Source: an uncultured Enterobacteriaceae bacterium (GTDB lineage: Bacteria > Desulfobacterota > Binatia > Bin18). Taken from it: a stretch of DNA of 64,000 bases. A model generated the notes under the pieces. It did not search any database. It was not told the DNA's origin and saw nothing but the letters and a program-made list of their open reading frames with translations. Of the stretch, positions 1 to 64,000 are shown piece by piece; positions within the stretch are counted from its first letter, which is position 1, and each line of letters begins with the position of its first letter. The position numbers were made by a program, and so were the translations under genes. The stretch lies in assembly GCA_964441775.1 (NCBI GenBank), contig CAYTVL010000005.1:160395-224394 (forward strand), in the 5' to 3' direction.

Positions 1-25
1 TTGAAGGCAGCATAGGGGGTAGGTC

Positions 26-1336
26 TCAGCAAGTCAAGACAGAAACCGCAATAGTCTCCACATGGTAGGACTGCGGGAACAAGTCAAGCGGTTGCACGCT
101 CTGAAGTTGATAACCGTGTTGGCGTAGTCGTCGTAGATCTCGCGCTAAGGTTGTTGGGTCACACGAGACATACGCGATCGTTCGCGCCCCAAGCTGCGGC
201 AAATCATCTATCACTTCCACCGCCCCGATTCGCGGTGGATCAAGCACCACCACATCACCTTGCATCTTGTGACTGAGCAACCCTTGCACGCCTGCGCGGG
301 CGGCGGCCTGAACAAATCGTACGTTGGCGACACCAGCACGTGCAGAATTCGCGCGCGCATCGGCGATCGCTCGGCTGTCTTGCTCGATGCCAATCAGTTC
401 GCGTGCGCGGCGAGCAAGCGGCAGGCTGAAATTTCCAGCGCCACAGTATAACTCAACCACACGGTCTTCGCGTTGCACCCCGCTGAGCTGCAGCAGCGCA
501 TCGACAAGGCCCCGATTCGCCGCAGGGTTTACTTGGGTAAATCCGCCTCCTCTCACCATCAGAGTGTCTTGCCCCACTCGCAGCAAGAACGAGGGCTCTC
601 CCCACTGCCACTGCTGCTCTTTCCCTTGGAGCAGCAGTCCCTTGACGTGTGGGTGCGTCTCAAGGAAGCGTTGACACACACGCTCATCTCCTCTTCGCAG
701 AGAGCCGACCAACTCGGCGTAGAAAGTCACTTTTTGTGATTTAGTTTCTTGTGAAGCATCTTGCGTGCTTGGCGCGTCGATCGCCAACTCCACTTGTCGC
801 ACCGTCGTATGCAACGAGGCCAGCCATTCCCGCACGTCTCGTAAGTGTTCCTCAACGCCTTCCCACGCAATCAGGCACGAGTCGATCTCCACCAGTTGGT
901 GAGACCGAGGAGGGGAGAAGCCGACTCGCGCCTGGTGATCCACACGCAAACGGATACGATGCCGGTAGCGCCACTCCTGCGGCGCAGGGATAATCGGCAA
1001 GAGAGGAATTTCGTCAAAGCCGCCGATTCGCTGCAATTGCTCACGTACGCTTGCTTCTTTAGCACGGAGTTGTTCACTGTAGGTGAGCTGCTGCCACGGG
1101 CAACCGCCGCACTGGCGTACGTAGGGACAGGGAGGCTCACGGCGATGCGGCGAAGCAGCCACAAGCAACACCACATGGCCCGTCGCATACCCTTTTTTTT
1201 CTTGATCCAGTACAATTTCAACTTCATCACCCGGAGCAGTTCCCGGGACAAACACTACTTTCCCACTTACACGACCAACACCAGCCGGACCGTAGGAAAG
1301 GCGATCAATAGTGAGGGCAACAGTTTGGGAAGGCAT
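26..1336 (-). CDS. rlmD: 23S rRNA (uracil-5-)-methyltransferase, RlmD/RumA family (TRAM domain + Fe-S cluster + SAM methyltransferase)
   Basis: 436-aa ORF with an N-terminal TRAM-like beta-barrel region (VEIVLDQEKKGYATGHVV), a Cys cluster CPYVRQCGGCPWQQ typical of RumA-type enzymes, a SAM-binding motif VELYCGAGNFSLPLA and a conserved C-terminal catalytic-Cys region (YVSCDPTTLARDL). Confidence 0.8.
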   Translation of the reverse strand: MPSQTVALTIDRLSYGPAGVGRVSGKVVFVPGTAPGDEVEIVLDQEKKGYATGHVVLLVAASPHRREPPCPYVRQCGGCPWQQLTYSEQLRAKEASVREQLQRIGGFDEIPLLPIIPAPQEWRYRHRIRLRVDHQARVGFSPPRSHQLVEIDSCLIAWEGVEEHLRDVREWLASLHTTVRQVELAIDAPSTQDASQETKSQKVTFYAELVGSLRRGDERVCQRFLETHPHVKGLLLQGKEQQWQWGEPSFLLRVGQDTLMVRGGGFTQVNPAANRGLVDALLQLSGVQREDRVVELYCGAGNFSLPLARRARELIGIEQDSRAIADARANSARAGVANVRFVQAAARAGVQGLLSHKMQGDVVVLDPPRIGAVEVIDDLPQLGARTIAYVSCDPTTLARDLRRLRQHGYQLQSVQPLDLFPQSYHVETIAVSVLTC

Positions 1337-1347
1337 ATACTAAGGAA

Positions 1348-1435
1348 AAAGTCGAAAGTCGTCAGGTCGCCAAGTTGTTGTGAGACCGAATGTACTGTGA
1401 GACTTGACGACCTGCTGACTCTAGACTTTCAACTC
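1348..1435. repeat. 7-nt-periodic AAGTC/GACTT repeats (AAGTCGA AAGTCGT CAGGTCG ... GACTTGA CGACCTG CTGACTC TAGACTT) in the divergent rlmD/GNAT promoter region
   Basis: Direct reading of the intergenic sequence. It shares the 11-mer GACTTGACGAC with the region upstream of the MFS gene at 63001-63024. Confidence 0.6.
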
Positions 1436-1470
1436 AGCATTCGCAACGGGTTTTCTCTCAGAAAGAGTTT

Positions 1471-1923
1471 ATGGTAGACATGCCTGCCATGCATGACGGG
1501 GCACTGAGCATACGTCGCGGCAGGCGCACGGATCTTCCCGCGCTGCTGAAGTTGTTGCATGCGGAATCTCTGGTTGCGATCGACAAAGCACAGGCGCGTC
1601 ACTGGCGTCGTTTGGCAAGCGATCCGGGACTTGATTTCTATGTCGCGGAACGCAACGGCGCCATTCAAGGCGCGTTCCTCGTCTGTTATGTCCGCGCGCT
1701 TCGCACGCATGGCTGGCAAGGCGTTCTCGATGTCGCATTCTCTCACACTTTGACCTCTTCACTGGAGCAAGAGTTGTTGAACTTTGCCAAAGCACGGGCG
1801 CGCAAGCACGGCTGCCGACAATTAGTGATGTGGCCCCGAGAGGCGCAAGAGCGGGGCTATCTTGCAGCGCTTGCTCAAGGCGGGTTCCACCCCATTGGCG
1901 ACCTGTTATCTTGTGCTCTATAA
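1471..1923 (+). CDS. GNAT family N-acetyltransferase
   Basis: 150-aa ORF; acetyl-CoA-binding-like core (RGRGYLAALAQGG region) and overall GNAT length and pattern. Substrate unknown. The start could be one of the internal Met codons (MPAMHDG). Confidence 0.5.
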   Translation: MVDMPAMHDGALSIRRGRRTDLPALLKLLHAESLVAIDKAQARHWRRLASDPGLDFYVAERNGAIQGAFLVCYVRALRTHGWQGVLDVAFSHTLTSSLEQELLNFAKARARKHGCRQLVMWPREAQERGYLAALAQGGFHPIGDLLSCAL

Positions 1924-1951
1924 AGCTGAATAGAGACGAGAAAAGAAAGAG

Positions 1952-2281
1952 GTGCATGTGTTTCGATTTGTTTTGGGATTACTGTTAGGGATTATTCTTG
2001 GGTCGGGCGGAACAGCCTACTTCTTTTCAGTGGCGGGAGGAGGGGACTATTTATTGGCGTCAAGTCAACGTGTCCACAAACTAGAACAAGATCTTCAACG
2101 GGTGAGCCAAGAGCGAGACGTGGTGACGAAAAAACTGGAAGACACCACGACCCGCGTCCAGGAAATAGGGAACAAGTTTGAAGCGTTGGAGCGTCGCTTT
2201 CGCGCCCTTGAGGAGTCTTCCGGCAAACCCCCTCTAGAGAAACCTCAAGAACAGGGACACGACGCCCCTCCGGATGCGTGA
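1952..2281 (+). CDS. small membrane-anchored coiled-coil protein (hypothetical)
   Basis: 109-aa ORF with a GTG start preceded by AGAAAGAGG; one N-terminal TM helix (FVLGLLLGIILGSGGTAYFF) followed by a heptad-like charged coiled coil (LEQDLQRVSQERDVVTKKLEDTTTRVQEIGNKFEALERRFRALEE). Confidence 0.4.
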   Translation: MHVFRFVLGLLLGIILGSGGTAYFFSVAGGGDYLLASSQRVHKLEQDLQRVSQERDVVTKKLEDTTTRVQEIGNKFEALERRFRALEESSGKPPLEKPQEQGHDAPPDA

Positions 2282-2437
2282 GTAGCGTAAAAGATGGGAA
2301 ACGGGAGATGTAAGAGGGAAGAGGAAGAAATTTCTTTCTTGTTTGTTTTCTGTTTTACGTCTTTCGTCTTCTATCTCTCGTCTTAATGCTTCGCCTTCCG
2401 TCTTATATCTTCCCTCTTCCGCCTTTCCGTACAGGGC

Positions 2438-2467
2438 TTGACCCGCTCACCACACAGAAGCTATTAA
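2438..2467 (+). promoter_or_regulatory. sigma70-like promoter for tRNA-Pro (-35 TTGACC, 18-nt spacer, -10 TATTAA)
   Basis: TTGACC at 2438-2443 and TATTAA at 2462-2467, ~35 nt upstream of the tRNA 5' end. Confidence 0.4.
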
Positions 2468-2500
2468 ATGCAGACTATTGGCTTCAGGAGCGTGCCGCGT

Positions 2501-2577
2501 CGGGGTGTGGCTCAGCCTGGTAGAGCACACGGTTCGGGACCGTGGGGTCGCTGGTTCGAATCCAGTCACCCCGACCA
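2501..2577 (+). tRNA. tRNA-Pro (anticodon CGG)
   Basis: Cloverleaf read by eye: acceptor CGGGGTG/CACCCCG, D-arm GCTC..GAGC, anticodon stem CACGG/CCGTG with loop TTCGGGA (anticodon CGG), T-arm GCTGG-TTCGAAT-CCAGT, discriminator A and encoded CCA. Confidence 0.9.
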
Positions 2578-2636
2578 TTTTTCTCGTGAATTCTCCTCTC
2601 TTTGATCTGGCGGTCTCAGCCGAACATTGCTGAGTG

Positions 2637-3248
2637 ATGTACATGGTAGCCCTGTTGGTCATCATTCTCGCGTACCTATGTGGATCTATTCCTACTGGTG
2701 TCCTTATTGGCAAAAGGCTGGGGATCGATGTTCGCAAAGTCGGCAGCGGAAACATCGGCGCGACCAACGTTGCGCGCAGTGCAGGCAAGAAAGCGGGAAT
2801 ACTCACCCTCTTGGGCGATGCGGCCAAAGGCTTGATTCCAGTCCTCATCGTTCGCGCTCTTGACTTGGGCGACACCCTGCTCGCCTGCGTCGCGGTTGTG
2901 GCGTTCCTGGGTCATCTGTATTCGCCATTTCTGGGCTTCTCCGGCGGGAAAGGGGTAGCAACTGGGCTCGGCGTGTTCCTTGGGTTGGCGCCGCAAGCGA
3001 TTTTGCTTTCCCTCATCTTTTTTCTCCTTGTCTTCGCGGCAAGTCGGATTGTGTCGTTGGCGTCGCTAGCGGCAGCCGGCGCCACGCCGATCCTTTTGCA
3101 CGTGTGTGCTTATCCGCCATCACACGTGCTTGCCGGGTTTATCATTGCCGGGTTTATTATTGTTCGTCATCGTGAAAATATTAACCGTTTGCGCAAAGGC
3201 CAAGAGGCAAAGTTCAGCATCAAAAAGTCTTCGTCCCCTGCTGCTTAA
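2637..3248 (+). CDS. plsY: glycerol-3-phosphate acyltransferase PlsY (acyl-phosphate dependent)
   Basis: Polytopic membrane protein with the PlsY signatures LAYLCGSIPTG, SGNIGATNVAR and GGKGVAT. The start is ATG 2637 or 2643; the ORF track extends to a GTG at 2634. Confidence 0.85.
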   Translation: MYMVALLVIILAYLCGSIPTGVLIGKRLGIDVRKVGSGNIGATNVARSAGKKAGILTLLGDAAKGLIPVLIVRALDLGDTLLACVAVVAFLGHLYSPFLGFSGGKGVATGLGVFLGLAPQAILLSLIFFLLVFAASRIVSLASLAAAGATPILLHVCAYPPSHVLAGFIIAGFIIVRHRENINRLRKGQEAKFSIKKSSSPAA

Positions 3249-3348
3249 AAATATGGCGGTGCATGGAAACTAGGCAGCCAGTGCGAGAGAGGTAGGAGAA
3301 AAGTTGCTGTTTTTTCAGAGCAATTAAAGCAATAGACCGCTGCTGCCT

Positions 3349-3363
3349 TGGCACTAGTCTTGC
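3349..3363 (+). promoter_or_regulatory. sigma54 (RpoN) -24/-12 promoter, TGGCAC-N5-TTGC, upstream of glnB-glnA
   Basis: Exact TGGCACtagtcTTGCT match to the sigma54 consensus, ~150 nt upstream of the glnB start. Nitrogen-regulated glnB/glnA operons are classically sigma54/NtrC dependent. Confidence 0.6.
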
Positions 3364-3400
3364 TCGCTTACTCTTAAGCTGCAAACGCTACCAACGTTGA

Positions 3401-3865
<465 letters not shown>

Positions 3866-3916
3866 TTTATCAACGCAGATGAAGAGTCGCATTTCAGTGA
3901 AGGAGGATCGTAGGGT

Positions 3917-5329
3917 ATGACCCCGAAAGACGCAGTGCGTATGGCGCGCGAACAAAATGCCGAGGCAGTAGACCTCAAATTCATGGACCTGCTCGGCACA
4001 TGGCAACATTTCACCATTCCCTTGAGTGAATACGAAGAAGATATCTTCGAGGAAGGGCTCGGCTTTGATGGATCGTCGATTCGCGGGTGGCAGGCTATCA
4101 ACGCCTCAGACATGTTAGTGATACCTGATCCAGCCACGGCGGTCATAGACCCATTTTGCGCGGCGCCAACCTTGAGTTTAATATGCAACATTGTTGACCC
4201 TATCACCAAAGAAGATTATACCCGCGATCCCCGCAACATCGCCCGGAAAGCCGAAGCCTACCTGCAGTCCACCGGCGTTGGTGATGTGGCGTATTTTGGT
4301 CCAGAGCCGGAGTTTTTTATTTTTGACGATATCCGTTTCGACCAGAACTCACATGAATCGTACTATCACGTTGATTCTGTCGAAGGTGTTTGGAACTCTG
4401 GCCGAAACGAAGGCCCGAATCTCGGCTATAAACCTCGCTACAAAGAAGGCTACTTTCCAGTCCCACCCATTGACTCCCAGCAAGACATCCGCACTGAGAT
4501 GATCCAACTCATGGAGAAAGTGGGAATTCGCGTTGAGAAACATCATCACGAGGTGGCCACAGCCGGGCAAGCCGAAATCGACATGCGTTTCCTGCCGCTC
4601 GTGAAGATGGCCGATGCCCTCCAGTGGTACAAATACATTGTCAAAAACGTCGCGAGGAAACATGGCAAAACGGCGACGTTTATGCCCAAGCCGATCTTTG
4701 GCGACAACGGCTCCGGTATGCACACCCATCAATCGGTCTGGAAAGGTGAGAAGCCTTTGTTTGCGGGAGATGGATATGGCGGCATGAGCGAATTCGCGAT
4801 GCATTACATCGCCGGCATCATCACGCATGCGCCAGCTCTTTGCGCCATCGTCGCGCCGACGGCGAACTCCTACCGTCGTTTGGTGCCGGGCTTTGAGGCG
4901 CCGGTGAATTTGGCGTACTCGTCTCGGAACCGTTCGGCTGCGGTTCGCATCCCTATGTATTCCGCTAGCCCGAAGGCGAAACGTATCGAGGTGCGCTTCC
5001 CCGATCCTTCCTGCAACGGTTATCTTGCCTTCGCCGCTATGTTGATGGCGGGTCTTGATGGCGTCGAACGCAAACTCAACCCTGGCAATCCGCTTGACAA
5101 AGACATTTATTCATTAACGCCGGAAGAACTGGAACATGTCCCCTCCGTCCCAGGCTCGCTGGAAGGCTCTCTGCAAGCACTGGAAAAAGATCACGCGTTC
5201 TTACTGAAAGGCGACGTGTTCACGGAAGACGTGATCCAAACCTGGATTGAGTACAAACGCGCCAAGGAGCTCGATCCGTTGCGCTTACGTCCGCATCCGT
5301 ACGAATTCGCCCTGTACTTCGATGCGTGA
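3917..5329 (+). CDS. glnA: glutamine synthetase, type I
   Basis: 470 aa with full-length GSI hallmarks ([54 protein letters not shown]). Located immediately downstream of glnB. Confidence 0.95.
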
Positions 5330-5356
5330 TCGTCTGCCACAGAACTGATCTCCGAG

Positions 5357-5392
5357 AGGGGGGAAGAGGAAACTCTTCCCCCCTTTTCTTTT
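5357..5392 (+). terminator. rho-independent terminator after glnA
   Basis: GGGGGGAAGAG-GAAA-CTCTTCCCCCC perfect 11-bp stem followed by TTTTCTTTTC. Confidence 0.75.
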
Positions 5393-5506
5393 CTAGAGGC
5401 TGGAGGTATACCTCCTCAGGCCCTTTACAGAGGAAAGAAGCGAGAGGAATTCCTACAGTGGGCCAAACGGTATCGGCTCACCTCGGCACGATAAGGAGAA
5501 CGCAGT

Positions 5507-6439
5507 ATGTTGCTCGACGGGAAAGTTGCGATTGTTACAGGCGCAGGCCGCGGCATTGGGCGTGAAGAAGCGCTGTTATTAGCCAAACATGGAGCAAAAG
5601 TCGTCGTCAATGACCTCGGCGGTCATTTTGACGGCACTGGCCAAGACACGCGCCCAGCCCAACAAGTGGTTGACGAAATCAAATCCGCTGGCGGCGACGC
5701 TGTCGCCAATTATGAAAATGTCGCCGACTTCAAAGCCGCTAAGCGCATCGTGCAGTGCGCCATCGACACTTTCGGGAAACTCAATATCTTGGTGAACAAT
5801 GCCGGTATCCTACGCGACCGCATGATCTTCAATATGGCGGAAGACGAGTGGGACGCGGTGATCGCCGTACACATGAAAGGCACGTTTAATTGTACGCGTC
5901 ACGCCTGTGAATACTGGCGCGAACAACACAAACTTGGCAACATTCTCAATGGCCGCGTCATCAACACGTCCTCCGACTCCGGTTTGCTCGGCAACGTTGG
6001 TCAGCCAAACTATGGCCCTGCGAAAGCCGCCGTCGCTACACTAGCGGTGGTCGTCGATGCGGAAATGCAGAAGTATGGCGTGACCGCCAATGCGATCGCT
6101 CCGGTCGCACGCACGCGACTCACAGTGGACGCAACCCCACAAACCGCGGCGGTCATGGCCGCCAAAGAAGGCGAATTTGACATTTTTGACCCCGCCCATG
6201 TAGCGCCCTTGGTGGTGTGGCTTAGCAGCGACGACGCCGCGAGCGTCCACGGAGAGGTGTTCCGCGTCGGCGGCGGCGTCGTGTGGCTCATGCAAGGCTG
6301 GCACACCGCCGGGACGGTCAGCAAGCGAGGCATGTGGGAACCAGCAGACCTCGGCTCGCAATTGAAAGTTGAACTCGCCAAAGGCGGGACTAAAAAAGAA
6401 TCCATGCAGGAAGTCTTCCGGGCGTTGAGGCAATCATAA
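5507..6439 (+). CDS. SDR family NAD(P)-dependent oxidoreductase
   Basis: N-terminal TGAGRGIG Rossmann motif, NNAG, and a catalytic S...Y..K arrangement (NTSSDSG...YGPAK); 310 aa with a C-terminal extension. Confidence 0.8.
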   Translation: MLLDGKVAIVTGAGRGIGREEALLLAKHGAKVVVNDLGGHFDGTGQDTRPAQQVVDEIKSAGGDAVANYENVADFKAAKRIVQCAIDTFGKLNILVNNAGILRDRMIFNMAEDEWDAVIAVHMKGTFNCTRHACEYWREQHKLGNILNGRVINTSSDSGLLGNVGQPNYGPAKAAVATLAVVVDAEMQKYGVTANAIAPVARTRLTVDATPQTAAVMAAKEGEFDIFDPAHVAPLVVWLSSDDAASVHGEVFRVGGGVVWLMQGWHTAGTVSKRGMWEPADLGSQLKVELAKGGTKKESMQEVFRALRQS

Positions 6440-6567
6440 CCTCCCACCCCACAGGAACATCTCCTGCGGTCTTATGGGTGGGGGGCAGGCAGACATGGAT
6501 TTGGTGTGGGGGAGGCGGTAGTATAACCTCTCTCCACCCGCCCGTTTTTATTTTTTAGAAAACTATC

Positions 6568-7068
6568 GTGATTCCACAAGCGCTGTTCAACGTCCTGATT
6601 ATCTGTCACGCCAACACCAGCCGCAGCATCATGGCGCACGCCTTCCTGAAAAAGCTGCTGTCGGAGCGTGATATCGACCACATTCGCGTGCGCTCCGGCG
6701 GTATCGCCATTTATGCGCGCGACAACATGATCCCCTCCCTGGATGCACGATTAGTCCTGCGAGAATACGGTATCGACCTGCGGGACAATGACCTCGCTTC
6801 CATTGACTTAAAACGGCATCGCCATCTCATCGATCAAGCGGATCTGATTCTGGCCATGACGCAGGAGCAAAAACAGATGCTCGACGCCTATCCGGAAGCG
6901 ACGGGCAAACCCGTGTTCACGCTTAAGGAATTCGCCGGAGAACAAGGAAACATCGACGACCCCGCCATGCAAGGCGAAGAGGTGTTTCGCGCCCGCATGA
7001 TTGAAATCCGCCGCTGTCTAGAAAAGTCCTTCGAGAATCTGCTAAGACTATCGCATGAACGCTTTTAA
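6568..7068 (+). CDS. low-molecular-weight protein phosphatase family (LMW-PTP / arsenate-reductase-like fold)
   Basis: P-loop C-X5-R(S) motif CHANTSRS at the N-terminus and a DP motif near the C-terminus; ~165 aa; GTG start. Confidence 0.7.
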   Translation: MIPQALFNVLIICHANTSRSIMAHAFLKKLLSERDIDHIRVRSGGIAIYARDNMIPSLDARLVLREYGIDLRDNDLASIDLKRHRHLIDQADLILAMTQEQKQMLDAYPEATGKPVFTLKEFAGEQGNIDDPAMQGEEVFRARMIEIRRCLEKSFENLLRLSHERF

Positions 7069-7471
7069 GAATCCCTCGGACGCCGTCATTCACGATATTC
7101 TTGCCAATCCCAAAACGATCGCCGTGGTCGGCTGCTCTCCAGACCCGGACCGGGACAGTCACCAAATCGCCGCGTTGCTCAAAGCCAAAGGCCACCGAGT
7201 TATTCCGGTGAATCCGACCAGTACGGAAATTCTCGGCGAACGCTGCTATACGTCCGTGCGCGACATACCAGAACCCGTAGACATGGTAGACGTTTTTCGT
7301 CGCCCGGAATTTGTGGACCAAATCGCCGGTGACGCCATTGCCGCCAAGGCGAAAATTTTGTGGCTTCAGCTTGACGTGATCAACGAAGCGGTTGCGGGTA
7401 AGGCGCAGGCCGCTGGCCTCACCGTGGTCATGGACCGCTGCCCGGCCATTGAGTATCGGCGATTGTTTTAG
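7055..7471 (+). CDS. CoA-binding domain protein (YccU/YneT-like)
   Basis: IAVVGCS...R..H.....L...G..V.PVNP pattern of the small CoA-binding Rossmann-like family. Its start overlaps the phosphatase gene end by 14 nt. Confidence 0.7.
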   Translation: MNAFKNPSDAVIHDILANPKTIAVVGCSPDPDRDSHQIAALLKAKGHRVIPVNPTSTEILGERCYTSVRDIPEPVDMVDVFRRPEFVDQIAGDAIAAKAKILWLQLDVINEAVAGKAQAAGLTVVMDRCPAIEYRRLF

Positions 7472-7480
7472 TTGTGCGCC

Positions 7481-8047
7481 ATGTCAAAACGTCCGCTCCA
7501 TAATCTCCAACCCTGGCAACGGCTCGACTCTGAGACGGTCTATACGTGTCGGATTTTTTCGCTGCAGAAGAATCGCAATCGTTCCCCACGCGACGGACGC
7601 GAGCACGACTTCTTTGTCTTGGAGAGTGGAGACTGGGTCAACATCATCCCGGTCACGCCGGACGATCAAGTGGTCTTGATCCACCAGTACCGACACGGGG
7701 TCGAAGAGTTTACTTTAGAAATTCCCGGCGGCATGGTCGACCCGCATGATCCGTCGCCTTTGCACGCTGCCCGCCGTGAGATGCAGGAAGAAACCGGCTA
7801 CGACTCGGAGGACGTGGTTCTCCTGGGCGCTATCCACCCGAACCCCGCCATTCAAGGGAACCGCTGCCACACTTTTCTGGCGCGGAACGTCGAGAAGCGC
7901 TTCGAGCTCCAGTTCGATACGACTGAGGAGACCGAGGTCATTCTCGTCCCTCGCGTACAGCTTCCGGAATTAGTGCGCCAAGGGAAAATTACCCATGCGC
8001 TCGTCGTCACGGCATTTTACTGGTTTACTTTGTTCCAACAGTGCTGA
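7481..8047 (+). CDS. NUDIX hydrolase (ADP-ribose pyrophosphatase-like)
   Basis: Nudix box GGMVDPHDPSPLHAARREMQEETGY (G-X5-E-X7-REUXEEXGU). The ATG at 7481 is preferred over the TTG at 7472. Confidence 0.8.
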   Translation: MSKRPLHNLQPWQRLDSETVYTCRIFSLQKNRNRSPRDGREHDFFVLESGDWVNIIPVTPDDQVVLIHQYRHGVEEFTLEIPGGMVDPHDPSPLHAARREMQEETGYDSEDVVLLGAIHPNPAIQGNRCHTFLARNVEKRFELQFDTTEETEVILVPRVQLPELVRQGKITHALVVTAFYWFTLFQQC

Positions 8048-8170
8048 TGCCGCACCCCAGTCCTTCCGGTTCCAGCTCTAGTAGACTACCACAACGAAGA
8101 TGATGGGAGCGCGACCGTCTTGGTCGCACTTTTCGCGAGCGAGACGCCCGCGCCCCAATGTGGAGCACTA

Positions 8171-8635
8171 CTACCGTTTGTCACGAGAAGCAGCCAGCAG
8201 CGCGTGAAATTGCGCCTCGGTCGGCGCTTTTTCTATGCTGGGAAGCGCAGCACTCAAACAGTCCCAGGGCTGCGCGCTGCCGCTCCATACCTGCACGGCA
8301 GGTTGGAACTGGCTGGGCTCATCTAGACTAGCAGCCCACAGTCCTTGCAGGTCTAGGACCAGCTCCGCTTGAATAAAAAGCGGAGAGCCGCAGGCTGAAC
8401 AAAATCCCCGGCTCACCACCCTGCCGCTCTCCGCTTTGATGCTGTGGTATGTGCTTTGTCCCGTGATGCTCAACGCCGTTTTCGGGACATAGAGCACAGG
8501 GCAAAAGGCCCCGCCGCTCGCTCGTTGACAATCTCGACAGTGACAATTCCAAGAGAAGGCCGGGACCGCCGCGCATTGGTAGCGAATCGCGCCGCACGCG
8601 CAACCGCCGGTAAAGGGCACTCGCATAAGCAACAC
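8171..8635 (-). CDS. GFA family protein (glutathione-dependent formaldehyde-activating / CENP-V-like zinc domain)
   Basis: GGCACGAIRY...CHCRDCQRASG...CSACGSPLF Cys pattern diagnostic of the GFA/CENP-V domain. Confidence 0.75.
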   Translation of the reverse strand: MLLMRVPFTGGCACGAIRYQCAAVPAFSWNCHCRDCQRASGGAFCPVLYVPKTALSITGQSTYHSIKAESGRVVSRGFCSACGSPLFIQAELVLDLQGLWAASLDEPSQFQPAVQVWSGSAQPWDCLSAALPSIEKAPTEAQFHALLAASRDKR

Positions 8636-8705
8636 TCCTCCCTGCCCAGGTCCTTATCACTTCAAGTTGCGCAACAAAAGAGGCTGAAATTTTTGCGAAG
8701 GTGGC

Positions 8706-8728
8706 ACAGTTTGTGAATCATTCACAAA
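8706..8728. promoter_or_regulatory. perfect 11-1-11 palindrome AGTTTGTGAAT-C-ATTCACAAACT, candidate operator ~60 nt upstream of the porin gene
   Basis: Seen directly in the sequence. It is a 7-1-7 core TGTGAAT-C-ATTCACA, Fur/CRP-like in form but matching neither consensus exactly. Confidence 0.4.
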
Positions 8729-8786
8729 CTCGGGAGTGAAGATTTTCTGTCTTTCCCTTCAACTATTTGAATTGACTGGAGGCGCG

Positions 8787-10091
8787 ATGCCAGTGTTCTC
8801 GGCCCGAACGTGGAGAAGGAGTTTTTGTGTCAGAACTCTGACACAAGGAGGGGTAGGACTGACACTGCTGCTGTCCTCAGTGGCTGTTTTTGCAGGCTCC
8901 AATCCTCCTCTTGCTTCACAAGATAAAGAACTTATCAAACAGTTGCTCACTCGTATTGATCAGTTAGAAGGACGCCTAGCGGAAGTAGAAGGAAAACAAG
9001 CTGCCGCTCCTCCTCCACAGTCGGCACCCCCGGCCAATACAGCAACGGCAAGTGAGGAGACTCATGAAGGAAGCCTGACTGACGAACCGATGATGCACGG
9101 GGGCATGCTCTCGTCTTCTCCCATGTTGCAGCTCCGCGGATTTGGCGACGTCCAGTATCACACGAGCAACCGGCACGGGGATCACAATGCCTTCACGCTA
9201 GGACAGCTCGATTTATTCATTAGCTCTCGGCTTTCCGACGAATTGAGCGTTGTCAGTGAAATGGTCGTGGAAGCAGATGAAAACAATGCGTTTGGCTTTG
9301 ACATCGAGCGGCTGTTGTTACAATATGCGCCCAGCGATCTCTTTAATATTGCCGCGGGTCGTTATCATACCGCCATTGGCTACTATAATACGGCCTACCA
9401 TCATGGCACGTGGTTCCAAACCGCTATTGGACGTCCCTTTATCTTTGCCTTCGAAGATGGAGGGGGACTTCTTCCCATTCACAACACCGGGGTGACTGTT
9501 TCTGGACGCATCCCCTTTTGGCGGCAACTGGGGCTACGGTACGTTGCCGAGGTAGGGAACGGACGCGATTACACGAAAGATCACGAACCAGTACAGAATG
9601 TCAATGACAACAACCACGGGAAAGCGGTCAACGTCGCGTTGTTTGCTCGGCCAGAGTGGTTACCGGGACTCCAGGGGGGCGTCTCTCTGTATCGTGACCA
9701 TCCTACTCCAAAAGGCTCGCCCAAGTTTGAACAAACCATTGGGTCGGCGCACCTCGTGTATGTCACGCCCACTTTCGAATGGCTGAATGAAGGCGTCCTG
9801 ATTCATCACAACCCGAGTGGATCGCACTCCACTAATACCACGGGGTTCTATACACAGCTTGCGCAACAATTTGGACTCTTTCGTCCCTATCTGCGCTATC
9901 AGTATGTGAATGCACCACAAAGCGATCCTTTGCCGCTTTTTAAGCAGGTGGGTCTGCGGCACGGCCCGTCGCTGGGCCTCCGCTATAATTTCAGCGATTT
10001 CCTCGCGCTCAAATTACAGTACGATTACACCATCATGCGTAAAGAGTCGGCCTTCAGCCAATTCACTGTGCAAGCCGCTTTTGCATTCTAA
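8787..10091 (+). CDS. outer-membrane beta-barrel porin, probably phosphate-selective porin O/P-like, with an N-terminal coiled-coil segment
   Basis: Signal peptide (GLTLLLSSVAVFAGS), then a coiled coil KELIKQLLTRIDQLEGRLAEVEGKQ, then a long alternating aromatic/hydrophilic region ending in a C-terminal Phe (QAAFAF) typical of OM beta-barrels. The size (~435 aa) and layout resemble the Porin_O_P family (recalled from memory, not searched). The start is taken at M18 after the spurious ORF-track extension. Confidence 0.55.
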   Translation: MPVFSARTWRRSFCVRTLTQGGVGLTLLLSSVAVFAGSNPPLASQDKELIKQLLTRIDQLEGRLAEVEGKQAAAPPPQSAPPANTATASEETHEGSLTDEPMMHGGMLSSSPMLQLRGFGDVQYHTSNRHGDHNAFTLGQLDLFISSRLSDELSVVSEMVVEADENNAFGFDIERLLLQYAPSDLFNIAAGRYHTAIGYYNTAYHHGTWFQTAIGRPFIFAFEDGGGLLPIHNTGVTVSGRIPFWRQLGLRYVAEVGNGRDYTKDHEPVQNVNDNNHGKAVNVALFARPEWLPGLQGGVSLYRDHPTPKGSPKFEQTIGSAHLVYVTPTFEWLNEGVLIHHNPSGSHSTNTTGFYTQLAQQFGLFRPYLRYQYVNAPQSDPLPLFKQVGLRHGPSLGLRYNFSDFLALKLQYDYTIMRKESAFSQFTVQAAFAF

Positions 10092-10116
10092 GTGGGGAGA
10101 AGGGGTGGGTAGAACA

Positions 10117-10647
10117 ATGAAGACCATATTGAAGGAGCTGTCTCTTCGGCTTTTCCTTCTGCTGCTCTGGGGGCTCCGGCTTGAACAGGCTGAAGCGCAA
10201 ACAATGTCAAGCCTTGGGGCTTCTCCGTCCGCGTCTGCGCCATTAGCCATTATCGTCAACAAGAAAAATCCGATCGACGGCGTGAGCTTCGCTGAGTTAC
10301 GAGCCATTTTTCTGGCCGAGCAGGGGCATTGGTCGGATGGACACAGCATCACCTTAGTGATGCGGGACCCTGCACAACCCGAACGCGAGGCTGTACTCCG
10401 CCAGATTTACCACATGGAGGAAAGCGATCTTAATCGCCACTTCTTGCAGTTGACATTCACTGGCGCAGTGCAAACCGTTCCAAAGATGTTATCCACCACT
10501 GTCGGGGTGCGCAAATTCGTGTTCAACGTTCCCAGCGCCATCGGCTACGTGAAGCTCACCGACGTTGATGACTCTGTCAAGGTGTTACACGTAGATGGGC
10601 ACTTACCCGGTGAATCGGGTTATCCACTAGTGCTTCCTCCGCAGTGA
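10117..10647 (+). CDS. PstS-like (PBP_like_2) periplasmic substrate-binding domain protein, short form
   Basis: Signal peptide; IIVNKKNPIDGVSFAELRAIF...IGYVKLTDVDDSVKVLHVDG...YPL resembles phosphate-binding-protein-family strands. It is only 176 aa. The ATG at 10117 is preceded by GGGGAGAAGGGG; the ORF-track N-terminal extension (from 9910) overlaps the porin and is rejected. Confidence 0.6.
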   Translation: MKTILKELSLRLFLLLLWGLRLEQAEAQTMSSLGASPSASAPLAIIVNKKNPIDGVSFAELRAIFLAEQGHWSDGHSITLVMRDPAQPEREAVLRQIYHMEESDLNRHFLQLTFTGAVQTVPKMLSTTVGVRKFVFNVPSAIGYVKLTDVDDSVKVLHVDGHLPGESGYPLVLPPQ

Positions 10648-10709
10648 CACACCGCCACGGATCCCCTTCTGCCTGCCAAGATGGAGATGGAAATGCAGAA
10701 AGAACCGCG

Positions 10710-12833
10710 ATGACACAAAATCCAATTTCTCACCGCTGGAGTTTTCCGTTCGCATTTATTCTGATCGGACTCGTTGTCGGCGGCGTGGGCGGCTTTGCTC
10801 TGTACAACCTCCACCAGACCAATCATACGACCCAGCACATGTATGCCGGGTCAGTCTCACAGTTGGATCTCATCGGCGAATTGCAATATCAAACACAGGA
10901 AGCCCGGCGCAGCGTGCAATATGCACTGACCACAACAGACGCCAATCTGCAAATGGAGTATGTCGATCAATCCCGCGCTGCGGACGCCTATGTGGCGGCG
11001 CTGCACGACCAACTTCAAGCGCGATCGCACACGCCGCAGTTAGATCAGCTAAGAGAGCAGTTTCATCACGACTGGGCTGCATATCTGGAAGTTCGCAACC
11101 GGGTGAGCGCCCTTATCCTCGAAGGAAATAGTACAGAAGCGATCGCCCTTGACCAACGTGAGGGAGAGCCAGCGTTCACTCACGCCCGCAATGATTTGCA
11201 GGAAATTAAAATCTCCTATAAGGCGCAAGCCGAACAACAGGTAACTCAAGTAGAAAAGATTTCCTTCCGCACCCTCGTGGAGCTGGGGATTATTTTGTGT
11301 CTGACCCAACTCTTCGCGGCCTTTGCTGTGAAGATGGTGCAGAAGGGACAAATGCTGCATGCCGTGCAGCAGTCCGAAGCCCGCTTGCACGACGTCATCG
11401 AATCTATTGACGAGGGAATGTTTGTCGTTGATCGCGCCGGCAACATTGCCTTATGGAATCAGGCAGCGGAGCGCAGCATGGAGCGCTCTCGCGACCAGGT
11501 TTTGGGTCACCCTCTCCTCCATGCCTTCCCAGAGGTCACCGTCACCGCTTTACAGAGACTCATCAACGATGCCCTTGCGAGTGGACAAGCACGGGCCTTC
11601 GAAGCCCTCCCCCTTGCCTATGGACGAGACATTCGGGAGTTCGCAACGCGAGCTTTTCCTTTTGAAGGAGGGACTACCGTCTTTTTGCGCGATGTCACCG
11701 AGAACCGACGGGCCGAACAGGCGCTCCATCAGAGCGAGAAGCGCTTTCGCTCGCTGATTGAAAATTCCTCGGACATCATCACTATTTTTGATGGAGACGG
11801 CGTCATTCAATACGAAAGCCCATCGATAAAACGCATACTCGGCTACGACCCAGAAGAGCCGCTTGGCCGCCGCCCGACAGACATCATTCACCCGGACGAT
11901 TTAGCGTCTGTGGAAGAAGCGTTCTCCACCCTAGAGAAAACAGAGGGGCCCCTCTCTCTGGAGTTCCGCGTCCGTCACAAAGATGGGTCCTGGCGAGTTC
12001 TTGAAGGCACGGGCAAGAATCTTCTCCGAGATACTGCTGTCGCCGGAATTGTTTTCAACTCTCGCGACGTCACCGAGCGCAAAGAAATCGAACGCCTCAA
12101 GGATGAACTGGTGTCGACCGTCAGTCATGAACTCCGCACCCCGCTCACCAGCTTGCGCGGCTTCGCTGAACTCATGCTCAAGCGCGACTACCCGTTAGAA
12201 AAACAACGGACGTTTCTCACCGTCATCCACACTGAAGCCACACGTCTGACCACGCTCATCAACGATTTTCTCGATATCCAGCGTATGGAATCAGGGCGCC
12301 AGACTTACTCCTTTTTTCCCCTCGACTGCACGCCCCTTTTCCGCGAGGTGCTGACCATCTTCACGACCGAAGACACGAAACACACGTTTAGTCTGAACGC
12401 GGAAGAATTCTTGCCGCTTGTGTCCGCCGACGCCGACCGTCTCCGGCAGGTGTTGACCAACCTGCTCTCCAACGCGATCAAGTATACCCCGCAGGGTGGG
12501 CAGGTCAGCATTGGCGCTCGACGAGACGGCGACGCAGTCTGTATCTCCATTACGGATCAAGGCATCGGCATCTCGCCGGAAGCGCTCCCACGGCTCTTTA
12601 GTAAATTTTATCGAGTCGACAATACCGCCACACGGAACATCGGAGGCACGGGCTTAGGGCTTGCGTTAGTCAAAGAGATTATCGAAGCACACAACGGAAG
12701 AATCTGGGTCGACAGTCAAGTCGGCCACGGCTCAACATTCTCTTTTACATTGCCAATCGCCGCGCTCGATCACGCTGACGACGGGGCAGCCATTGAGCAA
12801 TCGCCGCAATCGTCGGACAGCACCCTCTTGTAA
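10710..12833 (+). CDS. sensor histidine kinase (2 TM with four-helix-bundle periplasmic domain, 2 PAS, HisKA, HATPase_c)
   Basis: TM1 FAFILIGLVVGGVGGFALY, periplasmic helical domain, TM2 LVELGIILCLTQLFAAFAV, PAS regions, H-box VSHELRTPLTSL, N/G boxes (LSNAIKYT, DQGIGI, GGTGLGL). An alternative GTG start at 10644 overlaps the upstream stop (GTGA). Confidence 0.85.
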   Translation: MTQNPISHRWSFPFAFILIGLVVGGVGGFALYNLHQTNHTTQHMYAGSVSQLDLIGELQYQTQEARRSVQYALTTTDANLQMEYVDQSRAADAYVAALHDQLQARSHTPQLDQLREQFHHDWAAYLEVRNRVSALILEGNSTEAIALDQREGEPAFTHARNDLQEIKISYKAQAEQQVTQVEKISFRTLVELGIILCLTQLFAAFAVKMVQKGQMLHAVQQSEARLHDVIESIDEGMFVVDRAGNIALWNQAAERSMERSRDQVLGHPLLHAFPEVTVTALQRLINDALASGQARAFEALPLAYGRDIREFATRAFPFEGGTTVFLRDVTENRRAEQALHQSEKRFRSLIENSSDIITIFDGDGVIQYESPSIKRILGYDPEEPLGRRPTDIIHPDDLASVEEAFSTLEKTEGPLSLEFRVRHKDGSWRVLEGTGKNLLRDTAVAGIVFNSRDVTERKEIERLKDELVSTVSHELRTPLTSLRGFAELMLKRDYPLEKQRTFLTVIHTEATRLTTLINDFLDIQRMESGRQTYSFFPLDCTPLFREVLTIFTTEDTKHTFSLNAEEFLPLVSADADRLRQVLTNLLSNAIKYTPQGGQVSIGARRDGDAVCISITDQGIGISPEALPRLFSKFYRVDNTATRNIGGTGLGLALVKEIIEAHNGRIWVDSQVGHGSTFSFTLPIAALDHADDGAAIEQSPQSSDSTLL

Positions 12834-12984
12834 ATGATTCCCGTAATCAACCGATAGCGTGAATAAAAAAAAGAAACGTACGATGGCAAGCGTCGATAGA
12901 GACAGGGAACCATGTAAAATGAGGTAACAATGTGAAGTGTCTGGCCATGCCAAGTAAAGGATTCCGCATCGTGAGGTCTGCGTG

Positions 12985-13566
12985 ATGCAAGTGAAAAACG
13001 GTCTGCTTCTCCTTGGAAGTATAGTGTGGTTACTCGGGATGAGCGCAGGGACGAAAATCATGCTTGACTACGATTACACTCCGGGAGCAACCGTCTCCCT
13101 TCCTCGCCAGTGGCCTGCTGACGCTCAGATTCAGCCCCTTCCAGGTGAGGCGACGCTCGTGATGGCCGCCCATCCCCACTGCTCCTGTACGCGAGCAAGT
13201 CTTGAAGAGCTTTCCGTACTGATGACACACGCACAAGGGCGGCTGAGCGCGTATGTGCTCTTCTTAAAACCCTCAGAATTTTCTGAAGGTTGGGAAAGGA
13301 CCGATCTTTGGGAACACGCCGTCGCCATCCCTGGGGTGCGAGTTATTGCCGATGATGAGGGAAAAGAAGCTCGTCACTTCCACGCCACAGTTTCGGGCCA
13401 GACCTTGCTCTACGATGCACACGGAGAGTTAGTGTTTAGCGGAGGCATCACCGAATCCCGTGGCCACAGTGGAGACAATGCTGGTCGTGACGCTATCCTT
13501 TCGTTCTTGACAAATGAAACAGCAGAACGAAAGGGCGCTTTTGCTTTTGGCTGCTCTCTTTTTTAA
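12985..13566 (+). CDS. membrane-anchored TlpA-like thioredoxin-fold protein with an atypical H-x-H-C-x-C motif (hypothetical)
   Basis: N-terminal TM helix; LVMAAHPHCSCTRASLEEL aligns by eye with the WCxxC region of TlpA/ResA-type proteins but with CxC; C-terminal ...YDAHGELVFSG resembles the Trx-fold beta4. Function unknown. Confidence 0.4.
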   Translation: MQVKNGLLLLGSIVWLLGMSAGTKIMLDYDYTPGATVSLPRQWPADAQIQPLPGEATLVMAAHPHCSCTRASLEELSVLMTHAQGRLSAYVLFLKPSEFSEGWERTDLWEHAVAIPGVRVIADDEGKEARHFHATVSGQTLLYDAHGELVFSGGITESRGHSGDNAGRDAILSFLTNETAERKGAFAFGCSLF

Positions 13567-13608
13567 CGCCCACACATACATCGCAAAGGCATTGGTAGGA
13601 AAAAGACC

Positions 13609-16275
13609 ATGACAAGTTTCACTGCCTTAGATGAAACGACTGAGCAACGAAGTCTCGTCCTTTTCCAGGAGCATCAGCAAAAGATTTTCAAGCGGACGGA
13701 TCGGTTATTTGCCTGCCTGTTGCTGTTTCAGTGGTGCGCCGGCATTGCTGCCGCGTATTGGCTTTCTCCGCTGACGTGGACTGGCGTCTACAGTCAAACC
13801 CATTTACACGTCAAGGCCGCGTGGATACTCGGTGGCGGGATCATCAGCTTTCCTGTTCTGTTAGCGTTCTTTCAGCCTGGAGCGCTATTAACCCGTCACA
13901 GCATTGCTATAGCCCAAATGCTCATGGGCGCTCTCCTCATTCACTTGACCGGCGGACGCATCGAGACGCATTTTCATGTCTTTGGTTCTCTTGCTTTTCT
14001 GGCTTTCTACCGAGATTGGCGGGTGCTAATCTCAGCCACGGTGGTGGTGGCTGCGGATCATTGTGTACGGGGCCTCTACTGGCCCCAGTCGGTCTTTGGC
14101 GTGTTGACGGCAAGCCCCTGGCGTTGGCTTGAGCATGCTGGGTGGGTGATTTTCGAGGATGTCTTTCTCCTCGCTTCCTGTATTCAAGGAGTGGAGGAAA
14201 TGCAGGAGATCGCTGAGCGACAAGCCCAGCTTGAGGCGAGCAATGATCATGTCCGTTCTCTTAGCGCTTCATCGCCGATCGGGGTTTTTCAAATCAACTC
14301 GGCAGGGAGCTGTAGCTACACGAATGACCGGTGGTATGAAATTGTCGGATTGACGACGGCGGAGAGCAGTCAAGCAAATTTGTCCACACTCATCCACTCC
14401 GAGGACCGCGAGGCCGTTCTTAAGGATTGGACACGGGCAGTGGCGACAAACCGTGAAGTCTCGGTTGAGTTTCGTCTCTTGAGGCGATCGGGAGGAATTC
14501 GTTGGGTCCGGGTTCGTGGCACGCCACTTCAGAGCGCTAATAAAAAGGGATTCGACGACTATGTCTGCACGATTGAAGACATTACCGCACAAAAGCATGC
14601 TGCTGAGGAGTTACGCGAGGCAAAAGAAGCCGCTGAGCAAGCCAGTCAAAGCAAATCGGCTTTCTTGGCGACCATGAGTCATGAGATCCGCACCCCGATG
14701 AATGGGGTGATTGGCATGACTGGACTCCTCCTTGACACCCCGCTGACCGAGGAACAACGCGACTATGCCGAGACCGTGCGGCACTCCGCCGACGCGTTGC
14801 TGACCATCATCAACGATATTCTCGACTTCTCCAAAATAGAGGCGGGCAAATTAGAATTGGAGATTATCGACTTCGATCTCCGCACTGCGGTCGAAGAAGC
14901 GGTCGATCTGTTCAGCAGCCAAGCCCTGCATAAAGGGCTAGAACTGGCGTGCTTAATTCACGCCGACGTCCCCGCCGCCCTGCGCGGCGACCCGGGTCGG
15001 GTCCGCCAGATCTTGGTGAATTTGATTGGGAACGCCATCAAGTTCACGGCGCAGGGAGAAGTGGTGGTCGAAGTACGAACAAGTAAGCCCGACTTCCTGT
15101 GCGGGAAAAATCTCACACCAGCGGCCTCTACCGAGCTGTCTACTCCTCTCACCTCGATACGGCTGTACTTTTCCGTGACCGACAATGGGATTGGTATCCC
15201 GGTCGACCGACGGGACCGGCTTTTTCAATCGTTCTCGCAAGTGGACGCGTCCACTACGCGCAAATATGGCGGCACAGGCCTGGGGTTAGTCATTTGTAAA
15301 AAACTCGCGGAGGTCATGCAGGGCGAAATTGGAGTAGAAAGCGAACCCGGCAAGGGCAGCACTTTCTGGTTTACTGTTCAACTTGAGCAACAGCCTCCAA
15401 AGACTGCCTCCGTGGAAGCGCTTGCTGATCTCCGAGGGATGCACGCGTTAATTGTGGATGACAACGCCACCAATCGGCGCATTTTTCGCCGCCAATTAGC
15501 CTCCTGGGGCGTTACCTCGGAGGAAGCTGCGGATAGCCCGCAAGCGCTCACCCTCTTACGAGAGGCGGTTGCTCAGGGACGTCGCTACGATTTCGCCTTC
15601 CTTGATTTCATGATGCCGTCCATGAACGGGATAGAATTAGGCCGCATGATCAAGGCCGACCCCTCCTTAGCTCACACGAAGTTGCTGCTTCTTACCTCTG
15701 CTGGACAACGGGGAGATGGACAGCTTGCACGCGAGGCAGGGCTTGATGGATACCTCACCAAACCCGTGCGGCAAACGCATTTGTGGGGATGTCTCACCAA
15801 AATCATGGGCGGTGTCTCTTCTGGAGAGTCCACGCCAACATCGCTCGTCACTCGCCACACGGTAGAGGAAAAAAAGACGCACAGTCGTTTACCCATCTTG
15901 ATTGCGGAGGATAATCCGGTCAACCAAAAATTGGCGGTGCGGTTATTAGAAAAATTGGGCTATCGCGCAGATGTCGCGGGCAACGGACTTGAGGCCGTTG
16001 CTGCGGTAGAATGCATTCCCTACGCTGCCATCCTTATGGACTGCCAAATGCCGGAAATGGATGGATTTGAAGCCACCAGAACTATTCGCGGCAGAGAGGA
16101 AGACACCACTACTCATATCCCTATCATTGCCATGACCGCCAACGCCATGCAGGGGGATAAAGAACGCTGCATGGAAGCGGGCATGGATGATTATGTCTCC
16201 AAACCGATCAAGCCGGAAACCTTGAAAACCGTCCTGGCCCAGTGGCTTGCCCCTATCAAGGAGAAGGCGGCATGA
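13609..16275 (+). CDS. hybrid sensor histidine kinase (multi-TM N-terminal sensor, PAS, HisKA, HATPase_c, two receiver domains)
   Basis: H-box [12 protein letters not shown]-box GNAIKFT, G-boxes DNGIGIP/GGTGLGL. REC1 ([12 protein letters not shown]...[11 protein letters not shown]) and REC2 ([12 protein letters not shown]...[12 protein letters not shown]). The N-terminal ~190 aa is polytopic, with a conserved-looking [19 protein letters not shown]...[13 protein letters not shown] segment. Confidence 0.85.
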
Positions 16276-16355
16276 TATTGAGCTTACCTTCAATGGCATT
16301 CAGTGTAGGAGAAACCCTCGTTTAAGGGAAATAGCCGCTCCCTCAAGCTACAATT

Positions 16356-18395
16356 TCAATCCGCCGTCGCATACTCCGCTACTGGCAGCGCCTGGGGTTT
16401 GCGCAGCACGCGGAACCATTCGCGTAGGGATTCGGCCACGATGACGAGCACGAGCGCCATGAACAGGCCGGTAATCACAGCGTCGAGCCGGTCATTAAAA
16501 ATAAGCGTCTGCGTTTCCGCGATCTTCTCCTCTGGAACCTGACCAGCCGCCAACTTTGCCGAAAGATCAGCCGCATGGGAGAGGAACCCAATGCGGACGT
16601 GCGGGTGAAACAGCTTCTGGTATCCAGCAGTCATCGTCACCGCCAGCAGCCAGACCAGCGGCGTCAACGAAATCCAGGCGTAATGAGCTCGGCTGTTTTT
16701 CAACAAAATTGTCGTCACCACGCAAAGCGCAATCGCCGCCAGTAATTGATTAGCGATGCCAAAGAGCGGCCACAGACTGTTGATGCCGCCGAGCGGGTCA
16801 ATAACTCCTTGATAAAGAAAATATCCCCACGCGCCGACCATCATGCCGCTGGTGAGAATGACGCTGGGATACCAACTGGTGCGTCCCAAAGGAGCCCACA
16901 GTTGGCCGAGCAAATCTTGGAGTAAAAAGCGACCAACTCGCGTCCCGGCGTCAAGAGTTGTCAAAATAAATAACGCTTCGAACATGATGGCAAAGTGATA
17001 CCATAACGCCATCACCGCGCGCCCGCCAAGGGAGTTGGCGAAAATATGCGCCATGCCCACCGCTAAACTTGGGGCCCCACCGGTGCGGGCAAAGAGCGTC
17101 TTTTCGCCGATGTCCTGCGCCAACGTGGCCATTTGTTCAACGGTAACGGGAAAGCCCCAGCCCGTAATCATCGCCGTCGCCGCTTCCGCCGTAGCGCCGA
17201 CTACACCGGCTGGACTGTTGACGGCAAAATAGACGCCGGGCTCCAGCGCAGCGGCGGCGATCATCGCCATGATGGCGACAAACGACTCCATCAACATACC
17301 GCCATAGCCGATCATCTGCGCGTCGGTTTCATTTGACAACAGCTTCGGCGTCGTCCCAGAGGAGATGAGCGAGTGAAAGCCGGAAATCGCGCCGCATGCG
17401 ATGGTGATAAACGCAAAAGGAAAAACACCACCGGCGAAGATTGGTCCCGTGCCGTCTACGAATCGTGTCAACGCAGGCAAGTGAATCTCCGGCATCGTGG
17501 CCAGAATACCCACCGCTAACGCCACGACGGTGCCGATTTTGATAAAGGTGCTCAAATAATCGCGCGGGGCCAGCAGGAGCCACACTGGCAAGACTGAAGC
17601 GGCAAAGCCGTAGGCAATCACCATGAGGGCAATCTGGGGCCCACTAAATGTGAACCATGACGCTAGCGTCGGATGCCCATCGACCCACCGCCCCCCGACC
17701 AAAGCGAAAGCTAACAGCACAAGACCAATGATCGTGGCCTCAAGCACTTTATCTGGGCGCACGAAGCGCATGTACCAGCCCATCAGCAACGCGATCGGAA
17801 TCGTGGCGCCAACTGTGAAGGTCCCCCACGGGCTGCTCCGTAGGGCATTAGTCACCACCAGTCCCAAAACGGCGATGAGAATGATGATGATCATGATAAT
17901 GCTGATCATCGCTACGAACCCGCCGAGCGGACTAATTTCTTCCTTCGCCATCTGCCCTAGCGATTTACCCTCGCGCCGCACGGAGCCACAGAGCACGCAG
18001 AAATCTTGCACCGCCCCGCCAAGCACAACCCCGGCGAGAATCCACAGCGTGCCAGGTAGATAGCCAAACTGGGCCGCGAGCGTAGGACCAATCAACGGCC
18101 CAGGACCGGCAATCGCGGCAAAATGGTGACCAAATACCACCCAACGATTGGTGGGCACAAAATCGCGGCCATCATTGTAACGGATCGCGGGCGTTTCATG
18201 GGACTCATCGAGGGCGAAGACTTTGGCCGCGAGGAAACTACTATAAAACCGATAGCTAATGGCGTACAGACAGAGTGCGGCAACGACGAACCAGATCGCG
18301 TTAATGCTTTCTCCACGGCTGAGGGCGATCATGCTGATGGCCCAGGCCCCTCCCCCACTCAATACGAGCCACATCAGACGAGTCAGCCACTGCAT
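16356..18395 (-). CDS. cstA: carbon starvation protein A (peptide/pyruvate transporter CstA family)
   Basis: ~680-aa polytopic protein with CstA N-terminal signature (SINAIWFVVAALCLYAISYRFYS, FGHHFAAIAGPGPLIGP). Start taken at MQWLTRL (M23 of the ORF-track frame). Confidence 0.9.
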   Translation of the reverse strand: MQWLTRLMWLVLSGGGAWAISMIALSRGESINAIWFVVAALCLYAISYRFYSSFLAAKVFALDESHETPAIRYNDGRDFVPTNRWVVFGHHFAAIAGPGPLIGPTLAAQFGYLPGTLWILAGVVLGGAVQDFCVLCGSVRREGKSLGQMAKEEISPLGGFVAMISIIMIIIILIAVLGLVVTNALRSSPWGTFTVGATIPIALLMGWYMRFVRPDKVLEATIIGLVLLAFALVGGRWVDGHPTLASWFTFSGPQIALMVIAYGFAASVLPVWLLLAPRDYLSTFIKIGTVVALAVGILATMPEIHLPALTRFVDGTGPIFAGGVFPFAFITIACGAISGFHSLISSGTTPKLLSNETDAQMIGYGGMLMESFVAIMAMIAAAALEPGVYFAVNSPAGVVGATAEAATAMITGWGFPVTVEQMATLAQDIGEKTLFARTGGAPSLAVGMAHIFANSLGGRAVMALWYHFAIMFEALFILTTLDAGTRVGRFLLQDLLGQLWAPLGRTSWYPSVILTSGMMVGAWGYFLYQGVIDPLGGINSLWPLFGIANQLLAAIALCVVTTILLKNSRAHYAWISLTPLVWLLAVTMTAGYQKLFHPHVRIGFLSHAADLSAKLAAGQVPEEKIAETQTLIFNDRLDAVITGLFMALVLVIVAESLREWFRVLRKPQALPVAEYATAD

Positions 18396-18420
18396 GGTTG
18401 CCCTCCCTTTTTCTTCCCGC

Positions 18421-19191
18421 CTATTGTTTCTTGGCGACGAGCACGGCGATCGGATAGTCAAAGAGGATACTTTGCCCTTTTCGCCGAGTGTTCATCCCCA
18501 AGCCATCCGTATCCAACGTTTCCAGAAAAATCTGACGAATGGTGTCCGCATCACCAGGATTGGGGAAAGAGCGTTGTAGGGTGTCTTCCAGGTCAGATTC
18601 TACACGGTAGAATTTTTTACGAGGCGCAGGGAATCCAGTGCGCGCAAAAAGCGCTTCCAGCTCTGTCAGCGGTAGTCCTCGTACATGTGAAGGGTCGCGC
18701 AGTTTTTCCATGCGGTTATACGCTGCGGCTTTTTCCAAGTCCGGCGAGGCGGTCACGTCGATCACCGCCACCGTGCCGCCAGGAGCACAGACACGCTTCA
18801 TCTCCTCTAACACCGCCCCGGGATCGAGAAAATGATGGAAAGCATAGCGAGACACAACGATGGAGAACGAGGCGTCAGCGTAAGGTAGAGGCTGCACGTC
18901 GCCAACCCGCCAACTCACGTTCGTCAGTCCTTTGCTTTGCTGCAGCGTGCGAGCGTGTTCAATCATCGCCGGCGTGAGATCGATACCAGTCACGTGCCGC
19001 GCCACCTGAGCAAACGCGCAGACGACCAGTCCGGGACCGCACGCGACATCGAGTACGGTGTCTTCGGGACCAGCCCCGGTGAACTCAACCACTAGCTTCA
19101 GCGCCTCTTCATCTTTGATGCCTGGCGCGGTAGCGAACGGAACAGCTTGTTTGGTGAATTGGTCAAGAATGAGGTCTTGGTGGGTGGACAT
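18421..19191 (-). CDS. class I SAM-dependent methyltransferase (Methyltransf_11-like)
   Basis: Motif I VLDVACGPG, motif post-I/II, and PGGTVAVID. Confidence 0.75.
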   Translation of the reverse strand: MSTHQDLILDQFTKQAVPFATAPGIKDEEALKLVVEFTGAGPEDTVLDVACGPGLVVCAFAQVARHVTGIDLTPAMIEHARTLQQSKGLTNVSWRVGDVQPLPYADASFSIVVSRYAFHHFLDPGAVLEEMKRVCAPGGTVAVIDVTASPDLEKAAAYNRMEKLRDPSHVRGLPLTELEALFARTGFPAPRKKFYRVESDLEDTLQRSFPNPGDADTIRQIFLETLDTDGLGMNTRRKGQSILFDYPIAVLVAKKQ

Positions 19192-19218
19192 AAAAAGGTC
19201 CTGTCATGAAACGGGAGG

Positions 19219-19575
19219 TTACTTCATCGATCGCACGACCAACCAGGCCACGCCGTCAACCATCACAAACGTAAGAAGGACGCTAGCAACGCCAATGATC
19301 TCATAGGTGGTCATGAGCTTTCCTCCAGTTTGGAGCAGAGCATCCGCTCTCCGGTGAGCGAGAAAGAGCAGGGTCACAAAGGCTCCTTCGAGCCTCACAC
19401 CGGCAGTGAACGCGATGAGCTTGGCTCGGCTATCTAGAGTTGAAACCAAGCCGATGATTCCACTGCCATTCAAAAGTATGGTAGCCCACAGAAGGCGAAT
19501 CCAGTCCATGTAATAGTGGATTCGCTCTTTCGCGCCCTCAACGGAAGCCGCCCTACTTCGCGCGCGGAAGCTCAT
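19219..19575 (-). CDS. small hydrophobic membrane protein (hypothetical), translationally coupled to leuB (TAATG overlap)
   Basis: Three predicted TM segments. Its ATG overlaps the leuB TAA by one nucleotide. Alternative start at M42 (19509). Confidence 0.35.
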   Translation of the reverse strand: MSFRARSRAASVEGAKERIHYYMDWIRLLWATILLNGSGIIGLVSTLDSRAKLIAFTAGVRLEGAFVTLLFLAHRRADALLQTGGKLMTTYEIIGVASVLLTFVMVDGVAWLVVRSMK

Positions 19576-20654
19576 TACTGGAGTTTCTCTCGCACCAGCT
19601 TGCCCATCTCCGTGCAACTCACAAGACGGCATTCCGGCTGAGCAATGTCGCCGGTGCGATAGCCGCTCGCCAGCACGTCATCGACCGCCTTCTCGATCGC
19701 CGCCGCCGCGTCTTCTTGGTTGAAAGAAAGACGGAGCATGAGCGCGGTCGAAAGAATCGCTGCGAGAGGATTGGCTTTATTTTGTCCAGCAATATCCGGC
19801 GCCGTGCCGTGGATCGGTTCGTACAGTCCCCGTTTGCCGTCCCCCAATGATGCTGACGGCAGCATGCCCATTGATCCGGCCAGCATGGACGCTTCGTCAG
19901 TGAGAATATCGCCAAACATATTTTCAGCGGCAATCACATCGAAATCCTTTGGGCGACGGATGAGGTGCATCGACATCGCGTCAACCAAAACATCTTCATA
20001 TTGTACATCGGGATATTCTTTCGCCACCTCGTGCGCCACTTCCCGCCACATGCGCGAGGTCGCCATGATGTTGGCTTTGTCAACCGAGGTGAGCTTCTTG
20101 CGTCGCTTCCGCGCCAGTTCAAATGAGGCGCGCATGAGACGCGCCACTTCGCCTTCGGTATAGAAGATCGTATCGACCGCCTCGCGCCCCGCAGCGCCAG
20201 TGCGACGCTCACTAGGTCTGCCATAGTACACACCGCCGGTCAGTTCGCGTACGACAATCAGGTCAACACCGTCTAGCACTTCCGGTTTGAGCGTCGAAGA
20301 ATTGAGTAAATGACGGCTCACCTGAATGGGCCGCAAATTGGCGAAAAGCCCCAGCTCTTTGCGCAGCCCCAAGATCGCCTGTTCAGGTCGCACGGTCGAT
20401 TTGGGGTCGTCCCACTTGGGGCCACCCACCGCGCCCAGCAGCACGGCGTCGCTCTGTTGCGCCACGCGCAGCGCCGAGTCCGTCAGCGCCACGCCATGCG
20501 CATCAATCGAGCATCCACCTGCCAAAGCCTCTTCACAAGTAAAACTCAGGCCAAAGCGTTTCTCGACGACGTTGAGCGCCGCGAGCGCTTCTTTCATCAC
20601 TTCTGGACCAATGCCGTCTCCGGCAAACACTGCAACTTTGTGGGTCATCGTCAT
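19575..20654 (-). CDS. leuB: 3-isopropylmalate dehydrogenase
   Basis: [15 protein letters not shown]-terminus, NLRP, and GSMGM...DEA... isocitrate/isopropylmalate-DH family motifs; 359 aa. Confidence 0.95.
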
Positions 20655-20682
20655 TCCTTCTTTTCTTAATCGTTTTGTGTCT

Positions 20683-20722
20683 CCCCCTCACCGCGTCCCT
20701 CTCCCACAAGAGGAGAGGGAAC
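20683..20722. repeat. REP-like intergenic palindromic element, copy 1 (CCCCTCACC-GCG-TCCCTCTCC-cacaaga-GGAGAGGGA)
   Basis: Its arms are identical to those of the element at 41087-41126 but the loop differs. Located between leuB and leuA. Confidence 0.5.
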
Positions 20723-20785
20723 CAGAGACCACGGGGTCCGAAAACAAACCATGCAGGGCTACCTGTACTCAGGACTCGGCACTGG

Positions 20786-22339
20786 TTAGGGCCCTTCGCG
20801 ATGGAGCCCAGCTTGCTGGCCGTATTGCTCACGATGCGCGAGCTTATTCAAGGCGTTGATCAGCGCAAGCGCGCTGGCCATGATGATGTCGGTGTGCGAG
20901 CCTTGCCCGTTCACGGACATGCCGTTCTCGCGGACCATGCAGGTCACTTCGCCCTGCGCATCGGTGCCGCCAGTAATCGACTTGACCGCGTAACGCTCCA
21001 ATTTGGGCTCGATGCCAGCGATCTTCAAAATCGCTTTATAACAAGCGTCCACCATACCATCGCCGGACGCATTCGCCATGAATTCTTGGCCATCAACTTT
21101 CAGTTTGACCGTGGCATAGGGCGTGCCCATGCTGGACGACGTGACGTTGAGATACGCCAGTTCATACTTGTCGGACATACGCGTGGCCTCTTCGGTCACG
21201 ATAGCAATCAGATCTTCATCGTAGACATTTTTCTTTTTGTCGGCGAGTTCCTTGAAACGATCGAACGCCTTGTTCATGTCCGTGCCCGTGAAGTCAATAC
21301 CAAGATGCTTTAAGCGGTCCACAAAAGCGTGCCGACCGGAGTGTTTGCCGAGGACCAGTTTGTTGCTGTCGATCCCCACATCTTGCGGCTGCATGATTTC
21401 GTAGGTCAATTTATACTTTAAGACGCCATCTTGATGGATGCCCGCCTCATGGGCAAACGCATTGGCCCCGACGATCGGCTTGTTTTGCGGCACGCTGAGA
21501 CCGGTGATCTGCGACAGGAGCTGACTGGAAGGATAGATCTGCTCACTGCGAATGTTCGTCCGCACATGCGCAAACACATCTTCGCGCGTTCGCAGCGCCA
21601 TCACGACTTCTTCCATCGATGTATTGCCGGCGCGTTCGCCGATGCCGTTGATGGTGCACTCAACCTGGCGCACGCCGTTCTCAATGGCCGCCAGCGAATT
21701 AGCCACGGCCATGCCCAAGTCATTATGACAATGAGCACTCCACGTTACCTTGTCGCCCCCAGGAGTCTGTTCGCGCAACTTCCGAAACATGGCGCCATAC
21801 TGATGCGGCAGCGCATAGCCCACCGTGTCAGGGGCGTTAATCGTCACCGCGCCGGCTTTGATCGCCTCACCGAAAATCTGTGTGAGATACGCAAAGTCGG
21901 TGCGCGACGCATCTTCGGCGGAGAATTCTATATAGTCAACGTATTTCTTGGCAAGACTTATGGCCCATACAGCGGCGTCTAACGCTTCTTGACGGCTCAT
22001 CATCAGCTTGTGTTTCAGGTGGATATCCGACGTCGCAATAAAGATATGCACGCCAGGATGTTTGGCTTTTTCCACGGCTTTCACGGCGCGCGTCACATCC
22101 AGTTCCTTCGTGCGCGCGAGGCTCAAGACAATGGGGAAGGACACGGTTTCGGCGACGCGCCGAACGGACTCGAAGTCGCCATCGGACGAAGCCGCAAACC
22201 CCGCTTCGATGATATCCACGTTGAGTTTCTCAAGCTGCCGGGCGATCAACAGCTTTTCTTCCACGTTCATGGTCGCGCCCGGTGATTGTTCTCCGTCGCG
22301 CAACGTAGTGTCGAAAATCTTCACAACTTCCCGTTCCAT
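20786..22339 (-). CDS. leuA: 2-isopropylmalate synthase
   Basis: LRDGEQ motif, HxH metal site (HCHNDLG), and C-terminal LeuA dimerisation/regulatory domain. The ATG at 22339 has an AAGGAGG SD 7 nt upstream. Confidence 0.95.
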   Translation of the reverse strand: MEREVVKIFDTTLRDGEQSPGATMNVEEKLLIARQLEKLNVDIIEAGFAASSDGDFESVRRVAETVSFPIVLSLARTKELDVTRAVKAVEKAKHPGVHIFIATSDIHLKHKLMMSRQEALDAAVWAISLAKKYVDYIEFSAEDASRTDFAYLTQIFGEAIKAGAVTINAPDTVGYALPHQYGAMFRKLREQTPGGDKVTWSAHCHNDLGMAVANSLAAIENGVRQVECTINGIGERAGNTSMEEVVMALRTREDVFAHVRTNIRSEQIYPSSQLLSQITGLSVPQNKPIVGANAFAHEAGIHQDGVLKYKLTYEIMQPQDVGIDSNKLVLGKHSGRHAFVDRLKHLGIDFTGTDMNKAFDRFKELADKKKNVYDEDLIAIVTEEATRMSDKYELAYLNVTSSSMGTPYATVKLKVDGQEFMANASGDGMVDACYKAILKIAGIEPKLERYAVKSITGGTDAQGEVTCMVRENGMSVNGQGSHTDIIMASALALINALNKLAHREQYGQQAGLHREGP

Positions 22340-22373
22340 AACAAACCTCCTTGCAAATTCACAAAACAAAAAA

Positions 22374-22397
22374 GGGTTGCGAGATCGCCCGCAACCC
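22374..22397 (-). terminator. intrinsic terminator/attenuator hairpin 2 (GGGUUGCG-N8-CGCAACCC + UUUUUUGUUUUGU on the minus strand), ending ~20 nt upstream of the leuA SD
   Basis: Perfect 8-bp GC-rich stem followed by a U-run, read on the minus strand. Confidence 0.6.
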
Positions 22398-22412
22398 TTT
22401 TACAAAGAAAAA

Positions 22413-22444
22413 GGGCCACGAGCTGTTGGTCCCGCCCGTGGCCC
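22413..22444 (-). terminator. intrinsic terminator/attenuator hairpin 1 (GGGCCACG-N16-CGUGGCCC + UUUUUCUUUGU on the minus strand)
   Basis: Perfect 8-bp stem followed by a U-run. Tandem with hairpin 2, between pssA and leuA. Confidence 0.6.
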
Positions 22445-22461
22445 TTGGAAGTTTCGCGTTG

Positions 22462-22563
22462 TTACGCGTTCCCCTCGGACCCTCTAGGCGGGGTGGTAAG
22501 CAGCAGGCCTAGCAGCAGACCGGCGAGCCCCAATAGTAGTCCGAGAGCAACTGCGTGTGTCAT
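22462..22563 (-). CDS. candidate leucine-operon leader peptide (33 aa, MTHAVALGLLLGLAGLLLGLLLTTPPRGSEGNA)
   Basis: ATG 10 nt after the pssA stop with an AAGGG SD-like sequence 7 nt upstream; 11 Leu codons including three LLL triplets; followed 18 nt later by two terminator-like hairpins and then leuA. Could equally be a chance hydrophobic frame. Confidence 0.3.
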   Translation of the reverse strand: MTHAVALGLLLGLAGLLLGLLLTTPPRGSEGNA

Positions 22564-22572
22564 TGCTAGCCC

Positions 22573-23382
22573 TTATAACGAACTTTCTTCCTCGGTGTCA
22601 AGTGAGCGCAGCGAATGAGGGACATCGATGACGTCGCTGAGGTCAGCGTGCTCATCCATTTCGCCTCTCCGAAAGAACCGCATCAGCGCCCAGACAGGAC
22701 CAGACATAGTGTACAGTGAAAAGATGCTGAACAGCATAATTTGCGGCTCAGCAATCGTCAGTTGGATCACGACAATCCCTAACAGCAGCGTCCATAATGG
22801 CTGGCGATTGTAGAAATGAATTTCTTTAAAACTGTAATAGGGAATGCCGCTGACCATGAGTCCAGCCAGTAGATAAATGAGCAAAAGCAGCGTGATGTGC
22901 TTATGTGTGGCGCCTTCTCCACCCATGAAAAAATACATGAGTATCGTCGTCGCCACGACCGCGGCGGCGGCAGGGATAGGAAGACCGACAAAATTCATCT
23001 TGCTAATCGTACCAACCTGCACGTTGAAACGCGCCAAACGGAGCGCCCCGCAGATGACATAGAGCGAAGCGGCAAGCCAGCCCCAGGCGCCCCAGGGCTC
23101 CAGCGCCCAGCGATAGGCGAGGGCTCCCGGCGCGACGCCGAACGCGATCACATCAGACAGCGAGTCGTATTCCACGCCAAACTGACTAGAAGTCTTCGTC
23201 AAGCGAGCAATCCGCCCATCGAGCGCGTCAAACACCTGCGCTACGAGAATAGCGACCGCTGCTAGCAAATAATCCTCTTTAATCGTCGCCACGACGGAGA
23301 AGAAACCGCAAAATAGACCACCGGACGTCACAAGGTTAGGGAGAATGTAAACACCTTTGCGCATTTGCATCGGCGTCGGCAT
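22573..23382 (-). CDS. pssA: CDP-diacylglycerol--serine O-phosphatidyltransferase (CDP-alcohol phosphatidyltransferase family)
   Basis: CDP-OH-PT motif DALDGRIAR...G...D..SD..AFG. Start taken at the ATG at 23382 (AGGA upstream); the ORF-track TTG start at 23442 would overlap psd by 29 nt. Confidence 0.8.
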   Translation of the reverse strand: MPTPMQMRKGVYILPNLVTSGGLFCGFFSVVATIKEDYLLAAVAILVAQVFDALDGRIARLTKTSSQFGVEYDSLSDVIAFGVAPGALAYRWALEPWGAWGWLAASLYVICGALRLARFNVQVGTISKMNFVGLPIPAAAAVVATTILMYFFMGGEGATHKHITLLLLIYLLAGLMVSGIPYYSFKEIHFYNRQPLWTLLLGIVVIQLTIAEPQIMLFSIFSLYTMSGPVWALMRFFRRGEMDEHADLSDVIDVPHSLRSLDTEEESSL

Positions 23383-23413
23383 TTTTTTCCGTCCTGGGAG
23401 GACACGAAATTTT

Positions 23414-24058
23414 CTACGCAATGGAGCCATGAAACTTACCAATGACCGTTTCTCCAGCCTTTACGCGCTGGCCAACCTGAACCCTGACTTCGATCTCTGG
23501 GGCGCAGTAAATATCCACACGGGACCCTAACATAATCATACCGTAACGATCGCCGCGCTGCACCCGTTCCCCTCCTTTGAGGGCGCATACGATGCGACGC
23601 GCTAGGATGCCGGCCACTTGTACCATCACCACTCGGCGTCCTTTGTCATCTTGGAGAGTCACGGCGTTTTGTTCGTTCACCTCAGTCGCGTCAGCCGCAA
23701 AAGCCGGGCGAAATTGACCAAGGTGATATTGTACGGCAGTCACCTGGCCGGCGATGGGCGCGCGATTCACATGCACATCGAGCGGCGACATAAAAATGCC
23801 GACGCGCGTCACCGACGCCGAGAGGAACCGATTGTCCTGAAAGTGCTTTTCGATGGTGACAACTTTCCCGTCTGCCGGAGCAACGAGGCAATCCTCTTCT
23901 TCTGGAGCGTACCGTTCCGGATCACGAAAGAAGTACGCGACAAACAGCGTGATGAGAAAGAGAAGAAAGCCGAGGGTCGGAAAGCCAAAGAGATTCAGGA
24001 GAAGGGCGACGACGGCGAGACCGAGGATGCGAGAGTGGCCTGCAGGAGCAAAGCGCAT
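23414..24058 (-). CDS. psd: phosphatidylserine decarboxylase family protein (short, archaeal-type proenzyme)
   Basis: N-terminal TM segments plus a C-terminal G-S-R/T self-cleavage-type motif (MLGSRVD); ~214 aa. Located between ilvC and pssA. Confidence 0.75.
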   Translation of the reverse strand: MRFAPAGHSRILGLAVVALLLNLFGFPTLGFLLFLITLFVAYFFRDPERYAPEEEDCLVAPADGKVVTIEKHFQDNRFLSASVTRVGIFMSPLDVHVNRAPIAGQVTAVQYHLGQFRPAFAADATEVNEQNAVTLQDDKGRRVVMVQVAGILARRIVCALKGGERVQRGDRYGMIMLGSRVDIYCAPEIEVRVQVGQRVKAGETVIGKFHGSIA

Positions 24059-24126
24059 GTGATTTCGGCAAGAAGCCAGGTAAGCCGTGGGCTTAACGAG
24101 AGCCCACGGCCTGGGGCCCTCTTGAG

Positions 24127-25697
<1,571 letters not shown>

Positions 25698-25793
25698 GAG
25701 TCCTCAAGAGCAGTGTGGGGCGGATCACAGTGAGAAAAAAAGCGCCCTTCACCGCCCCCACGAGACCCGTTGCTGTTCAGGAACGCAATTTTC

Positions 25794-26024
25794 TCAGGCT
25801 GCCGCCTGACGATACCGAGCAAGGATCTCCATCATCCGATCCCTGCCCGCCAATTTTTGTTTCTGGATACGTTTCTGTTCAAATTCTTCTTCTTCGGTGA
25901 GGTGGGATTTTTGTCTCAGCCCTTCCAGTTGCCGTTTGAGCTCCACGTGTTCTTCGTAGTACCAACGCAATTCAGGGTTGGTGTCAATCAATGAACGAAT
26001 CTGGGCTTCTTCTTTTACATCCAT
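25794..26024 (-). CDS. DUF465 (YdcH-like) small coiled-coil protein
   Basis: IRSLIDTNPELRWYYEEHVELKRQLE pattern of the DUF465 family. Start taken at MDVKEE. Confidence 0.55.
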   Translation of the reverse strand: MDVKEEAQIRSLIDTNPELRWYYEEHVELKRQLEGLRQKSHLTEEEEFEQKRIQKQKLAGRDRMMEILARYRQAAA

Positions 26025-26175
26025 AACGAGAACCTCCCTGATAGAAGAGCAGTCCACCGAATCTACCAAGCCTACCGTGCTTGTCAACGTCAGTGGTTCC
26101 TATCGAAATGAAGATCATTTTCCTCCTGTCGGATACGGGCTCAGGCTTGTGTAACCGAGCCCGGTGTAATCTACA

Positions 26176-28266
26176 CTAGCGCGCTTGGTGTTCAGCTTGT
26201 GTTTGCTTGGCTTCCTGAATGATTTTCTCCGTCAGATGATGCGGCACTTCTTCATAATGAGAAAATTCCATTTGGAAAGTGCCGCGTCCACTCGTCATAG
26301 AGCGCAGATCAGGCGCATAGGTTAAGATTTCCGACATCGGCACAGCGGCCTTAATGATCTGATTATGTCCTTTGGCGTCGACACTCAGCAGTCGACCGCG
26401 CCGACGGTTGAGATCGCCAGTGATATCACCGATATTCTCTTCGGGCACGACGACCTCGACCAGCATGACCGGTTCAAGAATGACCGGCCTGGCTTTTTCA
26501 ATAGCGTTCTGTACGCCTAATGACCCGGCAATTTGAAAGGCGAGATCGGAGGAGTCTACCTCGTGATAGGAACCGTCGTATAGCGCCACACGGATGTCCA
26601 CGAGAGGATAGCCCGCCAGAAATCCCTTGGTGAGCGCATTCACCACCCCTTTTTCCACGGAAGGGATGTATTGCCGAGGAATGGCGCCGCCTTTGATTTC
26701 ATCAACAAACTGGAATCCTTGACCGCGCGGCAGCGGCTCGATACGAATCCACGTATCGCCGAACTGACCGCGACCACCGGTTTGCTTTTTCAGTCGGCCT
26801 TGCGCATCGGCTTTTCCGGTGATCGTCTCACGATAAGGCACTTTTGGCGCCTTTAGGTCGACCTCAACGCCATATTTCCGTTTCAACTTCTCGACGATGA
26901 CTTCGACGTGCAACTGCCCGGCGCCCGACAAAATGATGTCATTGTTCTGCGGATCACGGCTCATCTTCAAAGCCGGGTCTTCTTCCCCCAGGCGATGGAG
27001 CGAGGACATAATTTTTTCTTCGTCTCCGCGAGATTTGAGCCCCAAGGCAAAAGAGATCACCGGAGAAAACTCGGCCAAAGGAGGGAACACGATCGGCGCT
27101 TTGTCATCGCATAAGGTGTCGCCGGTATGGGTTTCTTTAAGTTTCGCCACGGCAATGATCTCGCCAGGCAGTGCTGAAGGAACGGGCTGCTGTTTTTTTC
27201 CGTCCAAGTGAAAGAGCTGCCCTAGCCGTTCTTTCGTGTCCCGGGTCGCATTCGTCACCACGGAATCACTATCGACTTTCCCAGAACACACAACGAACAG
27301 GGATAGCTTGCCAGTGGGCGACTCCACCGTTTTGAACACGCGCGCTGAGAACGGCTCCGCTGGGTCAGGCTTGCGTTCGACGGACTCATGGGTTTTTGGG
27401 TTCATCCCCGCCACTACTGGGCGATCCGCAGGAGAGGGTAAATAGTCGACCACAGCATCGAGCAATGGCTGAATCCCTGCACAGCGCAAACCCGACGCAT
27501 ACAACACGGGGAAGAGCTTGCCGGACACGACGCCTTCTCGCAATCCTTGCTTGAGTTCTTGAGCAGTAATCTCATCCCCTTCAAGATAGCGAGCCAATAA
27601 TTCGTCGTTCGTTTCGGCGACGGCTTCGACGAGTTTTTCCCGATACTCATCGGCTTCCCCTTGCACGTCGCCAGGAATCTCTTGCTCTTGCACGGCGCCG
27701 TTATCGCCCTGGAAAATCAAGGCTTTCATCGCCAGCAAGTCCACTACGCCACGAAAGTTCGCTTGGCTGCCGATCGGCACCTGAATAGGAACCAGCTTGG
27801 CGTCGAGCGTTTTGGTCATCTCGTTCAGCGCCTGCGCCAGAGCACCTTCTTCTCGGTCGGCCCGCGAAATGCACACCAGCCGCGCCAGCCCCAGGTCATT
27901 GGCCCATCCCCAAATGCGCTCACTCTCAACTTTGAGCTGCCCGGTGGGGTTTGCCACAAAAATTCCCGCACTCATCGCTTCCATGGCGTGACGAGTATCG
28001 GCCAGGAAATTCGCGTACCCAGGAGGATCAACCATAAACAAGGAGTGACGTTTCCACGTCAGCGAGTGAAACGCGGTGGACAGCGTAATTTTACGACGCA
28101 CCTCTTCGGGTTCAAAGTCGAACACCGAGCTGCCGTCTTCCACACGGCCCTGACGTGTGATCGCCCCAGCGGCGTAGAGCAGCGCTTCTCCGAGAGACGT
28201 TTTGCCCGCCCCGCCTTCGGCAAGCAGCCCAATCGTTCTGATACGGCGGATGTCTTCAACAGCCAT
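26176..28266 (-). CDS. fusA: elongation factor G (EF-G paralogue, not in an str-operon context)
   Basis: G1 AEGGAGKTS, G3 DPPGYANF and the NADR-equivalent region, with domains II-V present; ~697 aa. The ATG at 28266 is preceded by GAAGGAGGG. Confidence 0.9.
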   Translation of the reverse strand: MAVEDIRRIRTIGLLAEGGAGKTSLGEALLYAAGAITRQGRVEDGSSVFDFEPEEVRRKITLSTAFHSLTWKRHSLFMVDPPGYANFLADTRHAMEAMSAGIFVANPTGQLKVESERIWGWANDLGLARLVCISRADREEGALAQALNEMTKTLDAKLVPIQVPIGSQANFRGVVDLLAMKALIFQGDNGAVQEQEIPGDVQGEADEYREKLVEAVAETNDELLARYLEGDEITAQELKQGLREGVVSGKLFPVLYASGLRCAGIQPLLDAVVDYLPSPADRPVVAGMNPKTHESVERKPDPAEPFSARVFKTVESPTGKLSLFVVCSGKVDSDSVVTNATRDTKERLGQLFHLDGKKQQPVPSALPGEIIAVAKLKETHTGDTLCDDKAPIVFPPLAEFSPVISFALGLKSRGDEEKIMSSLHRLGEEDPALKMSRDPQNNDIILSGAGQLHVEVIVEKLKRKYGVEVDLKAPKVPYRETITGKADAQGRLKKQTGGRGQFGDTWIRIEPLPRGQGFQFVDEIKGGAIPRQYIPSVEKGVVNALTKGFLAGYPLVDIRVALYDGSYHEVDSSDLAFQIAGSLGVQNAIEKARPVILEPVMLVEVVVPEENIGDITGDLNRRRGRLLSVDAKGHNQIIKAAVPMSEILTYAPDLRSMTSGRGTFQMEFSHYEEVPHHLTEKIIQEAKQTQAEHQAR

Positions 28267-28319
28267 AGTGCCCTCCTTCACAATTGCGTCAGCGCCTCAT
28301 TGCCTCACTGACGCAACAG

Positions 28320-29084
28320 TCATTGATTTCGTTCGTACAAGATACGCAATCCTTCCAACGTAAGATACTCGTCTACCTCTTCAATACTGACCGATTCGGC
28401 CGCGATCAATTTTGCGAATCCACCAGTGGCGATGATGCGCGCCCTGACTTTGTTTTCCCTTTGGATGCGATCAATCATACCGTCCACCAAGGCGGTATAG
28501 CCGAAAAAGATGCCGGACTGGATGGCGTGCACAGTGTTGCGACCAATCACTTTTGGCGGTTTGACGAATTCCACCCGGTATAGCTTGGCGGTCTTATGGA
28601 AGAGCGCGTCGAGCGATATCCCCACGCCCGGCACGATGGCGCCGCCAAGATACTCTCCGGCAGACGTCACGTAGTCGAACGTCGTCGCCGTACCGAAGTC
28701 GACCACAATCGTGACGTCACGAAAACGCTCGTAGGCAGCTACGGCGTTGACAATGCGATCCGCCCCGACTTCACGAGGATTATCGTAGAGAATCGGCATC
28801 CCGGTCTTGATGCCAGGCCCTACCACGAGAGGTTGCAGGCGAAAATACTTCTCCGCCAACTCCGCCATCACATTGGTCATGGGCGGCACCACGCATGACA
28901 CCACCATGCCTTCCACGGCGGAAAAATTCAGCTCAGAAGCAACGAACAGACTGCGCAGCAGGACGCCATATTCATCGGCGGTCCGCTCCGCTTCGGTTAA
29001 GAGACGCCAATGTCGGGTCAGCTTCTTTCCCTGATAGAGCCCGATCACGGTATGGGTGTTGCCTACATCAACGGCGAGGATCAT
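28320..29084 (-). CDS. coaX: type III pantothenate kinase
   Basis: MILAVDVGNTHT N-terminus and ...DFGTATTFD... ASKHA-fold CoaX motifs; 254 aa. Confidence 0.9.
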   Translation of the reverse strand: MILAVDVGNTHTVIGLYQGKKLTRHWRLLTEAERTADEYGVLLRSLFVASELNFSAVEGMVVSCVVPPMTNVMAELAEKYFRLQPLVVGPGIKTGMPILYDNPREVGADRIVNAVAAYERFRDVTIVVDFGTATTFDYVTSAGEYLGGAIVPGVGISLDALFHKTAKLYRVEFVKPPKVIGRNTVHAIQSGIFFGYTALVDGMIDRIQRENKVRARIIATGGFAKLIAAESVSIEEVDEYLTLEGLRILYERNQ

Positions 29085-29923
29085 GCTTTTTCTCCACGCG
29101 CATAGCCTCCGACCACGGTCACGTCTCCAGCAAGTACGCGCCGCGGCGTTCCATCATTCTCATCTCGAAGCAAAAGCGCGCCATCACTATCTAGCCCTAG
29201 CACCGTGCCCACAAGGGTTCCCTCTGGCGCCGCAACGGTAATGGACTTGCCTATCAGCGCAGCGGCGTGACGCTCCCACGCAGGTCGGATAGCCAAGAAG
29301 CCTTGTTCTAGCCATAGAACATACAATTTCTCAAGATGGGTCAGCAAAGCCGCAGTAAACGTAGCACGGTCGAGTAGGCGTCCACCGAGCAGAAATAAGG
29401 AAGACGCTTTGTCGTGCAACTCTGGCGGAAACGCTGTGAGCGGGGCATTGATGTTGACGCCAATGCCGAGCACGACTGACCGCAGAGCGCCAGCTTCGGT
29501 CTGCATTTCGGCGAGGATGCCGCAGACTTTTTTCCCGTCCACGAGCACATCATTGGGCCATTTAATGGCGGGCGTAAGGTCACTGACTTCAGAGATCGCC
29601 TCTGCTACAGCGACAGCCGCAAGGAGGTTCAACTGTGGCGCGACCGCCGTCGCAACCGACGGACGCAAAATCAGCGACACATACAGATTCACACCCGCAG
29701 GCGACACCCAACTCCGCCCCAGGCGTCCTTTGCCGCCAGTTTGCTCATCGGCAATGACGACGGTTCCCGCCGGGGCCCCTTCACGAGCAAGTTGGGCGGC
29801 GTACACGTTGGTGGAATCAATCGTTGGAAAAAAATGCAGGGGTCTACCAAGGAACTGAGTAGTAAGCAGTTGAGAGAGTGCGTCAGCGAAAGTTTGGCTG
29901 GGAGGTTCGGCAGCGTCACTCAT
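29081..29923 (-). CDS. birA: biotin--[acetyl-CoA-carboxylase] ligase (group I, no HTH)
   Basis: GGKGRLGRSW biotin-binding loop and KWPNDVLVDGKKVCGILAE. The ATG at 29923 (GGAG 9 nt upstream) is preferred to the GTG at 29932. Overlaps the coaX start by 4 nt. Confidence 0.85.
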   Translation of the reverse strand: MSDAAEPPSQTFADALSQLLTTQFLGRPLHFFPTIDSTNVYAAQLAREGAPAGTVVIADEQTGGKGRLGRSWVSPAGVNLYVSLILRPSVATAVAPQLNLLAAVAVAEAISEVSDLTPAIKWPNDVLVDGKKVCGILAEMQTEAGALRSVVLGIGVNINAPLTAFPPELHDKASSLFLLGGRLLDRATFTAALLTHLEKLYVLWLEQGFLAIRPAWERHAAALIGKSITVAAPEGTLVGTVLGLDSDGALLLRDENDGTPRRVLAGDVTVVGGYARGEKA

Positions 29924-29942
29924 ACATGTCACTCCAAAACTG

Positions 29943-30839
29943 TTAACTTGAGACTTGGCCCCTGGAACCTGGAACCTGAAACTTGGAACTTTGGGCTTCC
30001 ACAGCGATCGCCATGCTCAGGTCCACGGCTGAAACAGAATGCGTCAACGCCCCAATCGAGATGAAATCCACCCCGGTTTCCGCTACTTCTCGGACGCGAT
30101 CGATACTCATGTTGCCGGACGCCTCCAGCAAGGCGCGACCATGTACGAACTGCACCGCCTCACGCATCTGCAGGGTGGACATATTGTCAAGCAGAATAAT
30201 ATCAGCCTGCGCTTCGACTGCTTCTTGCACTTCACTCAGAGTGGTGCATTCAACCTCTATACGAAGTAATGCGGAAACCCGCCGCCGCGCCAACCGTACT
30301 GCTGTTCCAACTCCGCCACAGACGGCGATATGATTATCTTTGATGAGAACACCGTCGTCCAAGCCCATGCGATGGTTCATACCGCCGCCCTGAGTCACGG
30401 CGTATTTATCGAGCAAACGAAACCCAGGCGCCGTCTTGCGCGTATCGATAATCTTGCACTGCGTCCCCGCGATCGCCTCAACAAATTGCCGCGCCAGCGT
30501 CGCTATACCAGACAAGCGCTGGAGGAAATTCAAAAGCGTGCGCTCCGCGATCAATAACGAGGCGGCATTGCCCCATAGCTCGACGACAACTTCCCCCTTT
30601 TTTACAGAGCTGCCTTCAGACTTAAGGAGTCGCGCATCAGCGTCGGCGCTCACCGCTTTCAGCACCATGTCCACCAGAGGCAACCCCGCGATGGTGAGAT
30701 CGGCTTTCGCCGTGATCTTCCCCTGTGCAGTGCAATCCGGCGGAATGGTCGCTAAGGTCGTCACATCGCCGCGACCGAGATCTTCTTCCAGCGCGGTCGC
30801 AATCAGGCGGGATACTGAGGGATGATCGAAGGGGTGCAT
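29943..30839 (-). CDS. nadC: nicotinate-nucleotide diphosphorylase (carboxylating) / quinolinate phosphoribosyltransferase, with a repeat-derived C-terminal extension
   Basis: N-terminal alpha/beta domain and TIM-barrel motifs (DTRKTAPG, ILLDNM). The last ~15 aa (SSKFQVPGSRGQVSS) are encoded by the heptamer repeat tract. Confidence 0.9.
   Translation of the reverse strand: MHPFDHPSVSRLIATALEEDLGRGDVTTLATIPPDCTAQGKITAKADLTIAGLPLVDMVLKAVSADADARLLKSEGSSVKKGEVVVELWGNAASLLIAERTLLNFLQRLSGIATLARQFVEAIAGTQCKIIDTRKTAPGFRLLDKYAVTQGGGMNHRMGLDDGVLIKDNHIAVCGGVGTAVRLARRRVSALLRIEVECTTLSEVQEAVEAQADIILLDNMSTLQMREAVQFVHGRALLEASGNMSIDRVREVAETGVDFISIGALTHSVSAVDLSMAIAVEAQSSKFQVPGSRGQVSS
29962..29996. repeat. degenerate heptanucleotide tandem repeat CTGGAAC CTGGAAC CTGAAAC TTGGAAC TTTGGGC at the 3' end of nadC
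   Basis: Direct reading. It is the same unit as the perfect (GGAACCT)5 tract inside valS. Confidence 0.8.
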
Positions 30840-30979
30840 ATTGAGTAGCCAGTAGTCAGTAGGTAAAACAATGAAGAATTAAAAATGCAAAATGAAGAAT
30901 GAACAACATGTATTTTGTTTTCAATTTCTAATTTTTCATTCTTACTTTTTAATTGGTCTTGCCATGCTGACTACTTCTT

Positions 30980-33640
30980 TCATGCTTCAATTTGCCTTAA
31001 TCGTTCCAAACTTCTTTGTAAGCTCTGCTGCTTTTCTTCGAGCTGCGCAGCGCGGTCACGTTCTTTCTCTACCACTTCTTCTGGGGCTCGGTCGATAAAT
31101 TTGGCGTCTCCTAATTTTCTTTGGACGCCAGCCATCTCGTTCGTCACTTTCCCAATTTCTTTTTCCAAGCGCTTTGTCTCTTCTGTCAAATTCACGAGTC
31201 CCGCCAACGGCACGTGCACCTCCGCACCATCTACCACAGCCAACGCCGCGCCGCGTGGTCGCTCGCCCTCCTGCTGATAACGCAGCTCACCCACCCGCGC
31301 GAGACGCCGCACGAACCCCTCATGCGTACGCAACTGAGTTTCTATCGTACCTGCCTTGGGAATAATAATCGCGGTGAGTTCTTGCGAAGGCGGCAAATTC
31401 ATTTCCGAGCGGATGTTTCGGATGGAACGAATAACGTCCATGACGAGGGTCATGCGCTGCTCCGCCTCCTCGTCTATCCATGCCGCGTCGACCTGAGGAA
31501 ACGCTTGCACCATGATACTGTCATGCTTGCGGCCTTCGTCCAGAGCGTGCCAAATCTCTTCGGAGATGAAGGGCATCACTGGATGTAGCAGCCGCATGAT
31601 CGTGTCTAACACCGTCGCCAGCACTGCTCTCGTGCGCTCTTGCTCCGCGACATCCTTGCTGTCCAACGAAATTTTGCTCAGCTCCAGATACCAATCACAG
31701 AACTCGTGCCATGTGAACTGATACAGCGCCGCCGCCACTTCATTGAAACGATACTCGTCCAACGCTTGCCTGACTTCTGTAACAGTCTTCTGTAACCGCG
31801 ACAAAATCCACCGAGCCGCTAAACTGAGATTTTCCTTGGAACCTGGAACCTGGAACCTGGAACCTGGAACCTGGTTCATGAGGACGAACCGAGCCGCGTT
31901 CCACACCTTATTGGCAAAATTGCGATAGCCAGTAATGCGGTCTGTCGACAGGCGAATATCACGGCCCATCGCGGACATCGCCGTCAACGTGAAGCGCAGA
32001 GCGTCCGTGCCGTATGCTTCCATGATGCTGAGCGGATCGATCACATTGCCTTTGGTTTTCGACATCTTCTGCCCTTGTTCATCGCGAACCAGAGCGTGAA
32101 TATAGATGTGGCGAAACGGCACGTCGCCCATGAACTTCAGGCCCAACATCATCATGCGCGCCACCCAAAAAAAGATAATGTCGAAACCCGTCACCAGTAC
32201 GGAGGTGGGATAGTACGTCTTGAGATCCTCGGTCTGATCCGGCCACCCCATCGTCGAGAAGGGCCAGAGCCCCGAGCTGAACCAGGTATCAAGCACATCC
32301 GTCTCTTGCGTCAGGTTTTTGGAGCCGCACTTCGTGCAGGCAGTGACTTCATCACGCGCCACGATCATCTCGCTGCATTCACCGCAGTACCACGCTGGAA
32401 TGCGATGGCCCCACCAGAGTTGACGCGAGATACACCAGTCGCGGATGTTCTCCATCCACGTAAAATAGGTCTTCTCCCAATGCGTTGGAAAAAACTGCGT
32501 GCGTCCGTCTTTCACCGCCGCCAACGCCACGTCCGCCAGCGGCTTGATGCGCACGAACCACTGATTGGAAAGAAACGGCTCGACCACTGTCTGACAACGG
32601 TAACAGTGGCCCAGCATAATTTTGTAGGGCTCGGTTTTGACCAGCACACCGGACTGCTGCAAATCCTCAACTAAGCGTTTCCGGCAATCGTAACGGTCCA
32701 TGCCAGCATAAGGCCCAGCCTCATTCGTCATGCGGGCCTGTTCATCCAGTACAGAAATGGACGGCAACGCATGCGTTTTACCAATGTCAAAATCGGTGAA
32801 ATCGTGCGCCGGCGTCACTTTCAGTGCGCCCGTGCCAAACTCTTTATCGACACGCAGGTCAGCAATGATCGGAATTTCACGTCCCAGCACTGGCAGCTTT
32901 AGCGTCTTGCCGACCCAGTCACGGTAGCGCTCGTCCTCTGGATGCACGGCCACCGCCGTATCACCCAGCATCGTCTCGGGGCGCGTGGTTGCAATCGTCA
33001 CCGCCCCAGCGCCGTCGCTGCGCGGGTACGAGAGATGATAGAGAAACCCTTCGCTCTCCTTCGGCTCAACTTCCAGATCAGAGAGCGCGGTCTCACAACG
33101 CGGGCACCAATTGATCAAATAGCGTCCGCGATAAATCAGCCCTTCGTCATAGAGCTGAACAAACACCTCACGCACGGCGCGTGACAGGCCGGCGTCCATC
33201 GTGAACCGTTCGCGCGACCAGTCGCAGGACACGCCCAGGGCTTTGAGTTGATTGACGATGTGACCACCCGACTCATCGCGCCACGTCCACACCCGCTCGA
33301 CAAATTTCTCTCGCCCAAGCTGCCAACGGTCCAGGCCCTGCTGCTGCAACTGCCGCTCCACCACGTTCTGGGTCGCGATCCCCGCATGATCTGTCCCCGG
33401 CACCCACAACACTTTAAAGCCATCCATGCGCTTGTAGCGGCACAGAATGTCTTGCAGTGTATTGTTTAGAGCGTGCCCCATGTGGAGCGAGCCGGTGATA
33501 TTAGGTGGTGGGATAACGATGGAGAAGGGTTGTCCATGCGGGTGCTTTTCCGGACGAAAGAAGCCGCCCTCCATCCAAAACGGGAACCAGCGTTTTTCAA
33601 CGGCAGTAGGATCGTATGTTTTTGCAAGCGCCATAGTCAT
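30980..33640 (-). CDS. valS: valine--tRNA ligase
   Basis: HIGH (PPNITGSLHMGHA) and KMSKS (KMSKTKGN) motifs, CP1 editing domain, anticodon-binding domain and C-terminal coiled coil; ~885 aa. The start is ATG 33640 or 33634. Confidence 0.95.
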   Translation of the reverse strand: MTMALAKTYDPTAVEKRWFPFWMEGGFFRPEKHPHGQPFSIVIPPPNITGSLHMGHALNNTLQDILCRYKRMDGFKVLWVPGTDHAGIATQNVVERQLQQQGLDRWQLGREKFVERVWTWRDESGGHIVNQLKALGVSCDWSRERFTMDAGLSRAVREVFVQLYDEGLIYRGRYLINWCPRCETALSDLEVEPKESEGFLYHLSYPRSDGAGAVTIATTRPETMLGDTAVAVHPEDERYRDWVGKTLKLPVLGREIPIIADLRVDKEFGTGALKVTPAHDFTDFDIGKTHALPSISVLDEQARMTNEAGPYAGMDRYDCRKRLVEDLQQSGVLVKTEPYKIMLGHCYRCQTVVEPFLSNQWFVRIKPLADVALAAVKDGRTQFFPTHWEKTYFTWMENIRDWCISRQLWWGHRIPAWYCGECSEMIVARDEVTACTKCGSKNLTQETDVLDTWFSSGLWPFSTMGWPDQTEDLKTYYPTSVLVTGFDIIFFWVARMMMLGLKFMGDVPFRHIYIHALVRDEQGQKMSKTKGNVIDPLSIMEAYGTDALRFTLTAMSAMGRDIRLSTDRITGYRNFANKVWNAARFVLMNQVPGSRFQVPGSKENLSLAARWILSRLQKTVTEVRQALDEYRFNEVAAALYQFTWHEFCDWYLELSKISLDSKDVAEQERTRAVLATVLDTIMRLLHPVMPFISEEIWHALDEGRKHDSIMVQAFPQVDAAWIDEEAEQRMTLVMDVIRSIRNIRSEMNLPPSQELTAIIIPKAGTIETQLRTHEGFVRRLARVGELRYQQEGERPRGAALAVVDGAEVHVPLAGLVNLTEETKRLEKEIGKVTNEMAGVQRKLGDAKFIDRAPEEVVEKERDRAAQLEEKQQSLQRSLERLRQIEA
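31838..31872. repeat. perfect heptanucleotide tandem repeat (GGAACCT)x5, plus a degenerate sixth unit, in frame inside valS
   Basis: Five exact 7-nt units at 31838-31872. The minus-strand translation gives QVPGSRFQVPGSK, lying between the conserved ValS segments FVLMN and LSLAARWIL. Confidence 0.9.
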
Positions 33641-33690
33641 CAATACAAAAGGGGCCCCGTCTCTCGGCGAGAACAGAACCCCTTAGGTTA

Positions 33691-33774
33691 TGCGAAAGGG
33701 GGGAATCGAACCCCCACGGGTTTTACCCCACAGGATCCTGAATCCTGCGCGTCTACCAATTCCGCCACTTTCGC
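33691..33774 (-). tRNA. tRNA-Leu (anticodon CAG), type II with a long variable arm
   Basis: Acceptor GCGAAAG/CTTTCGC, long D-loop, anticodon stem CAGGA/TCCTG with loop TTCAGGA (anticodon CAG), 14-nt variable arm, T-arm GGGGG-TTCGATT-CCCCC, discriminator A; CCA not encoded. Confidence 0.85.
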
Positions 33775-33971
33775 GTGAGACGGATGTATTACCTAACCCA
33801 CCCCCCTTTCTCCTGTCAATCCCGGAGGCGACTCCGCTTTTCTTCTCAAACCTGCCAATCTTTCTCCCAACATTTTGCATTCCTGAGAAAAGTCCATAGT
33901 TTCCCTTGAGAAAAACAACGGCAAAGCCTTTGCTTACTAAGACAGCCAAGAGGAAACAGGAGGAACAGATC

Positions 33972-34928
33972 ATGACGCAACTGTTCAACAAAATTCTCTG
34001 CCCGATCTATTTTGATGAAACGTCTCCCGCCGTTCTCGAATATGCCCGCCACTTCGCCCAGCAGAGCAGCAGCATTATCTATCTGTTCCATGCCGTCCCC
34101 ACCGGGGAGACGCATCTGCTGCGGAAGGTTTATCGCCCGGAACGAGGAGGCGGAGCGGATACGATTTGGGCGGAAAAAGTGTCGCGGGAGAAACTCCAAG
34201 AGTTAGCCTCTGCCCATCTCGCAAGCGTTCGTTATGAGATCATCACTCGTCTCAATAACAATCCCGCCGACGGCATTTTGGAAGCTGCGCAGGCCCTTGC
34301 GCCGGACCTCATCGCGATGGCCACGCATGGGCGTACTAGCATCGCCCACCTTCTTCTTGGCAGTGTCGCGGAAAAAGTTGCGCGCGAAGCGTCCTGCCCC
34401 GTGTTCTCTACTCATCGGAGCGAGGCTCTCGCCGGCTCCAAGCCGTTTCAAAACATTATCGTGCCAGTTGATATTGCTGAACAAGCAATCTCCCTCCTCA
34501 CTTGGGCGCGCCGTCTGGCCGACTATAGTGGAGGGACAGTGTATCCGCTCCACATCGTGCCAAACGATGAAACGGCGCTCCTCCTCAGTGACGTGTATGA
34601 AGCTCGTGAAGGAAATCGCATCAATCTCGTCACCGCCGAAAATGTCGCCCGTAAGAAACTTGCGGCTCTTGCTCATGATTGCTTGAGCGGAGTACGTTAC
34701 AAAACTGCACTCCACGTCAGCAGCGATCCCGCCAAAAGTATCTTAGAAGTTGAACGAGCCGTTGGGGCTGATCTGCTCATCATGGCGACGCATGGCTTCC
34801 ACGGTGTGTTTCACCTTTTGCTCGGCAGTTTGACCGAGAAGATGATGCGCGAGTCAAACTGTCCAGTGCTATCGCTCCGCCAAATTGCCGAGGCGCCGCA
34901 TGCGCCACAAAAACGTCGGCTTGGCTGA
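33972..34928 (+). CDS. universal stress protein, tandem UspA domains
   Basis: Two Usp-type domains each with the ATP-binding-type motif (AMATHGRTSIAHLLLGSVAEKV; IMATHGFHGVFHLLLGSLTEKM). Start taken at MTQLFNKIL. Confidence 0.8.
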   Translation: MTQLFNKILCPIYFDETSPAVLEYARHFAQQSSSIIYLFHAVPTGETHLLRKVYRPERGGGADTIWAEKVSREKLQELASAHLASVRYEIITRLNNNPADGILEAAQALAPDLIAMATHGRTSIAHLLLGSVAEKVAREASCPVFSTHRSEALAGSKPFQNIIVPVDIAEQAISLLTWARRLADYSGGTVYPLHIVPNDETALLLSDVYEAREGNRINLVTAENVARKKLAALAHDCLSGVRYKTALHVSSDPAKSILEVERAVGADLLIMATHGFHGVFHLLLGSLTEKMMRESNCPVLSLRQIAEAPHAPQKRRLG

Positions 34929-34991
34929 GCAAATAGGGGAAGAACAAAGGCCCGGCGATCGAAGAGGGTCAAGAAATACTTGAGAAAATTA

Positions 34992-35513
34992 TCAAGCAGC
35001 TTCGTGGCGCGGCAATTTTCTCGGGAGAATCCGAGCAGGCGCGCCAATGGCGGTCGACCAGGGGGGGACATCGGTCAACACCACGGCGTTGGCGCCGATG
35101 GTAACATCGTCACCAATGGTGATGCTCCCCAAAATTTTGGCTCCGGCGCCAATATCGACACGATTGCCAATCACCGGAGAACCGCGTTCTCCCTTGCGTC
35201 GCAGCCCCACCGTCACTCCGTTGCGAATGGTGATATCATCGCCAAATACGGCGTCGCCGCTGATGATGATGTCGCCGAAATGCTCAATAGTGAACCGCCG
35301 CCCGACAGTGGCTTCACAAGGAAGATCAATACCTGTCACAATCTGTGTGAACACATGGAGTATTTTATACAGAAAAGAAAAGGGTCGTCGTAAAAGCCGG
35401 GAGCGAATAGTGTAGCGCCAACGACCAAAGCGATACACGACCATGACCCACAAACCCTGCCGGGCAAAATCCCTTTCGTAATTGCGCCAGTCCTCGCGCA
35501 GTTGTTCAAACAT
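34992..35513 (-). CDS. serine O-acetyltransferase-like hexapeptide-repeat acyltransferase (CysE/WcaB-like)
   Basis: Left-handed beta-helix hexapeptide repeats (IGNRVDIGAGAKILGSITIGDDVTIGANAVV) preceded by a SAT-like N-terminal helical region. The start is uncertain (M16 of the ORF-track frame chosen). Confidence 0.6.
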   Translation of the reverse strand: MFEQLREDWRNYERDFARQGLWVMVVYRFGRWRYTIRSRLLRRPFSFLYKILHVFTQIVTGIDLPCEATVGRRFTIEHFGDIIISGDAVFGDDITIRNGVTVGLRRKGERGSPVIGNRVDIGAGAKILGSITIGDDVTIGANAVVLTDVPPWSTAIGAPARILPRKLPRHEAA

Positions 35514-35529
35514 GTTGTACACGCCTTGT

Positions 35530-36816
35530 TCAGACCAGCAGCTCGTCTTTGCCACCAAGGCGACCAGACTGTGATTGCTGGTCTTGCCGCCACAGCCGCT
35601 GACTGTGGAGCCGGAGTAAGCAGAGATAGAAACTGGAAAAGACCGTTTGACTGCCCAGGATGAGCGCTAACACGGCAGGAATGACAAGGCGCATGCCGGT
35701 GGAAGGCTCAAGCGCGAAAAAGGCTCGCTGCTGCCATACCCGCACGGCATGGACCGATAGCCCCAGGCCAATCACAATGAGGACAATCCCCACGGCCAAC
35801 CCAAGTTCAAGATAGCTCGCACGCAGCCACTTTTCCACTTTTTTGTTCTTTGGATGAAAACCAGCATTGATCGCCAACACCTTACTGAAGAGCGAAAAGA
35901 GCACGGCTTGAAAACCAAGCACCACGGCAGTGGCGCAGTACAGCATGGTGTGCACATCCAGAACAAAGTGACCAAGAAGATTTGGTCCGAACGCAAGCCA
36001 CAGTCCGAAGACCGCGCCAAGGACCATCAACGCGACGCCAGGGTAAAAGAAGAGCCAACGCGGGCTGTAGAGCAAAAAAAATCGTAGGCTCCGCCAGCCG
36101 TCTCGCCAGGTTCGTAAGTGGGAGCGACCACCACGGCCATCCGGGGAAAGGGTGGTCGGCACTTCCGTCACCCGCATTCCTAGCATGGTTGCTCGCACAA
36201 TCATTTCAAGGGCAAACTCCATCCCCGTGCTCTGCAACGTCAAGTGTCGGAAAGAGGTTTTTTTGAACCCTCGTAGGCCACAATAGAAATCTCCACAGGG
36301 ACTCTTGAAGAAGAGTTGGCCGATCATCGTCAGCACGGGGTTGCCAAGATAGCGATGGAGGAAGGGCATCGCTTTGGACTGAATGCCGCCGGTAAAACGA
36401 TTGCCCACGACGAAATCGAAGCCCTCGCGGAGTTGAACGACAAACGGCATCAGTGCAGTAAAGTCATAACTATCATCGCTATCACCCATGATGACGTAGC
36501 GCCCTTGAGCAGCCATAATTCCCGCCGCCAAAGCGGCGCCGTAGCCACGTTCAGCAACCTCCACCACGCGCACCCCAAGTCGTCGCGCAATCGCTTGCGA
36601 GCCATCGCTGCTGCCGTTATCGGCCACAATGATCTCGCCAGCAATCCCAGCATCGGCAAGAAACCGCTGGGCTTTGTCAATACACGCCTCCAGGGTTTTT
36701 GCCTCGTCCAAACATGGCATGACGATCGATAACTCGATCTCTAGAACTGACAAAGATTCCGCAGACACGACAGAGGGAGTCTGCGGCTGCAACAACGACA
36801 CGGGCTGGGAAAGCAT
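35530..36816 (-). CDS. GT2 polyprenol-phosphate glycosyltransferase (DPM1/ArnC/GtrB-like) with a C-terminal 4-TM domain
   Basis: LSIVMPCLDEAKTL...IIVADNGSSDGS...VIMGDSDDSYD (DXD) GT-A core followed by TM helices. The ATG at 36816 is preceded by AAGGAG. Confidence 0.75.
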   Translation of the reverse strand: MLSQPVSLLQPQTPSVVSAESLSVLEIELSIVMPCLDEAKTLEACIDKAQRFLADAGIAGEIIVADNGSSDGSQAIARRLGVRVVEVAERGYGAALAAGIMAAQGRYVIMGDSDDSYDFTALMPFVVQLREGFDFVVGNRFTGGIQSKAMPFLHRYLGNPVLTMIGQLFFKSPCGDFYCGLRGFKKTSFRHLTLQSTGMEFALEMIVRATMLGMRVTEVPTTLSPDGRGGRSHLRTWRDGWRSLRFFLLYSPRWLFFYPGVALMVLGAVFGLWLAFGPNLLGHFVLDVHTMLYCATAVVLGFQAVLFSLFSKVLAINAGFHPKNKKVEKWLRASYLELGLAVGIVLIVIGLGLSVHAVRVWQQRAFFALEPSTGMRLVIPAVLALILGSQTVFSSFYLCLLRLHSQRLWRQDQQSQSGRLGGKDELLV

Positions 36817-37055
36817 GGCTTCACTCCTTGAAGTCGGCGCGGGGCTGGTCCAAACCCCGCATCTGACTAGAGTAGTATAGCATCCACGGCGCGCTGAAGA
36901 GAAGAAAAATCTCAGCGTCAGGCAAACGCTTATCAATAGCCCAAATGCACCCCGACGAGCCTCAGAGCTGACGAATGGTAAAGGAAGGCTTGCCATCAGT
37001 ATTCCATCCATAGAAAGCTGAAATGTTCACTTGGTAAAGCATTAAGTCGAGAGAC

Positions 37056-39026
37056 TCATCGAGGCAGTCCTAGATCCCGACTGCGGGATGCTTCAACATA
37101 CGCTGTAGCATCCTCGGGCAATAACAAACGCTCGGCAACCAAGCGGTTCGCCGCCGCCTCAACTGCTGAGACATACTGACCGTGCGTTCCATAGCGTTCT
37201 TCCAGTGATGGGCGCGGATCTCCCGTCTTCAGCCGCTGCTCCTTGGTGACGGCAAAAGGAATGAAAGACCCCATCGCCGAGCATTCGTCTTTAGGTGCGG
37301 TCGCCAGCAGGTTCCAGCCTGTGTAGGTTCCGATAGGGACCGCGAGGTCTGGCAATTGAACGCCTGACAGATCGATTCCATCCGCCGTGACCTTTGGTAC
37401 GAGCGTTTGGTAAACGCGACCGGTAGGGACTGGAGGCCAGCGGCTAATAATGCCACGCTCGAATTCTGATCCGTAATCGTACAGCTCGCGGACACTCGCC
37501 ACGCCGGTGTAGGCAACCCCTGGAATTTCTGGAAACCCTACTGCAGATTGTGGCAGCGGCGGCACGAGCGCGCCATCTTGCAAGCGCGGGACTCGACTCG
37601 CTGGCGGCTCTTTGCCTGACACGACCCACTCTGTCAACGTCGTCAACAAGGCGCGCAGGGCCGGACCCGGACTAATCGGGTTCTGCAATTGTTGACAAAG
37701 ACCGCGTCCTGACGCCACGCCGTGGGCAATGCTCGACAGCAGATAAAAACGCACTTGTGGCGGATCAGGCAAGTCCTTGGTTCCGTCAGGCGTCGTGATC
37801 GCCAAAGAAGCGCTCTTAAACCAGTAGCTGTTGGAGTCGTTGACCTCCATAATCTTCGGGGTTATTCCCGAGGCTTCGCAGCGCGCTAGCACACTGTCGG
37901 TTTTCCCCGTCAGCGGGTCCGTTAGAGCGGTATAGGCAAAGGGAAAGATTTGTTCGGGGTAGACATGACTCCAGCGTTGAAACGCGGTCTGGTTGGGCTG
38001 GGCAAAGCGATAGTTGAAGAAACCACCACCAGCCCCATTGATGTAGGGCATCATGCCGTCGAACACGCGACGCTTGTGCTCGTCTTGATTAAAGCCGAGG
38101 TGCAAAAACGGACGATGAAACCGCCCTGATTGTGACAACCCAGTGGCGATCGCCCACTGCAGCTTGCCAGCGAGTGGATTAGGGCCACCCTGCTCGTCAG
38201 CGTCGGCATGGCGCAGAAACGACACCACATCCCGCACGGCGGCAAAGCCAATTCCTGTGACTTTCGGCTCAGTAGCGGGATACACGAACTGGTAGATTTT
38301 CCCGCGCTCGAATGGGGTCTTCTCCGCCGGGAGGAGCCCAATCGTTGACGCGTCGAGATAGCGCCACTGAGCAGCAGGAATAACGGTTGGCGGGTCACTG
38401 CGGTACTGACGCACCGTCAGCGTGGCCTTGCTTTGCTCCAGCGTGGCTGCTGGATAAGTCAGTGGCCACGTCAACACTGGGGCTCCAGGAGCCACATGCC
38501 GTGCATTTTCGGCCATGATCTCTTCCAGCGACGGACCGACAATCGGTTTACCGTTCTCGGACGCGATCGGCACGGTGAGAGTCATGCGGTCATTGCCTGC
38601 CGGCGCCGTAGCGTCCCATCCCGTCCAAACAATCGTGTAGCCCCGCCGCATCAGGAACCCATCACCGGCATCTTCTGTGCTGGTTGGATTGTTGATCGGA
38701 GGAAATTCCGGCGGCGCCCGGAACGGAAAGTTGAGCGGCAGGTACGTCATCTTGTTGCCGCGATTGGTCACGTCAAACAGCAAGACCTGGTTCCCGCGCG
38801 CAGGGTCCACAGGCTTTAAGATGTAGATATCTACCTCGTACTCAGCCTTGCCGCGCGCGTTGCGTGGGGCCAGCGCCAGGTCGACAATCACGGAGTTCAG
38901 CGGATCCGTGGAGTCCAGCTCGCCAAATGCGCGCCCCACCAGTTTTTCGTACCGCCCCACCTCCCCAAATGAAACGCCGCCAAAGGTTGGCGACTGGATG
39001 CTATCGATAACAATTTTTGTGATCAT
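37056..39026 (-). CDS. large conserved hypothetical protein (~655-690 aa), possibly alpha/beta-hydrolase-like
   Basis: No motif recognised with confidence. The ATG at 39026 has a strong SD (GAGGGGAAGCC). An alternative GTG at 39137 overlaps the upstream stop (GTGA) and would add a hydrophobic N-terminal anchor. Confidence 0.45.
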   Translation of the reverse strand: MITKIVIDSIQSPTFGGVSFGEVGRYEKLVGRAFGELDSTDPLNSVIVDLALAPRNARGKAEYEVDIYILKPVDPARGNQVLLFDVTNRGNKMTYLPLNFPFRAPPEFPPINNPTSTEDAGDGFLMRRGYTIVWTGWDATAPAGNDRMTLTVPIASENGKPIVGPSLEEIMAENARHVAPGAPVLTWPLTYPAATLEQSKATLTVRQYRSDPPTVIPAAQWRYLDASTIGLLPAEKTPFERGKIYQFVYPATEPKVTGIGFAAVRDVVSFLRHADADEQGGPNPLAGKLQWAIATGLSQSGRFHRPFLHLGFNQDEHKRRVFDGMMPYINGAGGGFFNYRFAQPNQTAFQRWSHVYPEQIFPFAYTALTDPLTGKTDSVLARCEASGITPKIMEVNDSNSYWFKSASLAITTPDGTKDLPDPPQVRFYLLSSIAHGVASGRGLCQQLQNPISPGPALRALLTTLTEWVVSGKEPPASRVPRLQDGALVPPLPQSAVGFPEIPGVAYTGVASVRELYDYGSEFERGIISRWPPVPTGRVYQTLVPKVTADGIDLSGVQLPDLAVPIGTYTGWNLLATAPKDECSAMGSFIPFAVTKEQRLKTGDPRPSLEERYGTHGQYVSAVEAAANRLVAERLLLPEDATAYVEASRSRDLGLPR

Positions 39027-39133
39027 GGCTTCCCCTCGATCCTCCAGTAGTATGAAGACTACACTACCAACAAGAATAATCGCCGTCGCTCGAGAACAGT
39101 GAAGCGAACGAAGCACCCACTTTTTTACGCCGC

Positions 39134-40021
39134 TCACATGACCACCTGCTGGCCGCGTTCGACGATCACAGCCGAGCGCTTGACCACTTCCAGCGCTTTG
39201 CCCTCAGCGTCCTCCTGGCGGGTCTGTTGCGAATACACCACGATCCGGTGAGCGCCTGCATCTCGATAGCGTTTGAGGTCATCGACGGAGGGACCACCGT
39301 CGCGCGGGTCGAGGATCGCGGTGACGTGGATCGAGTCCAAATTCCTGCCCGCTTCGGTCGCCAGCTTTCTGAGCATCGCCATGTCTTGTTGAAAGCCGGC
39401 CAGATTCTGCACAAACGGATACCAGCCGTCGTACGTCCGCACGACGCGCTCCAGCGCCTTCGGCCCCAGCGCGCCAAGGAGCACCGGCGGACCGGACTGC
39501 TGCACCGGCTTGGGCTCACAACGCACCGGCGGAAAGCGCACCAGGTCCCCAGAGTAGCTTGCCTCTCGTTGGGTCCACAGCATGCGCATGGCTTCCACGC
39601 TTTCCCGCAAGCGTTTCCAGCGCACGCCAAACCGCGTGCCCATCAGCTCAGTTTCTTCTTTTAGCCATCCCGCGCCGACGCCGAGAATGACACGTCCTCT
39701 CGAAAACAGGTCCAGGCTCGCCACGACCTTCGCCGTCATCAGCGGGTCGCGTTCCGGCAAGAGACAAATGCCGGTCCCCAGCTTGATTGTTTTTGTCGCC
39801 GTCGCCGCAACGGTTAAAGCGATAAAGGGATCAGCCCACTGCATATAATGTTCCGGCATCTGTCCATCACGCGAAGCAGGAAAAGGCGTGTTCCGCTGAA
39901 CAGGAACAGCGGGATGCTCTGGAATCCATAAGGAGTCGTACCCCAGAGCTTCCACCTGCCGCGCGATCTCAGCGAGATTCCCACTTCGCGCCGTCACCGT
40001 AGTCGAAATACCGATGTTCAT
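39134..40021 (-). CDS. LLM-class (luciferase-like) flavin/F420-dependent oxidoreductase
   Basis: TIM-barrel LLM pattern (GYDSLWIPEH...LGTGICLLPERDP...ILGVGAGW). It resembles F420-dependent LLM subfamilies, but cofactor assignment is not possible by eye. Confidence 0.65.
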   Translation of the reverse strand: MNIGISTTVTARSGNLAEIARQVEALGYDSLWIPEHPAVPVQRNTPFPASRDGQMPEHYMQWADPFIALTVAATATKTIKLGTGICLLPERDPLMTAKVVASLDLFSRGRVILGVGAGWLKEETELMGTRFGVRWKRLRESVEAMRMLWTQREASYSGDLVRFPPVRCEPKPVQQSGPPVLLGALGPKALERVVRTYDGWYPFVQNLAGFQQDMAMLRKLATEAGRNLDSIHVTAILDPRDGGPSVDDLKRYRDAGAHRIVVYSQQTRQEDAEGKALEVVKRSAVIVERGQQVVM

Positions 40022-40199
40022 AGCGCCCCTCCTTTTCTCCCAAATGTGTATGGCCCGCACCACCGGTACTCTACGCTACTCCCAGGATCGTCGTGTCGGC
40101 AAGAGCCGTCGCTTTTCTTCTATCGTTCGGTTCTCGACGGTGCTACAACGAACGCGGGGGAATTGAACACGAGGTAATCCAAAAGCAAAAGGAGGCGTT

Positions 40200-41066
40200 A
40201 TGAGTACGGTTGGCCAAGGCCAATATGAATATGAAGTCGTGGAGCGCTGGGGCGCGTTGCCCACAGGGTGGACCTTTGGCGCGGTCAGCGCCATTGCCGT
40301 GGATTCGCAAGATCGGGTGTACGCCTTTCAGCGCAAGGACCCGCCCGTGCTTGTCTTTGATCGGGAAGGAAACTTTCTCCACTCATGGGGCAGCAGCGCG
40401 ATTAAAGATCCGCACGGCATCTACATCGGTCCCGACGATATCGTCTACCTCACAGATCGTGACGATCATGTGGCGCTAAAGTTCACTCTTGATGGTAGGC
40501 CGCTCTCGATCCTTGGCGAACGCGGGAAGCACTCCGACACGGGCTGCGAAGAAGATGGAGCCCTGGTCCCACGGGCGGCGGGTCCGTTCAATAAACCGAC
40601 GGAGATGGTCGTGGCTCCCTCCGGCGACCTGTATGTGACGGATGGCTATCGCAACAGCCGCGTTCATCGGTTTTCCTCTGACGGCAAGCTGATCGAGTCC
40701 TGGGGCGCGCCGGGGAAGTCGGCGCCTGGAGAGTTTCATCTTCCGCATAGCCTGTGGATCGACCGCCAGGGCACGCTCTATGTCTGTGACCGTGAAAATA
40801 ATCGCATTCAGGTGTTCTCCGCCAGCGGCCAGTACCTCGCGCAATGGACGGATATCCATCGTCCAACCGATATTTATATGGATGCTGGCAACATCGTCTA
40901 CGTGAGTGACCTGAAACCGACGGTGACCGTTATGAATATCCAAGGACAGGTGATCGCCCGCTGGGATTCGCCTATGGGGCACGGGCTCTGGGTCGATTCG
41001 CGGGGCGATATTTACTTGGCGGATGTGCTGAAGAAGGGCGTCACGAAGTATATACGGAAGCGGTAA
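40200..41066 (+). CDS. NHL-repeat (six-bladed beta-propeller) protein
   Basis: Repeated ...P.G.A.D..G.(L/I)YV.D..N.R(I/V)..F... blades (YVTDGYRNSRVHRF; YVCDRENNRIQVF; YLADV). Confidence 0.6.
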   Translation: MSTVGQGQYEYEVVERWGALPTGWTFGAVSAIAVDSQDRVYAFQRKDPPVLVFDREGNFLHSWGSSAIKDPHGIYIGPDDIVYLTDRDDHVALKFTLDGRPLSILGERGKHSDTGCEEDGALVPRAAGPFNKPTEMVVAPSGDLYVTDGYRNSRVHRFSSDGKLIESWGAPGKSAPGEFHLPHSLWIDRQGTLYVCDRENNRIQVFSASGQYLAQWTDIHRPTDIYMDAGNIVYVSDLKPTVTVMNIQGQVIARWDSPMGHGLWVDSRGDIYLADVLKKGVTKYIRKR

Positions 41067-41086
41067 CTGGATTTGTCTCATAGACT

Positions 41087-41153
41087 CCCCTCACCCTATC
41101 CCTCTCCTCTCATGGGAGAGGGCAACACGAGTGAAGCGAGTGTGGGTGAGGGG
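41087..41153. repeat. REP-like nested palindromic element, copy 2 (outer arms CCCCTCACCC/GGGTGAGGGG enclosing inner hairpin CCCTCTCC-tctcatg-GGAGAGGG)
   Basis: Direct reading. Located in the convergent intergenic region between the NHL protein and D-aminoacylase genes. The inner hairpin arms are identical to copy 1 at 20696-20720. Confidence 0.55.
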
Positions 41154-41186
41154 AATGATATGAAGGAAACTCGGAGGAAACCCGCT

Positions 41187-42863
41187 TTACCGCACGCTCG
41201 ACCGCAGCACCTGGCCCGGGAGCGCCCCGGTATGCTTCTGCTCTTCGTACAGCACGGCGCCGTTGACGATCGTGCATTGCACCCCTTGCGCCGGCATGAC
41301 CAAGCGACGGCCACCGCCAGGAAGATCGTACCGCATCTCCGGGCGTTTCGCCGACCCAACCGTGTTGTAGTCAAACAGTACGATGTCCGCCGCGAGCCCC
41401 TGCTGCAACCGGCCACGATTCCTGAGTCCAAAGAAATCCGCAGGCTCAGAGGTCAACCGTTTAACCGCATACTCCAGCGCCATCGCCTCTTTCTCGCGCA
41501 CCCATCTCCCCAAGAGATATGTAGAATAGCCGGCATCACACAGCATATCCACATGCGCCCCACCATCCGATAGGCCGATCATCGTCCGTGGATCAGTAAT
41601 CAGCTCCTGGACTCCCTTCTCATTCGAGTTAAAGAGCGGGACAATGAATTGCGTCTTGAGATCATCTTCGAGCGCGATATCCAGAAACGCGTCTAGCCCA
41701 TCTTGACCGCGCTCTTGGGCAATCTCGGCCACCGTTTTCTTTTCCAAATGTTTCAGCGCGGGAGCGCTGACCTCATGCACTTCGATCGTGTCCCAGCGAC
41801 CGGAGAAGACGAGCCGCGGGCGCGCGAGGTCCGCCCGAAACGCGGCGCGAAATTCCGCGCTGCGATAGAGGTTCTTCTGCACTTCCACCGGCTGGTTGAA
41901 CGCCGGTTTCCACGAGCGCATCGCAGCAAAAATGAAGGGAACGCGGAGATCTATCTGCCCCACCAACGGACGGCAACTGGACTGTGGGATACCCTTCCGC
42001 TTGATCAAGGGCTCAGCCGCTCGCAGCGTGTTCATGGCGGCTTCGGGGTCGTCATCACGGCTGAGGACGGCGAGCCAGGTCACGGGCGCGTTACTCTCTG
42101 TGAGTAAGAAATCCAAGAGTTCGTACTTGTTCTGCTGCACGGGATCACCCAACGCCACCTCAATCACCCCACGGTTGAGTTCTTTCAAGACGTTGGCGTA
42201 GGCTTTCAGTTCATCACGACTGGCCAAGCGACAGGCGAGGGGACGCCCCTTGTATCCGACATGTTGCGCCACGGTCGTCGTGGTAAATCCCATCGCTCCC
42301 GCCGCGACTGCTTCGCGCAGGAGGGCCTGAATACGTCGTGTTTCCTCCGCCGTGGCCTCGCGCTCCATCGACTCTTCCCCCATGACATAGTGCCGGAATG
42401 GCGTCAGCGGGGCGAGAAACCCTAAGTTGATGCCCGTGCCGCGTTTTTCCGCTGCATCCATATATTGCGGAAAACTTTCCCAGTCCCACGTCACGCCTTT
42501 GCCGAGCACGTCGAAGGGAATCGATTCAACATTGACTAAATCCCACGCGGCGATTTCCTGGACCTTAGGCTTGCATGGCGCGAGTCCCACGCCACAGTTG
42601 CCCATAATGACGCTGGTCACACCATGCCACGATGAGCAGGAGATCAGCGGGTCCCAACAGATCTGTGCATCATAATGTGTGTGCGGATCCACAAAGCCTG
42701 GCGCGACGATTAAATCCGAAGCGTCAATAATCTTTTTCGCGCCGTCGGTAATCTTGCCGATGGCGGCAATCTTTCCCTCAGTCACAGCAACGTCTGCGCG
42801 ATACCGCGCTCCACCAGTCCCATCGACAATTGTGCCGTTTCTAATGACGATGTCGTATGACAT
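41187..42863 (-). CDS. N-acyl-D-amino-acid deacylase (D-aminoacylase) family amidohydrolase
   Basis: MSYDIVIRNGTIVDGTG...GFVDPHTHYD metal-binding HxH start of the amidohydrolase fold, with D-aminoacylase-like length and insertion domain. Confidence 0.8.
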   Translation of the reverse strand: MSYDIVIRNGTIVDGTGGARYRADVAVTEGKIAAIGKITDGAKKIIDASDLIVAPGFVDPHTHYDAQICWDPLISCSSWHGVTSVIMGNCGVGLAPCKPKVQEIAAWDLVNVESIPFDVLGKGVTWDWESFPQYMDAAEKRGTGINLGFLAPLTPFRHYVMGEESMEREATAEETRRIQALLREAVAAGAMGFTTTTVAQHVGYKGRPLACRLASRDELKAYANVLKELNRGVIEVALGDPVQQNKYELLDFLLTESNAPVTWLAVLSRDDDPEAAMNTLRAAEPLIKRKGIPQSSCRPLVGQIDLRVPFIFAAMRSWKPAFNQPVEVQKNLYRSAEFRAAFRADLARPRLVFSGRWDTIEVHEVSAPALKHLEKKTVAEIAQERGQDGLDAFLDIALEDDLKTQFIVPLFNSNEKGVQELITDPRTMIGLSDGGAHVDMLCDAGYSTYLLGRWVREKEAMALEYAVKRLTSEPADFFGLRNRGRLQQGLAADIVLFDYNTVGSAKRPEMRYDLPGGGRRLVMPAQGVQCTIVNGAVLYEEQKHTGALPGQVLRSSVR

Positions 42864-42923
42864 AGTATCCTCCTTTGATCCTTCCGTCGTAGATCGTAGT
42901 ATCTTCCCTCTCCTACCCACCTG

Positions 42924-44912
42924 TCAAGGAAGAGCGGCATGGGTTGCGAAAGTATAGCCCAACTTCTCGAAGTCGACGCTTGGATGATCCAGGCCGGACG
43001 CTTGGCCCGAATAGTAGAGCACCCAGGGCAGACCAGGGAAGGTAAACGCCTCAGCGCGGCGCAAGCGCTCTCGATAATTCGCATGCAGCCCCCGGTGCGC
43101 CTCCGGATCTACGAAGCGATAAAAGAAGGTTTGCCACCAGTCGGCTGGCGTCGAAATGGAAAACCCGCGATAGAGGGGGAAGCTCTGGTAGGCTTCCGCC
43201 ATCATCACTCGGCGTGATTCAATGAGTTGTTGTTGGTCGTGCACAGCCTGCGCGAAAAAAGGCGTGAGTGTTTCCAGTGGCGGGTGGACCTGGGCGACAG
43301 AAGTCGCCACTTCCTCCCGAGCGATGCGCGTAGACAGTAAAGCGGCCCACTGTTTTGCGTCGGTCTCCGTCAGCGGCGCCCCACTGGTAAGCCCAGCCTG
43401 CTGAAGCCCTCGCCAGGACAACGGATCGGTTTCTTCAATCACGCAACACACCAACTCCAAGAACACGATATCCCGGTCATAGGCGTCGAGAAATTCCTTG
43501 CGGACCGAGGCGATACTTTGAAATGGCAAGCCAGTATAGAACGTGAGCGGCAAGTGATCGTTAGGAGTCGTGTAGAATTTTGTCCCAGGCCGAAACTTCG
43601 TCTGCTGTAAATACGCCACCAGCGGACGAAAATCATTCACCACGGTCCCACTTTGCACCGTTCCGCCCACATGTCCCACTCGGTTCGCCCCAAAGAGAAA
43701 CAGCAACAACAACACTGGGGCGACCATGCTTTGCTGAGAGAAACCGCAGAGGCGCGTCACACTCGCCATCAGGAGAGCGGCAAGCAACACGCAAGGAGGA
43801 AGTAGTTGCAGGGAGAGGCGCGTAAAAAAGAAACTCGCCGCGGGAACGAAAAGCAAGAAGACGAGCGCGGCCAGAAAAATCCACGCGCAGAGAAATACTA
43901 CGGCGCGTTGGTAGAGCAAAAAATCTATTCGAAGAGATTCGGGTAACTGTTGACGCCAGACCCTGAGCCCCACTCCCCACAAAAGGCCCGCTCCATACAA
44001 AGCGACAAAGGCCTTGTGGTCGACAAGATAAAGGATGAGATCATCGGGCAAGGAGAGAAAAGGCCACGCGCGCGGAATAAACGTGCTCTGCTCAAGAAAG
44101 CCTGTCCACAGCACCCAGGGCGCGACACCAAGGCCCACAAGGAGACCAAACACTGCACTCTTGACGAGGCCCTGCCGATGGCGCAGCAGAAAGGGAAGCA
44201 GGAGACTCCATAACACGCTCAACGTCACGAACGACAAGAGCTGAGTATGAAATAACAAGACAAAGGCGAATCCTCCACAGATAAAATCCCGCCAGCGCCC
44301 ACGTCGTAGCATACCCCAGGCCAAGAAACCACAGACACTGCTCAACGCCAGAGTGGCCGAGTAGTAACGCGCTTGCCGCCCCATCCAGACTAAAGAATCG
44401 AGAAACGCCCCAGCCGCCAGCGCGGTCCACGCCGCGTCCTTTCCGAAGAAAACACGACCGCACGCAAACAGCATCAACATAGTGACCACAGAGAAAACAA
44501 GGGAAGGAAGACGCGCCACCATCGTGCGCCGGGCGCCCTCCGCTAAATCGTGCTTCACTCGCGCTTGGTCCTGGGGGTCATCAGGCTCCACTCCCCACAG
44601 CGCAAAGGAAGCCGCAATCGAATACAGCGGCAACCAGCCGTGGTACACCGCTATCCCACGATCCGAGTAGCTGAGATCTTTAAACGCATACTCACGGCTT
44701 TCCGGCCACGGGCGCAGCAGGGTATTTTCGTACAAAGGAAGGCCAAGGTACTGATCGGTCGGGTATCCATGCTGAAGAATCGTCAGCGCGTTAATACTCG
44801 ACTCCGCCTCATCCTCCCACAGGAGCGGAGACCTCAAGTTCCAGGCTCTGAAAAAGAGACCACCGGCGAGGATCAACAACAGTAAGAGCCGTTCGCCACG
44901 AGGGGAGAGCAT
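42924..44912 (-). CDS. PMT_2/ArnT-like polytopic glycosyltransferase (GT39/GT83-like, polyprenol-phosphate-sugar dependent)
   Basis: ~12 TM helices with a periplasmic-loop DE motif (LLWEDEAESS) in the first loop and a large C-terminal soluble domain. The start is uncertain (44912 vs 44987). Confidence 0.6.
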   Translation of the reverse strand: MLSPRGERLLLLLILAGGLFFRAWNLRSPLLWEDEAESSINALTILQHGYPTDQYLGLPLYENTLLRPWPESREYAFKDLSYSDRGIAVYHGWLPLYSIAASFALWGVEPDDPQDQARVKHDLAEGARRTMVARLPSLVFSVVTMLMLFACGRVFFGKDAAWTALAAGAFLDSLVWMGRQARYYSATLALSSVCGFLAWGMLRRGRWRDFICGGFAFVLLFHTQLLSFVTLSVLWSLLLPFLLRHRQGLVKSAVFGLLVGLGVAPWVLWTGFLEQSTFIPRAWPFLSLPDDLILYLVDHKAFVALYGAGLLWGVGLRVWRQQLPESLRIDFLLYQRAVVFLCAWIFLAALVFLLFVPAASFFFTRLSLQLLPPCVLLAALLMASVTRLCGFSQQSMVAPVLLLLFLFGANRVGHVGGTVQSGTVVNDFRPLVAYLQQTKFRPGTKFYTTPNDHLPLTFYTGLPFQSIASVRKEFLDAYDRDIVFLELVCCVIEETDPLSWRGLQQAGLTSGAPLTETDAKQWAALLSTRIAREEVATSVAQVHPPLETLTPFFAQAVHDQQQLIESRRVMMAEAYQSFPLYRGFSISTPADWWQTFFYRFVDPEAHRGLHANYRERLRRAEAFTFPGLPWVLYYSGQASGLDHPSVDFEKLGYTFATHAALP

Positions 44913-44938
44913 ATCGCGATCGCTTGTTCGTCTTTTCG

Positions 44939-47155
44939 TCACCAGGGTCGCTCCGGAGCTACGCGACCGCCGTGCGTCTCCTGCCATGCTTTCCGCATCA
45001 GGATGGCAATGGCGCGCGATTCCTCAGCTTTTGCTTGCCGCTCGGGATCGCGGCTATGTACGTGACGCAGCGCACGAACGGCATGCCAGACGGTCTCTAG
45101 ACTTCGCGCAAGCCACGCACAGCACACTCCGTGATGTTTATAGTAATAGAGCAGCGCGCTGCGCATGCGCCACAACATCAGTTGCGAGCCCGAGGACGCC
45201 AGGGTCAAGTGCTTCACAGTTTTGGAGGACTCACCGCCAAGATGCACGACCACCACATCCGGCCAGTACCAAACCTTGTGTCCTGCAGCACGAATGCGGC
45301 GGCACAGATCGACCTCTTCATAGTAAAGAAAAAACCGTTCGTCAAAATGCCCAACTTGTTCGAGGACCGCGCGACGGATGATGGCGAACGCGCCCGGCGT
45401 CCACTCCACCGCCGCGGGCTGCAACGGATCAGCCCAGGTACGGTCCACTCGCCCAAAGAATCGTGAGCGTGGGAATTTCGCGGCTAAGCCGGAAAGCGCG
45501 AGGAAATCATTCAAAGGTGAAGGAAACAGTCGCGCCGAGGGCTGCCAGGAATCATCCCTCCCAACCAACCGCGCCCCAGCAAGCCCCACGTGCGGCGCTG
45601 CGTCCATGTGTGTCACGGCGCGCCTCAAGGCGCCCGGGCGTGGAAATGCATCCGAATTCAGCAACACGAGGTAACGCCCCTGCGCCGCCGCGAAGGCGCA
45701 ATTATTCGCCGCCGCAAAGCCGAGGTTTTCTTGACTACGGATCAGCCGCACCCAGGGAAACGAGGAGGCAACCATCTCCGGCGATCCGTCATTCGAAGCA
45801 TTGTCTACAACAATGACTTCATAAGAAACGCCAACCGCTTCTCGTTGCACGGTTAACAAACATTCGCGGAGCAGCTCGCGGGTATTGAACGAGACAACGA
45901 CGATTGAGGCGTCTAACGCTTCGTCGGACTTCGGGGACGACAGTGGAGGCGCGGTGCGTGGCGTGCGCACCCACGCCGCATCCGGTCGAGCGGTACGCAA
46001 CAGCGCTGGAATCAAAGTGAGCTTCCACAACAAATACACCGGCGCGGTCACCAGGGCAGCCGCATCGCTCCAGGTGCCGCCGCAGGTTGCCAACGCCACG
46101 AGCACATGCCCGCTCACCAGGCTGAGACCGATGAGTGCATACGCTTGGAGAGCTGCGATGGGCGTTATCAACGCAGCGAGGAGCAGCGCGGCATGAAAGG
46201 CCAGAGGCAACAACAGCAGCTCCAACAAAGGTTCAACGAGGCGCCAACGTCCTTGGAGAATCTCGCGGCCCAGCGGCAAGGCCATATCGCGGAGCACCCG
46301 CAGTCGCCCGCCCTCCCAACGCGTCCGTTGGGTGACCATACCGGCGCCGCGCGCGGGCATCTCCGCCCATACAGTCGTGGCGTCGACAAAGCGCACCTTT
46401 CGTCCAGCGCGCACGAGCCGTAGATGATACTCCAAGTCTTCCACCACCGACCGCACCGTATAAGGAACGGCCAGCAAGGTCTCTTTTGTCAAGACAAAGC
46501 CGTTTCCCAAAATCCCCGCCGAATAGCCCCAATAGTCACGGCCACGCGGACGCAGCACGTTAAACGCCAACAAGGCTACGCGCATGAGTCGCGTGCGGGA
46601 GGAGTCCGTCGCATTGTGTACGAGGTAGCGCACCTGCACGGCGTCGGCGCCTTCCGCCAGTAGACGACGGCACTCTACGAGAAAATTCGTCTCGACAACC
46701 GTGTCAGCATCAACCACTGCGTACGCGTCCCACGGCTCTGTCAACAATTGCTCAAAGGCAAAGGCCAGGGCGCATCCTTTCCCCCGTTGCTGGAGATCCT
46801 GCCGGATCAACACACGGGCGCCGGCAGCGCGCGCGCGTTCGGCGGTGGCGTCCGTACAATTGTCGGCCACGACAACAATGCCGGAGGGGTCAGCTTTCTC
46901 GCACGCCAGCAGGCTCTGCACACAGCGTTGGATCAAGACTTCTTCGTTATGCGCAGGGACGACAACGGCGAGACGCAGCGGCGGGGTCTCTCGCGACGGA
47001 GATCCATCAGACGCGCGGGGCGCTCGGAATCGCCATAGCAGTCCGCCCCACGTCACGAGCAGCAACTCGCATGCCCCAGGAAGGGTGAGCAGAATTACGA
47101 CTAACCCACTCACACTCTCCATCACTGTCCAAAGCGTTTCACTCATACGCATCAC
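44939..47155 (-). CDS. bifunctional glycosyltransferase with two GT2 (GT-A) domains separated by a TM region
   Basis: GT2 domain 1 (LAVVVPAHNEE...VVADNCTD...VVDADT) and GT2 domain 2 (IVVVSFNTRELL...VIVVDNASNDGS...LNSDAF). Confidence 0.75.
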   Translation of the reverse strand: MMRMSETLWTVMESVSGLVVILLTLPGACELLLVTWGGLLWRFRAPRASDGSPSRETPPLRLAVVVPAHNEEVLIQRCVQSLLACEKADPSGIVVVADNCTDATAERARAAGARVLIRQDLQQRGKGCALAFAFEQLLTEPWDAYAVVDADTVVETNFLVECRRLLAEGADAVQVRYLVHNATDSSRTRLMRVALLAFNVLRPRGRDYWGYSAGILGNGFVLTKETLLAVPYTVRSVVEDLEYHLRLVRAGRKVRFVDATTVWAEMPARGAGMVTQRTRWEGGRLRVLRDMALPLGREILQGRWRLVEPLLELLLLPLAFHAALLLAALITPIAALQAYALIGLSLVSGHVLVALATCGGTWSDAAALVTAPVYLLWKLTLIPALLRTARPDAAWVRTPRTAPPLSSPKSDEALDASIVVVSFNTRELLRECLLTVQREAVGVSYEVIVVDNASNDGSPEMVASSFPWVRLIRSQENLGFAAANNCAFAAAQGRYLVLLNSDAFPRPGALRRAVTHMDAAPHVGLAGARLVGRDDSWQPSARLFPSPLNDFLALSGLAAKFPRSRFFGRVDRTWADPLQPAAVEWTPGAFAIIRRAVLEQVGHFDERFFLYYEEVDLCRRIRAAGHKVWYWPDVVVVHLGGESSKTVKHLTLASSGSQLMLWRMRSALLYYYKHHGVCCAWLARSLETVWHAVRALRHVHSRDPERQAKAEESRAIAILMRKAWQETHGGRVAPERPW

Positions 47156-47162
47156 TCTCGCA

Positions 47163-49382
47163 TCATTGACTTTCCCCCAAAGGCGGCAGCACCACCAATC
47201 CCCAAGCTGGAAGATTGATTGACACCTCAGTACCCTTGGCGATCACCGGCTCTTCGAGTATGCGCACTTCTTCAAGCGTTTCATTAGTCGCTTCGGGACT
47301 TGTCGCAGCAAGCCGTAACAAGCGTCGCGGCAACGAATCAATCGCCACCGATGGGAATTGCATGGTAACGGTGCGAGGGTACGAGACGGCGGACACCAAC
47401 GCCGCAGCCCAGCCCGCCGGAGAATGAAACACACTGACGGTGAGATCCGTCAGGGGCCGCCCTTCAAGGTCGCGCACAACGTGAAGATCCCCAGCCGTTA
47501 CCTTATTGAGCATCTCTAACGCCAAGCCGGTCGGACGAAATCGCCGGGTCGCGCCTAAGTCGCGCACGATACCCCAGAGTTTGGTAAACCCTGGAACCGT
47601 ACTCAGCTTGGTGTCGTAGCCAGCCAGGACGTACACGCATTGTCGTCGCGCTCCTAACACTAACGAGTCCAATAACCGCTTCGCCAACGCGCTTCCCGCC
47701 GCCGCGCCTGCAGTGATCCGATCGCGCTCGCTGGGAGGAGAGTCACCGCCCAAAGTATGGAGGTTGACTTCCGCAAGCGCCAGGTCCTTGCCCACTTGCC
47801 GCACTCCATCGGTCAACGTTTGCATCCGCCCTTCATCCCCTTGAAACAAGAGCGGTAGATTCGCTTGCATCAATCGTCCCGCTGGCAACTCGGATAAAAA
47901 GTAAGGAGCCACCGCCAACATCTCCGCCGTGGGCGTCTTTTTGATAAAATCAAGCGCATACGAAGGGTTGGCGTGTTGCCCATTCACGACAGTGCGAAGC
48001 GGGACGCCCGCTCCAGCCCCCTCACGTATTTTGCGAAAGGCGCGATCCGCCGCCGCTCCATGCGCTTGGGTGTTGGAGATGCCGCCGGGCCGGAAGATCG
48101 CGTTCCAATTCTCATTGCCAAATTCAACAAGAATTTCTGCAAAATGATCGGACGCCTGTCGCTGAGCGAGAAAACGACCCAGGCCAACCAACTCTTCATC
48201 ACCGAAGGTTGTTGGCACGATGAGCCAAGGACGCGCGTCAATCCGGCGACACAGGTCAAGAAACTCGGGCAACGAGTACCCGTAGTCAGCGCTATCCAAT
48301 CCTTCCGGACGATAACGTGAAGCGCGGCGCGCAAATGGCTCAGCTAGTCGATTTTCCAGCGTGTCTCCCAGTTGCCCTTGCCAATCGCGCAAATAGCCGG
48401 GTCGGAGCCGTTTCAGGGCGGCAATCACTTCCGGACGAAAGGCGCTTGGCGCACTCTGCCCCGCCAAGTCAGGTACCGGTCCAAGTTCGACATCATCAAC
48501 AAGGATGCGGCCCTGGACATCGGAGGTGCGAAAGCGCAGTTCAAGGACTGCCGCGCCAGAGTCAGTGGCGGAGAACGCAAATTCATATTGCTTCCACTCG
48601 CGCAGGGGCCGCACAACTTGAGAGACGAAAGGGGCAACGCCTTGGCGGCGAAACTCCACGTTCAAGGTCGGATCACCATCATCCAGCCGACACCAGAAGC
48701 GGAGCCGCCAAGCCCCGGAGACAGCCAGTAAACTCCCGGCGCGGTCGCTCATGGTGTCGAGATAGGACGCAATTTCCGCTGGACGTTGAGGAAGCGCGTG
48801 CAACGCTAGAGCGCGACGCCCAGGGCTTCCGGGGCGCGTCTGCCCTACGATCGTCGACACCTGGCCTCTCCCTTCTTGCGGCGTCCACCAATGCGTGGGC
48901 GGCAAGGAGTCGGTCTGGCGAGACAAGGCAATGACGTTACCGGGCTCTAGCACAGGAACCTCATCTTCGGAAATAAACTCCGGCAGTCCACCGCGCCCCA
49001 CGCGTCGAGAATCCCCCAAACGCCCGACATGGCCCGCTGAAGGACCAGTCCGCACCTCATAGCGCGCCCCGGCCCAAAACCCGTCGGGGCGCGCCAGCCA
49101 TGCGGTATCGTCAGTGAAACGCTGCTTGTCCGCTCCTTGCACGAGGACAATGGCCCGATCATCGACCCCTTCGAAGCCGGGGTTCTTCAAAACATTCGCC
49201 ATGAGTTGCTCGGCGCCCCAGGTCGTCCAGACCCCAAGATTCACGCCGAAACGTTGCACATCTTTTACCGTAATCGTCGGTTCAACCTGGATATGGAAAG
49301 ACTCCTCAGCCGCTGACATGCGCACGGACGCTAATGCGAGCACGCCCAACAGAACACGAAAGTATCGCGCCCCGCTCTCCAT
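47163..49382 (-). CDS. secreted TIM-barrel glycoside hydrolase-like protein (clan GH-A-like, PslG/arabinofuranosidase-like) with beta-sandwich domains
   Basis: Signal peptide; NPGFEG near the N-terminus; EFGNENWN resembles the NEP/GNE acid/base motif of GH-A enzymes. Family not assignable by eye. Confidence 0.4.
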   Translation of the reverse strand: MESGARYFRVLLGVLALASVRMSAAEESFHIQVEPTITVKDVQRFGVNLGVWTTWGAEQLMANVLKNPGFEGVDDRAIVLVQGADKQRFTDDTAWLARPDGFWAGARYEVRTGPSAGHVGRLGDSRRVGRGGLPEFISEDEVPVLEPGNVIALSRQTDSLPPTHWWTPQEGRGQVSTIVGQTRPGSPGRRALALHALPQRPAEIASYLDTMSDRAGSLLAVSGAWRLRFWCRLDDGDPTLNVEFRRQGVAPFVSQVVRPLREWKQYEFAFSATDSGAAVLELRFRTSDVQGRILVDDVELGPVPDLAGQSAPSAFRPEVIAALKRLRPGYLRDWQGQLGDTLENRLAEPFARRASRYRPEGLDSADYGYSLPEFLDLCRRIDARPWLIVPTTFGDEELVGLGRFLAQRQASDHFAEILVEFGNENWNAIFRPGGISNTQAHGAAADRAFRKIREGAGAGVPLRTVVNGQHANPSYALDFIKKTPTAEMLAVAPYFLSELPAGRLMQANLPLLFQGDEGRMQTLTDGVRQVGKDLALAEVNLHTLGGDSPPSERDRITAGAAAGSALAKRLLDSLVLGARRQCVYVLAGYDTKLSTVPGFTKLWGIVRDLGATRRFRPTGLALEMLNKVTAGDLHVVRDLEGRPLTDLTVSVFHSPAGWAAALVSAVSYPRTVTMQFPSVAIDSLPRRLLRLAATSPEATNETLEEVRILEEPVIAKGTEVSINLPAWGLVVLPPLGESQ

Positions 49383-50665
49383 CAGGCTCCTCTGATGCGC
49401 TGCTGAAAAATCTCGGCCAACCGTGCGGTATTGCGTTGCAGATCGTACCGCTCCAGGATCCTTCGGCGGCCCGCGCCGCCTAAACGCAGGCGCAAGGCGG
49501 GGTCGTCCATCAGTCGGATGAGCGCCCCGGTGAGAGCTTCCTCGTCCCCAGGCGCCACCAAGAGGCCCTCACGCTCATGACGAATCAATTCAGGAATGCC
49601 AGCAATCCACGTTGTCACACAGGGAATTTCCCTCGCCATAGCCTCCATCAGCACCACTGGAATCCCCTCCGCGAAGCTGGGCAATACAAAAATGTCAGCG
49701 GCGTCGTAAAAAATGCGGAGCTGATCTTGATTCACCGCCCCGGCGAACTCAACCTGTTGACATAATCCGCGCCTCGCCGTCTCCGCTTCAAGCTGGTCCC
49801 GACCGGGACCAGCACCAACAAAACGGAGGCGCACGTTACGTCCCGCTTGCACCAACTGCTGGCAGGCGGCAAGAAGCACGGCCTGACCTTTGACCGGGAC
49901 AAGTCGGCCCACGCAGAGGATCTCGAAGGGCGCGGAGTGACTCCGAAAAGGGCGTGGAGCAAAGACAGAAAGATCAACACCCAAGGGCGACACTGCAAAT
50001 TTCGGCCATAGCGACGGAGGGGACAAGCTCATCAATTGACTGCGTGCATACGACCCAATACAGCAAATGAAAGACGCCCCGGCGATTTTTTCCGCGAGTC
50101 GATGACCGGACACGTCGAAGAATTCGTCGGGTCCATGCACGGTCAGAGAAAACGTGAGCGGGAAGATGCGCGCGGCAATGAGCGCCACCGTTGCGGCCGG
50201 GGTAGCAAAATGCACGTGTACGTGGGTGAGTCGCCTCGCGTTCATCCATTGGCCAAGCAACACCGCTTCACCAAAATAAAAAAGATTCCAGAGCAGCTTG
50301 CGGAGATCCACGCCTCCCAAACGCAGCGCCGCCCAGAGCCCGCGCCCATATGCCTGCGGTCGGCGGCAAAGCGTCGTGACATGCGCGCGCACGAGAGCAA
50401 CAATGTCGACTTGCTTCACGACATAGGTGCACGCCGCTTCTTCTCGCTCTTCTTGGGTCATGGCGGCGTGCGGTCGATCCGCGGGATTGATGGAGGCGAC
50501 GTGAATCTCGTGCCCCATCGCACGTAGGCCTCGGACCTCGCGGAGAATGAACGTATGCGAGACTGCGGGATACTGGCTAACAAGATAGGCCAGGCGCAGG
50601 AAATGTTCCTGCTTGTCAGAAAAATGAGAGACCGGCAGCGAAGAAACCGCCGAGGGTGGTTTCAT
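49382..50665 (-). CDS. GT4 glycosyltransferase (WcaL/AmsK-like)
   Basis: N-terminus YLVSQYPAVSHTFILREV and C-terminal GT-B EX7E region (FVLPSFAEGIPVVLMEAMA). ATGA overlap with the upstream gene. Confidence 0.8.
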   Translation of the reverse strand: MKPPSAVSSLPVSHFSDKQEHFLRLAYLVSQYPAVSHTFILREVRGLRAMGHEIHVASINPADRPHAAMTQEEREEAACTYVVKQVDIVALVRAHVTTLCRRPQAYGRGLWAALRLGGVDLRKLLWNLFYFGEAVLLGQWMNARRLTHVHVHFATPAATVALIAARIFPLTFSLTVHGPDEFFDVSGHRLAEKIAGASFICCIGSYARSQLMSLSPPSLWPKFAVSPLGVDLSVFAPRPFRSHSAPFEILCVGRLVPVKGQAVLLAACQQLVQAGRNVRLRFVGAGPGRDQLEAETARRGLCQQVEFAGAVNQDQLRIFYDAADIFVLPSFAEGIPVVLMEAMAREIPCVTTWIAGIPELIRHEREGLLVAPGDEEALTGALIRLMDDPALRLRLGGAGRRRILERYDLQRNTARLAEIFQQRIRGA

Positions 50666-52008
50666 GACATCACCCGTTGAAAACGAAAAAGCGGCGCCAA
50701 CGGCGCTGGAGCCGCTACGGTCGTCTCCGCGAGCTGTCCACTACGCATCTTCAGCAAGAGTCCTTCGGACCACCCCGTGAGAAAAAAGAAGAGCTGTACG
50801 GTCTGTGCGCCGAGGTACACGGACGTCAAGGTTGCGGCAATGACCACGTACGAGGCAAAGAAAGTGAGCGCGAGTTCGCTCTCGGGCGATCCACGGGGAG
50901 CACGCACGCCGAATCGGCACAATCGTGTCCCAGTCCAAAAAAAGATCGCCAGGAAAAATCCCAGCGCCACCAGGCCATGCTGAATCGGCAGTAGGAGATA
51001 CTGATTATCGATGGAATCCATGCTGGATACGCGCGGCCAGGTGTTATGCCCCCACCCCCAGTCAGATTTCCGCCACATGACATCGACGTATTTTTCGAGC
51101 AGCTCTCTGCGGTAGGCAATGGTCTCTTGGGCGTCAGATACGGCTTTTGAGCGTTTGACGGACAGGTAGCCTTTCATGGCTAACAGCGCTGGCGCGAGGA
51201 TCAGTACACAGAGCATTAGGACCGCTCCTATCGCGCGCTTGCGGTTTTTCGCCCGCGTGATCAGCAGCACGACGGCGCCACATCCCGCCCCGATCCAGGG
51301 TCCACGACACATCGTCATGAATAAGCCGCCAGCCAAGCCTAACGAAATGCGCCGCGCCTTTTGCGGCGTTTCCCAGTGTTTGCCCCACTCCAACCATCGC
51401 TGCAACCGGAAGCCAACGGCGAAGATTAGCCCGGCAAGAATGGCGTGCCCATACGGTCCAGCAATACGCGCAAAGCCCCACCGGAAGGTCGTGACCCAAT
51501 TGAGTTGGCCGGGGAAAAAGCGCGCCAAGAGCCCCGCATAGGGGTTCCACGCCATTTTGAATTCGTAGACAGAGGTCACGGCGACCACGCATAAAAGCAA
51601 CACCACGCGCTTGGCTGTCGCCACCCGCATGTTATGCGGCTCGATGATTCCCTTCGCCAAGATATACACACACGCCACACTACAGACTTGGTCGAACATG
51701 AGATTCTGCGCGTCGGCATAGCCGAGGTTTACATATTCGGAGTAGCCGATGCTTACCGCATACCCCACGACAAGCACGTCGCTCAGCGAAAAGCGCCACC
51801 GCGCCCCTTTGGCGAGGAAAGCCACAAGCAGCGGCAGAATGGCGGCATGATGAAAATTCGGATCGGGCAGCCCGGGCGCTACCCAGCGATAATAATCCGG
51901 CAGCAACAAAAGCGTCGGCAGATAGACGTTAAGGAACACCGTCGCCGTCGACTGCACGAACAGGCACGCCAACACGAGAAGGCCGGGGACAAGCGCCAAG
52001 ATTTGCAT
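50662..52008 (-). CDS. O-antigen ligase/polymerase (Wzy/WaaL-like) polytopic membrane protein
   Basis: ~11 TM helices with a large periplasmic loop containing conserved-looking R/H residues (GFARIAGPYGHAILAG). Confidence 0.55.
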   Translation of the reverse strand: MQILALVPGLLVLACLFVQSTATVFLNVYLPTLLLLPDYYRWVAPGLPDPNFHHAAILPLLVAFLAKGARWRFSLSDVLVVGYAVSIGYSEYVNLGYADAQNLMFDQVCSVACVYILAKGIIEPHNMRVATAKRVVLLLCVVAVTSVYEFKMAWNPYAGLLARFFPGQLNWVTTFRWGFARIAGPYGHAILAGLIFAVGFRLQRWLEWGKHWETPQKARRISLGLAGGLFMTMCRGPWIGAGCGAVVLLITRAKNRKRAIGAVLMLCVLILAPALLAMKGYLSVKRSKAVSDAQETIAYRRELLEKYVDVMWRKSDWGWGHNTWPRVSSMDSIDNQYLLLPIQHGLVALGFFLAIFFWTGTRLCRFGVRAPRGSPESELALTFFASYVVIAATLTSVYLGAQTVQLFFFLTGWSEGLLLKMRSGQLAETTVAAPAPLAPLFRFQRVMS

Positions 52009-52059
52009 ACGAAGCCTACCCAAGCAGGGACTGGATGGTTGTTGACATGAGAGACATTG

Positions 52060-53358
52060 TCACTGTTCTTGTGACTCCAGCACTTTTCGGTACCAGGCAA
52101 GCGCTTGCTCGATCTTCATGGGCCAGCCGTAGTGCTGCTCGGCCCTCCGTCGTCCCTCTTCTCCACGGCGATGCCAGGCAGCGGGGTTACGGACAATGTC
52201 GCGTAGCGCATGAGCGATGTCGTCAACAACCGCCTCGGCAGTGATGGGCAGAGCAGTGTAGCCGACTCCATTGTCGACGACTTCCGCCGGACCACCAAAC
52301 GCTACGGCGATCACCGGTCTGGCGCACGCCATTGCTTCCAGCAGCACTGCTCCGCCAGATTCGCGCACGGACGGCAAACACAACACGTGCGCGTCGTGTA
52401 AGTGAACGGCTACTTGGGCAGCGGAACATGCGCCGTAAAACGTGACGCACTCCGCCAGCCCTAAAGCGACCGTCTCGCGCCGCCAGGCCTCCTCCATTGG
52501 GCCTTCTCCCACAACGGCAAGTTGTACGGGAACTTCTTGGCGTATTTTCGTCAGGGCCTTGAGCAAAAGCGGTAGGCCTTTGACCGGCGTCAAGCGTCCG
52601 ACAAAAGCGATACATAGGGGCCGCGTCCCAGAAGGCGCAACTGGCCACGGCGCAGGCGAGAACACGTCGAGATCGACGCCATTCTCCACCATGGTCACAC
52701 ATCGCGAGTGACACGCGGACGGCAATGCATTCCGTGTGGTCCGTGTCGCTGTCAAAATGACGGCGGCGTGCCGCGTGGCGCCAATGGCCCAGTCCGCCAC
52801 ACGGCCAAGTTGCCGCAGCGAAGACAACCAATTCGCATCTTGGCGCACGATATCCGCAAAGGCAGGGGGCGTACTCAGTCCGCCATTCCAGGGCCCCACG
52901 AGCAACGGAGCACCGAGGCGGTGAAGACGTGTAACGGCTACGGGGGAAACCGGCGTCACGGCATGCACCACATCCCATCGCGTCCCTTGCGCCATGCGAG
53001 CACGTAAGACGCGCTCAGCTTCTCGGTCATACACGAAAAAGTCGAGCGACGATAAAAGCAGGGCCGCGTGTGGACTGCGAGGAAACAGTTGAGTAGCAAG
53101 CCGATGGAGGGGTCCGGCAAACCACTCGGTATCTATATAAATGCGCTCAGAGCCAGAGCCCGACCCTCCGGCTTGCTCGATCGCGGGACGGTTCCGAACG
53201 TGGGTCACAAGCGTCACCGGGGTCCGCGCCGCCAACCGCGAGTACCATTCCCAACCGATCTGTGACACCGACCCCATGCCTGGCCCACATTGATAGGCGG
53301 CAAGAAGCACGTGAGGGGCGCCCGTGGAAGACTGCACCTGGGGGCTTTCCGAGGTCAT
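52060..53358 (-). CDS. GT4 glycosyltransferase
   Basis: GT-B fold with the C-terminal motif LCLPSVRESGGAVLLEAMACARPVIA. Confidence 0.8.
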   Translation of the reverse strand: MTSESPQVQSSTGAPHVLLAAYQCGPGMGSVSQIGWEWYSRLAARTPVTLVTHVRNRPAIEQAGGSGSGSERIYIDTEWFAGPLHRLATQLFPRSPHAALLLSSLDFFVYDREAERVLRARMAQGTRWDVVHAVTPVSPVAVTRLHRLGAPLLVGPWNGGLSTPPAFADIVRQDANWLSSLRQLGRVADWAIGATRHAAVILTATRTTRNALPSACHSRCVTMVENGVDLDVFSPAPWPVAPSGTRPLCIAFVGRLTPVKGLPLLLKALTKIRQEVPVQLAVVGEGPMEEAWRRETVALGLAECVTFYGACSAAQVAVHLHDAHVLCLPSVRESGGAVLLEAMACARPVIAVAFGGPAEVVDNGVGYTALPITAEAVVDDIAHALRDIVRNPAAWHRRGEEGRRRAEQHYGWPMKIEQALAWYRKVLESQEQ

Positions 53359-53942
53359 GCCGCCTCCCGCACGGGCACCGGTTTCGCTGGAGCCCCAACC
53401 ACGACGGCGCCAGCGGGCACGTCGCGCGTCACCACCGCATTAGCGCCAACCACCGCTCTGTCACCAATGGTTACTCCAGGCAAGACAGTGACGCCGCGCC
53501 CAATCCAGACGTGACATCCAACGGTAATCGGGGCGGCGTCATATCCAGCCGTCCGTAATACGTGGGCGTGGCTAAAACGGTGATTCGCGTCCCGCAGGCT
53601 CGTATACTCACCAATCATCGACCCAGCGCCGACTCTTACCTGCGCGAAGGAAACGATATGCACTCCGCGCGAAATGACGACGTTATCCCCAATGAAAATT
53701 TCCCCGTCGCCTTGCGTTTCAAAATAGAGCTCGCGGTACAAATAGAGGTGGGCGCCAAACGTGATGCGCCCCGTGCCGTGAACCTCCGGGACATCAAGGA
53801 TCACCACGGACAGGTCCAGCGACGAGTGAATCTTCTCCGCCAAACGCGCGTGCGCCCAGGCGCGACGAAGAGGCTCAAGTATGGTGGAAGTGAGGTGCGC
53901 AAAGGGCGCGAGCAGACGCAGCGCAAGAGCCTTGTTGTTCAT
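53355..53942 (-). CDS. hexapeptide-repeat (LbH) sugar O-acyltransferase (WbbJ/PglD-like)
   Basis: Left-handed beta-helix repeats (IGDNVVISRGVHIV...VGAGSMIGEYTSL...VWIGRGVTVLPGVTIGDRAVVGANAVV). Confidence 0.7.
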   Translation of the reverse strand: MNNKALALRLLAPFAHLTSTILEPLRRAWAHARLAEKIHSSLDLSVVILDVPEVHGTGRITFGAHLYLYRELYFETQGDGEIFIGDNVVISRGVHIVSFAQVRVGAGSMIGEYTSLRDANHRFSHAHVLRTAGYDAAPITVGCHVWIGRGVTVLPGVTIGDRAVVGANAVVTRDVPAGAVVVGAPAKPVPVREAA

Positions 53943-54982
53943 GAACGCGCTTCTTTATACTCCATCACGGCGCGCTTGCGCCCAACCCAAGCGTCACGCC
54001 AATACCCGAGTTGTCCGACGAGAATAGGCAATTGTTGCACATGCGCATGCACGCCATACAGCAAGAGCGAGAACGGATTGTCATCCTTCCAACGCGCACG
54101 GTACCCGGAGCGCGCCACCAAAACATTGAAGAGCATCGCTAGCAACAGCAACGGCGCGACAGATCGTGTGGTCAGCGCATGCCCGAGACCGCCAGCGATG
54201 ACGAGACAGAGGAAAAGCGCATGGATGACGTTGCGACGCGATTCATACCGCCACAGGGAAGAAGCTTTCGTCCTGGAGCGATTCGCCACCGCCGCGTATG
54301 CATAGCCAGCCCGTTGCGCGCGCCGCCAATATTGTGACCAGCGGGTGATGGCTAAATCGTGCCCCGTCATAGGCGCATCGATATGCAAAATCCGATAGCC
54401 TCGCGCTCGCAGACGTTGACACAGTTCCGGCTCTTCTCCCGCGATCAACTCTTCGTCATACCCGCCTACTTCGGCAAGTACGGAACGTCGCATCAATGCG
54501 TCTCCACCACAAAACAAGGATGGGCCAGGCGCATAAATCCAGTCCAAATCGAGGACCCACTGATAAATGGAAGCTCGTGGATAGAGTTCTCGGCGGTGAC
54601 CCCACACCACTCCAACTTGCGGGTCGGCAAAGGCAGGGATAGCCTGGGCGACAAAATCCGGGTGGAGAATCGTATCTCCGTCAAGAAACAACACGAGCGG
54701 CGCAGTTGCATGTCGCCAGCCGAGATTGCGCCCCACTGCGGCGCAGGGCCTAGTGGAATGTACACTCACCACGGTGGCCCCCAGAGCGGCGGCCCACCGT
54801 GGACTCTCGTCTTCCGAGGCGGAATCCACATAGATCAGTTCCACTTGCTGTTGCGGCCAGCGCATGGCTCGCACGGAGGCGAGACAACGCACCAACCGCG
54901 CCCCTTCGTTGCGTCCAATCACGACAACGCTCAACGACGGCGTTTTCACATCATCAGGAGAAGAAGCGTGCGGCAGTGTCAC
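53939..54982 (-). CDS. GT2 glycosyltransferase
   Basis: LSVVVIGRNEGARL...LIYVDSASEDES...LFLDGDT (DXD) followed by a C-terminal TM region. Confidence 0.8.
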   Translation of the reverse strand: MTLPHASSPDDVKTPSLSVVVIGRNEGARLVRCLASVRAMRWPQQQVELIYVDSASEDESPRWAAALGATVVSVHSTRPCAAVGRNLGWRHATAPLVLFLDGDTILHPDFVAQAIPAFADPQVGVVWGHRRELYPRASIYQWVLDLDWIYAPGPSLFCGGDALMRRSVLAEVGGYDEELIAGEEPELCQRLRARGYRILHIDAPMTGHDLAITRWSQYWRRAQRAGYAYAAVANRSRTKASSLWRYESRRNVIHALFLCLVIAGGLGHALTTRSVAPLLLLAMLFNVLVARSGYRARWKDDNPFSLLLYGVHAHVQQLPILVGQLGYWRDAWVGRKRAVMEYKEARS

Positions 54983-56121
54983 GCTGCCTCCTTTGCACGA
55001 GCAGCAAACTGCGCCGCGATCACGCGTTGGTAGTCCGCGATGCGCTCATTTGCGGAGAACCGCGTCGCCAACGCGTCCACCCCTCCTCTGACCACTTCGT
55101 TGAGTCGTTCAGCAGACAACGTACGCAGCACACGTAAGCGTTCGGCGAGACTCAAGGCGTCGTTGGCGTGAAAATGAAACCCGGACACTCCCTCTTGAAT
55201 CAAAGCTGCAGCGCCGCCGCTATCCGGGGCCAACACCGGCACGCCTGCGGCAAAGGCTTCCACAATAGCAAGCCCAAACGGTTCGACTGGACAGCAATGT
55301 ACTAACAGATCGCTCGCGACAAGTTCCTCTTCCACCTTCCGTGTAAAGCCGACAAACGTCACATTGGGATGATGGCGTGCGGCGCGCACCTGCAACCGTT
55401 CTGCGTCCCAGCCGGTTCCCAGAATGCGGAAAGACAGCGACCGAAGATCTGGAGCGAGGTCAATCGCGTCGAGTAACAGATCCACTCGTTTGAGCGGATC
55501 GAGTCGAGAGATCATCAGCACGCGCTCAATGCCTGAACGAGTAAAAGGGGCGCGTCGTTTCGCAGCAAGGACCTGCGGCGTAGGAAGAAAATTCTCGATC
55601 ACTTCGATGCGGTGAGCGGGCACGCCGTGAGCGATCAAGCGAGCTTTCACAAAATTGGAGACCGCGACAAATACCACGTCCGCGCGCTTCAACCAGCGCT
55701 TACGGCCATAACTTTGCGTTTCCTCGGAGCCGCCATGCACGAGGTGCAGATGCGCCACGTCGCGCCGATACAACAGATTCCACGCTAGTAGGATAAGGGA
55801 GTGCACGACCCCAGTAGCAATAAAGGCGAAGCGACGATGTCGCGCTAAGACGGACCGAAGAAGCGCGGCAAACTCGCACTCCGAAGCAAACGATAAACTG
55901 TTGACGCCGTAAAGAGGAGCCTCAGCATGGATGGGACCGGGCGGGGCCAGCAACACCGGGCTACAGGTATTGCTCATCTCGACGAGCGTCGCGAGCGCCA
56001 TCCGTTCCGTCCCGTACAGGTTTCCACTGTGTAGCGCGTACAGCAGGGGCGTTTTTCCGTTTGTCGGTCCACAGCCAACGGGCCAGCAACCCGGACGGCT
56101 CTTGTCTTTCCCCGGTTTCAT
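54979..56121 (-). CDS. GT4 glycosyltransferase (start uncertain; the reading frame overlaps the 3' end of the Wzc-like gene)
   Basis: GT4 N-terminus ...LLYALHSGNLYGTERMA... and C-terminal VEPFGLAIVEAFAAGVPVLA. The nearest in-frame ATG upstream of the conserved N-terminus is at 56121 (160-nt overlap with the Wzc-like gene); alternative ATGs at 56001/55977 would truncate the conserved N-terminus. Confidence 0.6.
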   Translation of the reverse strand: MKPGKDKSRPGCWPVGCGPTNGKTPLLYALHSGNLYGTERMALATLVEMSNTCSPVLLAPPGPIHAEAPLYGVNSLSFASECEFAALLRSVLARHRRFAFIATGVVHSLILLAWNLLYRRDVAHLHLVHGGSEETQSYGRKRWLKRADVVFVAVSNFVKARLIAHGVPAHRIEVIENFLPTPQVLAAKRRAPFTRSGIERVLMISRLDPLKRVDLLLDAIDLAPDLRSLSFRILGTGWDAERLQVRAARHHPNVTFVGFTRKVEEELVASDLLVHCCPVEPFGLAIVEAFAAGVPVLAPDSGGAAALIQEGVSGFHFHANDALSLAERLRVLRTLSAERLNEVVRGGVDALATRFSANERIADYQRVIAAQFAARAKEAA

Positions 56122-58234
56122 ATTCTTTGAGTAAATCCGCGAAGTACCCGCCAGCGCCGAAAATGCGCACGCGATTGACAATGAAGCCCACCACGGATGG
56201 GGCGAGCCGTTCGAGCAGCTTCGCCGCGCGTCGCACTTCTCCGACCGACACACTTTCGGCTCCGATGACGAGAAACGTCGCGTCAGCAATGCCGGTGAAC
56301 AACTCGGCGTCAGCCGACAGTAGGATCGGCGGCGTATCGAAGAGAAGGAGGTCATACCGTTCGCTGAGGGTCTGGAGCAGGCTCAGGAAGTGGCTGCCGG
56401 TGGATAAATGCCGCCCTTCGGTGATGTCTCCGATGGGAAGGCGGTCAGGCAAGGAAGCGTCGCTTGGCACGATTGCGTCAGCCACGGAGCCCTCTCCAGC
56501 CAACACGCCGACCACACCGAGAGTTTTTCCCACGCCCCCTTTGTAGCGCGCGTCCGGCTTAAAGGCGTTCAACTCTACGGCAATCGTACGCACCCCAATA
56601 TTCCCCAGCGCCCGCGCCAGCTCCAGGGTCATTTGACTGGCGCCGCCGCCGGGTTTCACCGAGGTCAAAGCAAAACGGCGGGTGTTGTGAGCGCGGCGCT
56701 CGCGATCCAAGGCTAACGCTAACCGCCGCAGTTGATCGATGGCAAATCCTCTGGTCTGTGCATCGTGCTGTTCAAGGATCCACCCCACGGCTGAATACCC
56801 CACCGCTTGTTCCGCTTCAAACGGCGTCCGAATACGATCGTCAAAGTAATCAATCGCAACAGCGGCCCCGGCGCTGACGACCCCGGCGACACCCAGCAAG
56901 ATCACCAGGAGTTTCGTGCGCCCTCCTTTAGTTGGCTCCTCAGGGGCTCGCGCCGGAGACACCAGACGAACGAAGCCCGGCGCTTTTGATTCGAGTGAGA
57001 TAAAGTCAAGACGATCATCGATAGCGTCCAACTGTTTGCGCGAACGCTCGATTTCGCCGCGCAGCGTGAGCGCCTCGTTATACCGAGTAGAAAACCACGC
57101 GACATTGGTTTTCTGATGATCAACCTCGGCGGTGAGTGCGACTTCAATACTTTTCGCTTGTTCTACTTCTTCCCGCGTCCGCGCGCGCTCTTCCGCGAGA
57201 GCCGTCTCACGTTTTTGCCGCAAGGTGCTGAGGATGCGTTTGAAGATCGCCTCAGTCCCTGTCGTCAATTTCGCGTCGAGATCGGCAATATCATGTTCAA
57301 TTTTCGCCCGTCCCGGATGCTCTTCGGCCAGTCCGTTCAGTTTTGCGACGAGCGTGTTGCGCCGTTGCGCCGTCAGCGTATTGAGATCACCGAGTCCCCG
57401 ATCATTGGCGGTCATTTCACGGGCGACGGATTCGAGCTCCAGCGCCTGCTGTTGCTTTTGTCGTTCCTCGAGCGCGTTGAACTTGGCCTCCGCCTTCATC
57501 CGCCGGCGCCGCGCGGCGGCCAGCGCATTACTCCCGTCGATCAAGGCTTTATCGTACGGATTGAGAAATTTGTCCTCGAAGGCCGCGAGCCCTAGCTCTT
57601 GCCCGATCGCGGTTTGCCGCTCCACCGCGTTCTGAATCTCCCCAAGTAGCTCTTGTCGGCGTTGTCGGAGATTCGCCACGCGAATATCACTGCCAAAAAA
57701 CTCTTCGCTCTTTTGTCTCTCAAGGTAGACATTGACAACAGTATTCACAGTCTCCGCCAACCCGACGGGAGCGAGTCCTTCCAATGCGACGGACACGAGG
57801 TAAGTGTCCTCGATGGGCTCTACATCGAACGATGCGATGAGCTGCTCCGTGGCCCGTCGCTCCGTCTCCTCCGGTTTTTGCCAGACCGAGCGTTGGTCCC
57901 CTAAGCGCTTGAGCCCCTCCTCGACGACATCGTAGCGGGTGATGGTCCGTACTTGTTGGCGTACGAACTCACGATATTGCGAGCCGGACTGAATGTCCAG
58001 TTCACTATCTTGGCTGAGGTTCTTAGCGAAGCGCGGTGACACCTGAATAGTCGCCTCGGTCCGATAAATAGGATGTCCTTTCAGCCAGACGATCGGCAAC
58101 CCTAATAGTAAGAGCACCCCGGCAAGGAGCAAGACCACGCAAGGATGGCGCTTGACGCTGGCAAGCGGTTTAATGATGCGGGGCTGTACGGTCACTGTAC
58201 GCCCAAGCGTTGTTGCCGAAGCAGCGCCACTCAT
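55961..58234 (-). CDS. polysaccharide co-polymerase / BY-kinase-like protein (Wzc/ExoP/GumC family) with a degenerate Walker A motif
   Basis: N-terminal TM, Wzz-like periplasmic domain, long coiled coil, second TM, then a cytoplasmic P-loop-like domain with Walker B DTPP present but Walker A SVKPGGGAS (the Lys and Ser/Thr of GKS/T are missing). No C-terminal Tyr cluster. Confidence 0.65.
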   Translation of the reverse strand: MSGAASATTLGRTVTVQPRIIKPLASVKRHPCVVLLLAGVLLLLGLPIVWLKGHPIYRTEATIQVSPRFAKNLSQDSELDIQSGSQYREFVRQQVRTITRYDVVEEGLKRLGDQRSVWQKPEETERRATEQLIASFDVEPIEDTYLVSVALEGLAPVGLAETVNTVVNVYLERQKSEEFFGSDIRVANLRQRRQELLGEIQNAVERQTAIGQELGLAAFEDKFLNPYDKALIDGSNALAAARRRRMKAEAKFNALEERQKQQQALELESVAREMTANDRGLGDLNTLTAQRRNTLVAKLNGLAEEHPGRAKIEHDIADLDAKLTTGTEAIFKRILSTLRQKRETALAEERARTREEVEQAKSIEVALTAEVDHQKTNVAWFSTRYNEALTLRGEIERSRKQLDAIDDRLDFISLESKAPGFVRLVSPARAPEEPTKGGRTKLLVILLGVAGVVSAGAAVAIDYFDDRIRTPFEAEQAVGYSAVGWILEQHDAQTRGFAIDQLRRLALALDRERRAHNTRRFALTSVKPGGGASQMTLELARALGNIGVRTIAVELNAFKPDARYKGGVGKTLGVVGVLAGEGSVADAIVPSDASLPDRLPIGDITEGRHLSTGSHFLSLLQTLSERYDLLLFDTPPILLSADAELFTGIADATFLVIGAESVSVGEVRRAAKLLERLAPSVVGFIVNRVRIFGAGGYFADLLKEYETGERQEPSGLLARWLWTDKRKNAPAVRATQWKPVRDGTDGARDARRDEQYL

Positions 58235-59841
58235 GCCGTCACCGTCCTACGATGTGCGCAGAACATGCCAAATCGCTGTCGGAGAAAGCTCAACAGCCAC
58301 TGCTGTTCCTCGGCAGAACAGACGTACCGATACACCACAAAGCCGAGAATGACGCCATATACGCAGCCCGCGCCCCCAAGCAGGACAATCGCAATGGGGC
58401 GATAGGAGAAAAACACCAGTGAAGAGAACGGCGACACCACCGAGAACGCGACCAGGTAGGGCAATATCCCAGGGAGCGCCACCTCCGTCAGATATTCACG
58501 CCAAGACACATTGAGGAGGCGGTTGGCCCGCCGGATAAAGAGGCTAGCGGATACGACCGTCGCCACGGCGACAGCCGCGCCAATAGCCTTGACCGACCAT
58601 ACCCCGAGCAGAAGAAACGAAAGCGGCACAGCCATCAATAAGAACAGCATATTCGGAATCGCGTAAAAGAATTCTTCCATAGGCCGCCCCAATCCCTTGA
58701 AAATCGCGGTTCCTGGCCCCGTCAATAAATGAATCTGCGTGGACACGGCAAACATGATGAGTAAGAGCCCGGCCCCAGGGTGGTTCTTTCCCAGCCAACA
58801 GCGCAGGATAGCCGCTGGGGCGGCCACCAACGGCCCGGTCACCACCGCCGTCGATAGATTCATGTAGCGCGCGCCTTTGAGATACAGACGTTTCATTTTC
58901 CGCCGCGCCTCTTCCATATTTTCCGTAAGTCCACTCTGTAAATACGCCGCCGCCGGCACGAAAGAGGAAAGAAAAGCGCTGGGCACGAGTGAGGCCATAG
59001 ACGGAAGTTTTTTACTAAGTTCGATTACTCCGGCGGCTCGCAAACCGACCAGAGAGACCGCTAAGGTCCGGTCAATCGAACTCAAGACAATCGCAATAAG
59101 CCCAAGGAATTGGACGACGCCGCCAAAAGACACGAGCTTCCGCAACGCTTCGGAGGAGCACAGCGACGGCGAGATGCGCAGCCAGGGCAACTGACGAAAA
59201 GCGATCAAGGCGGAGAGACTGATCTCGATCACCGTGCGAATGACAAACGCTTCCGCCATGCCGCGAATGCCGCGCCCCAAGCCGACAAGCACGACAATCA
59301 GCACGGTCTCCACCGCATACGCCACGACCCAAATTTTCTGGACCGTCGCCAACTGTTGCGCGCCAGTCAACGCATCACCAAAGGCGGAAAGCGCCAGTGA
59401 CAGCAGAAAAATGGCGACGATCAAGAACACGACTTCACGCGCGTCGTTCATGAGCGGCGGCGGAATCTCAATCCAGGTCAGGATCCACGACCACTCTAGG
59501 AATAACCCGGCGAGTAACAGCAGACACACACAAGAAGTGACGAACAACCCGGTGGACAAGAGAGCGTTCGCTCGCCGATAATCCCCTGAGGCGACGTAGC
59601 TGGCGATATATTTGACGTAGACATTGGAAATGCCAAACGTGGAAACGCCAAGGTACGACACCAAGACAAAGGCGGCGGACCACAACCCATAGGCTTCCAA
59701 TCCCACGCGGGTCAATACGAACGGCGGAATAAAAAAGCGCGAGACTAGATAGCCAACACGCGCGCAAATCGCGACCACCACATTGCGCGAAAGGGAACGC
59801 TGGACGGTCTCTGTCAGATGATTCGTGCTAAGAACCGCCAT
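58231..59841 (-). CDS. oligosaccharide/polysaccharide flippase (Wzx, MOP superfamily)
   Basis: ~14 TM helices with MATE-like Wzx topology. Overlaps the Wzc-like gene start by 4 nt. Confidence 0.7.
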   Translation of the reverse strand: MAVLSTNHLTETVQRSLSRNVVVAICARVGYLVSRFFIPPFVLTRVGLEAYGLWSAAFVLVSYLGVSTFGISNVYVKYIASYVASGDYRRANALLSTGLFVTSCVCLLLLAGLFLEWSWILTWIEIPPPLMNDAREVVFLIVAIFLLSLALSAFGDALTGAQQLATVQKIWVVAYAVETVLIVVLVGLGRGIRGMAEAFVIRTVIEISLSALIAFRQLPWLRISPSLCSSEALRKLVSFGGVVQFLGLIAIVLSSIDRTLAVSLVGLRAAGVIELSKKLPSMASLVPSAFLSSFVPAAAYLQSGLTENMEEARRKMKRLYLKGARYMNLSTAVVTGPLVAAPAAILRCWLGKNHPGAGLLLIMFAVSTQIHLLTGPGTAIFKGLGRPMEEFFYAIPNMLFLLMAVPLSFLLLGVWSVKAIGAAVAVATVVSASLFIRRANRLLNVSWREYLTEVALPGILPYLVAFSVVSPFSSLVFFSYRPIAIVLLGGAGCVYGVILGFVVYRYVCSAEEQQWLLSFLRQRFGMFCAHRRTVTA

Positions 59842-59844
59842 ACT

Positions 59845-60825
59845 TTATTTAAAGGCCGTGGCTAAGAAGAAGAATGAAAGAAACGGATTCAACTTCTGGA
59901 TAACATAACCAACTTCAGCAATTCCGCGTTTCGGGAGATACACCACATCGCCCTCTTCCAAAGCTACATTGTGTGGGAGGCCCGGGCGAAGGAACTCGGA
60001 GAGTTGTAATTCTCGGTTCTCATCCTTCCCAGGACGGATCAAGCGCACCACGCCGGGCACGGCGTCTTCCGTGGCCCCGCCGGCTTGCGAGAGGGCGTCG
60101 AGCAGAGACATTTCCGGCGTGAGACGATAGGCTCCGGGTTTTTTCACCTCACCTAAGATATAGATGGGCGTGTCCCCGGAATCCGGCACATAGACAAGGT
60201 CCTGCGGTCGGAGCCGCAAATTCAACGAAGGGTCGGTCCCGGAGAGCAAGCCCTTCAGATCAACCCACGCAATCCGATCGCGACCACGGATGATTGCACA
60301 ACGTGTGAGCAATTGTTGTTTATCAAGAATGGGCAGCCCACCCGCCCGCGCCAACGCTTCCAGCAGCGTCGGCATCGTCTCAAAATGCACGATGCCGGGA
60401 TTGGTCACGCGGCCTAACACAACGACGCGGTTAGCCACATACTGTTCCACACGCACGGAGACAACCAAATCCAAATAGTAATGGGACAGCGCCTCAGCGA
60501 TAAGTTTGGCGGCGCCTTCGCGCTCATATCCGGCCAGCCGCACCGGCCCGGCAATCGGTAAGGACACTCGCCCATCGGGGCCGATCAGATGTCGTCCAGA
60601 GAGTTCCGGACGGTCCCAGATGTCGATGGTAATTTCGTCCCCTTCGCCAAGTCGATAGACGCCTCCAGCCTCAGTCTCAAACTGCATTAAAAAATCATGA
60701 CCCGCCGGAGCAGTTTTCTCTTTCTCCGCGGGACGAAACCCCAGACGGGAGAGTTCGGCAATGGACGGAGAAGCAACGGGGCGCGCTGTGCAACCCGCAG
60801 CTCCCACCAACGCCAACACGACCAT
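59845..60825 (-). CDS. polysaccharide export outer-membrane lipoprotein (Wza/GumB/KpsD family; Poly_export + SLBB domains)
   Basis: Lipobox LVGAAGC; Poly_export motif (GEGDEITIDIW...IGPDGRVSLP), then SLBB repeats. Start taken at M37 of the ORF-track frame. Confidence 0.75.
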   Translation of the reverse strand: MVVLALVGAAGCTARPVASPSIAELSRLGFRPAEKEKTAPAGHDFLMQFETEAGGVYRLGEGDEITIDIWDRPELSGRHLIGPDGRVSLPIAGPVRLAGYEREGAAKLIAEALSHYYLDLVVSVRVEQYVANRVVVLGRVTNPGIVHFETMPTLLEALARAGGLPILDKQQLLTRCAIIRGRDRIAWVDLKGLLSGTDPSLNLRLRPQDLVYVPDSGDTPIYILGEVKKPGAYRLTPEMSLLDALSQAGGATEDAVPGVVRLIRPGKDENRELQLSEFLRPGLPHNVALEEGDVVYLPKRGIAEVGYVIQKLNPFLSFFFLATAFK

Positions 60826-61043
60826 GAGTCGCCAAGCCGTGGTCTTCCAGGCGGCGCGGCAGCCGCGGGCGCATGGCGCTTTTTTCTCTACATCATTTAA
60901 GAGTTTTTTCGTGAGAGCCGTTTCCACTAACATCCTCGAAGGAAAGAAAAAGGGAGGCTCAGTCGCACCTGCAGAGAGAGATCTAGGCCCCTCTCTGGTT
61001 TCAGCAAATTGCCTGCCAGTAGGAAGATGGGGAAATTGCAGCG

Positions 61044-62057
61044 CTATAACAGCACTTGTCGTGGAGACGTGTTAGAAGACCAACGCTGAGCGTCAGATTT
61101 TTGACTGCTGCCCCACAGGCGCTCCCGGAGCACTCTGAGCAGAAAAAGCGGGTTTCCAAGAACGTAGCGTTTCCACATCCGTCGCGGCTCTTGATAGAGA
61201 CGATAGAGCCACTCACCGCCTCGGCTTCGCACCCACAACGGTGCGCGGGGTATGCGACCGGAGTAAAAATCGAAGAGTCCCCCGACTCCCATCGCCACAG
61301 TCACTCCCAGTTCGGTCAGATGTCGATGAATCCACACGTCTTGGACCGGCGCGCCGAGAGCGACGAAAAGTAATCGCGCGCCCGAGTGCACGATTTGGCG
61401 AATCACAAGATGTTCCTCTTCCGGAGAGAAATAGCCATGCCGCACGCCGCTCACCCGCGCCCGAGGATAATGCAGCTCAATCCACTTGCGCGTCTGTTCC
61501 GCCACTCCGGGCTGACCGCCAAACAAAAAGATCCCAGCGTCACTTTCTTCCAGCGCGGCGCATAGCAGCGGGAACATGTCTGTGCCGTTGACGTTATGGG
61601 TGATCTGGCGGCCCAGCATTTTTCCGGCGATGCGCAGGCCAACGCCATCAGGGAAGCAAAACTTCGCGGCTTGCAGAACGCGAAAATACTCAGGATCTCG
61701 ACAGGCTAAATTTACACAATGGGCATTCACAAAACACACATGGCTCGGCTGCTCAGCGTACAGTCGCTCCATCACCGCCATAATTGACTCTTCCATCGAG
61801 GAAGTATTGAGGGGAAGGCCCAGAAGAAAAGTGCGTGGTAAGGAGAGAAATCTTTCAGTCTCGGAAAAAGTGGCAAGTTGCTCAGAGGGCAATTGGAGGT
61901 GAGACGCGTATTGTGAATCGGCAACTTCTCGTGGGGAAGTGGGAGGCATGAGATACTCTTTCGCTTCGGCTTCTCGTTGACGTTGCATCTGAACTACGGG
62001 AGACGAATTCCTCACGGCAGCAACTGCTCGGACTGTAGCTGCACCTAAGGACTCCAT
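61044..62057 (-). CDS. WecB/TagA/CpsF-family glycosyltransferase (GT26)
   Basis: CFVNAHCVN...FPDGVG...LFGGQPGVAE...FVALGAPVQDVW...G.GG.FDF GT26 core. The start is uncertain among the Met codons at 62057/61988/61949. Confidence 0.75.
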   Translation of the reverse strand: MESLGAATVRAVAAVRNSSPVVQMQRQREAEAKEYLMPPTSPREVADSQYASHLQLPSEQLATFSETERFLSLPRTFLLGLPLNTSSMEESIMAVMERLYAEQPSHVCFVNAHCVNLACRDPEYFRVLQAAKFCFPDGVGLRIAGKMLGRQITHNVNGTDMFPLLCAALEESDAGIFLFGGQPGVAEQTRKWIELHYPRARVSGVRHGYFSPEEEHLVIRQIVHSGARLLFVALGAPVQDVWIHRHLTELGVTVAMGVGGLFDFYSGRIPRAPLWVRSRGGEWLYRLYQEPRRMWKRYVLGNPLFLLRVLRERLWGSSQKSDAQRWSSNTSPRQVLL

Positions 62058-62186
62058 GCTTTCGCCTCCATTCTACATTACGTCACTGACCAAGAGCGAA
62101 TCGGCGTGGGCTGGGCTGACTTTAACGGGAAAGTCAAGTTGACAGCACGAAAGGCGCCCGATTGAGCCAGCCGGAGTCCTCGCGTT

Positions 62187-62945
62187 ATGATGCAGCTCAT
62201 CTTGCAGCTCAAACTCACCCTTGAATACGACGGCGCGCAGTACAATGGCTGGCAATTGCAGCGTAACGCCCCCACCGTGCAAGGCGCCGTTGAAGCGGCG
62301 TTGCAGCGCTTGTTGAACCAAGCCGTGCGCGTGCGCGTCGCTGGCCGCACCGACACCGGCGTACACGCGCTTGGTCAGGTGGTTGCTTTTCCTCTGGAGA
62401 GGGAGATCGAGTTGCCCCGCTTCCAGCGGAGCCTGAACGCAGTCCTACCGGAGGACATTGTCGTCAAACACCTTGAAAAAGTACCGGACTCCTTCAACCC
62501 GCGCCGTGATGCTGTGAGCCGCACGTACCAGTATCGCATTTGGCGACGCCCCTGGCGCTCGCCGTTATGGGCGCGTTCCTCCTGGCATGTGCCTTACCCG
62601 CTCGACGTTGAGGCAATGTCGCAAGCCGCGACGCTGGTTATTGGCGACCATGACTTCTCTTCCTTTCAAGGGTCTGATTCCGTCGAGCGTAATCCTCATC
62701 GCACCCTCTTTCGCAGCGAACTTCGACAAGAGGGTGATTTTCTCCTTTACGATGTAGAGGCCCGCTCTTTTCTCCGCCATATGGTGCGCAATATCGTCGG
62801 TACGTTGGTCGATGTGGGACGCGGCGCGTTGAGTGTTGAGGACTTTGCCTCTCTCCTTGCCGCCCGCGACCGCACCCGGGCTGGACTCAACGCCCCGCCC
62901 CAGGGCTTGTTTCTTGTCGAAGTAAAATACGGCTCAACGTTATGA
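62187..62945 (+). CDS. truA: tRNA pseudouridine(38-40) synthase
   Basis: LEYDGAQYNGWQ...RVAGRTDTGVHALGQV (catalytic Asp in RTDTGVHA) and C-terminal motifs; 252 aa. Confidence 0.9.
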   Translation: MMQLILQLKLTLEYDGAQYNGWQLQRNAPTVQGAVEAALQRLLNQAVRVRVAGRTDTGVHALGQVVAFPLEREIELPRFQRSLNAVLPEDIVVKHLEKVPDSFNPRRDAVSRTYQYRIWRRPWRSPLWARSSWHVPYPLDVEAMSQAATLVIGDHDFSSFQGSDSVERNPHRTLFRSELRQEGDFLLYDVEARSFLRHMVRNIVGTLVDVGRGALSVEDFASLLAARDRTRAGLNAPPQGLFLVEVKYGSTL

Positions 62946-62997
62946 AGTCTTCAAGTTATAAAGTCGTTAGGTCTTAAAATCATGAAGTAAGAAATAT

Positions 62998-63041
62998 CTG
63001 ACTTGTGACTTGACGACTGTAGTGATGACTTTTGACTTTTG
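62998..63041. repeat. 7-nt-periodic GACTT repeat tract (TGACTTG TGACTTG ACGACTG TAGTGAT GACTTTT GACTTTT) upstream of the MFS gene
   Basis: Direct reading. It lies in an unusually AT-rich 120-nt spacer after truA and shares GACTTGACGAC with 1403-1413. Confidence 0.6.
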
Positions 63042-63066
63042 TTTAATTCCCTGCCATGAAGAGCGT

Positions 63067-64000
63067 ATGCCATATTCAGAACAATCCTCTCGTTATGCCT
63101 TCTACGTCCTTGGCGTTCTTTTCTGCGTCAACGTTCTCAATTTGATCGATCGTCAAGTTGTCTACATCCTCTTTCCTCTGCTCAAAACAGAGCTGCAGCT
63201 CACTGACACTGAACTCGGAATGTTAGGCGCGCTGCCGTTCGCGCTATTCTACAGTTTTATGGGCATCCCCCTTGGTTGGTTAGCGGACCGTGGGCATCGA
63301 GTGCGGCTTATCACCATCGGGCTCACGGCCTGGAGTGGACTCACCACGTTATGCGGCATGACGCGTGGGTTTTGGTCGCTCTTCACCGTCCGTGTTGGGG
63401 TGGGCATTGGCGAGTCCTCTTGCGCCCCAGCCGCGCAAACGATTCTCAGTGATTATTTCCCACCGGCAAAGCGCTCGACCATTCTTGCGGCGTTCAACTG
63501 CGGAGTGCCGATCGGCCACGGGCTGGGCCTCTATCTCGGCGGAATTATCGCTCATCATTGGGGCTGGCGCTGGACGTTTTATGTGCTGGGCATCCCCGGT
63601 CTTCTCCTCGTCTTCTTGGTCTCCAGGCTCACAGAACCGGTGCGTGGCCAGATGGAAGATACGCCCCGGACAACATCGACAGAAGTCTCCTCGCACGCAC
63701 TCAAGCAACTGTGGCGCACTGTCCGCGCCAAGCCAGCACTCCGCTGGCACTATATCGCTATGGCTATCCTCGGCTTTTCCGTGAACGGTCCGGCAGTGTG
63801 GCTCCCCACGTTTTTGGTCCGCCTGCGTGGGTTCAGTGTGGAGACGGCGGGAGAGATCACCGGCATCAGTGCGATTATCGCCGGACTCACTGGCGGCTTT
63901 CTCGGTGGAGTCTTCGCGGATCGCTGGATGATCCGCCGCAAGAACGCTCGCATGTTTATTCTCGTGCTCCGCAGTTTTTTCGTCATCCCCTTCGTCTTAG
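63067..64000 (+). CDS. MFS transporter (partial, runs off the window end)
   Basis: ATG at 63067. Translation MPYSEQSSRYAFYVLGVLFCVNVLNLIDRQVVYILFPLLKTELQLTDTELGMLGALPFALFY... shows alternating TM helices and an MFS motif-A-like loop (GWLADRGHRVRLI). It is not in the ORF track because no stop lies within the window. Confidence 0.7.
   Translation, partial: MPYSEQSSRYAFYVLGVLFCVNVLNLIDRQVVYILFPLLKTELQLTDTELGMLGALPFALFYSFMGIPLGWLADRGHRVRLITIGLTAWSGLTTLCGMTRGFWSLFTVRVGVGIGESSCAPAAQTILSDYFPPAKRSTILAAFNCGVPIGHGLGLYLGGIIAHHWGWRWTFYVLGIPGLLLVFLVSRLTEPVRGQMEDTPRTTSTEVSSHALKQLWRTVRAKPALRWHYIAMAILGFSVNGPAVWLPTFLVRLRGFSVETAGEITGISAIIAGLTGGFLGGVFADRWMIRRKNARMFILVLRSFFVIPFVL

Follow-up and report, generated by a model that had tools for sequence, protein, structure and literature searches.

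A conserved gene cassette for a porin-like protein, a single-lobe PstS relative and a signalling protein: a candidate sensory unit of the bacterial cell envelope

Three adjacent genes (g1, g2 and g3) in a window of 64,000 nucleotides, the whole stretch of DNA that was analysed, encode an outer-membrane porin-like protein, a secreted half of a PstS-type protein and a sensor histidine kinase with a periplasmic four-helix bundle. The trio is most likely one copy of a widespread cassette which feeds a signal into different kinds of signalling protein. Across many species, and often in several copies, one extracytoplasmic input (porin, half binding protein, four-helix bundle) is joined to four output chemistries. 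On balance we favour, with moderate confidence, the view that this is a conserved, self-contained sensory cassette spanning the cell envelope in which g2 serves as a co-sensor of g3. The signal is probably not phosphate.

To our knowledge the signals of most bacterial sensor kinases are not known, and we know of almost no studies of those perceived by the sensor kinases of the Acidobacteriota, which are dominant soil bacteria. Should g2 be a co-sensor, it would be a case of one type II binding-protein lobe working by itself as an adaptor in signalling, and a sensory unit would include a porin of its own. Also at issue is the annotation of hundreds of short proteins as [quoted passage not shown], since it is very unlikely that these bind phosphate or serve an ABC transporter.

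The three genes and their products

The features of the locus are collected in Table 1. An earlier note, made from the sequence alone, had described three co-directional genes, each preceded by a good Shine-Dalgarno (SD) sequence and the last two overlapping in GTGA. All three open reading frames are indeed intact and lie on the same strand. The start of g1 (ATG 8787) has GGAGG 5 nt upstream and that of g2 (ATG 10117) a purine-rich SD, while none precedes GTG 10644 of g3, where the local sequence is CTTCCTCC. An alternative g2 start, GTG 10105, gives 180 aa. The GTGA overlap is present (GTG 10644, TGA 10645-10647) but would vanish if g3 began at ATG 10710, as in the public gene calls. Since the sensor gene of relatives commonly starts 0-5 nt from the g2 stop, or overlaps it by 4 nt, translational coupling of g2 and g3 is plausible from the gene arrangement. 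The window copy is atypical in its extra PAS domains, its uncertain g3 start and its want of an adjoining regulator. The palindrome upstream of g1 is a possible operator; no conservation of it was found in related loci.

Table 1. Features of the g1-g2-g3 locus (coordinates of the window)
Feature	Coordinates	Strand	Description
Palindrome AGTTTGTGAAT-C-ATTCACAAACT	8708..8730	.	Perfect; g1 promoter region
g1	8787..10091	+	Outer-membrane 16-strand porin-like protein, 434 aa; signal peptide, periplasmic coiled coil, disordered linker
g1 coiled-coil helix, residues 43-72	8913..9002	+	Predicted; DcaP-like periplasmic stalk
g1 Pro/Ala-rich disordered linker, residues 73-108	9003-9110	+	Directly 3' of coiled-coil segment
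g1 16-strand beta-barrel, residues 113-434	9123..10088	+	Ends in Phe; highly conserved L3-like loop inside
g2	10117..10647	+	Secreted single-lobe PstS-like protein, 176 aa
g2 residues 83-90, R-D-P-A-Q-P-E-R	10363..10386	+	Position of the PstS anion-binding R-x-x-x-S-G-T
g3	10644..12833	+	Sensor histidine kinase; 729 aa from GTG 10644 or 707 aa from ATG 10710
g3 four-helix bundle (4HB_MCP_1), residues 58-205	10815..11258	+	Periplasmic, between TM1 and TM2; shared by all 63 partners
g3 two cytoplasmic PAS domains, residues ~246-356 and 377-478	11379..12077	+	Domain matches
g3 HisKA, residues 486-551 (H-box SHELRTPL), and HATPase_c, residues 596-705	12099..12758	+

The g1 product carries a signal peptide and the terminal Phe noted earlier, and its AF2 model (pLDDT 79) agrees with the beta-barrel and N-terminal coiled coil of the note. 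It is probably a trimeric 16-strand outer-membrane porin. The assignment to the OprO/OprP family stood for the fold, which is closest to OprP, and failed for the sequence: the window protein matches no Pfam family, Porin_O_P (PF07396) giving nothing even at E <= 10, and a search of the PDB with the family profile picked up neither OprP nor OprO at E <= 10. Weak Porin_O_P matches were obtained with 12 of 48 relatives (best E 3.4e-4). An L3-like loop (residues 195-231, YHH...FED) is very strongly conserved, with H205, H206, W209, E223 and D224 invariant; this constriction loop is His-rich and net acidic (charges +1.2/-3.1). The lumen-facing strand residues of the family average +9.8/-11.3, their facing being estimated from strand parity.

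The g2 protein has a signal peptide (residues 1-27, AEA/Q) followed by a folded lobe at residues 41-176, the mature protein being of about 140 residues. Its predicted structure is a confident single PstS lobe, as the earlier reading of a secreted, partial PstS fold had it. In target chains that are 240-330 residues long the model aligns to ~130 residues (TM-score ~0.4 with normalisation to the target), and the aligned region in PstS-type chains (residues 74-189 or 86-225) is lobe II; lobe I is absent from g2. The homology to PstS proteins is significant (family profile against 4exl, E 5.7e-13), although g2 stays below the curated cut-offs of PF12849 (20 bits against 27) and TIGR02136 (30.1 bits against 206.6), with coverage of the middle of the profiles only. 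More than 220 homologues were found, nearly all of ~150-200 aa, the exceptions being a few longer proteins and some shorter ones that look like fragments; the length survey included 147 cluster representatives at 50% identity (E <= 1e-30). Because this length is kept, g2 is not a broken gene.

Framework motifs of PstS/PBP_like_2 proteins (PDB 1twy, 4exl, 4gd5) are shared by g2, namely N-P-x-x-L, G-x-x-x-W and P-G-A-I-G-Y. Unlike these proteins, which consist of two lobes that are joined by a hinge and close around the ligand, g2 is half-size and has no ABC transporter partner. In E. coli PstS we take the phosphate ligands of lobe II to be R135, S139, G140 and T141. Alignments to 1twy and 4q8r place the PstS motif R-E-x-S-S-G-T against x-E-P-G-Q-P-E of the g2 family, in which E89 is present in 53 of 53 sequences, P88 in 45 and Q87 in 42; the Arg (R83) is retained in 14 of the 53, and S-G-T is replaced by Q-P-E. 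By sequence and model, g2 is derived from a phosphate-binding protein of the PstS type, of which it keeps the second lobe, while the other lobe and the residues that bind phosphate are lost.

The product of g3 contains a 4HB_MCP_1 domain between two transmembrane helices (residues 32-57 and 206-233), in keeping with the periplasmic four-helix bundle noted earlier, and then two PAS domains, HisKA (4.7e-20) and HATPase_c (1.4e-35); with its conserved SHELRTPL box it is a classical HisKA-type kinase. Its scores against the NCBIfam models of PnpS (327, cut-off 400) and PhoR (262.6, cut-off 334.2) are both below threshold and the matches are confined to residues ~355-704, the generic PAS-kinase core. 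These scores, together with the periplasmic 4HB domain of ~150 residues, where the PhoR architecture has no large periplasmic sensor, speak against g3 as a PhoR or PnpS equivalog. As had also been noted, no response-regulator gene adjoins g3: receiver domains were found in the window only in a hybrid kinase (13609-16275) by tblastn with one cassette OmpR-type regulator as query.

The cassette in related genomes

Synteny was assessed in 80 loci from different GTDB species, all of them uncultured metagenome bins and mainly Acidobacteriota, of which 78 could be scored. The linkage is conserved: in 77 of the 78 loci the gene immediately upstream of g2 is g1, and a protein with a 4HB_MCP_1 sensor domain is encoded 3' of g2 in 61. 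The genes for g1, g2 and the sensor share one direction and lie close together, as in an operon, and several genomes hold two or three copies of the cassette. No pstCAB or other transporter gene is conserved near it, the 43 canonical loci described below included, and the linkage thus supports the earlier idea that the partner of g2 is a membrane sensor and not an ABC transporter.

The 4HB domain is common to all 63 partner proteins, with Q85, E86, R88, N101, Y106, R111, D114 and W144 among its invariant residues, while the output behind it varies: HisKA/HATPase in 57, GGDEF plus EAL in four and the chemoreceptor domain MCPsignal in two. The 16 loci lacking a 4HB protein all have one conserved transmembrane Ser/Thr kinase, which crosses the membrane with one TM helix and has ~560 aa in its extracytoplasmic domain. 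In the 4HB loci the only trace of this kinase is a 46-residue fragment far downstream in one locus (L041). The constant g1-g2-4HB input and the swappable outputs argue for g1 and g2 as a module of sensory input rather than as targets of the kinase.

The commonest form is a four-gene cassette of g1, g2, the kinase and, last, an OmpR-type regulator. In 43 such canonical loci the kinase gene is immediately followed by that of the regulator, in most cases with an overlap at the kinase stop codon, so that the absence of a regulator is specific to the window copy. The canonical kinases (~490 aa) are without the two PAS domains of g3. Beyond the four genes, no transporter or other flanking gene occurs in more than nine of the 43 loci.

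A model for signalling, and its alternatives

According to the co-sensor model, the coiled coil and flexible linker of g1 would hang into the periplasm and g2, a soluble periplasmic accessory co-sensor, would dock on the four-helix bundle of g3 and thereby set the balance between kinase and phosphatase. The dedicated porin would supply or gate the stimulus. It could admit a specific solute for g2 to recognise, whether g2 acts singly, as a dimer or jointly with the bundle; or it could hold g2 through its periplasmic stalk. The signal would then pass through the two PAS domains to the kinase core, and the phosphate acceptor of the window copy may be an orphan regulator or a receiver domain of the neighbouring hybrid kinase. 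Precedents for the model are the 4HB sensors that depend on binding proteins (PMC8050422), YfiR with its outer-membrane partner (PMC4655355) and DbfQ, which modulates a kinase from the periplasm (PMC12714742). Physical contact of g2 with the bundle, the role of the porin and the direction of regulation are parts of this model, and the g1-g2-sensor linkage could also reflect co-regulation. Four-helix bundles are moreover able to bind small ligands directly, without an accessory protein.

A possible though unlikely alternative is an envelope-stress relay of the YfiBNR or Rcs type, in which a ligand-free g2 represses or activates the bundle sensor and the g1 stalk sequesters or releases g2 when the envelope is perturbed. 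The lack in g2 of the other lobe and of the ligand residues that a binding protein needs would be accommodated by such a relay, as would the closed nature of the cassette, which has no uptake genes, and the reach of the long coiled coil and linker into the periplasm. There are precedents: YfiR, too, consists of one lobe like that of a binding protein and is captured by a partner in the outer membrane (PMC4655355), and DbfQ, a small periplasmic modulator of a kinase, is of a type that responds to outer-membrane damage (PMC12714742). However, g1 is a full 16-strand porin, and the conservation of its constriction loop points to a site of specific passage or binding more than to a simple anchor; in DcaP, furthermore, the coiled coil merely stabilises the trimer (bioRxiv 10.1101/306035).

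It is rather improbable that g1 and g2 are simply cargo with an uptake or structural role, regulated by the two-component system next to them. Two-component genes often adjoin their targets, an OmpR-type transcription factor belongs to the canonical unit and porins are classical targets of the OmpR family, all of which fits such regulator-target proximity. But g1 and g2 are also linked to chemoreceptors, GGDEF-EAL proteins and Ser/Thr kinases, none of which controls transcription directly, the partner keeps the same periplasmic sensor domain, no operator motif upstream of g1 is shared across 75 loci, and the sensor gene belongs to the same operon-like unit as g1 and g2.

We give a similarly small chance to the notion that the porin itself is the receptor. 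The cassette would then be a TonB-independent trans-envelope device, in which occupancy or perturbation of the constriction, with its conserved His- and acid-rich residues as the sensing site, is passed through the stalk to the half-PstS adaptor and on to an inner-membrane partner. That partner could be any inner-membrane signalling protein with a matching periplasmic domain, be it a kinase, a c-di-GMP enzyme, a chemoreceptor or a Ser/Thr kinase, which would make the cassette a portable plug-in input module. If true, nature would here be using a binding-protein lobe by itself, or in a homodimer whose two copies form a cleft anew.

A sensor of phosphate or a related oxyanion, composed of an OprP-like anion porin, a PstS-like binder and a kinase, is highly improbable, for although g2 is a genuine PstS homologue, a quarter of the g1 relatives surveyed (12/48) weakly match Porin_O_P, the g3 core scores well against PnpS and PhoR, the bundle has conserved arginines (R88, R111) and phosphate-binding 4HB domains such as that of CtpH exist (PMC8050422), half of the phosphate site is missing with lobe I, an invariant Glu stands in the Q-P-E that replaces S-G-T, the porin lumen does not look basic by the strand-parity estimate and its loop is net acidic, and the kinase scores are sub-cut-off matches to a generic core. 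The phosphate-, phosphite- or arsenate-like ligand proposed in the earlier note finds no support on these grounds, nor from regulation or gene linkage. No E. coli-type Pho box was found above chance, and none upstream of g1, where the region 8560-8900 also has no direct repeats, though the consensus of the host lineage may differ; and there are no pst or pho genes among the largest ORFs of the window and the cassette neighbours. That phosphate is bound in the manner of PstS is thus unlikely.

Comparison with known systems

Sensors with 4HB periplasmic domains that depend on a binding protein include TorT-TorS, XylFII-LytS, MBP-Tar, PstS-CtpL and GlnH-GlnX-PknG (PMC8050422), and the cassette is a previously undescribed variant of such sensing through a periplasmic accessory protein. 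As in the TorT-TorS type, a gene of the binding-protein superfamily adjoins that of a 4HB receptor (61/78 loci, the Ser/Thr kinase taking its place in the other 16), and an action on the receptor may be presumed from this adjacency. The partners in the known systems likewise span kinases, chemoreceptors, enzymes of c-di-GMP metabolism and a Ser/Thr kinase system. For PstS itself, signalling to a chemoreceptor is known (PstS-CtpL; PMC8050422). The known accessory proteins are complete two-lobe ligand clamps, whereas g2 is one lobe without the ligand residues, and a dedicated porin gene within the unit is known from none of those systems.

The YfiBNR (TpbB) system of Pseudomonas aeruginosa has the same general composition, an outer-membrane protein, a small periplasmic regulator and an inner-membrane signalling protein, and YfiR is similar to one sub-domain of a periplasmic binding protein (PMC4655355). 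The components nevertheless differ: YfiB is a Pal/OmpA-like lipoprotein and g1 a 16-strand porin without a lipobox cysteine; YfiR resembles a type I lobe (DUF4154), and g2, a type II PstS lobe, shows no detectable similarity to YfiR; the periplasmic domain of YfiN is PAS-like and its output GGDEF; and the gene order is another.

The 16-strand fold of g1 is that of OprP/OprO (PDB 2o4v), to which some g1 relatives are weakly similar, but the identity is 13%, the coiled coil and the acidic, His-rich loop set g1 apart, no sign of the arginine ladder or lysine cluster was seen by strand parity, and there is no pst/pho linkage. With DcaP of Acinetobacter baumannii (PDB 6eus) g1 shares the porin fold, a coiled-coil stalk and a Pro-rich linker. 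DcaP differs in being an anion-selective dicarboxylate uptake channel with an arginine-rich constriction (bioRxiv 10.1101/306035). Its identity to g1 is 9%, and it is linked to neither a sensor nor an accessory protein of the periplasm.

The chitoporin system of Vibrio and the RcsF-porin-IgaA relay of enterobacteria each include an outer-membrane barrel. In Vibrio a chitin-binding protein, CBP, works with ChiS (PMC12704726). Like the cassette as proposed here, both are functional trios in which the barrel acts together with a sensor, either periplasmic or a lipoprotein, and with a kinase system of the inner membrane. No sequence relationship connects their components with g1, g2 and g3, and their genes do not form one compact cassette; CBP, unlike g2, is a full two-lobe binding protein.

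Gene organization and related loci

The earlier note had proposed a phosphate-like oxyanion sensing module for positions 8700-12833, and its observation is largely correct. As it described, a reading of the open reading frames of this segment yields three genes, all intact and co-directional, for a porin-like protein (g1), a secreted half-PstS protein (g2) and a sensor histidine kinase (g3). Public gene calls also give g1 434 aa, and its listed start is the most likely; gene callers begin g2 at GTG 10105 (180 aa). The good Shine-Dalgarno sequence claimed for each gene is found ahead of g1, while none precedes GTG 10644 of g3. The reported GTGA overlap is present at this GTG; public calls begin g3 at ATG 10710. 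Since the sensor gene of related loci very often lies 0-5 nt past the stop codon of the g2 homolog, or overlaps it by 4 nt, translational coupling of g2 and g3 is plausible, if unproven. No terminator-like sites above chance expectation occur between the three genes.

Features of the three-gene locus and its immediate surroundings (window coordinates)
Feature	Position	Strand	Remarks
Palindrome	8708-8730		perfect, AGTTTGTGAAT-C-ATTCACAAACT; 11-bp arms; 57 nt before g1 start
g1, porin-like	8787-10091	+	ATG start; GGAGG 5 nt upstream of start; C-terminal Phe
Palindrome	8825-8846		perfect, TTGTGTCAGA-AC-TCTGACACAA; 10-bp arms; within signal-peptide-coding part of g1
g2, half-PstS	10117-10647	+	ATG start; 176 aa; typical signal peptide, mature protein residues 28-176
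g3, sensor histidine kinase	from 10644	+	GTG start overlapping the g2 stop codon (GTGA)
194-aa ORF	12982-13566		between g3 and hybrid kinase; one N-terminal TM helix; HPHCSC motif
Hybrid histidine kinase	13609-16275		PAS, HisKA, HATPase, two receiver domains

The g2 profile, run against one genome for each GTDB species, gave 80 loci. Most come from Acidobacteriota, and the labels of the others include Binatia, Gemmatimonadota and Dormibacterota. The synteny is conserved: in 77 of the 78 assessable loci the gene immediately upstream of g2 is a g1 homolog, and in 61 of the 78 the gene immediately downstream is a g3-like four-helix-bundle gene. The 4HB_MCP_1 domain was found in 63/63 partner proteins, that of the window included, with many residues invariant, among them Q85, E86, R88, N101, Y106, R111 and D114 on one face of the bundle. 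Their outputs are HisKA/HATPase (57), GGDEF+EAL (4) and the MCP signalling domain (2); a minority contain PAS domains or fused receivers. At 43 loci a kinase of approximately 490 aa is followed directly by an OmpR-type regulator gene, which in most of them overlaps the kinase stop codon. Nothing is conserved in the flanks of these 43 loci beyond the four cassette genes, no other gene recurring in over 9 of the 43, and flanking genes were discarded as a clue to the regulon. In locus L007 the kinase gene (8417-9820) contains an in-frame stop codon, and is thus a pseudogene unless the metagenome bin is misassembled there.

The 16 loci lacking a four-helix-bundle partner (L016, L020, L022, L028, L033, L035, L039, L042, L046, L047, L055, L062, L065, L066, L074 and L077) all possess one conserved Ser/Thr kinase adjoining g1. 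Its gene is situated upstream of the g1 homolog, either co-directional or divergent, and the protein of some 920 aa comprises a kinase domain, one TM helix and an extracytoplasmic PD40/Tricorn-like (propeller-like) domain of approximately 560 residues. Among the four-helix-bundle loci a trace of this kinase was found in L041 only, as a fragment of 46 residues encoded some 6 kb downstream from g2. The g1-g2 pair has two types of partner that exclude one another, the Ser/Thr kinase being the second. In several cases two or three separate cassettes occur in one metagenome-assembled genome (L007/L016, L044/L051/L077, L014/L039, L020/L067 and others), and the family has therefore expanded through intragenomic duplication.

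The half-PstS protein and the phosphate question

Against the Pfam PBP_like_2 and TIGR02136 (PstS) models g2 scored below threshold, with only the middle of each profile covered. It has 223 homologs at E ≤ 0.001, the best 120 of which are nearly all 160-192 aa in length. In a library of 1.8 billion proteins 147 representatives of the family were recovered at E ≤ 1e-30, again nearly all of about 150-200 aa, the exceptions being a few longer proteins and some short ones that look like fragments. By these comparisons the family is both real and uniform. In databases its members appear as "hypothetical protein" or under the automatic label [quoted passage not shown]. That g2 is a pseudogene is ruled out by the length kept across hundreds of homologs and by its confident fold.

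The earlier suggestion that g2 resembles part of the PstS fold was borne out by profile search and by AF2/Foldseek, which indicate a PBP-type fold reduced to a single lobe II. The family profile matches PstS crystal structures (E 5.7e-13), always in the lobe-II segment. The AF2 model (pLDDT 85; means of 10-residue blocks 86-98 from residue 41) superposes on approximately 130 residues of PstS proteins [Foldseek E ~1e-10 to 1e-9], with TM-scores of about 0.6 on the query and 0.4 on the target. By this profile match and superposition, g2 is the lobe II of a PstS-type protein standing on its own. A relationship to YfiR was rejected, there being no sequence match and no YfiR among the top 60 structural matches.

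Lobe I of PstS, the source of half the ligands, is missing from g2, and where PstS has the lobe-II motif R-x-x-x-S-G-T, the aligned g2 family has x-x-P-G-Q-P-E. Glu89 is invariant (53/53 sequences) and Arg83 occurs in 14/53 only; E102, K123, D151 and K155 are further invariant residues of g2. The phosphate site has thus not been retained. Nor did the upstream region yield a Pho-box-like repeat: E. coli-type Pho-box matches in the window are at chance level with none upstream of g1, the Pho-box-like direct repeats considered in the earlier note are absent there, and the k-mers common upstream of g1 in 75 loci represent the ribosome-binding site only. A Pho box of the E. coli type was set aside on these grounds. 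Among the ORFs of the window that were examined there are no pst or pho genes, the window being otherwise filled by housekeeping genes. Together with the apparently non-basic pore described below, these losses and absences disfavour the phosphate-like ligand proposed earlier; only ancestry speaks for the phosphate/oxyanion reading, which is not supported.

The surroundings at 1-8635 (including 6568-7068) and 16356-34000 consist of ordinary chromosomal genes, none of them of the phosphate regulon. Neighbors include P-II, glutamine synthetase, an SDR, a low-molecular-weight phosphatase, a NUDIX protein, a GFA-family protein, leuA, leuB, ilvC, EF-G and ValRS, as well as a gene which, from reading its sequence, we take to specify a probable CstA-like carbon starvation protein.

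The porin

The earlier note read g1 as consistent with the OprO/OprP family. A Pfam search of the window protein gave no match, including to Porin_O_P at E ≤ 10, and none of its more than 3,400 homologs is named. Weak Porin_O_P matches were seen in 12 of 48 relatives (best E 3.4e-4), and a PDB search with the family profile recovered neither OprP nor OprO sequences, so that g1 can at best be called a remote relative of the Porin_O_P superfamily. Membership proper was rejected at the sequence level, the window protein being unmatched and only a quarter of its relatives weakly so.

The AF2 model of g1 (48 sequences, pLDDT 79) consists of a signal sequence, a helix (43-72) matched by coiled-coil profiles, a Pro/Ala-rich disordered linker (73-108) and a 16-strand barrel (113-434). 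DcaP has the same architecture of coiled coil, proline-rich linker and 16-strand porin; its coiled coil stabilises the trimer and extends far into the periplasm (10.1101/306035). Lumen-facing residues were assigned roughly by strand parity, without model coordinates, and on this approximation their charge is about +9.8/-11.3, with a conserved basic patch on strands 13-15. The L3-like loop (residues 195-231) is very conserved and net acidic, with H205, H206, W209, E223 and D224 invariant. While the lumen of OprP possesses an arginine ladder and a lysine cluster, that of g1 is non-basic by the same estimate, and its charge segregation would approximately be of the general-porin type.

The sensor kinase and a proposed input module

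In agreement with the earlier description, g3 is a histidine kinase with a periplasmic four-helix-bundle sensor: TM helices 32-57 and 206-233 flank 4HB_MCP_1 (periplasmic domain, residues 58-205) and are followed by two PAS domains, HisKA and HATPase_c. The inserted PAS domains are a peculiarity of this copy. The PnpS and PhoR models gave g3 high scores, though below their cut-offs, and covered the generic PAS-kinase core alone. The reported lack of an adjacent cognate response regulator extends to the whole 64 kb, since tblastn with one OmpR-type cassette regulator matched nothing but the receiver domains in the hybrid kinase. The latter is a possible, unproven phospho-partner of g3; a multi-TM domain without family assignment makes up roughly its first 200 residues. 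The membrane-anchored 194-aa protein belongs to no Pfam or NCBIfam family. Neither gene is conserved beside other cassettes.

Because the extracytoplasmic set (porin, half-PstS and one type of sensor domain) is constant while the outputs are interchanged, the cassette bears the signature of an input module, and the "sensing module" half of the original interpretation is well supported by gene context. One might argue that the two-component system simply has g1 and g2 as its targets, but the same pair joins chemoreceptors, c-di-GMP enzymes and Ser/Thr kinases. As these are not transcription factors, we disfavor this explanation relative to that of an input module.

Each element of the cassette has a precedent in known systems. 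Complete binding proteins dock on four-helix-bundle sensors in TorT-TorS, XylFII-LytS, MBP-Tar, PstS-CtpL and GlnH-GlnX-PknG (PMC8050422), whereas g2 would be a single lobe. YfiR, a single binding-protein-like lobe, acts as repressor of an inner-membrane enzyme until an outer-membrane partner captures it (PMC4655355), and small periplasmic kinase modulators of the DbfQ type respond to outer-membrane damage (PMC12714742). On the basis of the constant input, the swappable outputs and these precedents we propose that g2 may be a co-sensor which binds the four-helix bundle, and that the porin might either admit the cue or gate g2 via its stalk. The literature searched yielded general precedents and no description of such a cassette, which we would class as a form of accessory-protein-dependent sensing.

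Lastly, two palindromes (see table) share TTGTG/CACAA ends. The first, unique in the window, is intergenic, with the divergent GFA-family gene on one side and g1 on the other, and is absent upstream of the g1 homologs of 75 other loci; it could be the operator of some regulator. The second could be another operator or an mRNA hairpin.

Follow-up and report, generated by a model that had tools for sequence, protein, structure and literature searches.

The leuA gene of an uncultured Binatia bacterium is probably preceded by a ribosome-mediated (leader-peptide) transcription attenuator, in which the supply of charged tRNA-Leu would set the expression of leuA and leuB. The evidence is computational and consists of the parts of the leader, their conservation, the covariation of both RNA conformations, and the folding of the leader under ribosome masks. 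From these we infer translation of the leader ORF, firing of its promoter, and a response of termination to leucine.

Layout of the leuA leader and its candidate promoter

The DNA analysed is a stretch of 64,000 nucleotides, called the window here. Window coordinates are used throughout, and all leader elements lie on the minus strand. The gene order is ilvN, ilvC, psd, pssA, the leader element, leuA, and leuB. The leuA product was identified as LeuA by NF002086 (743.9 bits; E = 7.9e-224), and leuB is next (TIGR00169). The leader region (22361-22601) contains, in order, a TTGACA-N18-TATAAG motif, a 33-codon ORF, and two GC hairpins each with a U-run, followed by the leuA ribosome-binding site AAGGAGG (22346-22352) and ATG (22337-22339), annotated together as a feature at 22339-22352.

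The leader ORF (MTHAVALGLLLGLAGLLLGLLLTTPPRGSEGNA, 22462-22563) consists of 33 codons and a TAA. Its ATG is at 22563, and 9 nt lie between the pssA stop TAA (22575-22573) and this ATG. It encodes 11 Leu, and its regulatory Leu codons (22498-22539) form the triplets CTA CTA TTG (22531-22539), CTG CTG CTA (22510-22518), and CTG CTG CTT (22498-22506), the last of which is the near-invariant Leu run. A small hairpin, CGCGT-AACA-ACGCG, forms around the leader stop codon (22455-22468). Hairpin 1 (terminator T1, 22413-22444) has the form GGGCCACG-N16-CGTGGCCC and is followed by the U-run TTTTTCTTTGT (22402-22412), so that it covers 22444-22402 when the U-run is included. Its two arms are segment C (GGGCCACGGGCGGG, 22431-22444) and segment D (CTCGTGGCCC, 22413-22422). 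Hairpin 2 (terminator T2, 22361-22401) has the form GGGTTGCG-N8-CGCAACCC followed by TTTTTTGTTTTGT. In a longer form, AAAAGGGTTGCGGG/CTCGCAACCCTTTT, its arms are segment E (22388-22401) and segment F (22370-22383), and its U-run extends to 22361. The fold of the 245-nt leader has a z-score of -3.9 against dinucleotide shuffles. An initial annotation of this DNA had described the ORF with its 11 Leu and three LLL triplets in mixed codons, as well as the two hairpins with U-runs before the leuA Shine-Dalgarno (SD) sequence and ATG, just as they are found here. It also gave a gap of 18 nt between the leader stop and hairpin 1; the gap exists, but our own count is 17 nt.

How is the leader transcribed? 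The initial annotation placed it inside an ilvNC-psd-pssA-leuAB transcription unit and assigned an AAGGG SD-like sequence to its ATG. The AAGGG is present in the window but is not kept in relatives, which conserve a -10-like sequence, TATAA(G/C), at this site. In the window, a -35-like box TTGACA (22596-22601) lies within the final pssA codons. A -10-like hexamer TATAAG (22572-22577) lies 18 nt after it, includes the pssA stop TAA, and is separated from the leader ATG by 8 nt. An exact TTGACA is present at fixed spacing in 55 of 59 distinct upstream regions, compared with a background of 0.03 per 140 nt, and the box is also present at loci without an adjacent pssA. All 54 scored loci have a 'TA....' sequence at a spacer of 17-18 nt, and in 41 of the 54 it lies 8-10 nt from the start codon. 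The -10 is poor in high-GC relatives (TAAGCG, TAACGC). Because the arrangement TTGACA-N17/18-TAnnnn lies 8-10 nt 5' of the leader start, it is very likely that the leader has its own candidate promoter, buried in the end of pssA. The leader mRNA would then probably be leaderless or near-leaderless. In other words, the gene order described in the initial annotation is correct, but given the promoter-like sequence before the leader, the element is probably not solely an internal site of the ilvNC-psd-pssA-leuAB transcript.

Candidate promoter, stop codon, and leader start are packed into ~40 nt at the end of a coding gene. The leader is a compact natural case of such packing, and no principle is changed by it.

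Conservation of the element and of its two RNA conformations

The same element was found 5' of leuA in 30 Binatia genomes and ~66 metagenome contigs, some of them without pssA nearby. A covariance model gave one match in the window and ~66 loci upstream of leuA. Each of 30 related pssA-leuA spacers has the ORF together with the Leu run and the hairpins, and so do most of 80 further leuA loci. The ORF, 25-38 codons long, in frame, and containing an LLL run, is conserved throughout the 31 Binatia-type spacers and at 55 of 80 metagenome leuA loci; likewise, the motif GLLL(G)LLL..PP.. was found in 55 of the 80 further leuA loci, at LeuA identities down to 67%. In the 31 Binatia-type spacers, the leader start codon lies 5-31 nt past the pssA stop. 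The ORFs of these spacers fall into nine length classes, every one in frame, and each leader contains 4-12 Leu, always including an LLL run. Leu accounts for 16-38% of the leader residues versus 10% in the window's genes. The N-terminus is variable in length and sequence apart from the Leu run. Within the Binatia set, variation in the CTN CTN CTT run is confined to third positions, and the terminal CTT is invariant, though the window's genes use it as a minor codon (10%). The spacer alignment suggested in the initial annotation gave the outcome expected of an attenuator: the Leu-run ORF is kept in relatives, whereas the remainder of the peptide varies in both sequence and length. A second attenuator was sought upstream of ilvN (25695-25800), where the fold is no better than shuffles (z = -0.9) and a 76-aa ORF has no Pfam match.

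Pairing statistics were obtained from 54 aligned sequences, with slid pairings and shuffles as controls. In the terminator state, 90.2% of cells are paired, compared with 40-56% in slid controls, and 23 pairs changed on both sides, a number reached by 0 of 500 shuffles. Hairpin 1 is 99% paired and hairpin 2 is 96% paired, both with compensatory changes; in hairpin 2 these occur in 8 of 13 pairs across clades. The small stop-codon hairpin also shows a compensatory exchange (GGUGU/ACACC versus CGCGU/ACGCG), yet only 66-74% of its cells are paired. Hairpin 1 is present in every member, is followed by a U-rich stretch in all relatives, and is the sole terminator in ~8 distant loci. Hairpin 2 is missing from some distant relatives. 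This distribution indicates that hairpin 1 is the universal attenuator and hairpin 2 a second terminator, coupled to hairpin 1 via a predicted relay pairing.

The antiterminator state (B:C + D:E) is 96.4% paired in the 54 sequences versus 37-50% in slid controls. In this state, the CCCGCC past the Leu run pairs with the GGGCGGG of hairpin 1, and the 3' arm of hairpin 1 pairs with the 5' arm of hairpin 2. Antiterminator 1 has a 5' strand (22472-22493) made up of segment B (CCCCGCCT, 22486-22493), which contains the Pro-Pro codons, and B' (GTCCGAGGG, 22472-22480). The U-run after hairpin 1 pairs in this state with the AAAA of segment E. The antiterminator guessed in the initial annotation, ACCCCGCC with GGGCGGGACC, proved to be the alternative pairing that the family conserves best. 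The CCCGCC of segment B is nearly invariant in the 54 sequences, and because the B:C helix is almost invariant, it shows little true covariation, with three singleton double changes. The D:E pairing is 96-99.6% conserved (99.6% in the Binatia set), and its duplex in the window has a z-score of -3.9 (p = 0.003). Between clades, segment E shifts from CCACGG to CUGCGG and F changes to match; all variants still pair with the invariant D.

The Pro-Pro dipeptide was considered as a selected feature and rejected. PP is lost in seven sequences by changes that alter the amino acid, yet six of these changes preserve the RNA pair, five through wobble and one through a compensatory exchange; therefore, the RNA helix and not the dipeptide is under selection. 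Judged from the aligned codons, selection is opposite in the two parts of the leader: the Leu run keeps Leu while its third positions drift, and the Pro-Pro codons keep RNA pairing while the peptide drifts.

Segment A (CTCTCGGAC, 22539-22547) is a candidate anti-antiterminator strand that would pair with B' if ribosome-free. Among 8 long-ORF relatives, A:B pairing reaches 96% and includes one compensatory pair. The pairing occurs in two clade-specific versions whose register differs between clades and whose counts are not above controls. Since it is clade-specific, the A:B pairing is weak evidence. A pairing of the leader CCCGCCU with the leuA AGGAGG, proposed by RNAalifold, was discounted because none of the columns varies and an SD sequence will pair with any C-rich run.

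A predicted relay switch and competing explanations

Folding of the RNA, a check that the initial annotation had proposed, yielded mutually exclusive terminator and antiterminator states under ribosome masks. With a ribosome on the Leu codons, the minimum free energy structure is B:C followed by D:E. When the ribosome is at the stop codon, or absent, it is T1 + T2. Enforced terminator and antiterminator states are 2-16 kcal/mol apart, and for the full-length window leader the terminator state is the minimum (-71.7 versus -64.2 kcal/mol). Because the terminator state is the thermodynamic minimum in these models, antitermination would have to be kinetic, not thermodynamic, as in classical attenuators. 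The distance from the Leu run to B is compatible with a ribosome footprint; by this geometry, a ribosome stalled at the final two Leu codons would mask part of B.

The predicted mechanism is as follows. Transcription would begin a few bases 5' of the leader ATG, from the promoter in the end of pssA, and probably also reach the leader by read-through from pssA, and a ribosome would translate the 33-codon leader. When Leu-tRNA is scarce, the ribosome would stall at the Leu codons, and the free segment B (CCCCGCCU...GUCCGAGGG) would pair with segment C, the emerging 5' arm of hairpin 1. The formation of B:C would leave D, the 3' arm of hairpin 1, free to pair with E, the 5' arm of hairpin 2. As a result, no terminator would form and RNA polymerase would continue into leuA. 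When Leu-tRNA is plentiful, the ribosome would pass B and reach the stop codon, allowing C:D to form terminator 1 with its U-run; a polymerase that moved past terminator 1 would encounter E:F as terminator 2. With no ribosome, segment A may hold B, and termination would again follow. The reading of the leader as a classical leucine attenuator, first put forward in the initial annotation, is borne out by the conserved Leu-run ORF, the compensatory changes in the terminators, and the conserved alternative pairing.

Might the relay switch integrate more than leucine? The Pro-Pro codons of B are CCG CCY, nearly invariant, and often followed by Gly or Glu. Pro-Pro motifs with Gly or Glu next are of the EF-P-dependent kind. 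At many but not all Binatia loci, the leader sequence CCUCCUGC complements GCAGGAGG of the leuA ribosome-binding site perfectly; the window lacks such a match. It is conceivable, if improbable, that the switch has two further layers, a Pro-Pro pause on B and a translational layer of the Leu run and the SD sequence, both on a leaderless mRNA with the pssA-end promoter. If so, a ribosome that paused at Pro-Pro would lie right over B and force termination, so that leuA would depend on general elongation capacity besides Leu-tRNA. Furthermore, the Leu run CCUCCUGC, by complementing the leuA ribosome-binding site, could add a translational layer like that of the Actinobacterial LEU element.

Among the rival explanations, the one that survives best, though it is itself unlikely, accepts the switch as real and proposes that a protein, an uncharged tRNA, or a small ligand sets it by acting on the conserved RNA, with the Leu codons being secondary. 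The core RNA (CCCGCC, GCCACGGGCGGG) is indeed conserved beyond pairing needs. The attenuator-like leuA and ilvB leaders of Streptomyces coelicolor, which have Leu codons, reportedly behaved non-classically when mutated (PMC1262725), a result that counts against the attenuator reading, and leuA of Geobacter has a tRNA-sensing T-box (PMC2700814). However, no T-box or other Rfam match was found even at E up to 10. Rfam searches of the window at gathering score, of the spacer at E up to 10, and of 20 relatives without the LLL ORF returned only two tRNAs and sub-threshold terminator look-alikes, and the T-box covariance model had no match in the window or in 20 related loci. A role for a translating ribosome is favoured further by the Leu run, which is the one peptide feature kept family-wide, with synonymous drift, and whose distance to B fits a ribosome footprint; the start codon also keeps a fixed distance from the promoter.

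There is only a slim chance that the product of the mini-ORF functions as a small hydrophobic (membrane) peptide, and that the mini-ORF has a terminator of its own and lies next to leuA by accident. A hydrophobic stretch of 21 residues in the window peptide (AVALGLLLGLAGLLLGLLLTT) could cross a membrane, but in most relatives the stretch is ~11 residues (LGLLLGLLLSI), too short for a membrane helix. The best Pfam matches, to a glycine-zipper model, are sub-threshold (window peptide, E = 1.6; peptide of a relative, E = 0.31), and Pfam and NCBIfam gave no family match at threshold. Moreover, the N-terminus is free to vary in length and sequence, and the C-terminal half is conserved as nucleotides, by RNA pairing rules, with Pro-Pro changing to PS, LP, and PL via wobble-compatible transitions.

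The least probable explanation, and a very unlikely one, is the alternative named in the initial annotation, namely tandem terminators of the ilvNC-psd-pssA transcript beside a chance hydrophobic, Leu-rich frame in GC-rich DNA: either hairpin with its U-run does resemble a standard intrinsic terminator, and the count of terminator-like sites in the 10-kb region is not above shuffles, but the ORF, Leu run, and hairpins are kept together 5' of leuA, behind their own -35 box, at loci without an adjacent pssA, which excludes a role as pssA terminators, while the reading frame is preserved across the nine length classes, the alternative pairings are conserved, and the distance of only ~30 nt from the U-run to the leuA start leaves no room for a leuA promoter 3' of the hairpins.

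Comparison with known leader elements

Three features of the attenuator class, a Leu-enriched ORF, intrinsic terminators before leuA, and a mutually exclusive antiterminator, were found computationally. The leuA leader is probably a further example of the known ribosome-stalling attenuator type, one that is absent from Rfam and occurs in the little-studied, uncultured Binatia. We know of no description of gene regulation in the Binatia, a phylum that to our knowledge is represented by metagenomes only. With the leader, the Binatia and related soil and sediment lineages gain a cis-regulatory RNA family that is well supported and widely distributed, and the 54-sequence alignment and covariance model could seed an Rfam entry and better annotation of leuA loci.

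The leuL leader of E. coli carries four Leu codons in a row, three of which are CUA. Enterobacterial leuL (RF00512) resembles the Binatia element in having a short leader ORF with a Leu run that includes rare Leu codons, and a GC hairpin with a U-run before leuA. Stalling is thought to favour the antiterminator there as well, and the leucine-specific branch is controlled. However, the two have no sequence or structure homology. Leu_leader RF00512 did not match the spacer, whether at gathering score or with E up to 10, and for three leader peptides Pfam and NCBIfam searches at E up to 10 returned no Leu-leader peptide model. Compared with leuL, the Binatia element distributes its 4-12 Leu over two or three Gly-separated runs, has tandem terminators and a candidate promoter embedded in the preceding gene, and probably has a leaderless mRNA.

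The his attenuator of Salmonella and E. coli has six segments, which pair as A:B, C:D, and E:F or as B:C and D:E. The relay layout is alike, in that the decision of whether B is free or bound would pass via the middle hairpin to the last terminator. The regulatory amino acid and all sequences differ. Furthermore, C:D of his lacks a U-run, whereas here the middle hairpin is predicted to be a terminator itself and is the sole one in some relatives.

The Actinobacterial LEU element (Seliverstov et al. 2005, PMC1262725) consists of a pseudoknot and a base stem, has no obvious terminator, and is probably translational. Like the Binatia element, it has an ORF before leuA that contains Leu codons in a run, and its run is complementary to the leuA SD sequence. 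The Binatia element differs in its two clear intrinsic terminators, and in the window the complementarity of the Leu run to the SD sequence is absent. In the ilv-leu operon of Staphylococcus aureus, a leucine-rich attenuator peptide is reported to repress branched-chain amino acid synthesis (PMC5794164). Unlike the Binatia leader, this peptide, from a Firmicute, heads the whole ilv-leu operon and acts with CodY.

The Geobacter Leu T-box is similar to the Binatia leader in performing leucine-specific transcription antitermination directly 5' of leuA, but its sensor is the uncharged tRNA on the RNA and not a translating ribosome. The Geobacter leuA presumably also follows ilvC-psd-pssA. The T-box (PMC2700814) is a precedent at the same control point. 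At the leucine-specific step of the ilv-psd-pssA-leuA cluster, the sensor appears to differ by lineage, being the ribosome here and a tRNA-sensing T-box in Geobacter.

The leuA leader and its gene neighbourhood

In the window, leuA (20786-22339) is preceded by ilvN (25146-25697), ilvC (24127-25149), psd (23414-24058) and pssA (22573-23442) and followed by leuB (19575-20654), all on the minus strand and all identified with NCBIfam equivalog models. The overlaps between ilvN and ilvC (4 nt, 25146-25149) and between psd and pssA (29 nt, 23414-23442) are consistent with translational coupling along ilvN-ilvC-psd-pssA. ilvB was absent directly upstream of ilvN (25698-26175 inspected). A 76-aa ORF without a Pfam match (25797-26024, minus) lies between EF-G and ilvN, as does a promoter-like site of good quality (TTGACA-16-TAGATT with TG, 26087-26060), and the sequence immediately 5' of ilvN folded no better than shuffles. 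A 137-aa ORF right after leuB (19219-19632, minus) had no NCBIfam or Pfam match. Rfam matches at the gathering score in the 64-kb window were confined to two tRNA genes (2501-2574, plus; 33691-33774, minus).

The pssA-leuA spacer (233 nt) contains the mini-ORF, the two hairpins and the leuA start signals, all as described in the initial annotation. The leader ORF begins with an ATG at 22563 (minus), 9 nt past the pssA stop, and has 33 codons, 11 of them Leu (MTHAVALGLLLGLAGLLLGLLLTTPPRGSEGNA). The rare codon CTA is used three times in this leader and makes up 6% of Leu codons in the window's genes. On the same strand follow hairpin 1 (GGGCCACG-N16-CGTGGCCC, then TTTTTCTTTGT) and hairpin 2 (GGGTTGCG-N8-CGCAACCC, then TTTTTTGTTTTGT), the latter with a stem extendable to 14 bp, and 21 nt beyond hairpin 2 and its TTTTTTGTTTTGT the AAGGAGG and ATG of leuA. 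The spacer region folded better than 200 of 200 shuffles (z = -3.9) and matched no Rfam family, even with E values up to 10.

How is the leader transcribed? Of 59 distinct loci, 55 have an exact TTGACA just 5' of the leader start, where 0.03 per region would be expected; it is followed by 17-18 nt, a hexamer starting with TA, and 8-10 nt to the leader start codon. The layout is the same in intergenic DNA and inside the last pssA codons, the latter being its place in the window and in every Binatia locus. In the window, the -35-like TTGACA (22596-22601, minus) is an exact match at the fixed spacing, and the -10-like TATAAG (22572-22577, minus) contains the pssA stop codon; the promoter scan made no call there because its algorithm demands T at the last -10 position. 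This layout suggests a putative promoter dedicated to the leader and an mRNA that is leaderless or has a 1-3-nt leader. The AAGGG sequence previously taken as SD-like is not conserved in relatives. The leader had also been placed inside an ilvNC-psd-pssA-leuAB transcription unit; given its putative promoter it is probably more than an internal site of such a unit, and read-through from pssA is also possible because no terminator lies between pssA and the leader.

Conservation and distribution of the leader

A PssA-based scan with one genome per species yielded 35 loci, labelled Candidatus Binatia with few exceptions, and in 30 of them leuA lies 206-262 nt downstream of pssA. Every pssA-leuA spacer of the Binatia set contains a mini-ORF of 25-38 codons, 4-12 of them Leu, whose start codon (ATG at 30 loci, GTG at one) lies 5-31 nt past the stop of pssA. 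Leu content is 16-38% in the leaders versus 10% in the window's genes. All Binatia leaders have an LLL run with an invariant terminal CTT, their core being ...LGLLLGLLL(S/T)(I/T)PP.GSEGG, and variation in the last Leu run is confined to third codon positions. The stop is at the same aligned position except in one locus (L001, one codon later). The initial annotation had suggested checking related spacers for conservation of the Leu-run ORF. It is kept and the remainder drifts: the N-terminal part varies freely in sequence and length, in nine length classes that are all in frame.

Five high-GC relatives (L027, L028, L030, L031, L032) have after pssA not leuA but cytochrome oxidase-like genes, as called from ORF translations alone, and the covariance model found no leader after their pssA. 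In four loci (L001, L002, L025, L035), PssA, LeuA and the leader cluster with Candidatus Binatia. Their titles include 'Klebsiella pneumoniae', 'uncultured Enterobacteriaceae' and 'Candidatus Methylomirabilota', which probably reflects mislabelling or mis-binning of the MAGs.

Scanning metagenome contigs with LeuA added 80 loci (LeuA identity 67-87%). An nhmmer profile of Binatia leaders matched the sequence 5' of leuA at most of these loci, some of which lack a nearby pssA. Mini-ORFs carrying both an LLL run and the motif GLLL(G)LLL..PP(G/A)A..G. occur in 55 of the 80. A covariance model derived from the alignment of Binatia leaders matched 5' of leuA at about 66 loci and had a single match in the 64-kb window (minus strand, 22365-22523). 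About eight distant loci have no terminator besides hairpin 1 and its U-run; hairpin 1 is thus the universal attenuator and hairpin 2 an addition. Three variant leaders whose sole terminator is hairpin 1 (L101, L102, L113) have the conserved Leu run replaced by CTC ATC CTT or CTC GTC CTT (L-I-L or L-V-L), and their response may extend beyond a single branched-chain amino acid.

Two alternative RNA conformations

The leader RNA was divided into segments A, B (the Pro-Pro codons), C and D (arms of hairpin 1), and E and F (arms of hairpin 2), and conformations were scored on a 54-sequence covariance-model alignment. The terminator state, made up of hairpins 1 and 2 and a stem around the stop codon of the leader, is 90.2% paired versus 40-56% in slid controls. 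Both sides change in 23 of its pairs, a level reached by none of 500 shuffles, and hairpin 2 has compensatory changes in 8 of 13 pairs. The alternative state (B:C + D:E) is 96.4% paired versus 37-50% in slid controls, bearing out the antiterminator pairing previously suggested between the leader and the hairpin 1 5' arm. In the B:C helix, CCCGCC(U/C)G directly after the Leu run pairs with CGGGCGG(G), a stretch of hairpin 1 located in its 5' arm and loop; the helix is nearly invariant, hence shows little covariation. In the D:E helix (99.6% paired within the Binatia set), the hairpin 1 3' arm pairs with the hairpin 2 5' arm. Segment E differs between clades (GGCCACGG to GGCUGCGG) with compensation in F, and each variant pairs with the invariant D (CCGUGGC), by Watson-Crick pairs in one clade and G-U wobble in the other.

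Rare changes in B convert Pro-Pro to PS, LP or PL, and six of seven retain the RNA pair, five by wobble and one by compensation. In other words, the pattern of substitutions indicates that RNA is selected and peptide drifts in B, whereas amino acid is selected and RNA drifts in the Leu run. The strength of the D:E duplex exceeds that of shuffles (in the window, z = -3.9 with p = 0.003; averaged over 31 loci, z = -2.4), and that of B:C does so only marginally (mean z = -1.8). A segment A pairing able to hold B in an untranslated leader differs between clades, without statistical support.

Growing transcripts were also folded while the sequence as far as 12 nt past the ribosomal A site was kept single-stranded. 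With this mask on the Leu codons, transcripts ending before D have their energy minimum as a long B:C hairpin, at about -33 kcal/mol for the window and about -35 kcal/mol for the majority type, and those ending before F form B:C and D:E, the latter with 15 bp in the window (CUCGUGGCCCUUUUU with AAAAGGGUUGCGGG). With the mask at the stop codon, or with no ribosome, hairpins 1 and 2 form. The initial annotation had suggested looking for such mutually exclusive structures. Folded at full length, the window's leader has its minimum in the terminator state (-71.7 versus -64.2 kcal/mol), and the two states are almost isoenergetic in distant members (for example, -57.7 versus -55.5 kcal/mol). Therefore, the choice must be kinetic, as in classical attenuators.

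The last Leu run and its flank (CCUCCUGC) are perfectly complementary to the ribosome-binding site of leuA (GCAGGAGG) in most Binatia loci (L013, L004, L008, L019-L024, L033; columns 124-131 versus 304-311 of the Binatia leader alignment A1). RNAalifold pairs leader CCCGCCU with AGGAGG, and every pairing column is invariant. The complementarity is absent in the window (22498-22506 versus 22339-22352). Such pairing could add a translational layer resembling the actinobacterial LEU element.

Proposed mechanism and comparison with known systems

The element is best explained as a predicted leucine-sensing, ribosome-mediated attenuator. It would be arranged as a his-operon relay (A:B, C:D and E:F versus B:C and D:E) in which the middle hairpin would itself be a terminator. 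A real switch set by a factor other than ribosome stalling has a small but genuine probability, for which the Streptomyces leuA and ilvB leaders are a cautionary precedent (PMC1262725). It is unlikely that the mini-ORF encodes a functional small membrane peptide, as in most relatives the hydrophobic stretch covers no more than about 11 residues and the C-terminal half obeys RNA pairing rules. Plain pssA terminators with a chance ORF, the alternative raised in the initial annotation, are excluded because the ORF-hairpin unit is conserved before leuA even without pssA, and the gap from the hairpins to leuA is too short for a leuA promoter.

A literature search on regulation in Binatia found no paper; in Geobacter, a Leu T-box is located 5' of leuA (PMC2700814). 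The actinobacterial LEU element, like many Binatia-type relatives, has a run of Leu codons complementary to the Shine-Dalgarno sequence of leuA, but lacks the clear terminators of the Binatia leader (PMC1262725). The enterobacterial leu leader shares the working principle of the Binatia leader, although its RNA model and peptide families do not match it. The leuA leader is best read as a new and well-supported addition to the textbook attenuator class.

Follow-up and report, generated by a model that had tools for sequence, protein, structure and literature searches.

Heptanucleotide arrays at the 3' end of nadC and within valS in a Binatia lineage: probable products of an old simple-sequence repeat

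The STRR families are tandem heptamers found at many loci of heterocystous cyanobacteria, where they reach a high copy number per genome; we know of no mechanism or function for them. Contingency loci, for their part, are the phase-variable simple sequence repeats of host-adapted pathogens. According to the accounts given in later papers (PMC4679880, PMC4692102), Mrazek (2007) found that among the long simple-sequence repeats (LSSR) of many prokaryotes the heptanucleotides are the most abundant class, and polymerase slippage was proposed to explain them. Genome-specific heptamer families have been described in Xanthomonas (unit GGGAATC) and in Nostoc PCC 7120 (unit GGGGAYT) (Rehm et al. 2015, PMC4692102); the Xanthomonas arrays lie between the same genes across species and vary in length and sequence, and the same paper cites the STRR of Calothrix PCC 7601 as three repetitive heptanucleotides. 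A preprint reports effects of heptamer repeats in Nostoc on the expression of recF and recO, in reporter assays (bioRxiv 10.1101/2022.06.06.494920). The TAACTGA repeats of marine Beggiatoaceae, cyanobacteria and Bacteroidetes are mostly found just 5' of start codons, and some overlap the end of the upstream ORF or code for terminal residues, first or last, of proteins, MurG and a glycosyl hydrolase among them (MacGregor 2015, PMC4679880). Finally, four-copy elements of the unit GGGACCG occupy 49 sites, between and within genes, in Geobacter metallireducens (Aklujkar et al. 2009, PMC2700814).

We studied one stretch of 64,000 nucleotides (the window), in which a degenerate heptanucleotide array forms the 3' end of the gene nadC (29943..30839, minus strand). 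The array occupies the last 53 nt of the gene (29943..29995, minus strand), has GGTTCCA as its core unit, and was found by direct reading, by Tandem Repeats Finder, by a probe scan and by a scan of lag identity. In the sense of the gene, from 29995 to 29943, it reads CCCAAAG TTCCAAG TTTCAGG TTCCAGG TTCCAGG GGCCAAG TCTCAAG TTAA, where the TAA stop codon of nadC (29945-29943) is part of the last unit; only two units are perfect. Tandem Repeats Finder places it at 29945-29991 (period 7, 6.7 copies, 75% matches) with a second row at 29961-29989 (4.1 copies, 86%). A first-pass annotation had listed five heptamers here, which match the plus strand exactly at 29962-29996 (CTGGAAC CTGGAAC CTGAAAC TTGGAAC TTTGGGC), and about 2.5 further units lie beyond these five on the stop-codon side. 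It was right in that the array covers the end of nadC and the stop codon, but the span is 29943-29995 and not 29950-30000.

A second array is located 1.9 kb away, in direct orientation, inside valS (valyl-tRNA synthetase, 887 aa; 30980..33643, minus strand; Pfam tRNA-synt_1, Anticodon_1 and Val_tRNA-synt_C). It is a perfect (GGTTCCA)x5.4 array at 31837..31874, minus strand (Tandem Repeats Finder, 100% matches). Both arrays have the unit GGTTCCA on the same strand, which is the sense strand of two minus-strand genes; Tandem Repeats Finder and the probe bear out the annotation on this point. The two-unit probe, with at most two mismatches, gave 8 matches, every one within the nadC or the valS array, against 0.39 expected, and none of 100 shuffles reached 8. 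In the scan of lag identity these two arrays were the only segments of the whole 64-kb window with a period between 6 and 11, and elsewhere in the window we saw no enrichment of the heptamer as a word. Like LSSR, both are head-to-tail arrays of a unit of 5-11 nt, beyond what chance would give. They have only the heptamer in common, and their flanks are unique coding sequence, unlike what is found for mobile elements or MITEs. We also considered very-short-patch repair, which would turn CTTGG into CCTGG within the unit, and dropped it: CCWGG occurs 146 times in the window where 139.5 occurrences are expected.

The protein encoded by nadC (298 aa) is a quinolinate phosphoribosyltransferase (QPRTase). 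It has both Pfam domains, QRPTase_N and QRPTase_C (E-values of 9e-21 and 4e-61), and it is homologous over the full fold to solved QPRTases, the best match in the PDB being 1X1O (E = 2e-76, residues 14-278). Its C-terminus is ...DLSMAIAVEAQSSKFQVPGSRGQVSS. The QRPTase_C domain ends at residue 276, 19 solved QPRTases can be aligned only as far as residues 276-281, and in an AlphaFold model built with 34 orthologues the last strand spans residues 274-280, residues 284-298 having a pLDDT below 50 and no secondary structure. Past this fold comes a repeat-encoded tail, residues 281-298 (EAQSSKFQVPGSRGQVSS), whose codons lie at 29946..29999 on the minus strand. The protein does run past the usual end of QPRTases, as had been noticed at first, the excess being 18 residues, and this tail exists because the units of the array give no stop codon in the frame of nadC. 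It is not an assembly error, since three independent assemblies encode the very same 298-aa protein (the look-up finds identical proteins only). The tail is a predicted disordered segment and probably serves no function in itself.

We compared this C-terminus with those of the 120 closest NadC orthologues (76-100% identity), several of which come from MAGs named by their source as Candidatus Binatia or Deltaproteobacteria. In 40 of them the protein ends 4 residues past an invariant DLSM, while in our NadC 22 residues follow DLSM, that is 18 more than in this base form. Another 44 of the 120 extend at least 11 residues past DLSM, and there the identity at lag 7 is far above that at other lags; tails such as VQSSKFKVQSS, VPSSKFQVPS and VQGSQFKVQG illustrate it. 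The tail is lacking in the distant QPRTases of solved structure, as well as in the base form among the closest orthologues, which agrees with the proposal that it is specific to the lineage.

In valS the array encodes QVPGSRFQVPGS, in a variable loop which separates the catalytic core from the anticodon-binding domain and is flanked by KVWNAARFVL and LAxRWILSRL; in the alignment, the ValRS of T. thermophilus (1GAX) has a gap opposite this loop. When changes in copy number were simulated, one unit more or less truncated ValS, and three units more or less kept the frame. Logan contigs which break at this array could have been taken as a sign of many genomic copies. We rejected this reading: the perfect period-7 repeat is 38 nt long and exceeds k = 31, so that it breaks the de Bruijn graph by itself. 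The spacer between valS and nadC (30840..30979, minus strand) is a third array site of the region. It folds into a long and imperfect hairpin, each arm being a period-7 array (AGTAGYC..., AATGAAR...; Tandem Repeats Finder rows at 30844-30862 and 30870-30903) with units unrelated to GGTTCCA, and its fold has an energy of -33.5 kcal/mol (z = -3.26). Inverted heptamer arrays are present in the orthologous spacers of three related genomes (L126, L130 and L194 by our labels).

The gene order valS-nadC-birA-coaX-fusA-...-ilvN-ilvC-psd-pssA-leuA is conserved across related Binatia contigs. Most of the related genomes which we examined have a period-7 array right after the conserved ...DLSMAIxTE, but with differing units: GTTCAAA, RTGCAAA, GTCCAAG, AGTTCCA, AGTTTCG and CAGGTGA were found at the nadC-birA junction or in the valS loop. 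At the end of nadC, the arrays are (GTTCAAA)x5, perfect, in L124, (RTGCAAA)x5 in L125, and (AGTTCCA)x4.5, again perfect, in L164, whose NadC fragment is 88% identical to ours; L127 has about 12 degenerate units, L126, L129, L161, L162, L165 and L196 have degenerate arrays, L130 has a remnant of 1.5 units, and L128 and L163 have none. The genes of L128 and L130 are in the conserved order despite the absent or remnant array. The array may also lie on the other side of the stop codon: in L160, L194 and L195, which have a short NadC of 280 aa, it comes directly 3' of the stop, and in L165 a change from GTCCAA to GTCTAA makes a stop inside the array, which goes on past it. In the valS loop we found (GTTCAAG/GTTCAAC)x5 in L130, (AGTTTCG)x3.6 in L194, (CAGGTGA)x4.6 in L196, (CRGGCAA)x4.7 in L126, and no array in L128. 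When genomes are compared, the copy number at the nadC-birA junction takes the values 0, 1.5, 3, 4.5, 5 or about 12 units, and so varies between close relatives, which is a signature of slippage and a trait of LSSR. The predominance of period 7 in the lineage is another trait of LSSR: over the Binatia loci, Tandem Repeats Finder gave 42 rows of period 7, against 10, 14 and 9 rows of periods 6, 8 and 9, and L194, L195 and L196 add more arrays.

Since the same sites hold period-7 arrays with other units in relatives, the nadC-birA junction and the valS loop are old and position-conserved microsatellite hot spots. This has consequences for the initial interpretation of the locus, which holds in part, in that the repeat family is real and so is the lineage-specific tail. 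It was held that nadC had been invaded by a repeat coming from elsewhere, but we see no recent invasion at a junction where most relatives have period-7 arrays with varying units. It was also held that, of the two copies, the one in nadC is the older. This is not sustained, as the valS loop too has long been a site of arrays (L126, L130, L194, L196); the relative age of the two arrays cannot be read from their degeneracy, because degeneracy shows only a less recent homogenisation.

We consider it fairly probable that the nadC-birA junction of the Binatia lineage carries an old heptanucleotide simple-sequence repeat of an LSSR-like or STRR-like type, subject to birth, homogenisation and decay by slippage, and that the tail of NadC and the insert of ValS are by-products of it. 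The array would lengthen, shorten and become homogeneous in place, through slipped-strand mispairing at replication, and point mutation would then let it decay. With a unit family, RGTTYMR, which has no stop in the nadC frame, the ORF would go on into the array for as long as no unit has mutated to a stop codon, and the outcome would be a disordered C-terminal tail whose length varies by lineage, with 18 extra residues here. The valS array would be an element of the same type in a variable surface loop, in which in-frame lengths alone would survive. The presence of GGTTCCA at both sites could be expected from the descent of the two arrays from one clade-wide unit family; a further contribution probably comes from conversion or template switching between these two neighbouring arrays. 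The basis of this account is the positional orthology of the arrays, the turnover of their units, their occurrence before the stop codon in some genomes and after it in others, the disordered tail, the lack of RNA structure at the junction and the lack of mobile genes among the neighbours examined. The predominance of period 7, in the Binatia loci and in those of other phyla, fits with it as well, and so do a unit that is not special, the Xanthomonas heptamers that vary between the same genes, and those of Beggiatoaceae that overlap ORF ends.

Several observations go against this slippage account. The arrays persist at three sites (valS loop, spacer and nadC end) across 76-90% NadC identity while their sequence turns over, and persistence at fixed sites with turnover of the unit is unexpected for neutral microsatellites. 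Units tend to be shared within genomes. In other phyla, neighbours at one mismatch are found at separate loci, and slippage in a single array fails to explain such neighbours. It is also surprising that a perfect five-copy heptamer is tolerated in the essential gene valS, where a change of one unit truncates the protein. Lastly, the array constantly abuts the Shine-Dalgarno sequence of birA, 15-25 nt before the ATG, a position which resembles that of the heptamer repeats of Beggiatoaceae and Nostoc proposed as regulatory.

This last observation leads to a different explanation, in which the array is a cis-acting leader of birA, arrays of this kind are generally sites of post-transcriptional control, and the NadC tail is a by-product. 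The unstructured periodic RNA would hypothetically be a ribosome stand-by site or a binding site for S1, a cold-shock protein or a CsrA-like protein, coupling the translation of birA to that of nadC. In the window, the gene birA (biotin protein ligase, 280-aa gene call; 29081..29923, minus strand) has its ATG at 29923-29921 and its Shine-Dalgarno sequence GGAG at 29935-29932; the array adjoins the latter and ends 21 nt from the start codon. In every array-bearing genome, the array ends those 15-25 nt 5' of the birA ATG and adjoins a conserved GGAG, in three genomes the nadC ORF runs 4-17 nt over the birA start, and the array is found at the junction across the clade despite the turnover of its sequence. 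There is no RNA structure at the nadC-birA junction, which folds like shuffled sequence in six genomes (z from -0.42 to +0.41); this rules out a conserved RNA structure there and suits a leader that acts unstructured. The TAACTGA repeats, located within a few nt of start codons (PMC4679880), and the expression changes reported for recF and recO in Nostoc point the same way. So does the placement of GGTTCCA arrays in other phyla, by a rough classification from ORF spans: among the 108 arrays that could be assessed, there are 39 probably intergenic ones, 30 at the 5' edge or in the leader of a long ORF, 9 within the last 30 codons, and 30 internal ones. The same counts (30 at 5' ends or leaders vs 9 at 3' ends) speak against the expectation that such tracts would be enriched near the 3' ends of genes. 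However, the unit is not conserved between genomes, so that a binding factor would have to co-evolve with it or to read the periodicity only, and we found no candidate for such a factor. The valS array is deep in its gene, with no start codon near; L128 and L163 do without an array at the junction and L130 with a remnant of 1.5 units, even though L128 and L130 have their genes in the same order. On balance we regard a leader function as unlikely.

Could one micro-repeat family instead propagate actively, by ectopic conversion, template switching or a dedicated enzyme, into places that tolerate it, nadC and valS being two landing sites? The two arrays of the window are identical in unit and strand, and units are shared within other genomes: an AGTTTCG-type unit is present at three sites of L194, and GTTTCAA twice in L127. 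A metagenome scan for NadC relatives found only about nine close ones, mostly on short contigs, and the test of co-variation was therefore limited to five genomes; the true pairing of valS and nadC arrays by genome ranked 2nd of the 120 possible assignments, L196 being discordant, with unrelated units at its two sites. This weakly suggests that a unit tends to be common to the arrays of a genome. The repeat also occurs outside the window, in agreement with the first-pass annotation: we found (GGTTCCA)x3 in at least 120 stretches of reference genomes, which belong to many phyla. Among the matches listed, the carriers include Bacteroidota, Planctomycetota, Acidobacteriota, Chloroflexota, Betaproteobacteria, Syntrophorhabdus and candidate phyla, besides others, and many MAGs of other phyla have 2-3 separate (GGTTCCA)x3 loci each. 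These arrays mostly have 3-6 copies, and in the loci that hold them Tandem Repeats Finder gave 353 rows of period 7 vs 54 of period 6 and 84 of period 8. Some lie in frame inside real proteins, in linkers and, as had been suggested for tolerated copies, in loops or termini: MetH, the tail of UbiD, the linker of a GH57 branching enzyme, a Ser/Thr kinase and an FG-GAP protein. In the same genomes of other phyla, arrays more than 300 nt away had units at one mismatch from GGTTCCA in 7 cases; 89 control units gave 1.0 such case on average and 5 at most. A heptamer element spread over 49 intergenic and intragenic sites, as in Geobacter metallireducens (PMC2700814), is a precedent for propagation.

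Nevertheless, both sites are already arrays in relatives, with other units, so that no new landing is needed. The units of L196 are unrelated between its two sites, the window has only two arrays, and 89 of the 118 arrays in the GGTTCCA loci of other phyla have a unit at distance 3 or more, that is an unrelated one. No transposase, reverse transcriptase, mobile or repeat-handling gene was found nearby, the neighbours examined being housekeeping or metabolic genes. In viral contigs (GGTTCCA)x3 was found at 11 loci, vs 9 and 6 for two control heptamers matched in composition. We rejected on this ground the idea that GGTTCCA is a special, universally spread unit, and we concluded that triplets of any heptamer are far above chance. 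Propagation of one family is in our opinion quite doubtful as an explanation of the two arrays.

Another idea is that the arrays are kept at fixed sites (valS loop, spacer and birA leader), and alike within a genome, by a sequence-specific process which co-evolves with the unit. The agent could be a factor that binds DNA or RNA and defines a post-transcriptional regulon of small size, or conversion or template switching directed from array to array. We consider this idea improbable; if it were true, it would explain both the persistence of positions through the turnover of units and the sharing of units within genomes. A contingency locus, in which changes in copy number would switch the C-terminus of NadC or make a NadC-BirA fusion, is very improbable: 7 is not a multiple of three and, in simulation, deleting one unit or adding two gives an in-frame NadC-BirA protein of 583 aa, but only 6 of the 10 orthologous loci keep the birA frame open across the array (we judged a programmed or phase-variable fusion to be incidental for this reason), the genes are housekeeping genes and not surface or restriction genes, slippage should be rare with only two perfect units in nadC, NadC is identical in the three assemblies, as far as a look-up restricted to identical proteins can tell, and a change of one unit in valS would truncate an enzyme, with presumably lethal effect.

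Coming back to the slippage account, the locus is a concrete case of a microsatellite at a gene junction which gives rise to lineage-specific disordered tails and to loop insertions in housekeeping enzymes. For annotation, this means that the extra residues of NadC and ValS are not a new domain, and that perfect arrays break short-read assemblies. Our literature search found no description of heptamer arrays of this kind in Binatota, and the still unexplained excess of heptamers is now extended to this uncultured phylum. The three neighbouring array sites in a conserved operon are a clean comparative system for asking why the period is 7, why the sites outlive their sequence, and whether the arrays exchange.

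How do these arrays compare with the systems described before? As far as the LSSR of Mrazek, Guo and Shah (2007) are described in the papers which cite them, they resemble our arrays in most respects: 7-nt units repeated head to tail beyond chance, period 7 predominant, a location mostly in spacers and at gene edges, a sporadic phylogenetic distribution, and slippage as the proposed origin. Unlike in those reports, so far as they are summarised there, we have followed the arrays at orthologous sites across an uncultured Binatia clade, and two of our three sites are inside housekeeping coding sequence (a loop of the essential valS and the 3' end of nadC).

The GGGAATC and GGGGAYT families (PMC4692102) share with the Binatia arrays their positions at the same genes, their variability, some inverted pairs able to form hairpins and some arrays running over ORFs. 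Their units are G-rich and form G-quadruplexes, which GGTTCCA and GTTCAAA cannot do, and one unit dominates each Xanthomonas or Nostoc genome whereas the Binatia loci have many units. The TAACTGA repeats (PMC4679880) are similar to our arrays in that they have 2-6 copies, that the word is not enriched outside arrays, and that the same unit is found in distant phyla. However, TAACTGA has stops in all three forward frames and ends ORFs; ORFs run through GGTTCCA arrays because this unit has no stop codon on either strand. Moreover, 169 sets of the one unit were counted in the genome described there (PMC4679880), compared with two GGTTCCA arrays in 64 kb. Our arrays do not belong to the TAACTGA family, as the unit differs and the valS array is internal to its gene, although the position 15-25 nt upstream of birA is similar.

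Nor do they belong with the cyanobacterial STRR: both are tandem heptamers, but the unit here is GGTTCCA, the closest orthologues are named by their source as Candidatus Binatia, a different phylum, and the window has two arrays. The element of Geobacter (PMC2700814) is, as here, one heptamer in tandem arrays of about four copies, between and within genes; its unit, GGGACCG, is different, the elements were proposed to be regulatory RNA elements, and the comparison of orthologous sites has been made for the Binatia arrays only. Contingency loci have in common with our arrays a tandem repeat within an ORF, with a unit which is not a multiple of three, so that a change in copy number shifts the frame. 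They differ in that the genes here are housekeeping genes and the effects on the frame are not conserved among orthologues. Hence the nadC and valS arrays belong with the known heptanucleotide simple-sequence repeats of bacteria: as a single finding they are ordinary, and the puzzles they pose belong to the whole class of repeats and not to this locus.

The clearest example of one unit family spread over several sites of a single genome is the Binatia relative L194, where AGTTnnR-type heptamers occur at four separate sites, namely in the valS loop (4797-4821), in the valS-nadC spacer (5692-5774), in the nadC-birA spacer (6624-6680) and downstream of leuA (16066-16100). The valS-nadC spacer of the window also carries period-7 arrays (AGTAGYC..., AATGAAR...), and these arrays are themselves the arms of a long imperfect hairpin predicted for the spacer RNA (30840-30979, minus strand; -33.5 kcal/mol, z = -3.26). 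Inverted heptamer arrays were found in the orthologous spacers of three Binatia relatives (L126, L130 and L194), with units differing from those of the window.

At the 3' end of nadC, the loss of one unit from the array at 29943-29995, or the gain of two, would join NadC in frame to BirA, whose start codon lies at 29923, in a single product of 583 aa. The open frame needed for this join is present in only 6 of the 10 orthologous loci, and we therefore regard the possible fusion, as read from the frames, as probably incidental.

The array of the valS loop (31837-31874) is a perfect period-7 repeat of 38 nt, which is longer than k = 31 and therefore breaks the assembly graph: two Logan contigs start exactly in its interior (L001 1-31 and L002 1-31). 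Such perfect heptamer arrays will split short-read assemblies within essential genes.

In the Binatia relative L129, the place of valS upstream of nadC is taken by genes for BREX-type defence (BrxC/PglY, BrxB and an Eco57I-like gene; 1-5294), and a 214-nt insert (6268-6481), in which a 21-nt direct repeat occurs, separates nadC from birA. In L196, another relative, the stretch directly upstream of valS (2719-7031) carries an integrase gene together with a ParE/PhD toxin-antitoxin pair and a PDDEXK gene, and this gene content suggests an integration hot spot adjoining the operon. Elsewhere in the window, a run of minus-strand ORFs (44001-56000 and 58001-60000) has an unusually strong plus-strand AT skew (0.14-0.29) and a G+C content of 0.58-0.61, above that of the remainder.

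In other phyla, (GGTTCCA)n occurs in frame within real genes (L007 4497-4521, L020 338-368, L036 4639-4670, L113 722-746): a B12-dependent methionine synthase (inside the S-methyltransferase domain), a UbiD (C-terminal tail), a GH57 branching enzyme (linker) and a Ser/Thr kinase (kinase domain). A reverse-complement array stands 30-180 nt after the (GGTTCCA)n array in several genomes from other phyla (L023 5608-5691, L043 1532-1640, L053 5695-5748, L096 1494-1592, L099 2179-2380). These inverted pairs are hairpin-capable, and they are of the same kind as the inverted pairs described for the heptamers of Xanthomonas.

Follow-up and report, generated by a model that had tools for sequence, protein, structure and literature searches.

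A heptanucleotide tandem repeat within valS of an uncultured bacterium and its probable membership in a lineage-wide population of period-7 arrays

The valS–nadC region of the window (i.e., the whole 64,000-nucleotide stretch of DNA that was analyzed) encodes two enzymes on the minus strand, a valine-tRNA ligase and a quinolinate phosphoribosyltransferase, which are separated by a spacer and accompanied by heptanucleotide arrays (Table 1). The ORF enclosing the valS repeat extends over 30980..33643(-), with the real start at 33634, matching the 884-aa protein P0001. Its product is a bona fide ValRS, which aligns with 1GAX over residues 2-882 (E = 2e-259) and shows the features of a class Ia aminoacyl-tRNA synthetase, viz., HIGH-type and KMSKS motifs (here HMGH and KMSKT), the catalytic tRNA-synt_1 domain (PF00133, residues 16-563), the Anticodon_1 domain (PF08264, 608-756), and a C-terminal arm (Val_tRNA-synt_C, PF10458). 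The AF2 model of the protein has a pLDDT of 85.9 and a pTM of 0.78, and its length falls within the range of its relatives (883-885 aa). This copy of the gene is presumably essential.

Table 1. Positions of the genes, arrays, and spacer of the valS–nadC region in the window
Feature	Coordinates	Strand	Evidence
valS (valine-tRNA ligase, 884 aa)	30980..33634	-	ORF list, translation, 100% identity to P0001, 1GAX match, Pfam
Perfect period-7 run in valS	31837..31874	-	TRF, direct reading, shuffle test
Codons of the loop peptide QVPGSRFQVPGSKEN (ValS residues 588-602)	31829..31873	-	Translation, AF2, 1GAX alignment, Pfam
valS-nadC spacer, one long imperfect hairpin	30840..30979	-	RNA folding, period-7 segments, relatives
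nadC (quinolinate phosphoribosyltransferase, 298 aa)	29943..30839	-	Pfam, orthologue tails, conserved gene order
Degenerate array of the valS unit family, last codons of nadC	29945..29991	-	TRF, pattern search, 10 orthologue tails

TRF reads the valS tract as 5.4 copies of a period of 7 with 100% matches (score 76), and direct reading resolves it into five exact GGAACCT units on the plus strand (31838-31872), or CAGGTTC units in the coding phase of the minus strand (31839-31873). A search of the window with GGAACCTGGAACCT, allowing at most 2 mismatches, recovers 7 matches against 0.30 expected, a count reached in none of 100 shuffles. The tract is thus a heptanucleotide simple sequence repeat of the bacterial kind (at least 3-4 head-to-tail 7-nt copies) and, as the initial annotation had proposed, TRF, direct reading, and translation concur that it keeps the reading frame and encodes a repeating heptapeptide. 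The five exact units likewise stand; the 'degenerate sixth' claimed next to them, CAAGGAA (31832-31838), matches the unit at only ~3/7 bases; the same flank is found beside the array in two relatives, L084 and L082. CAGGTTC has no stop codon in any of its six frames and would be harmless in each of them. The self-structure of the array is weak (-6.2 kcal/mol as RNA, -0.9 as DNA). A G-quadruplex is not applicable to a unit without G-runs, and programmed frameshifting was rejected, because the unit lacks the slippery X XXY YYZ pattern and the frame runs on unbroken. A promoter and terminator scan around valS returned nothing better than shuffles. The earlier description of the genome as GC-rich was overstated, the window having a GC content of 53-61%.

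At the tract, ValS reads ...RFVLMN-QVPGSRFQVPGSKEN-LSLAARWIL..., with the loop flanked by the helix ...NAARFVLMN and the helix LSLAARWILSRL. AF2 predicts coil at residues 588-600 with a pLDDT of ~61, as against 88 and 91 for the flanking blocks. The alignment with 1GAX shows indels at the loop, which is five residues shorter in the Thermus thermophilus ValRS, and the loop sits in the gap between the Pfam tRNA-synt_1 and Anticodon_1 domains. These three lines of evidence uphold the proposal that the repeat occupies a permissive, non-conserved loop, which, as modeled, would be a disordered, length-tolerant site joining the catalytic body and the anticodon-binding domain. The helix preceding the loop we take, from work on 1GAX, to be part of the anticodon-recognition surface, so that the loop would lie near the anticodon; nothing usable was found in the literature on contacts between the ValRS loop and tRNA. 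The loop peptide itself is probably neutral. The tract marks a permissive ValRS loop where the catalytic and anticodon-binding parts meet.

The relatives of this valS are from uncultured bacteria, labeled in the sources as Binatia, Deltaproteobacteria, or Methylomirabilota. The orthologous DNA was compared in 11 relatives, comprising in-group members with ValS proteins 80-93% identical to that of the window and an outgroup (L090) at 64% identity, and 9 of the 11 carry a clear heptanucleotide array at the same valS codon position. Whereas the window has (CAGGTTC)5, the related arrays include an imperfect one of five CAAGTTC/CAGGTTC units (L084), (CAAGTTC)4 (L082), and (AACGTTC AAGGTTC)2 (L081), and units of other kinds occur in (CAGGGGT)4 (L085), (AGAGCCC)4 (L086), and (GGGACCG GAGACCG)2 followed by (GTTTCGA)3 (L087). 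Decayed arrays are seen in L088, L083, L089, and L211, and the outgroup has no array (lag-7 identity 0.25). At the protein level, at least 3 lag-7 matches are present in the loops of 69% of 42 in-group ValS proteins as against 15% of 78 outgroup proteins, the outgroup loops being unrelated and 13-49 aa long. The loop peptides are not conserved and range from QVPGSRF to RAQSPEP to GTGDRGP. None of the 11 DNA alleles compared between orthologs, and none of the 42 proteins of the in-group, is out of frame.

The usual in-group loop is 14-16 aa long (15 aa in the window), and the long ones (21, 22, 23, 28, 28, and 35 aa) correspond to this usual length plus multiples of 7; a step of exactly 7 aa (GPETGDG), or three units, separates the proteins P0025 and P0032. 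Most length differences between orthologous loops are of 1 aa rather than 7 aa and would have to come from codon indels of the usual kind or from the gain or loss of one unit offset by a 4-nt indel. Between the window and L082, a one-unit gain plus a 4-nt deletion is possible, the common 9-mer CCAAGGAAA being read in different frames in the two, but MAFFT and protein alignments also allow a plain 3-nt indel, a K-E-N-L / K-E-D-L alignment that needs one 3-nt gap being just as good.

With the closest relative, third-position identity at conserved codons of the 4-fold type comes to 0.55, and with the remaining relatives to 0.38-0.46; synonymous sites are near saturation, and the perfect arrays must therefore be much younger than the lineage splits. 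The comparison of orthologs thus suggests an old array site occupied by young perfect copies, and the five identical CAGGTTC units probably reflect a recent homogenization or expansion rather than a recent arrival. The initial annotation described the repeat as 'inserted' and suggested a very recent acquisition. Such an event, in which a slipped-strand repeat newly entered the valS loop of the window genome or replaced a non-repetitive one, would account for the perfect identity of the five units and for the closest relative, L211 (92.6% aa identity), having only a decayed, weakly periodic trace. It is nonetheless very unlikely: in L084, L082, L081, and L089 an array of related units (CAAGTTC, CAGGTTC, AAGGTTC) begins at this very codon, L085-L088 have other units there, the loop does not exceed those of the relatives in length, and L211 itself retains the CA.A..C register at the same phase. 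Accordingly, of the earlier claim only the recency of the copies' perfection survives. The accompanying suggestion that relatives might all share one peptide, making it an ordinary conserved loop, met with a third outcome, in that the kind of repeat is common to them while units and peptides differ. Continuous inheritance and repeated re-seeding of the same permissive loop are not fully separable by sequence comparison, because AGAGCCC, GGGACCG, and GTTTCGA are too unlike CAGGTTC to be traced by substitution. Although a metagenome-type assembly as the source might raise the suspicion of a collapsed or chimeric repeat, an assembly or sequencing artefact is extremely improbable in view of the intact frame, the ortholog-like length of ValS, and the recurrence of such an array at this site in ten assemblies of independent origin (NCBI, JGI, ENA).

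The valS tract is not the only period-7 element in this DNA. A strict perfect-repeat scan of the window detects the valS and nadC tracts only, and the spacer arrays become visible only with a softer lag-match scan, which confirms the earlier observation of 7-nt periodicity in spacers (30835-30951 and 2296-2372) and gives 9 segments at lag 7 versus 0-4 at other lags. This periodicity is a property of the lineage: period-7 arrays number about 20 per 100 kb in the clade as against 3 per 100 kb in unrelated valS loci (726 kb in all, from 80 loci with ValS at most 61% identical, among the matches listed), and clade arrays of the other periods from 4 to 13 number 0-2 per 100 kb. Period 7 is hence over-represented, as is typical of bacterial heptanucleotide repeats. 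The clade DNA surveyed (157 kb, 89% coding) holds 36 arrays, of which 24 are intergenic and one runs across a gene end, so that the arrays (25/36) are mostly non-coding or near gene ends, with the valS tract as the intragenic exception; 10 of the 11 intragenic rows are the valS loop, L087 contributing two of the rows. Several of the intergenic arrays in the clade are inverted pairs that fold into long hairpins. The valS-nadC spacer is such a case, with hairpin arms formed by inverted heptamer arrays (GTAGTCA.. / ..TGACTAC and AAGAATG.. / ..CATTCTT) and a predicted RNA folding energy of -31.8 kcal/mol (z = -2.5, or -3.3 with separate shuffles); the architecture is kept in relatives while the sequences differ. 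An Rfam search over the whole window recovered two tRNAs only, with no known RNA family on the arrays or hairpins.

These observations bear on the reading that the valS repeat is kept for use, either as a tunable linker by the anticodon-recognition helix or as a cis element of the mRNA or DNA with a 7-nt register, e.g., for cold-shock-type proteins. In its favor are the persistence of the repeat at a single position throughout a clade whose synonymous sites are saturated, the reported binding of one heptamer per protein by CspB (PMC4679880), and the conserved hairpin architectures of the intergenic arrays, which suggest selection on at least those. We consider it unlikely, as neither units nor peptides are conserved at valS, the array has decayed in L211, L089, and L083 with the gene retained, the array has little self-structure, and the outgroup enzymes work with unrelated loops.

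The presence of the valS unit at the 3' end of nadC was also correctly noted earlier (29957-29991 by pattern search, with TRF extending the array as in Table 1). The array there runs CAAAGTT CCAAGTT TCAGGTT CCAGGTT CCAGGGG CCAAGTC TCAAGTT and encodes the C-terminus ...AQSSKFQVPGSRGQVSS up to the stop. NadC has 7-18 more C-terminal residues than its relatives (280-291 aa), while its Pfam domains, QRPTase_N and QRPTase_C, end at residue 276; the extra residues arise because the reading runs into an array that is intergenic in the relatives. The valS and nadC tracts are the only CAGGTTC sites in the window, lying 1.9 kb apart, and the other arrays in the window and relatives use other units; L089 shows a similar likeness between its valS and nadC sites. 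The shared unit hints at copying between sites, which simple slippage leaves unexplained.

Farther afield, unrelated metagenomic bacteria have runs of at least three CAGGTTC units, in frame, in their genes for FabD-like, CarA, HypF, and ABC-exporter proteins, and the unit is likewise in frame in a methyltransferase gene; in all of these the sites are linkers or loops. Overall, CAGGTTC is found in more than 120 metagenome contigs with 35-71% GC. The earlier view that such a repeat is striking for an essential gene is weakened by these in-frame occurrences in other genes and by the stop-free nature of the unit. Some of the occurrences, in an ABC exporter, a methyltransferase, and an unassigned ORF (L146, L134, and L162), are palindromic, with the form (CAGGTTC)n-GGGAAGAGnnCTCTTCCC-(GAACCTG)n in frame. 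Together with the identical unit at the two sites of the window and the precedent of the Rickettsia palindromic elements for in-frame selfish insertions (PMC10969869), they might evoke a mobile element composed of heptamer arrays, akin to those elements or to MITEs, that inserts in frame at permissive protein sites including valS. For valS this is distinctly unlikely: its array is a weakly folding direct repeat without inverted partner, terminal inverted repeats, or target duplication, orthologs show no length difference between empty and filled sites, the loop is as long as in relatives and similar to outgroups, and other arrays in the same loci use units unlike that of valS. The Rickettsia elements themselves, as summarized in PMC10969869, are 100-150 bp palindromic mobile sequences with insertion polymorphism (Ogata et al., 2000), and resemble the valS tract as selfish-looking in-frame DNA in housekeeping proteins at positions reported to suit fold and function; the valS tract differs in being a direct microsatellite of 35 nt that shows no sign of being mobile.

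A bolder possibility, which we regard as improbable, is that some active process renews the heptamer arrays by itself, be it an enzyme that moves in 7-nt steps or copying by template switching or fold-back, and that this process builds both the direct arrays and the inverted-array hairpins, holds them homogeneous for long periods, and seeds linkers of essential proteins across many phyla. Such a reading is allowed by the spread of CAGGTTC over those many contigs, sometimes in a palindromic in-frame cassette, and by its occurrence twice within 2 kb here; if true, the process would be a widespread heptamer-based counterpart of the Rickettsia palindromic elements.

We instead propose that the valS tract is probably a coding-region instance of the heptanucleotide repeats that populate the whole lineage, located at an old and repeatedly re-homogenized site. 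On this proposal, 7-nt tandem arrays would arise and turn over readily in the lineage, with nearly all surviving in intergenic spacers and a few persisting within genes at points where their peptide does no harm, the valS loop being one such place. The site would have been occupied by an array since before the clade diversified, and the array re-homogenized again and again in each lineage by replication slippage (the mechanism we infer) or unequal exchange among units. Purifying selection on the essential enzyme would remove variants that break the frame, bear stops, or encode harmful peptides. Such re-homogenization and frame-filtering selection would explain the fixed position with lineage-specific units, the perfect copies within a lineage, and the in-frame state of all alleles. 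The proposal builds on what the comparisons show directly, namely a conserved site, units that diverge, an excess of period 7 across the lineage, a bias toward spacers, and placement in a loop. The locus would then constitute a natural experiment, in which a frame-incompatible 7-nt microsatellite persists for very long inside an essential gene selection passes only in-frame, stop-free, hydrophilic versions, and the unit drifts and is homogenized anew at a fixed position. For annotation, heptapeptide repeats of the FQVPGSR or NLEPGTW type in housekeeping proteins should be read as translated microsatellites and not as domains. The period-7 excess and inverted-array hairpins make the lineage a convenient subject for studying why bacteria favor a step of 7 nt.

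Among known systems, the phase-variable contingency repeats of host-adapted pathogens belong to dispensable genes, for surface structures or restriction-modification, in which they are found close to the 5' end or in the promoter and act by leaving the frame. The valS tract shares with them a slippage-prone tandem repeat within coding sequence, but it lies 66% into an essential gene and all observed alleles are in frame, so that the initial annotation's analogy with contingency sequences fails on position and gene type, and the tract does not look like a phase-variation locus. The annotation's comparison with STRR-type heptamers is apt; tandem heptamers are dispersed in the genome in both (PMC4692102). 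Such repeats are known from Calothrix PCC 7601 and Nostoc (GGGGA(C/T)T), with GGGAATC repeats in Xanthomonas; they are found preferentially in the 50 bp surrounding stop and start codons (PMC4692102), and some run over a stop codon, like the nadC array. They have one shared unit, with G-quadruplex potential in the G-rich ones, whereas here the units differ per array and CAGGTTC is devoid of G-runs; no cyanobacterial label occurs among the closest ValS proteins, and the tract is not a cyanobacterial STRR proper. The TAACTGA repeats of marine Beggiatoaceae, Microcystis, and some Bacteroidetes (2-6 or more copies) are mainly intergenic, just upstream of start codons, and occasionally occur in ORFs, where, like the valS tract, they are translated as heptapeptide repeats; their unit has stop codons, as do most intergenic units in the present lineage (PMC4679880). 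It is a single conserved unit, possibly horizontally spread, and that account describes no turnover at an orthologous site, unlike what is seen at valS (PMC4679880). In Geobacter metallireducens, GGGACCG is present in four copies at 49 inter- and intragenic sites, alongside paired inverted short tandem arrays (PMC2700814). These four-copy arrays between and within genes, and the opposite-strand pairs that resemble the spacer hairpins, are close to the situation here, and the L087 valS loop contains the very same GGGACCG unit; the Geobacter elements were interpreted within a single genome, as binding sites or regulatory RNA, with no evolutionary comparison of one coding site (PMC2700814). Finally, in many bacterial genomes the commonest long simple sequence repeats are those with heptanucleotide units, and polymerase slippage has been put forward as their cause (Mrazek et al., 2007, as cited in PMC4679880 and PMC4692102). 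As presented there, they share with the valS lineage the head-to-tail arrangement, the over-representation of period 7, a mostly non-coding location near gene ends, and slippage as the suggested cause. Against that description, the valS tract lies well inside an essential housekeeping gene, and one orthologous site can be followed across a clade with turnover of its unit; it is a coding-region example of the heptamer repeats known from many bacteria.

The perfect period-7 run in valS is recovered both by TRF and by direct reading (window 31837-31874; 5.4 copies, 100% identity, score 76), and a two-unit probe with at most two mismatches gives seven matches in the window against 0.3 expected, a count reached in 0/100 shuffles. 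The tract reported in the initial annotation is real, and an artefact is an extremely improbable explanation of it. The gene, read across the tract as ...NAARFVLMN-QVPGSRFQVPGSKEN-LSLAARWILSRL..., encodes an intact valine-tRNA ligase (P0001) with HMGH and KMSKT motifs, the Pfam domains tRNA-synt_1 (16-563), Anticodon_1 (608-756) and Val_tRNA-synt_C, and a match to the Thermus thermophilus enzyme (1GAX) at E = 2e-259. The genome had also been called GC-rich, which holds only in moderation because the window has 53-61% GC. A tRNA-Leu(CAG) precedes valS by 57 nt; in two relatives (L082, L086) the position directly upstream of valS is taken by an integrase of phage type and an island made up of small genes, which suggests that this tRNA is an integration hotspot.

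The proposed placement in a permissive, variable loop is supported by several observations. An AlphaFold2 model with 55 homologues as input (mean pLDDT 85.9, pTM 0.78; numbering +1 relative to the 884-aa protein) has a coil at 588-600 between helices 565-587 and 606-627, with pLDDT 61 for the 10-residue block over the repeat vs 88 and 91 for the adjoining blocks. The gaps of the 1GAX alignment fall at the repeat (SREGFQAKEDTP opposite NQVPGSRFQVPGSKENLS), which also occupies the gap between two Pfam domain models, and loop length spans about 13 to 49 aa in 120 homologues. We infer that the loop is surface-exposed and may lie at a distance from the tRNA.

Some 40 ValS proteins recovered by protein search form a clade (77-89% identity; labeled as Binatia, Deltaproteobacteria or Methylomirabilota MAGs), and nearly all of their loops comprise two heptapeptide-periodic copies with peptides differing among proteins (e.g., NVQGSTFKVQG, QVPSSKFQVP, QATGNGQQAT, QGSGVRGQGSG, EVRSPESRVQS). 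A selected function of the repeat is, in our estimate, unlikely. At the protein level, at least three lag-7 matches occur in 69% of 42 in-group loops vs 15% of 78 outgroup loops. DNA was compared at the same valS codon position in eleven orthologous loci, where the order valS-nadC-birA-coaX-fusA is conserved; the arrays at this position differ in unit and preservation (see table), and the outgroup locus L090 (64% identity) has no periodicity in its loop (lag-7 identity 0.25). The repeat had been described as inserted; these arrays in relatives contradict that: the site is old, and a recent insertion is very improbable.

Coordinates and arrays of the valS region, its relatives (L081-L089, L211) and metagenome loci with (CAGGTTC)3
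Locus	Position	Strand	Feature
Window	31839-31873	- (coding)	valS loop, (CAGGTTC)5; 5' neighbor Asn codon AAC, 3' neighbor CAAGGAAAATCTC
Window	30980..33643	-	valS ORF; actual start 33634, 884-aa P0001
Window	30840-30979	-	valS-nadC spacer; one long hairpin, arms are inverted heptamer arrays
Window	29943-29998	-	NadC tail ...AQSSKFQVPGSRGQVSS*; degenerate array, valS-loop unit family
Window	33691-33774	-	tRNA-Leu(CAG)
L084			valS loop, CAAGTTC CAGGTTC CAAGTCC CAGGTTC CAGGTTC
L082			valS loop, (CAAGTTC)4
L081			valS loop, (AACGTTC AAGGTTC)2
L085			valS loop, (CAGGGGT)4
L086			valS loop, (AGAGCCC)4
L087	1861-1903		valS loop, (GGGACCG GAGACCG)2 then (GTTTCGA)3
L088, L083, L089			valS loop, decayed arrays
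L211			closest relative (92.6% aa identity); valS loop nearly erased, CAAACTC CAGACGC CAAGCCT CAGATGC
L081	12653-12766		Orthologous spacer
L082	10705-10799		Orthologous spacer
L087	2798-2956		Orthologous spacer
L085	3904-4139		Orthologous spacer
L088	2851-2976		Orthologous spacer
L082	6785-7903		Integrase and island
L086	8737-9840		Integrase and island
L081	210-241		Array in guanylate-cyclase/TPR gene
L083	3247-3281		Array in guanylate-cyclase/TPR gene
L133	3173-3193		(CAGGTTC)3 or complement in frame, FabD-like acyltransferase
L160	1519-1539		(CAGGTTC)3 or complement in frame, CarA interdomain linker
L107	448-468		(CAGGTTC)3 or complement in frame, HypF, zinc fingers/YrdC domain gap
L110	768-788		(CAGGTTC)3 or complement in frame, ATP-dependent DNA ligase tail
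L146	3353-3373		Palindromic cassette in frame, ABC exporter, immediately before nucleotide-binding domain
L134	1821-1884		Palindromic cassette in frame, methyltransferase linker
L162	2597-2617		Palindromic cassette in frame, ORF outside Pfam scan

At conserved 4-fold-type codons, L211 has a third-position identity of 0.55 with the window and the remaining relatives 0.38-0.46, which is close to saturation; over such a time, 35 nt evolving neutrally could not have stayed five identical units. Four lineages nonetheless have 4-5 perfect copies, each of its own unit, so re-homogenization of the arrays must take place within lineages; they undergo concerted evolution, the perfection being recent and the site not. 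A stretch of exactly 7 aa (GPETGDG), or three units, inside the GGGACCG array distinguishes two ValS homologs (P0025, P0032), and the long clade loops (21, 22, 23, 28, 28, and 35 aa) exceed the usual 14-16 aa by multiples of 7, which fits in-frame three-unit steps; loop-length differences are mostly of 1 aa. The window loop (five units, 54 nt) and that of L082 (four units, 51 nt) have in common the 9-mer CCAAGGAAA, read as S-K-E in one locus and P-R-K in the other. This frame-shifted 9-mer would be the signature of an extra unit with a compensating 4-nt deletion; a single 3-nt gap, placing K-E-N-L with K-E-D-L, would be an equally acceptable reading. The tract is probably a heptanucleotide microsatellite that has long resided in a permissive loop, where slippage-type events would renew the array and selection would retain variants that are in frame with harmless peptides.

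A lag-match scan (threshold at least 16/21 matches) of 198 kb of clade DNA found 40 period-7 segments (20 per 100 kb), with 28 at period 14 and 0-4 at every period that is not a multiple of 7; unrelated valS loci (726 kb) have 3 period-7 segments per 100 kb. Among 36 arrays in 157 kb of gene-called DNA, itself 89% coding, 24 are intergenic and one lies over a gene end, while 10 of the 11 intragenic rows are the valS loop (two of them from L087); the arrays are thus mainly intergenic, and the valS tract is a rare one that has survived in coding DNA. Of 20 clade intergenic units (L081-L089), 14 carry a sense-orientation stop vs ~31% expected for random heptamers, in a small sample with base composition uncontrolled; because 7 = 1 mod 3, tandem copies of such a unit put a stop into each of the three reading frames once per 21 nt. 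CCCTAAC- and ACCCAAC-type arrays mark a further intragenic site in two relatives, in a guanylate-cyclase/TPR gene. In the window, a stretch that is first purine-rich and then pyrimidine-rich and is periodic at 7 and at 20/21 nt (2296-2425; lag-7 segments 2296-2372, TRF period 20 at 2379-2425) lies between a small ORF and tRNA-Pro (2501-2577), upstream of the latter.

The window's valS-nadC spacer folds at -31.8 kcal/mol (z = -2.5; -3.3 with independent shuffles), and orthologous spacers have the same hairpin architecture, built from wholly different sequences: L081 pairs (GTAGTCA)n to (TGGCTAC)n (-52.5 kcal/mol, z = -6.5), and z ranges from -2.8 to -6.3 in L082, L083, L085, L087, and L088. The sense strand has G·U pairs, which points to a structure formed in RNA that may act as a terminator, attenuator or stabilizer. 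As had been noted, the valS unit recurs at the nadC 3' end, where a degenerate array of its family, 1.9 kb from the loop, encodes the protein's tail; in L089 too, the nadC-end unit resembles the locus's own valS-loop unit. The window NadC has 298 aa vs 280-291 in relatives (a C-terminal extension of 7-18 residues), and its Pfam domains stop at residue 276. Relatives' arrays begin at or just past the nadC stop ((GAAAGTT)n in L083, CAAGGTC-type in L089), and the window gene apparently reads into an array that is spacer elsewhere.

(CAGGTTC)3 was found on at least 120 metagenome contigs, from which 80 loci were taken (GC 35-71%) and in which other heptamer arrays occur at a density of 13 per 100 kb. 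Genes carrying it in frame, with domains confirmed by Pfam, include those of L133, L160, L107, and L110, all from unrelated bacteria, and those of L146 and L134. Another metagenomic lineage (about 64-69% GC) has a palindromic cassette, (CAGGTTC)n-GGGAAGAGnnCTCTTCCC-(GAACCTG)n, in frame at L146, L134, and L162 and seen also at L091, L116, L129, and L139; it encodes ...FQVPGSREE.SSLEPGTWNL... and resembles an in-frame element of the Rickettsia palindromic element type built of heptamers. The Rickettsia elements are a precedent for selfish repeats lying in frame in housekeeping genes (PMC10969869); a mobile element of this kind in valS we regard as decidedly unlikely. CAGGTTC lacks stops in all six frames (QVPGSRF in one orientation, EPGTWNL in the other), a property common to about half of all heptamers.

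The general phenomenon of bacterial heptamer repeats is already known: over-representation of heptanucleotides has been reported and polymerase slippage proposed (PMC4679880, PMC4692102), with STRR and GGGAATC (PMC4692102) and TAACTGA (PMC4679880) as examples. In Geobacter metallireducens, paired inverted short tandem arrays and GGGACCG elements, including intragenic copies, have been described (PMC2700814), and the L087 valS-loop heptamer GGGACCG is the unit of its 49-copy four-repeat element (PMC2700814). What is new relative to these systems is that turnover of the unit is documented clade-wide at one and the same coding position in orthologs of an essential synthetase, in a lineage that is uncultured.
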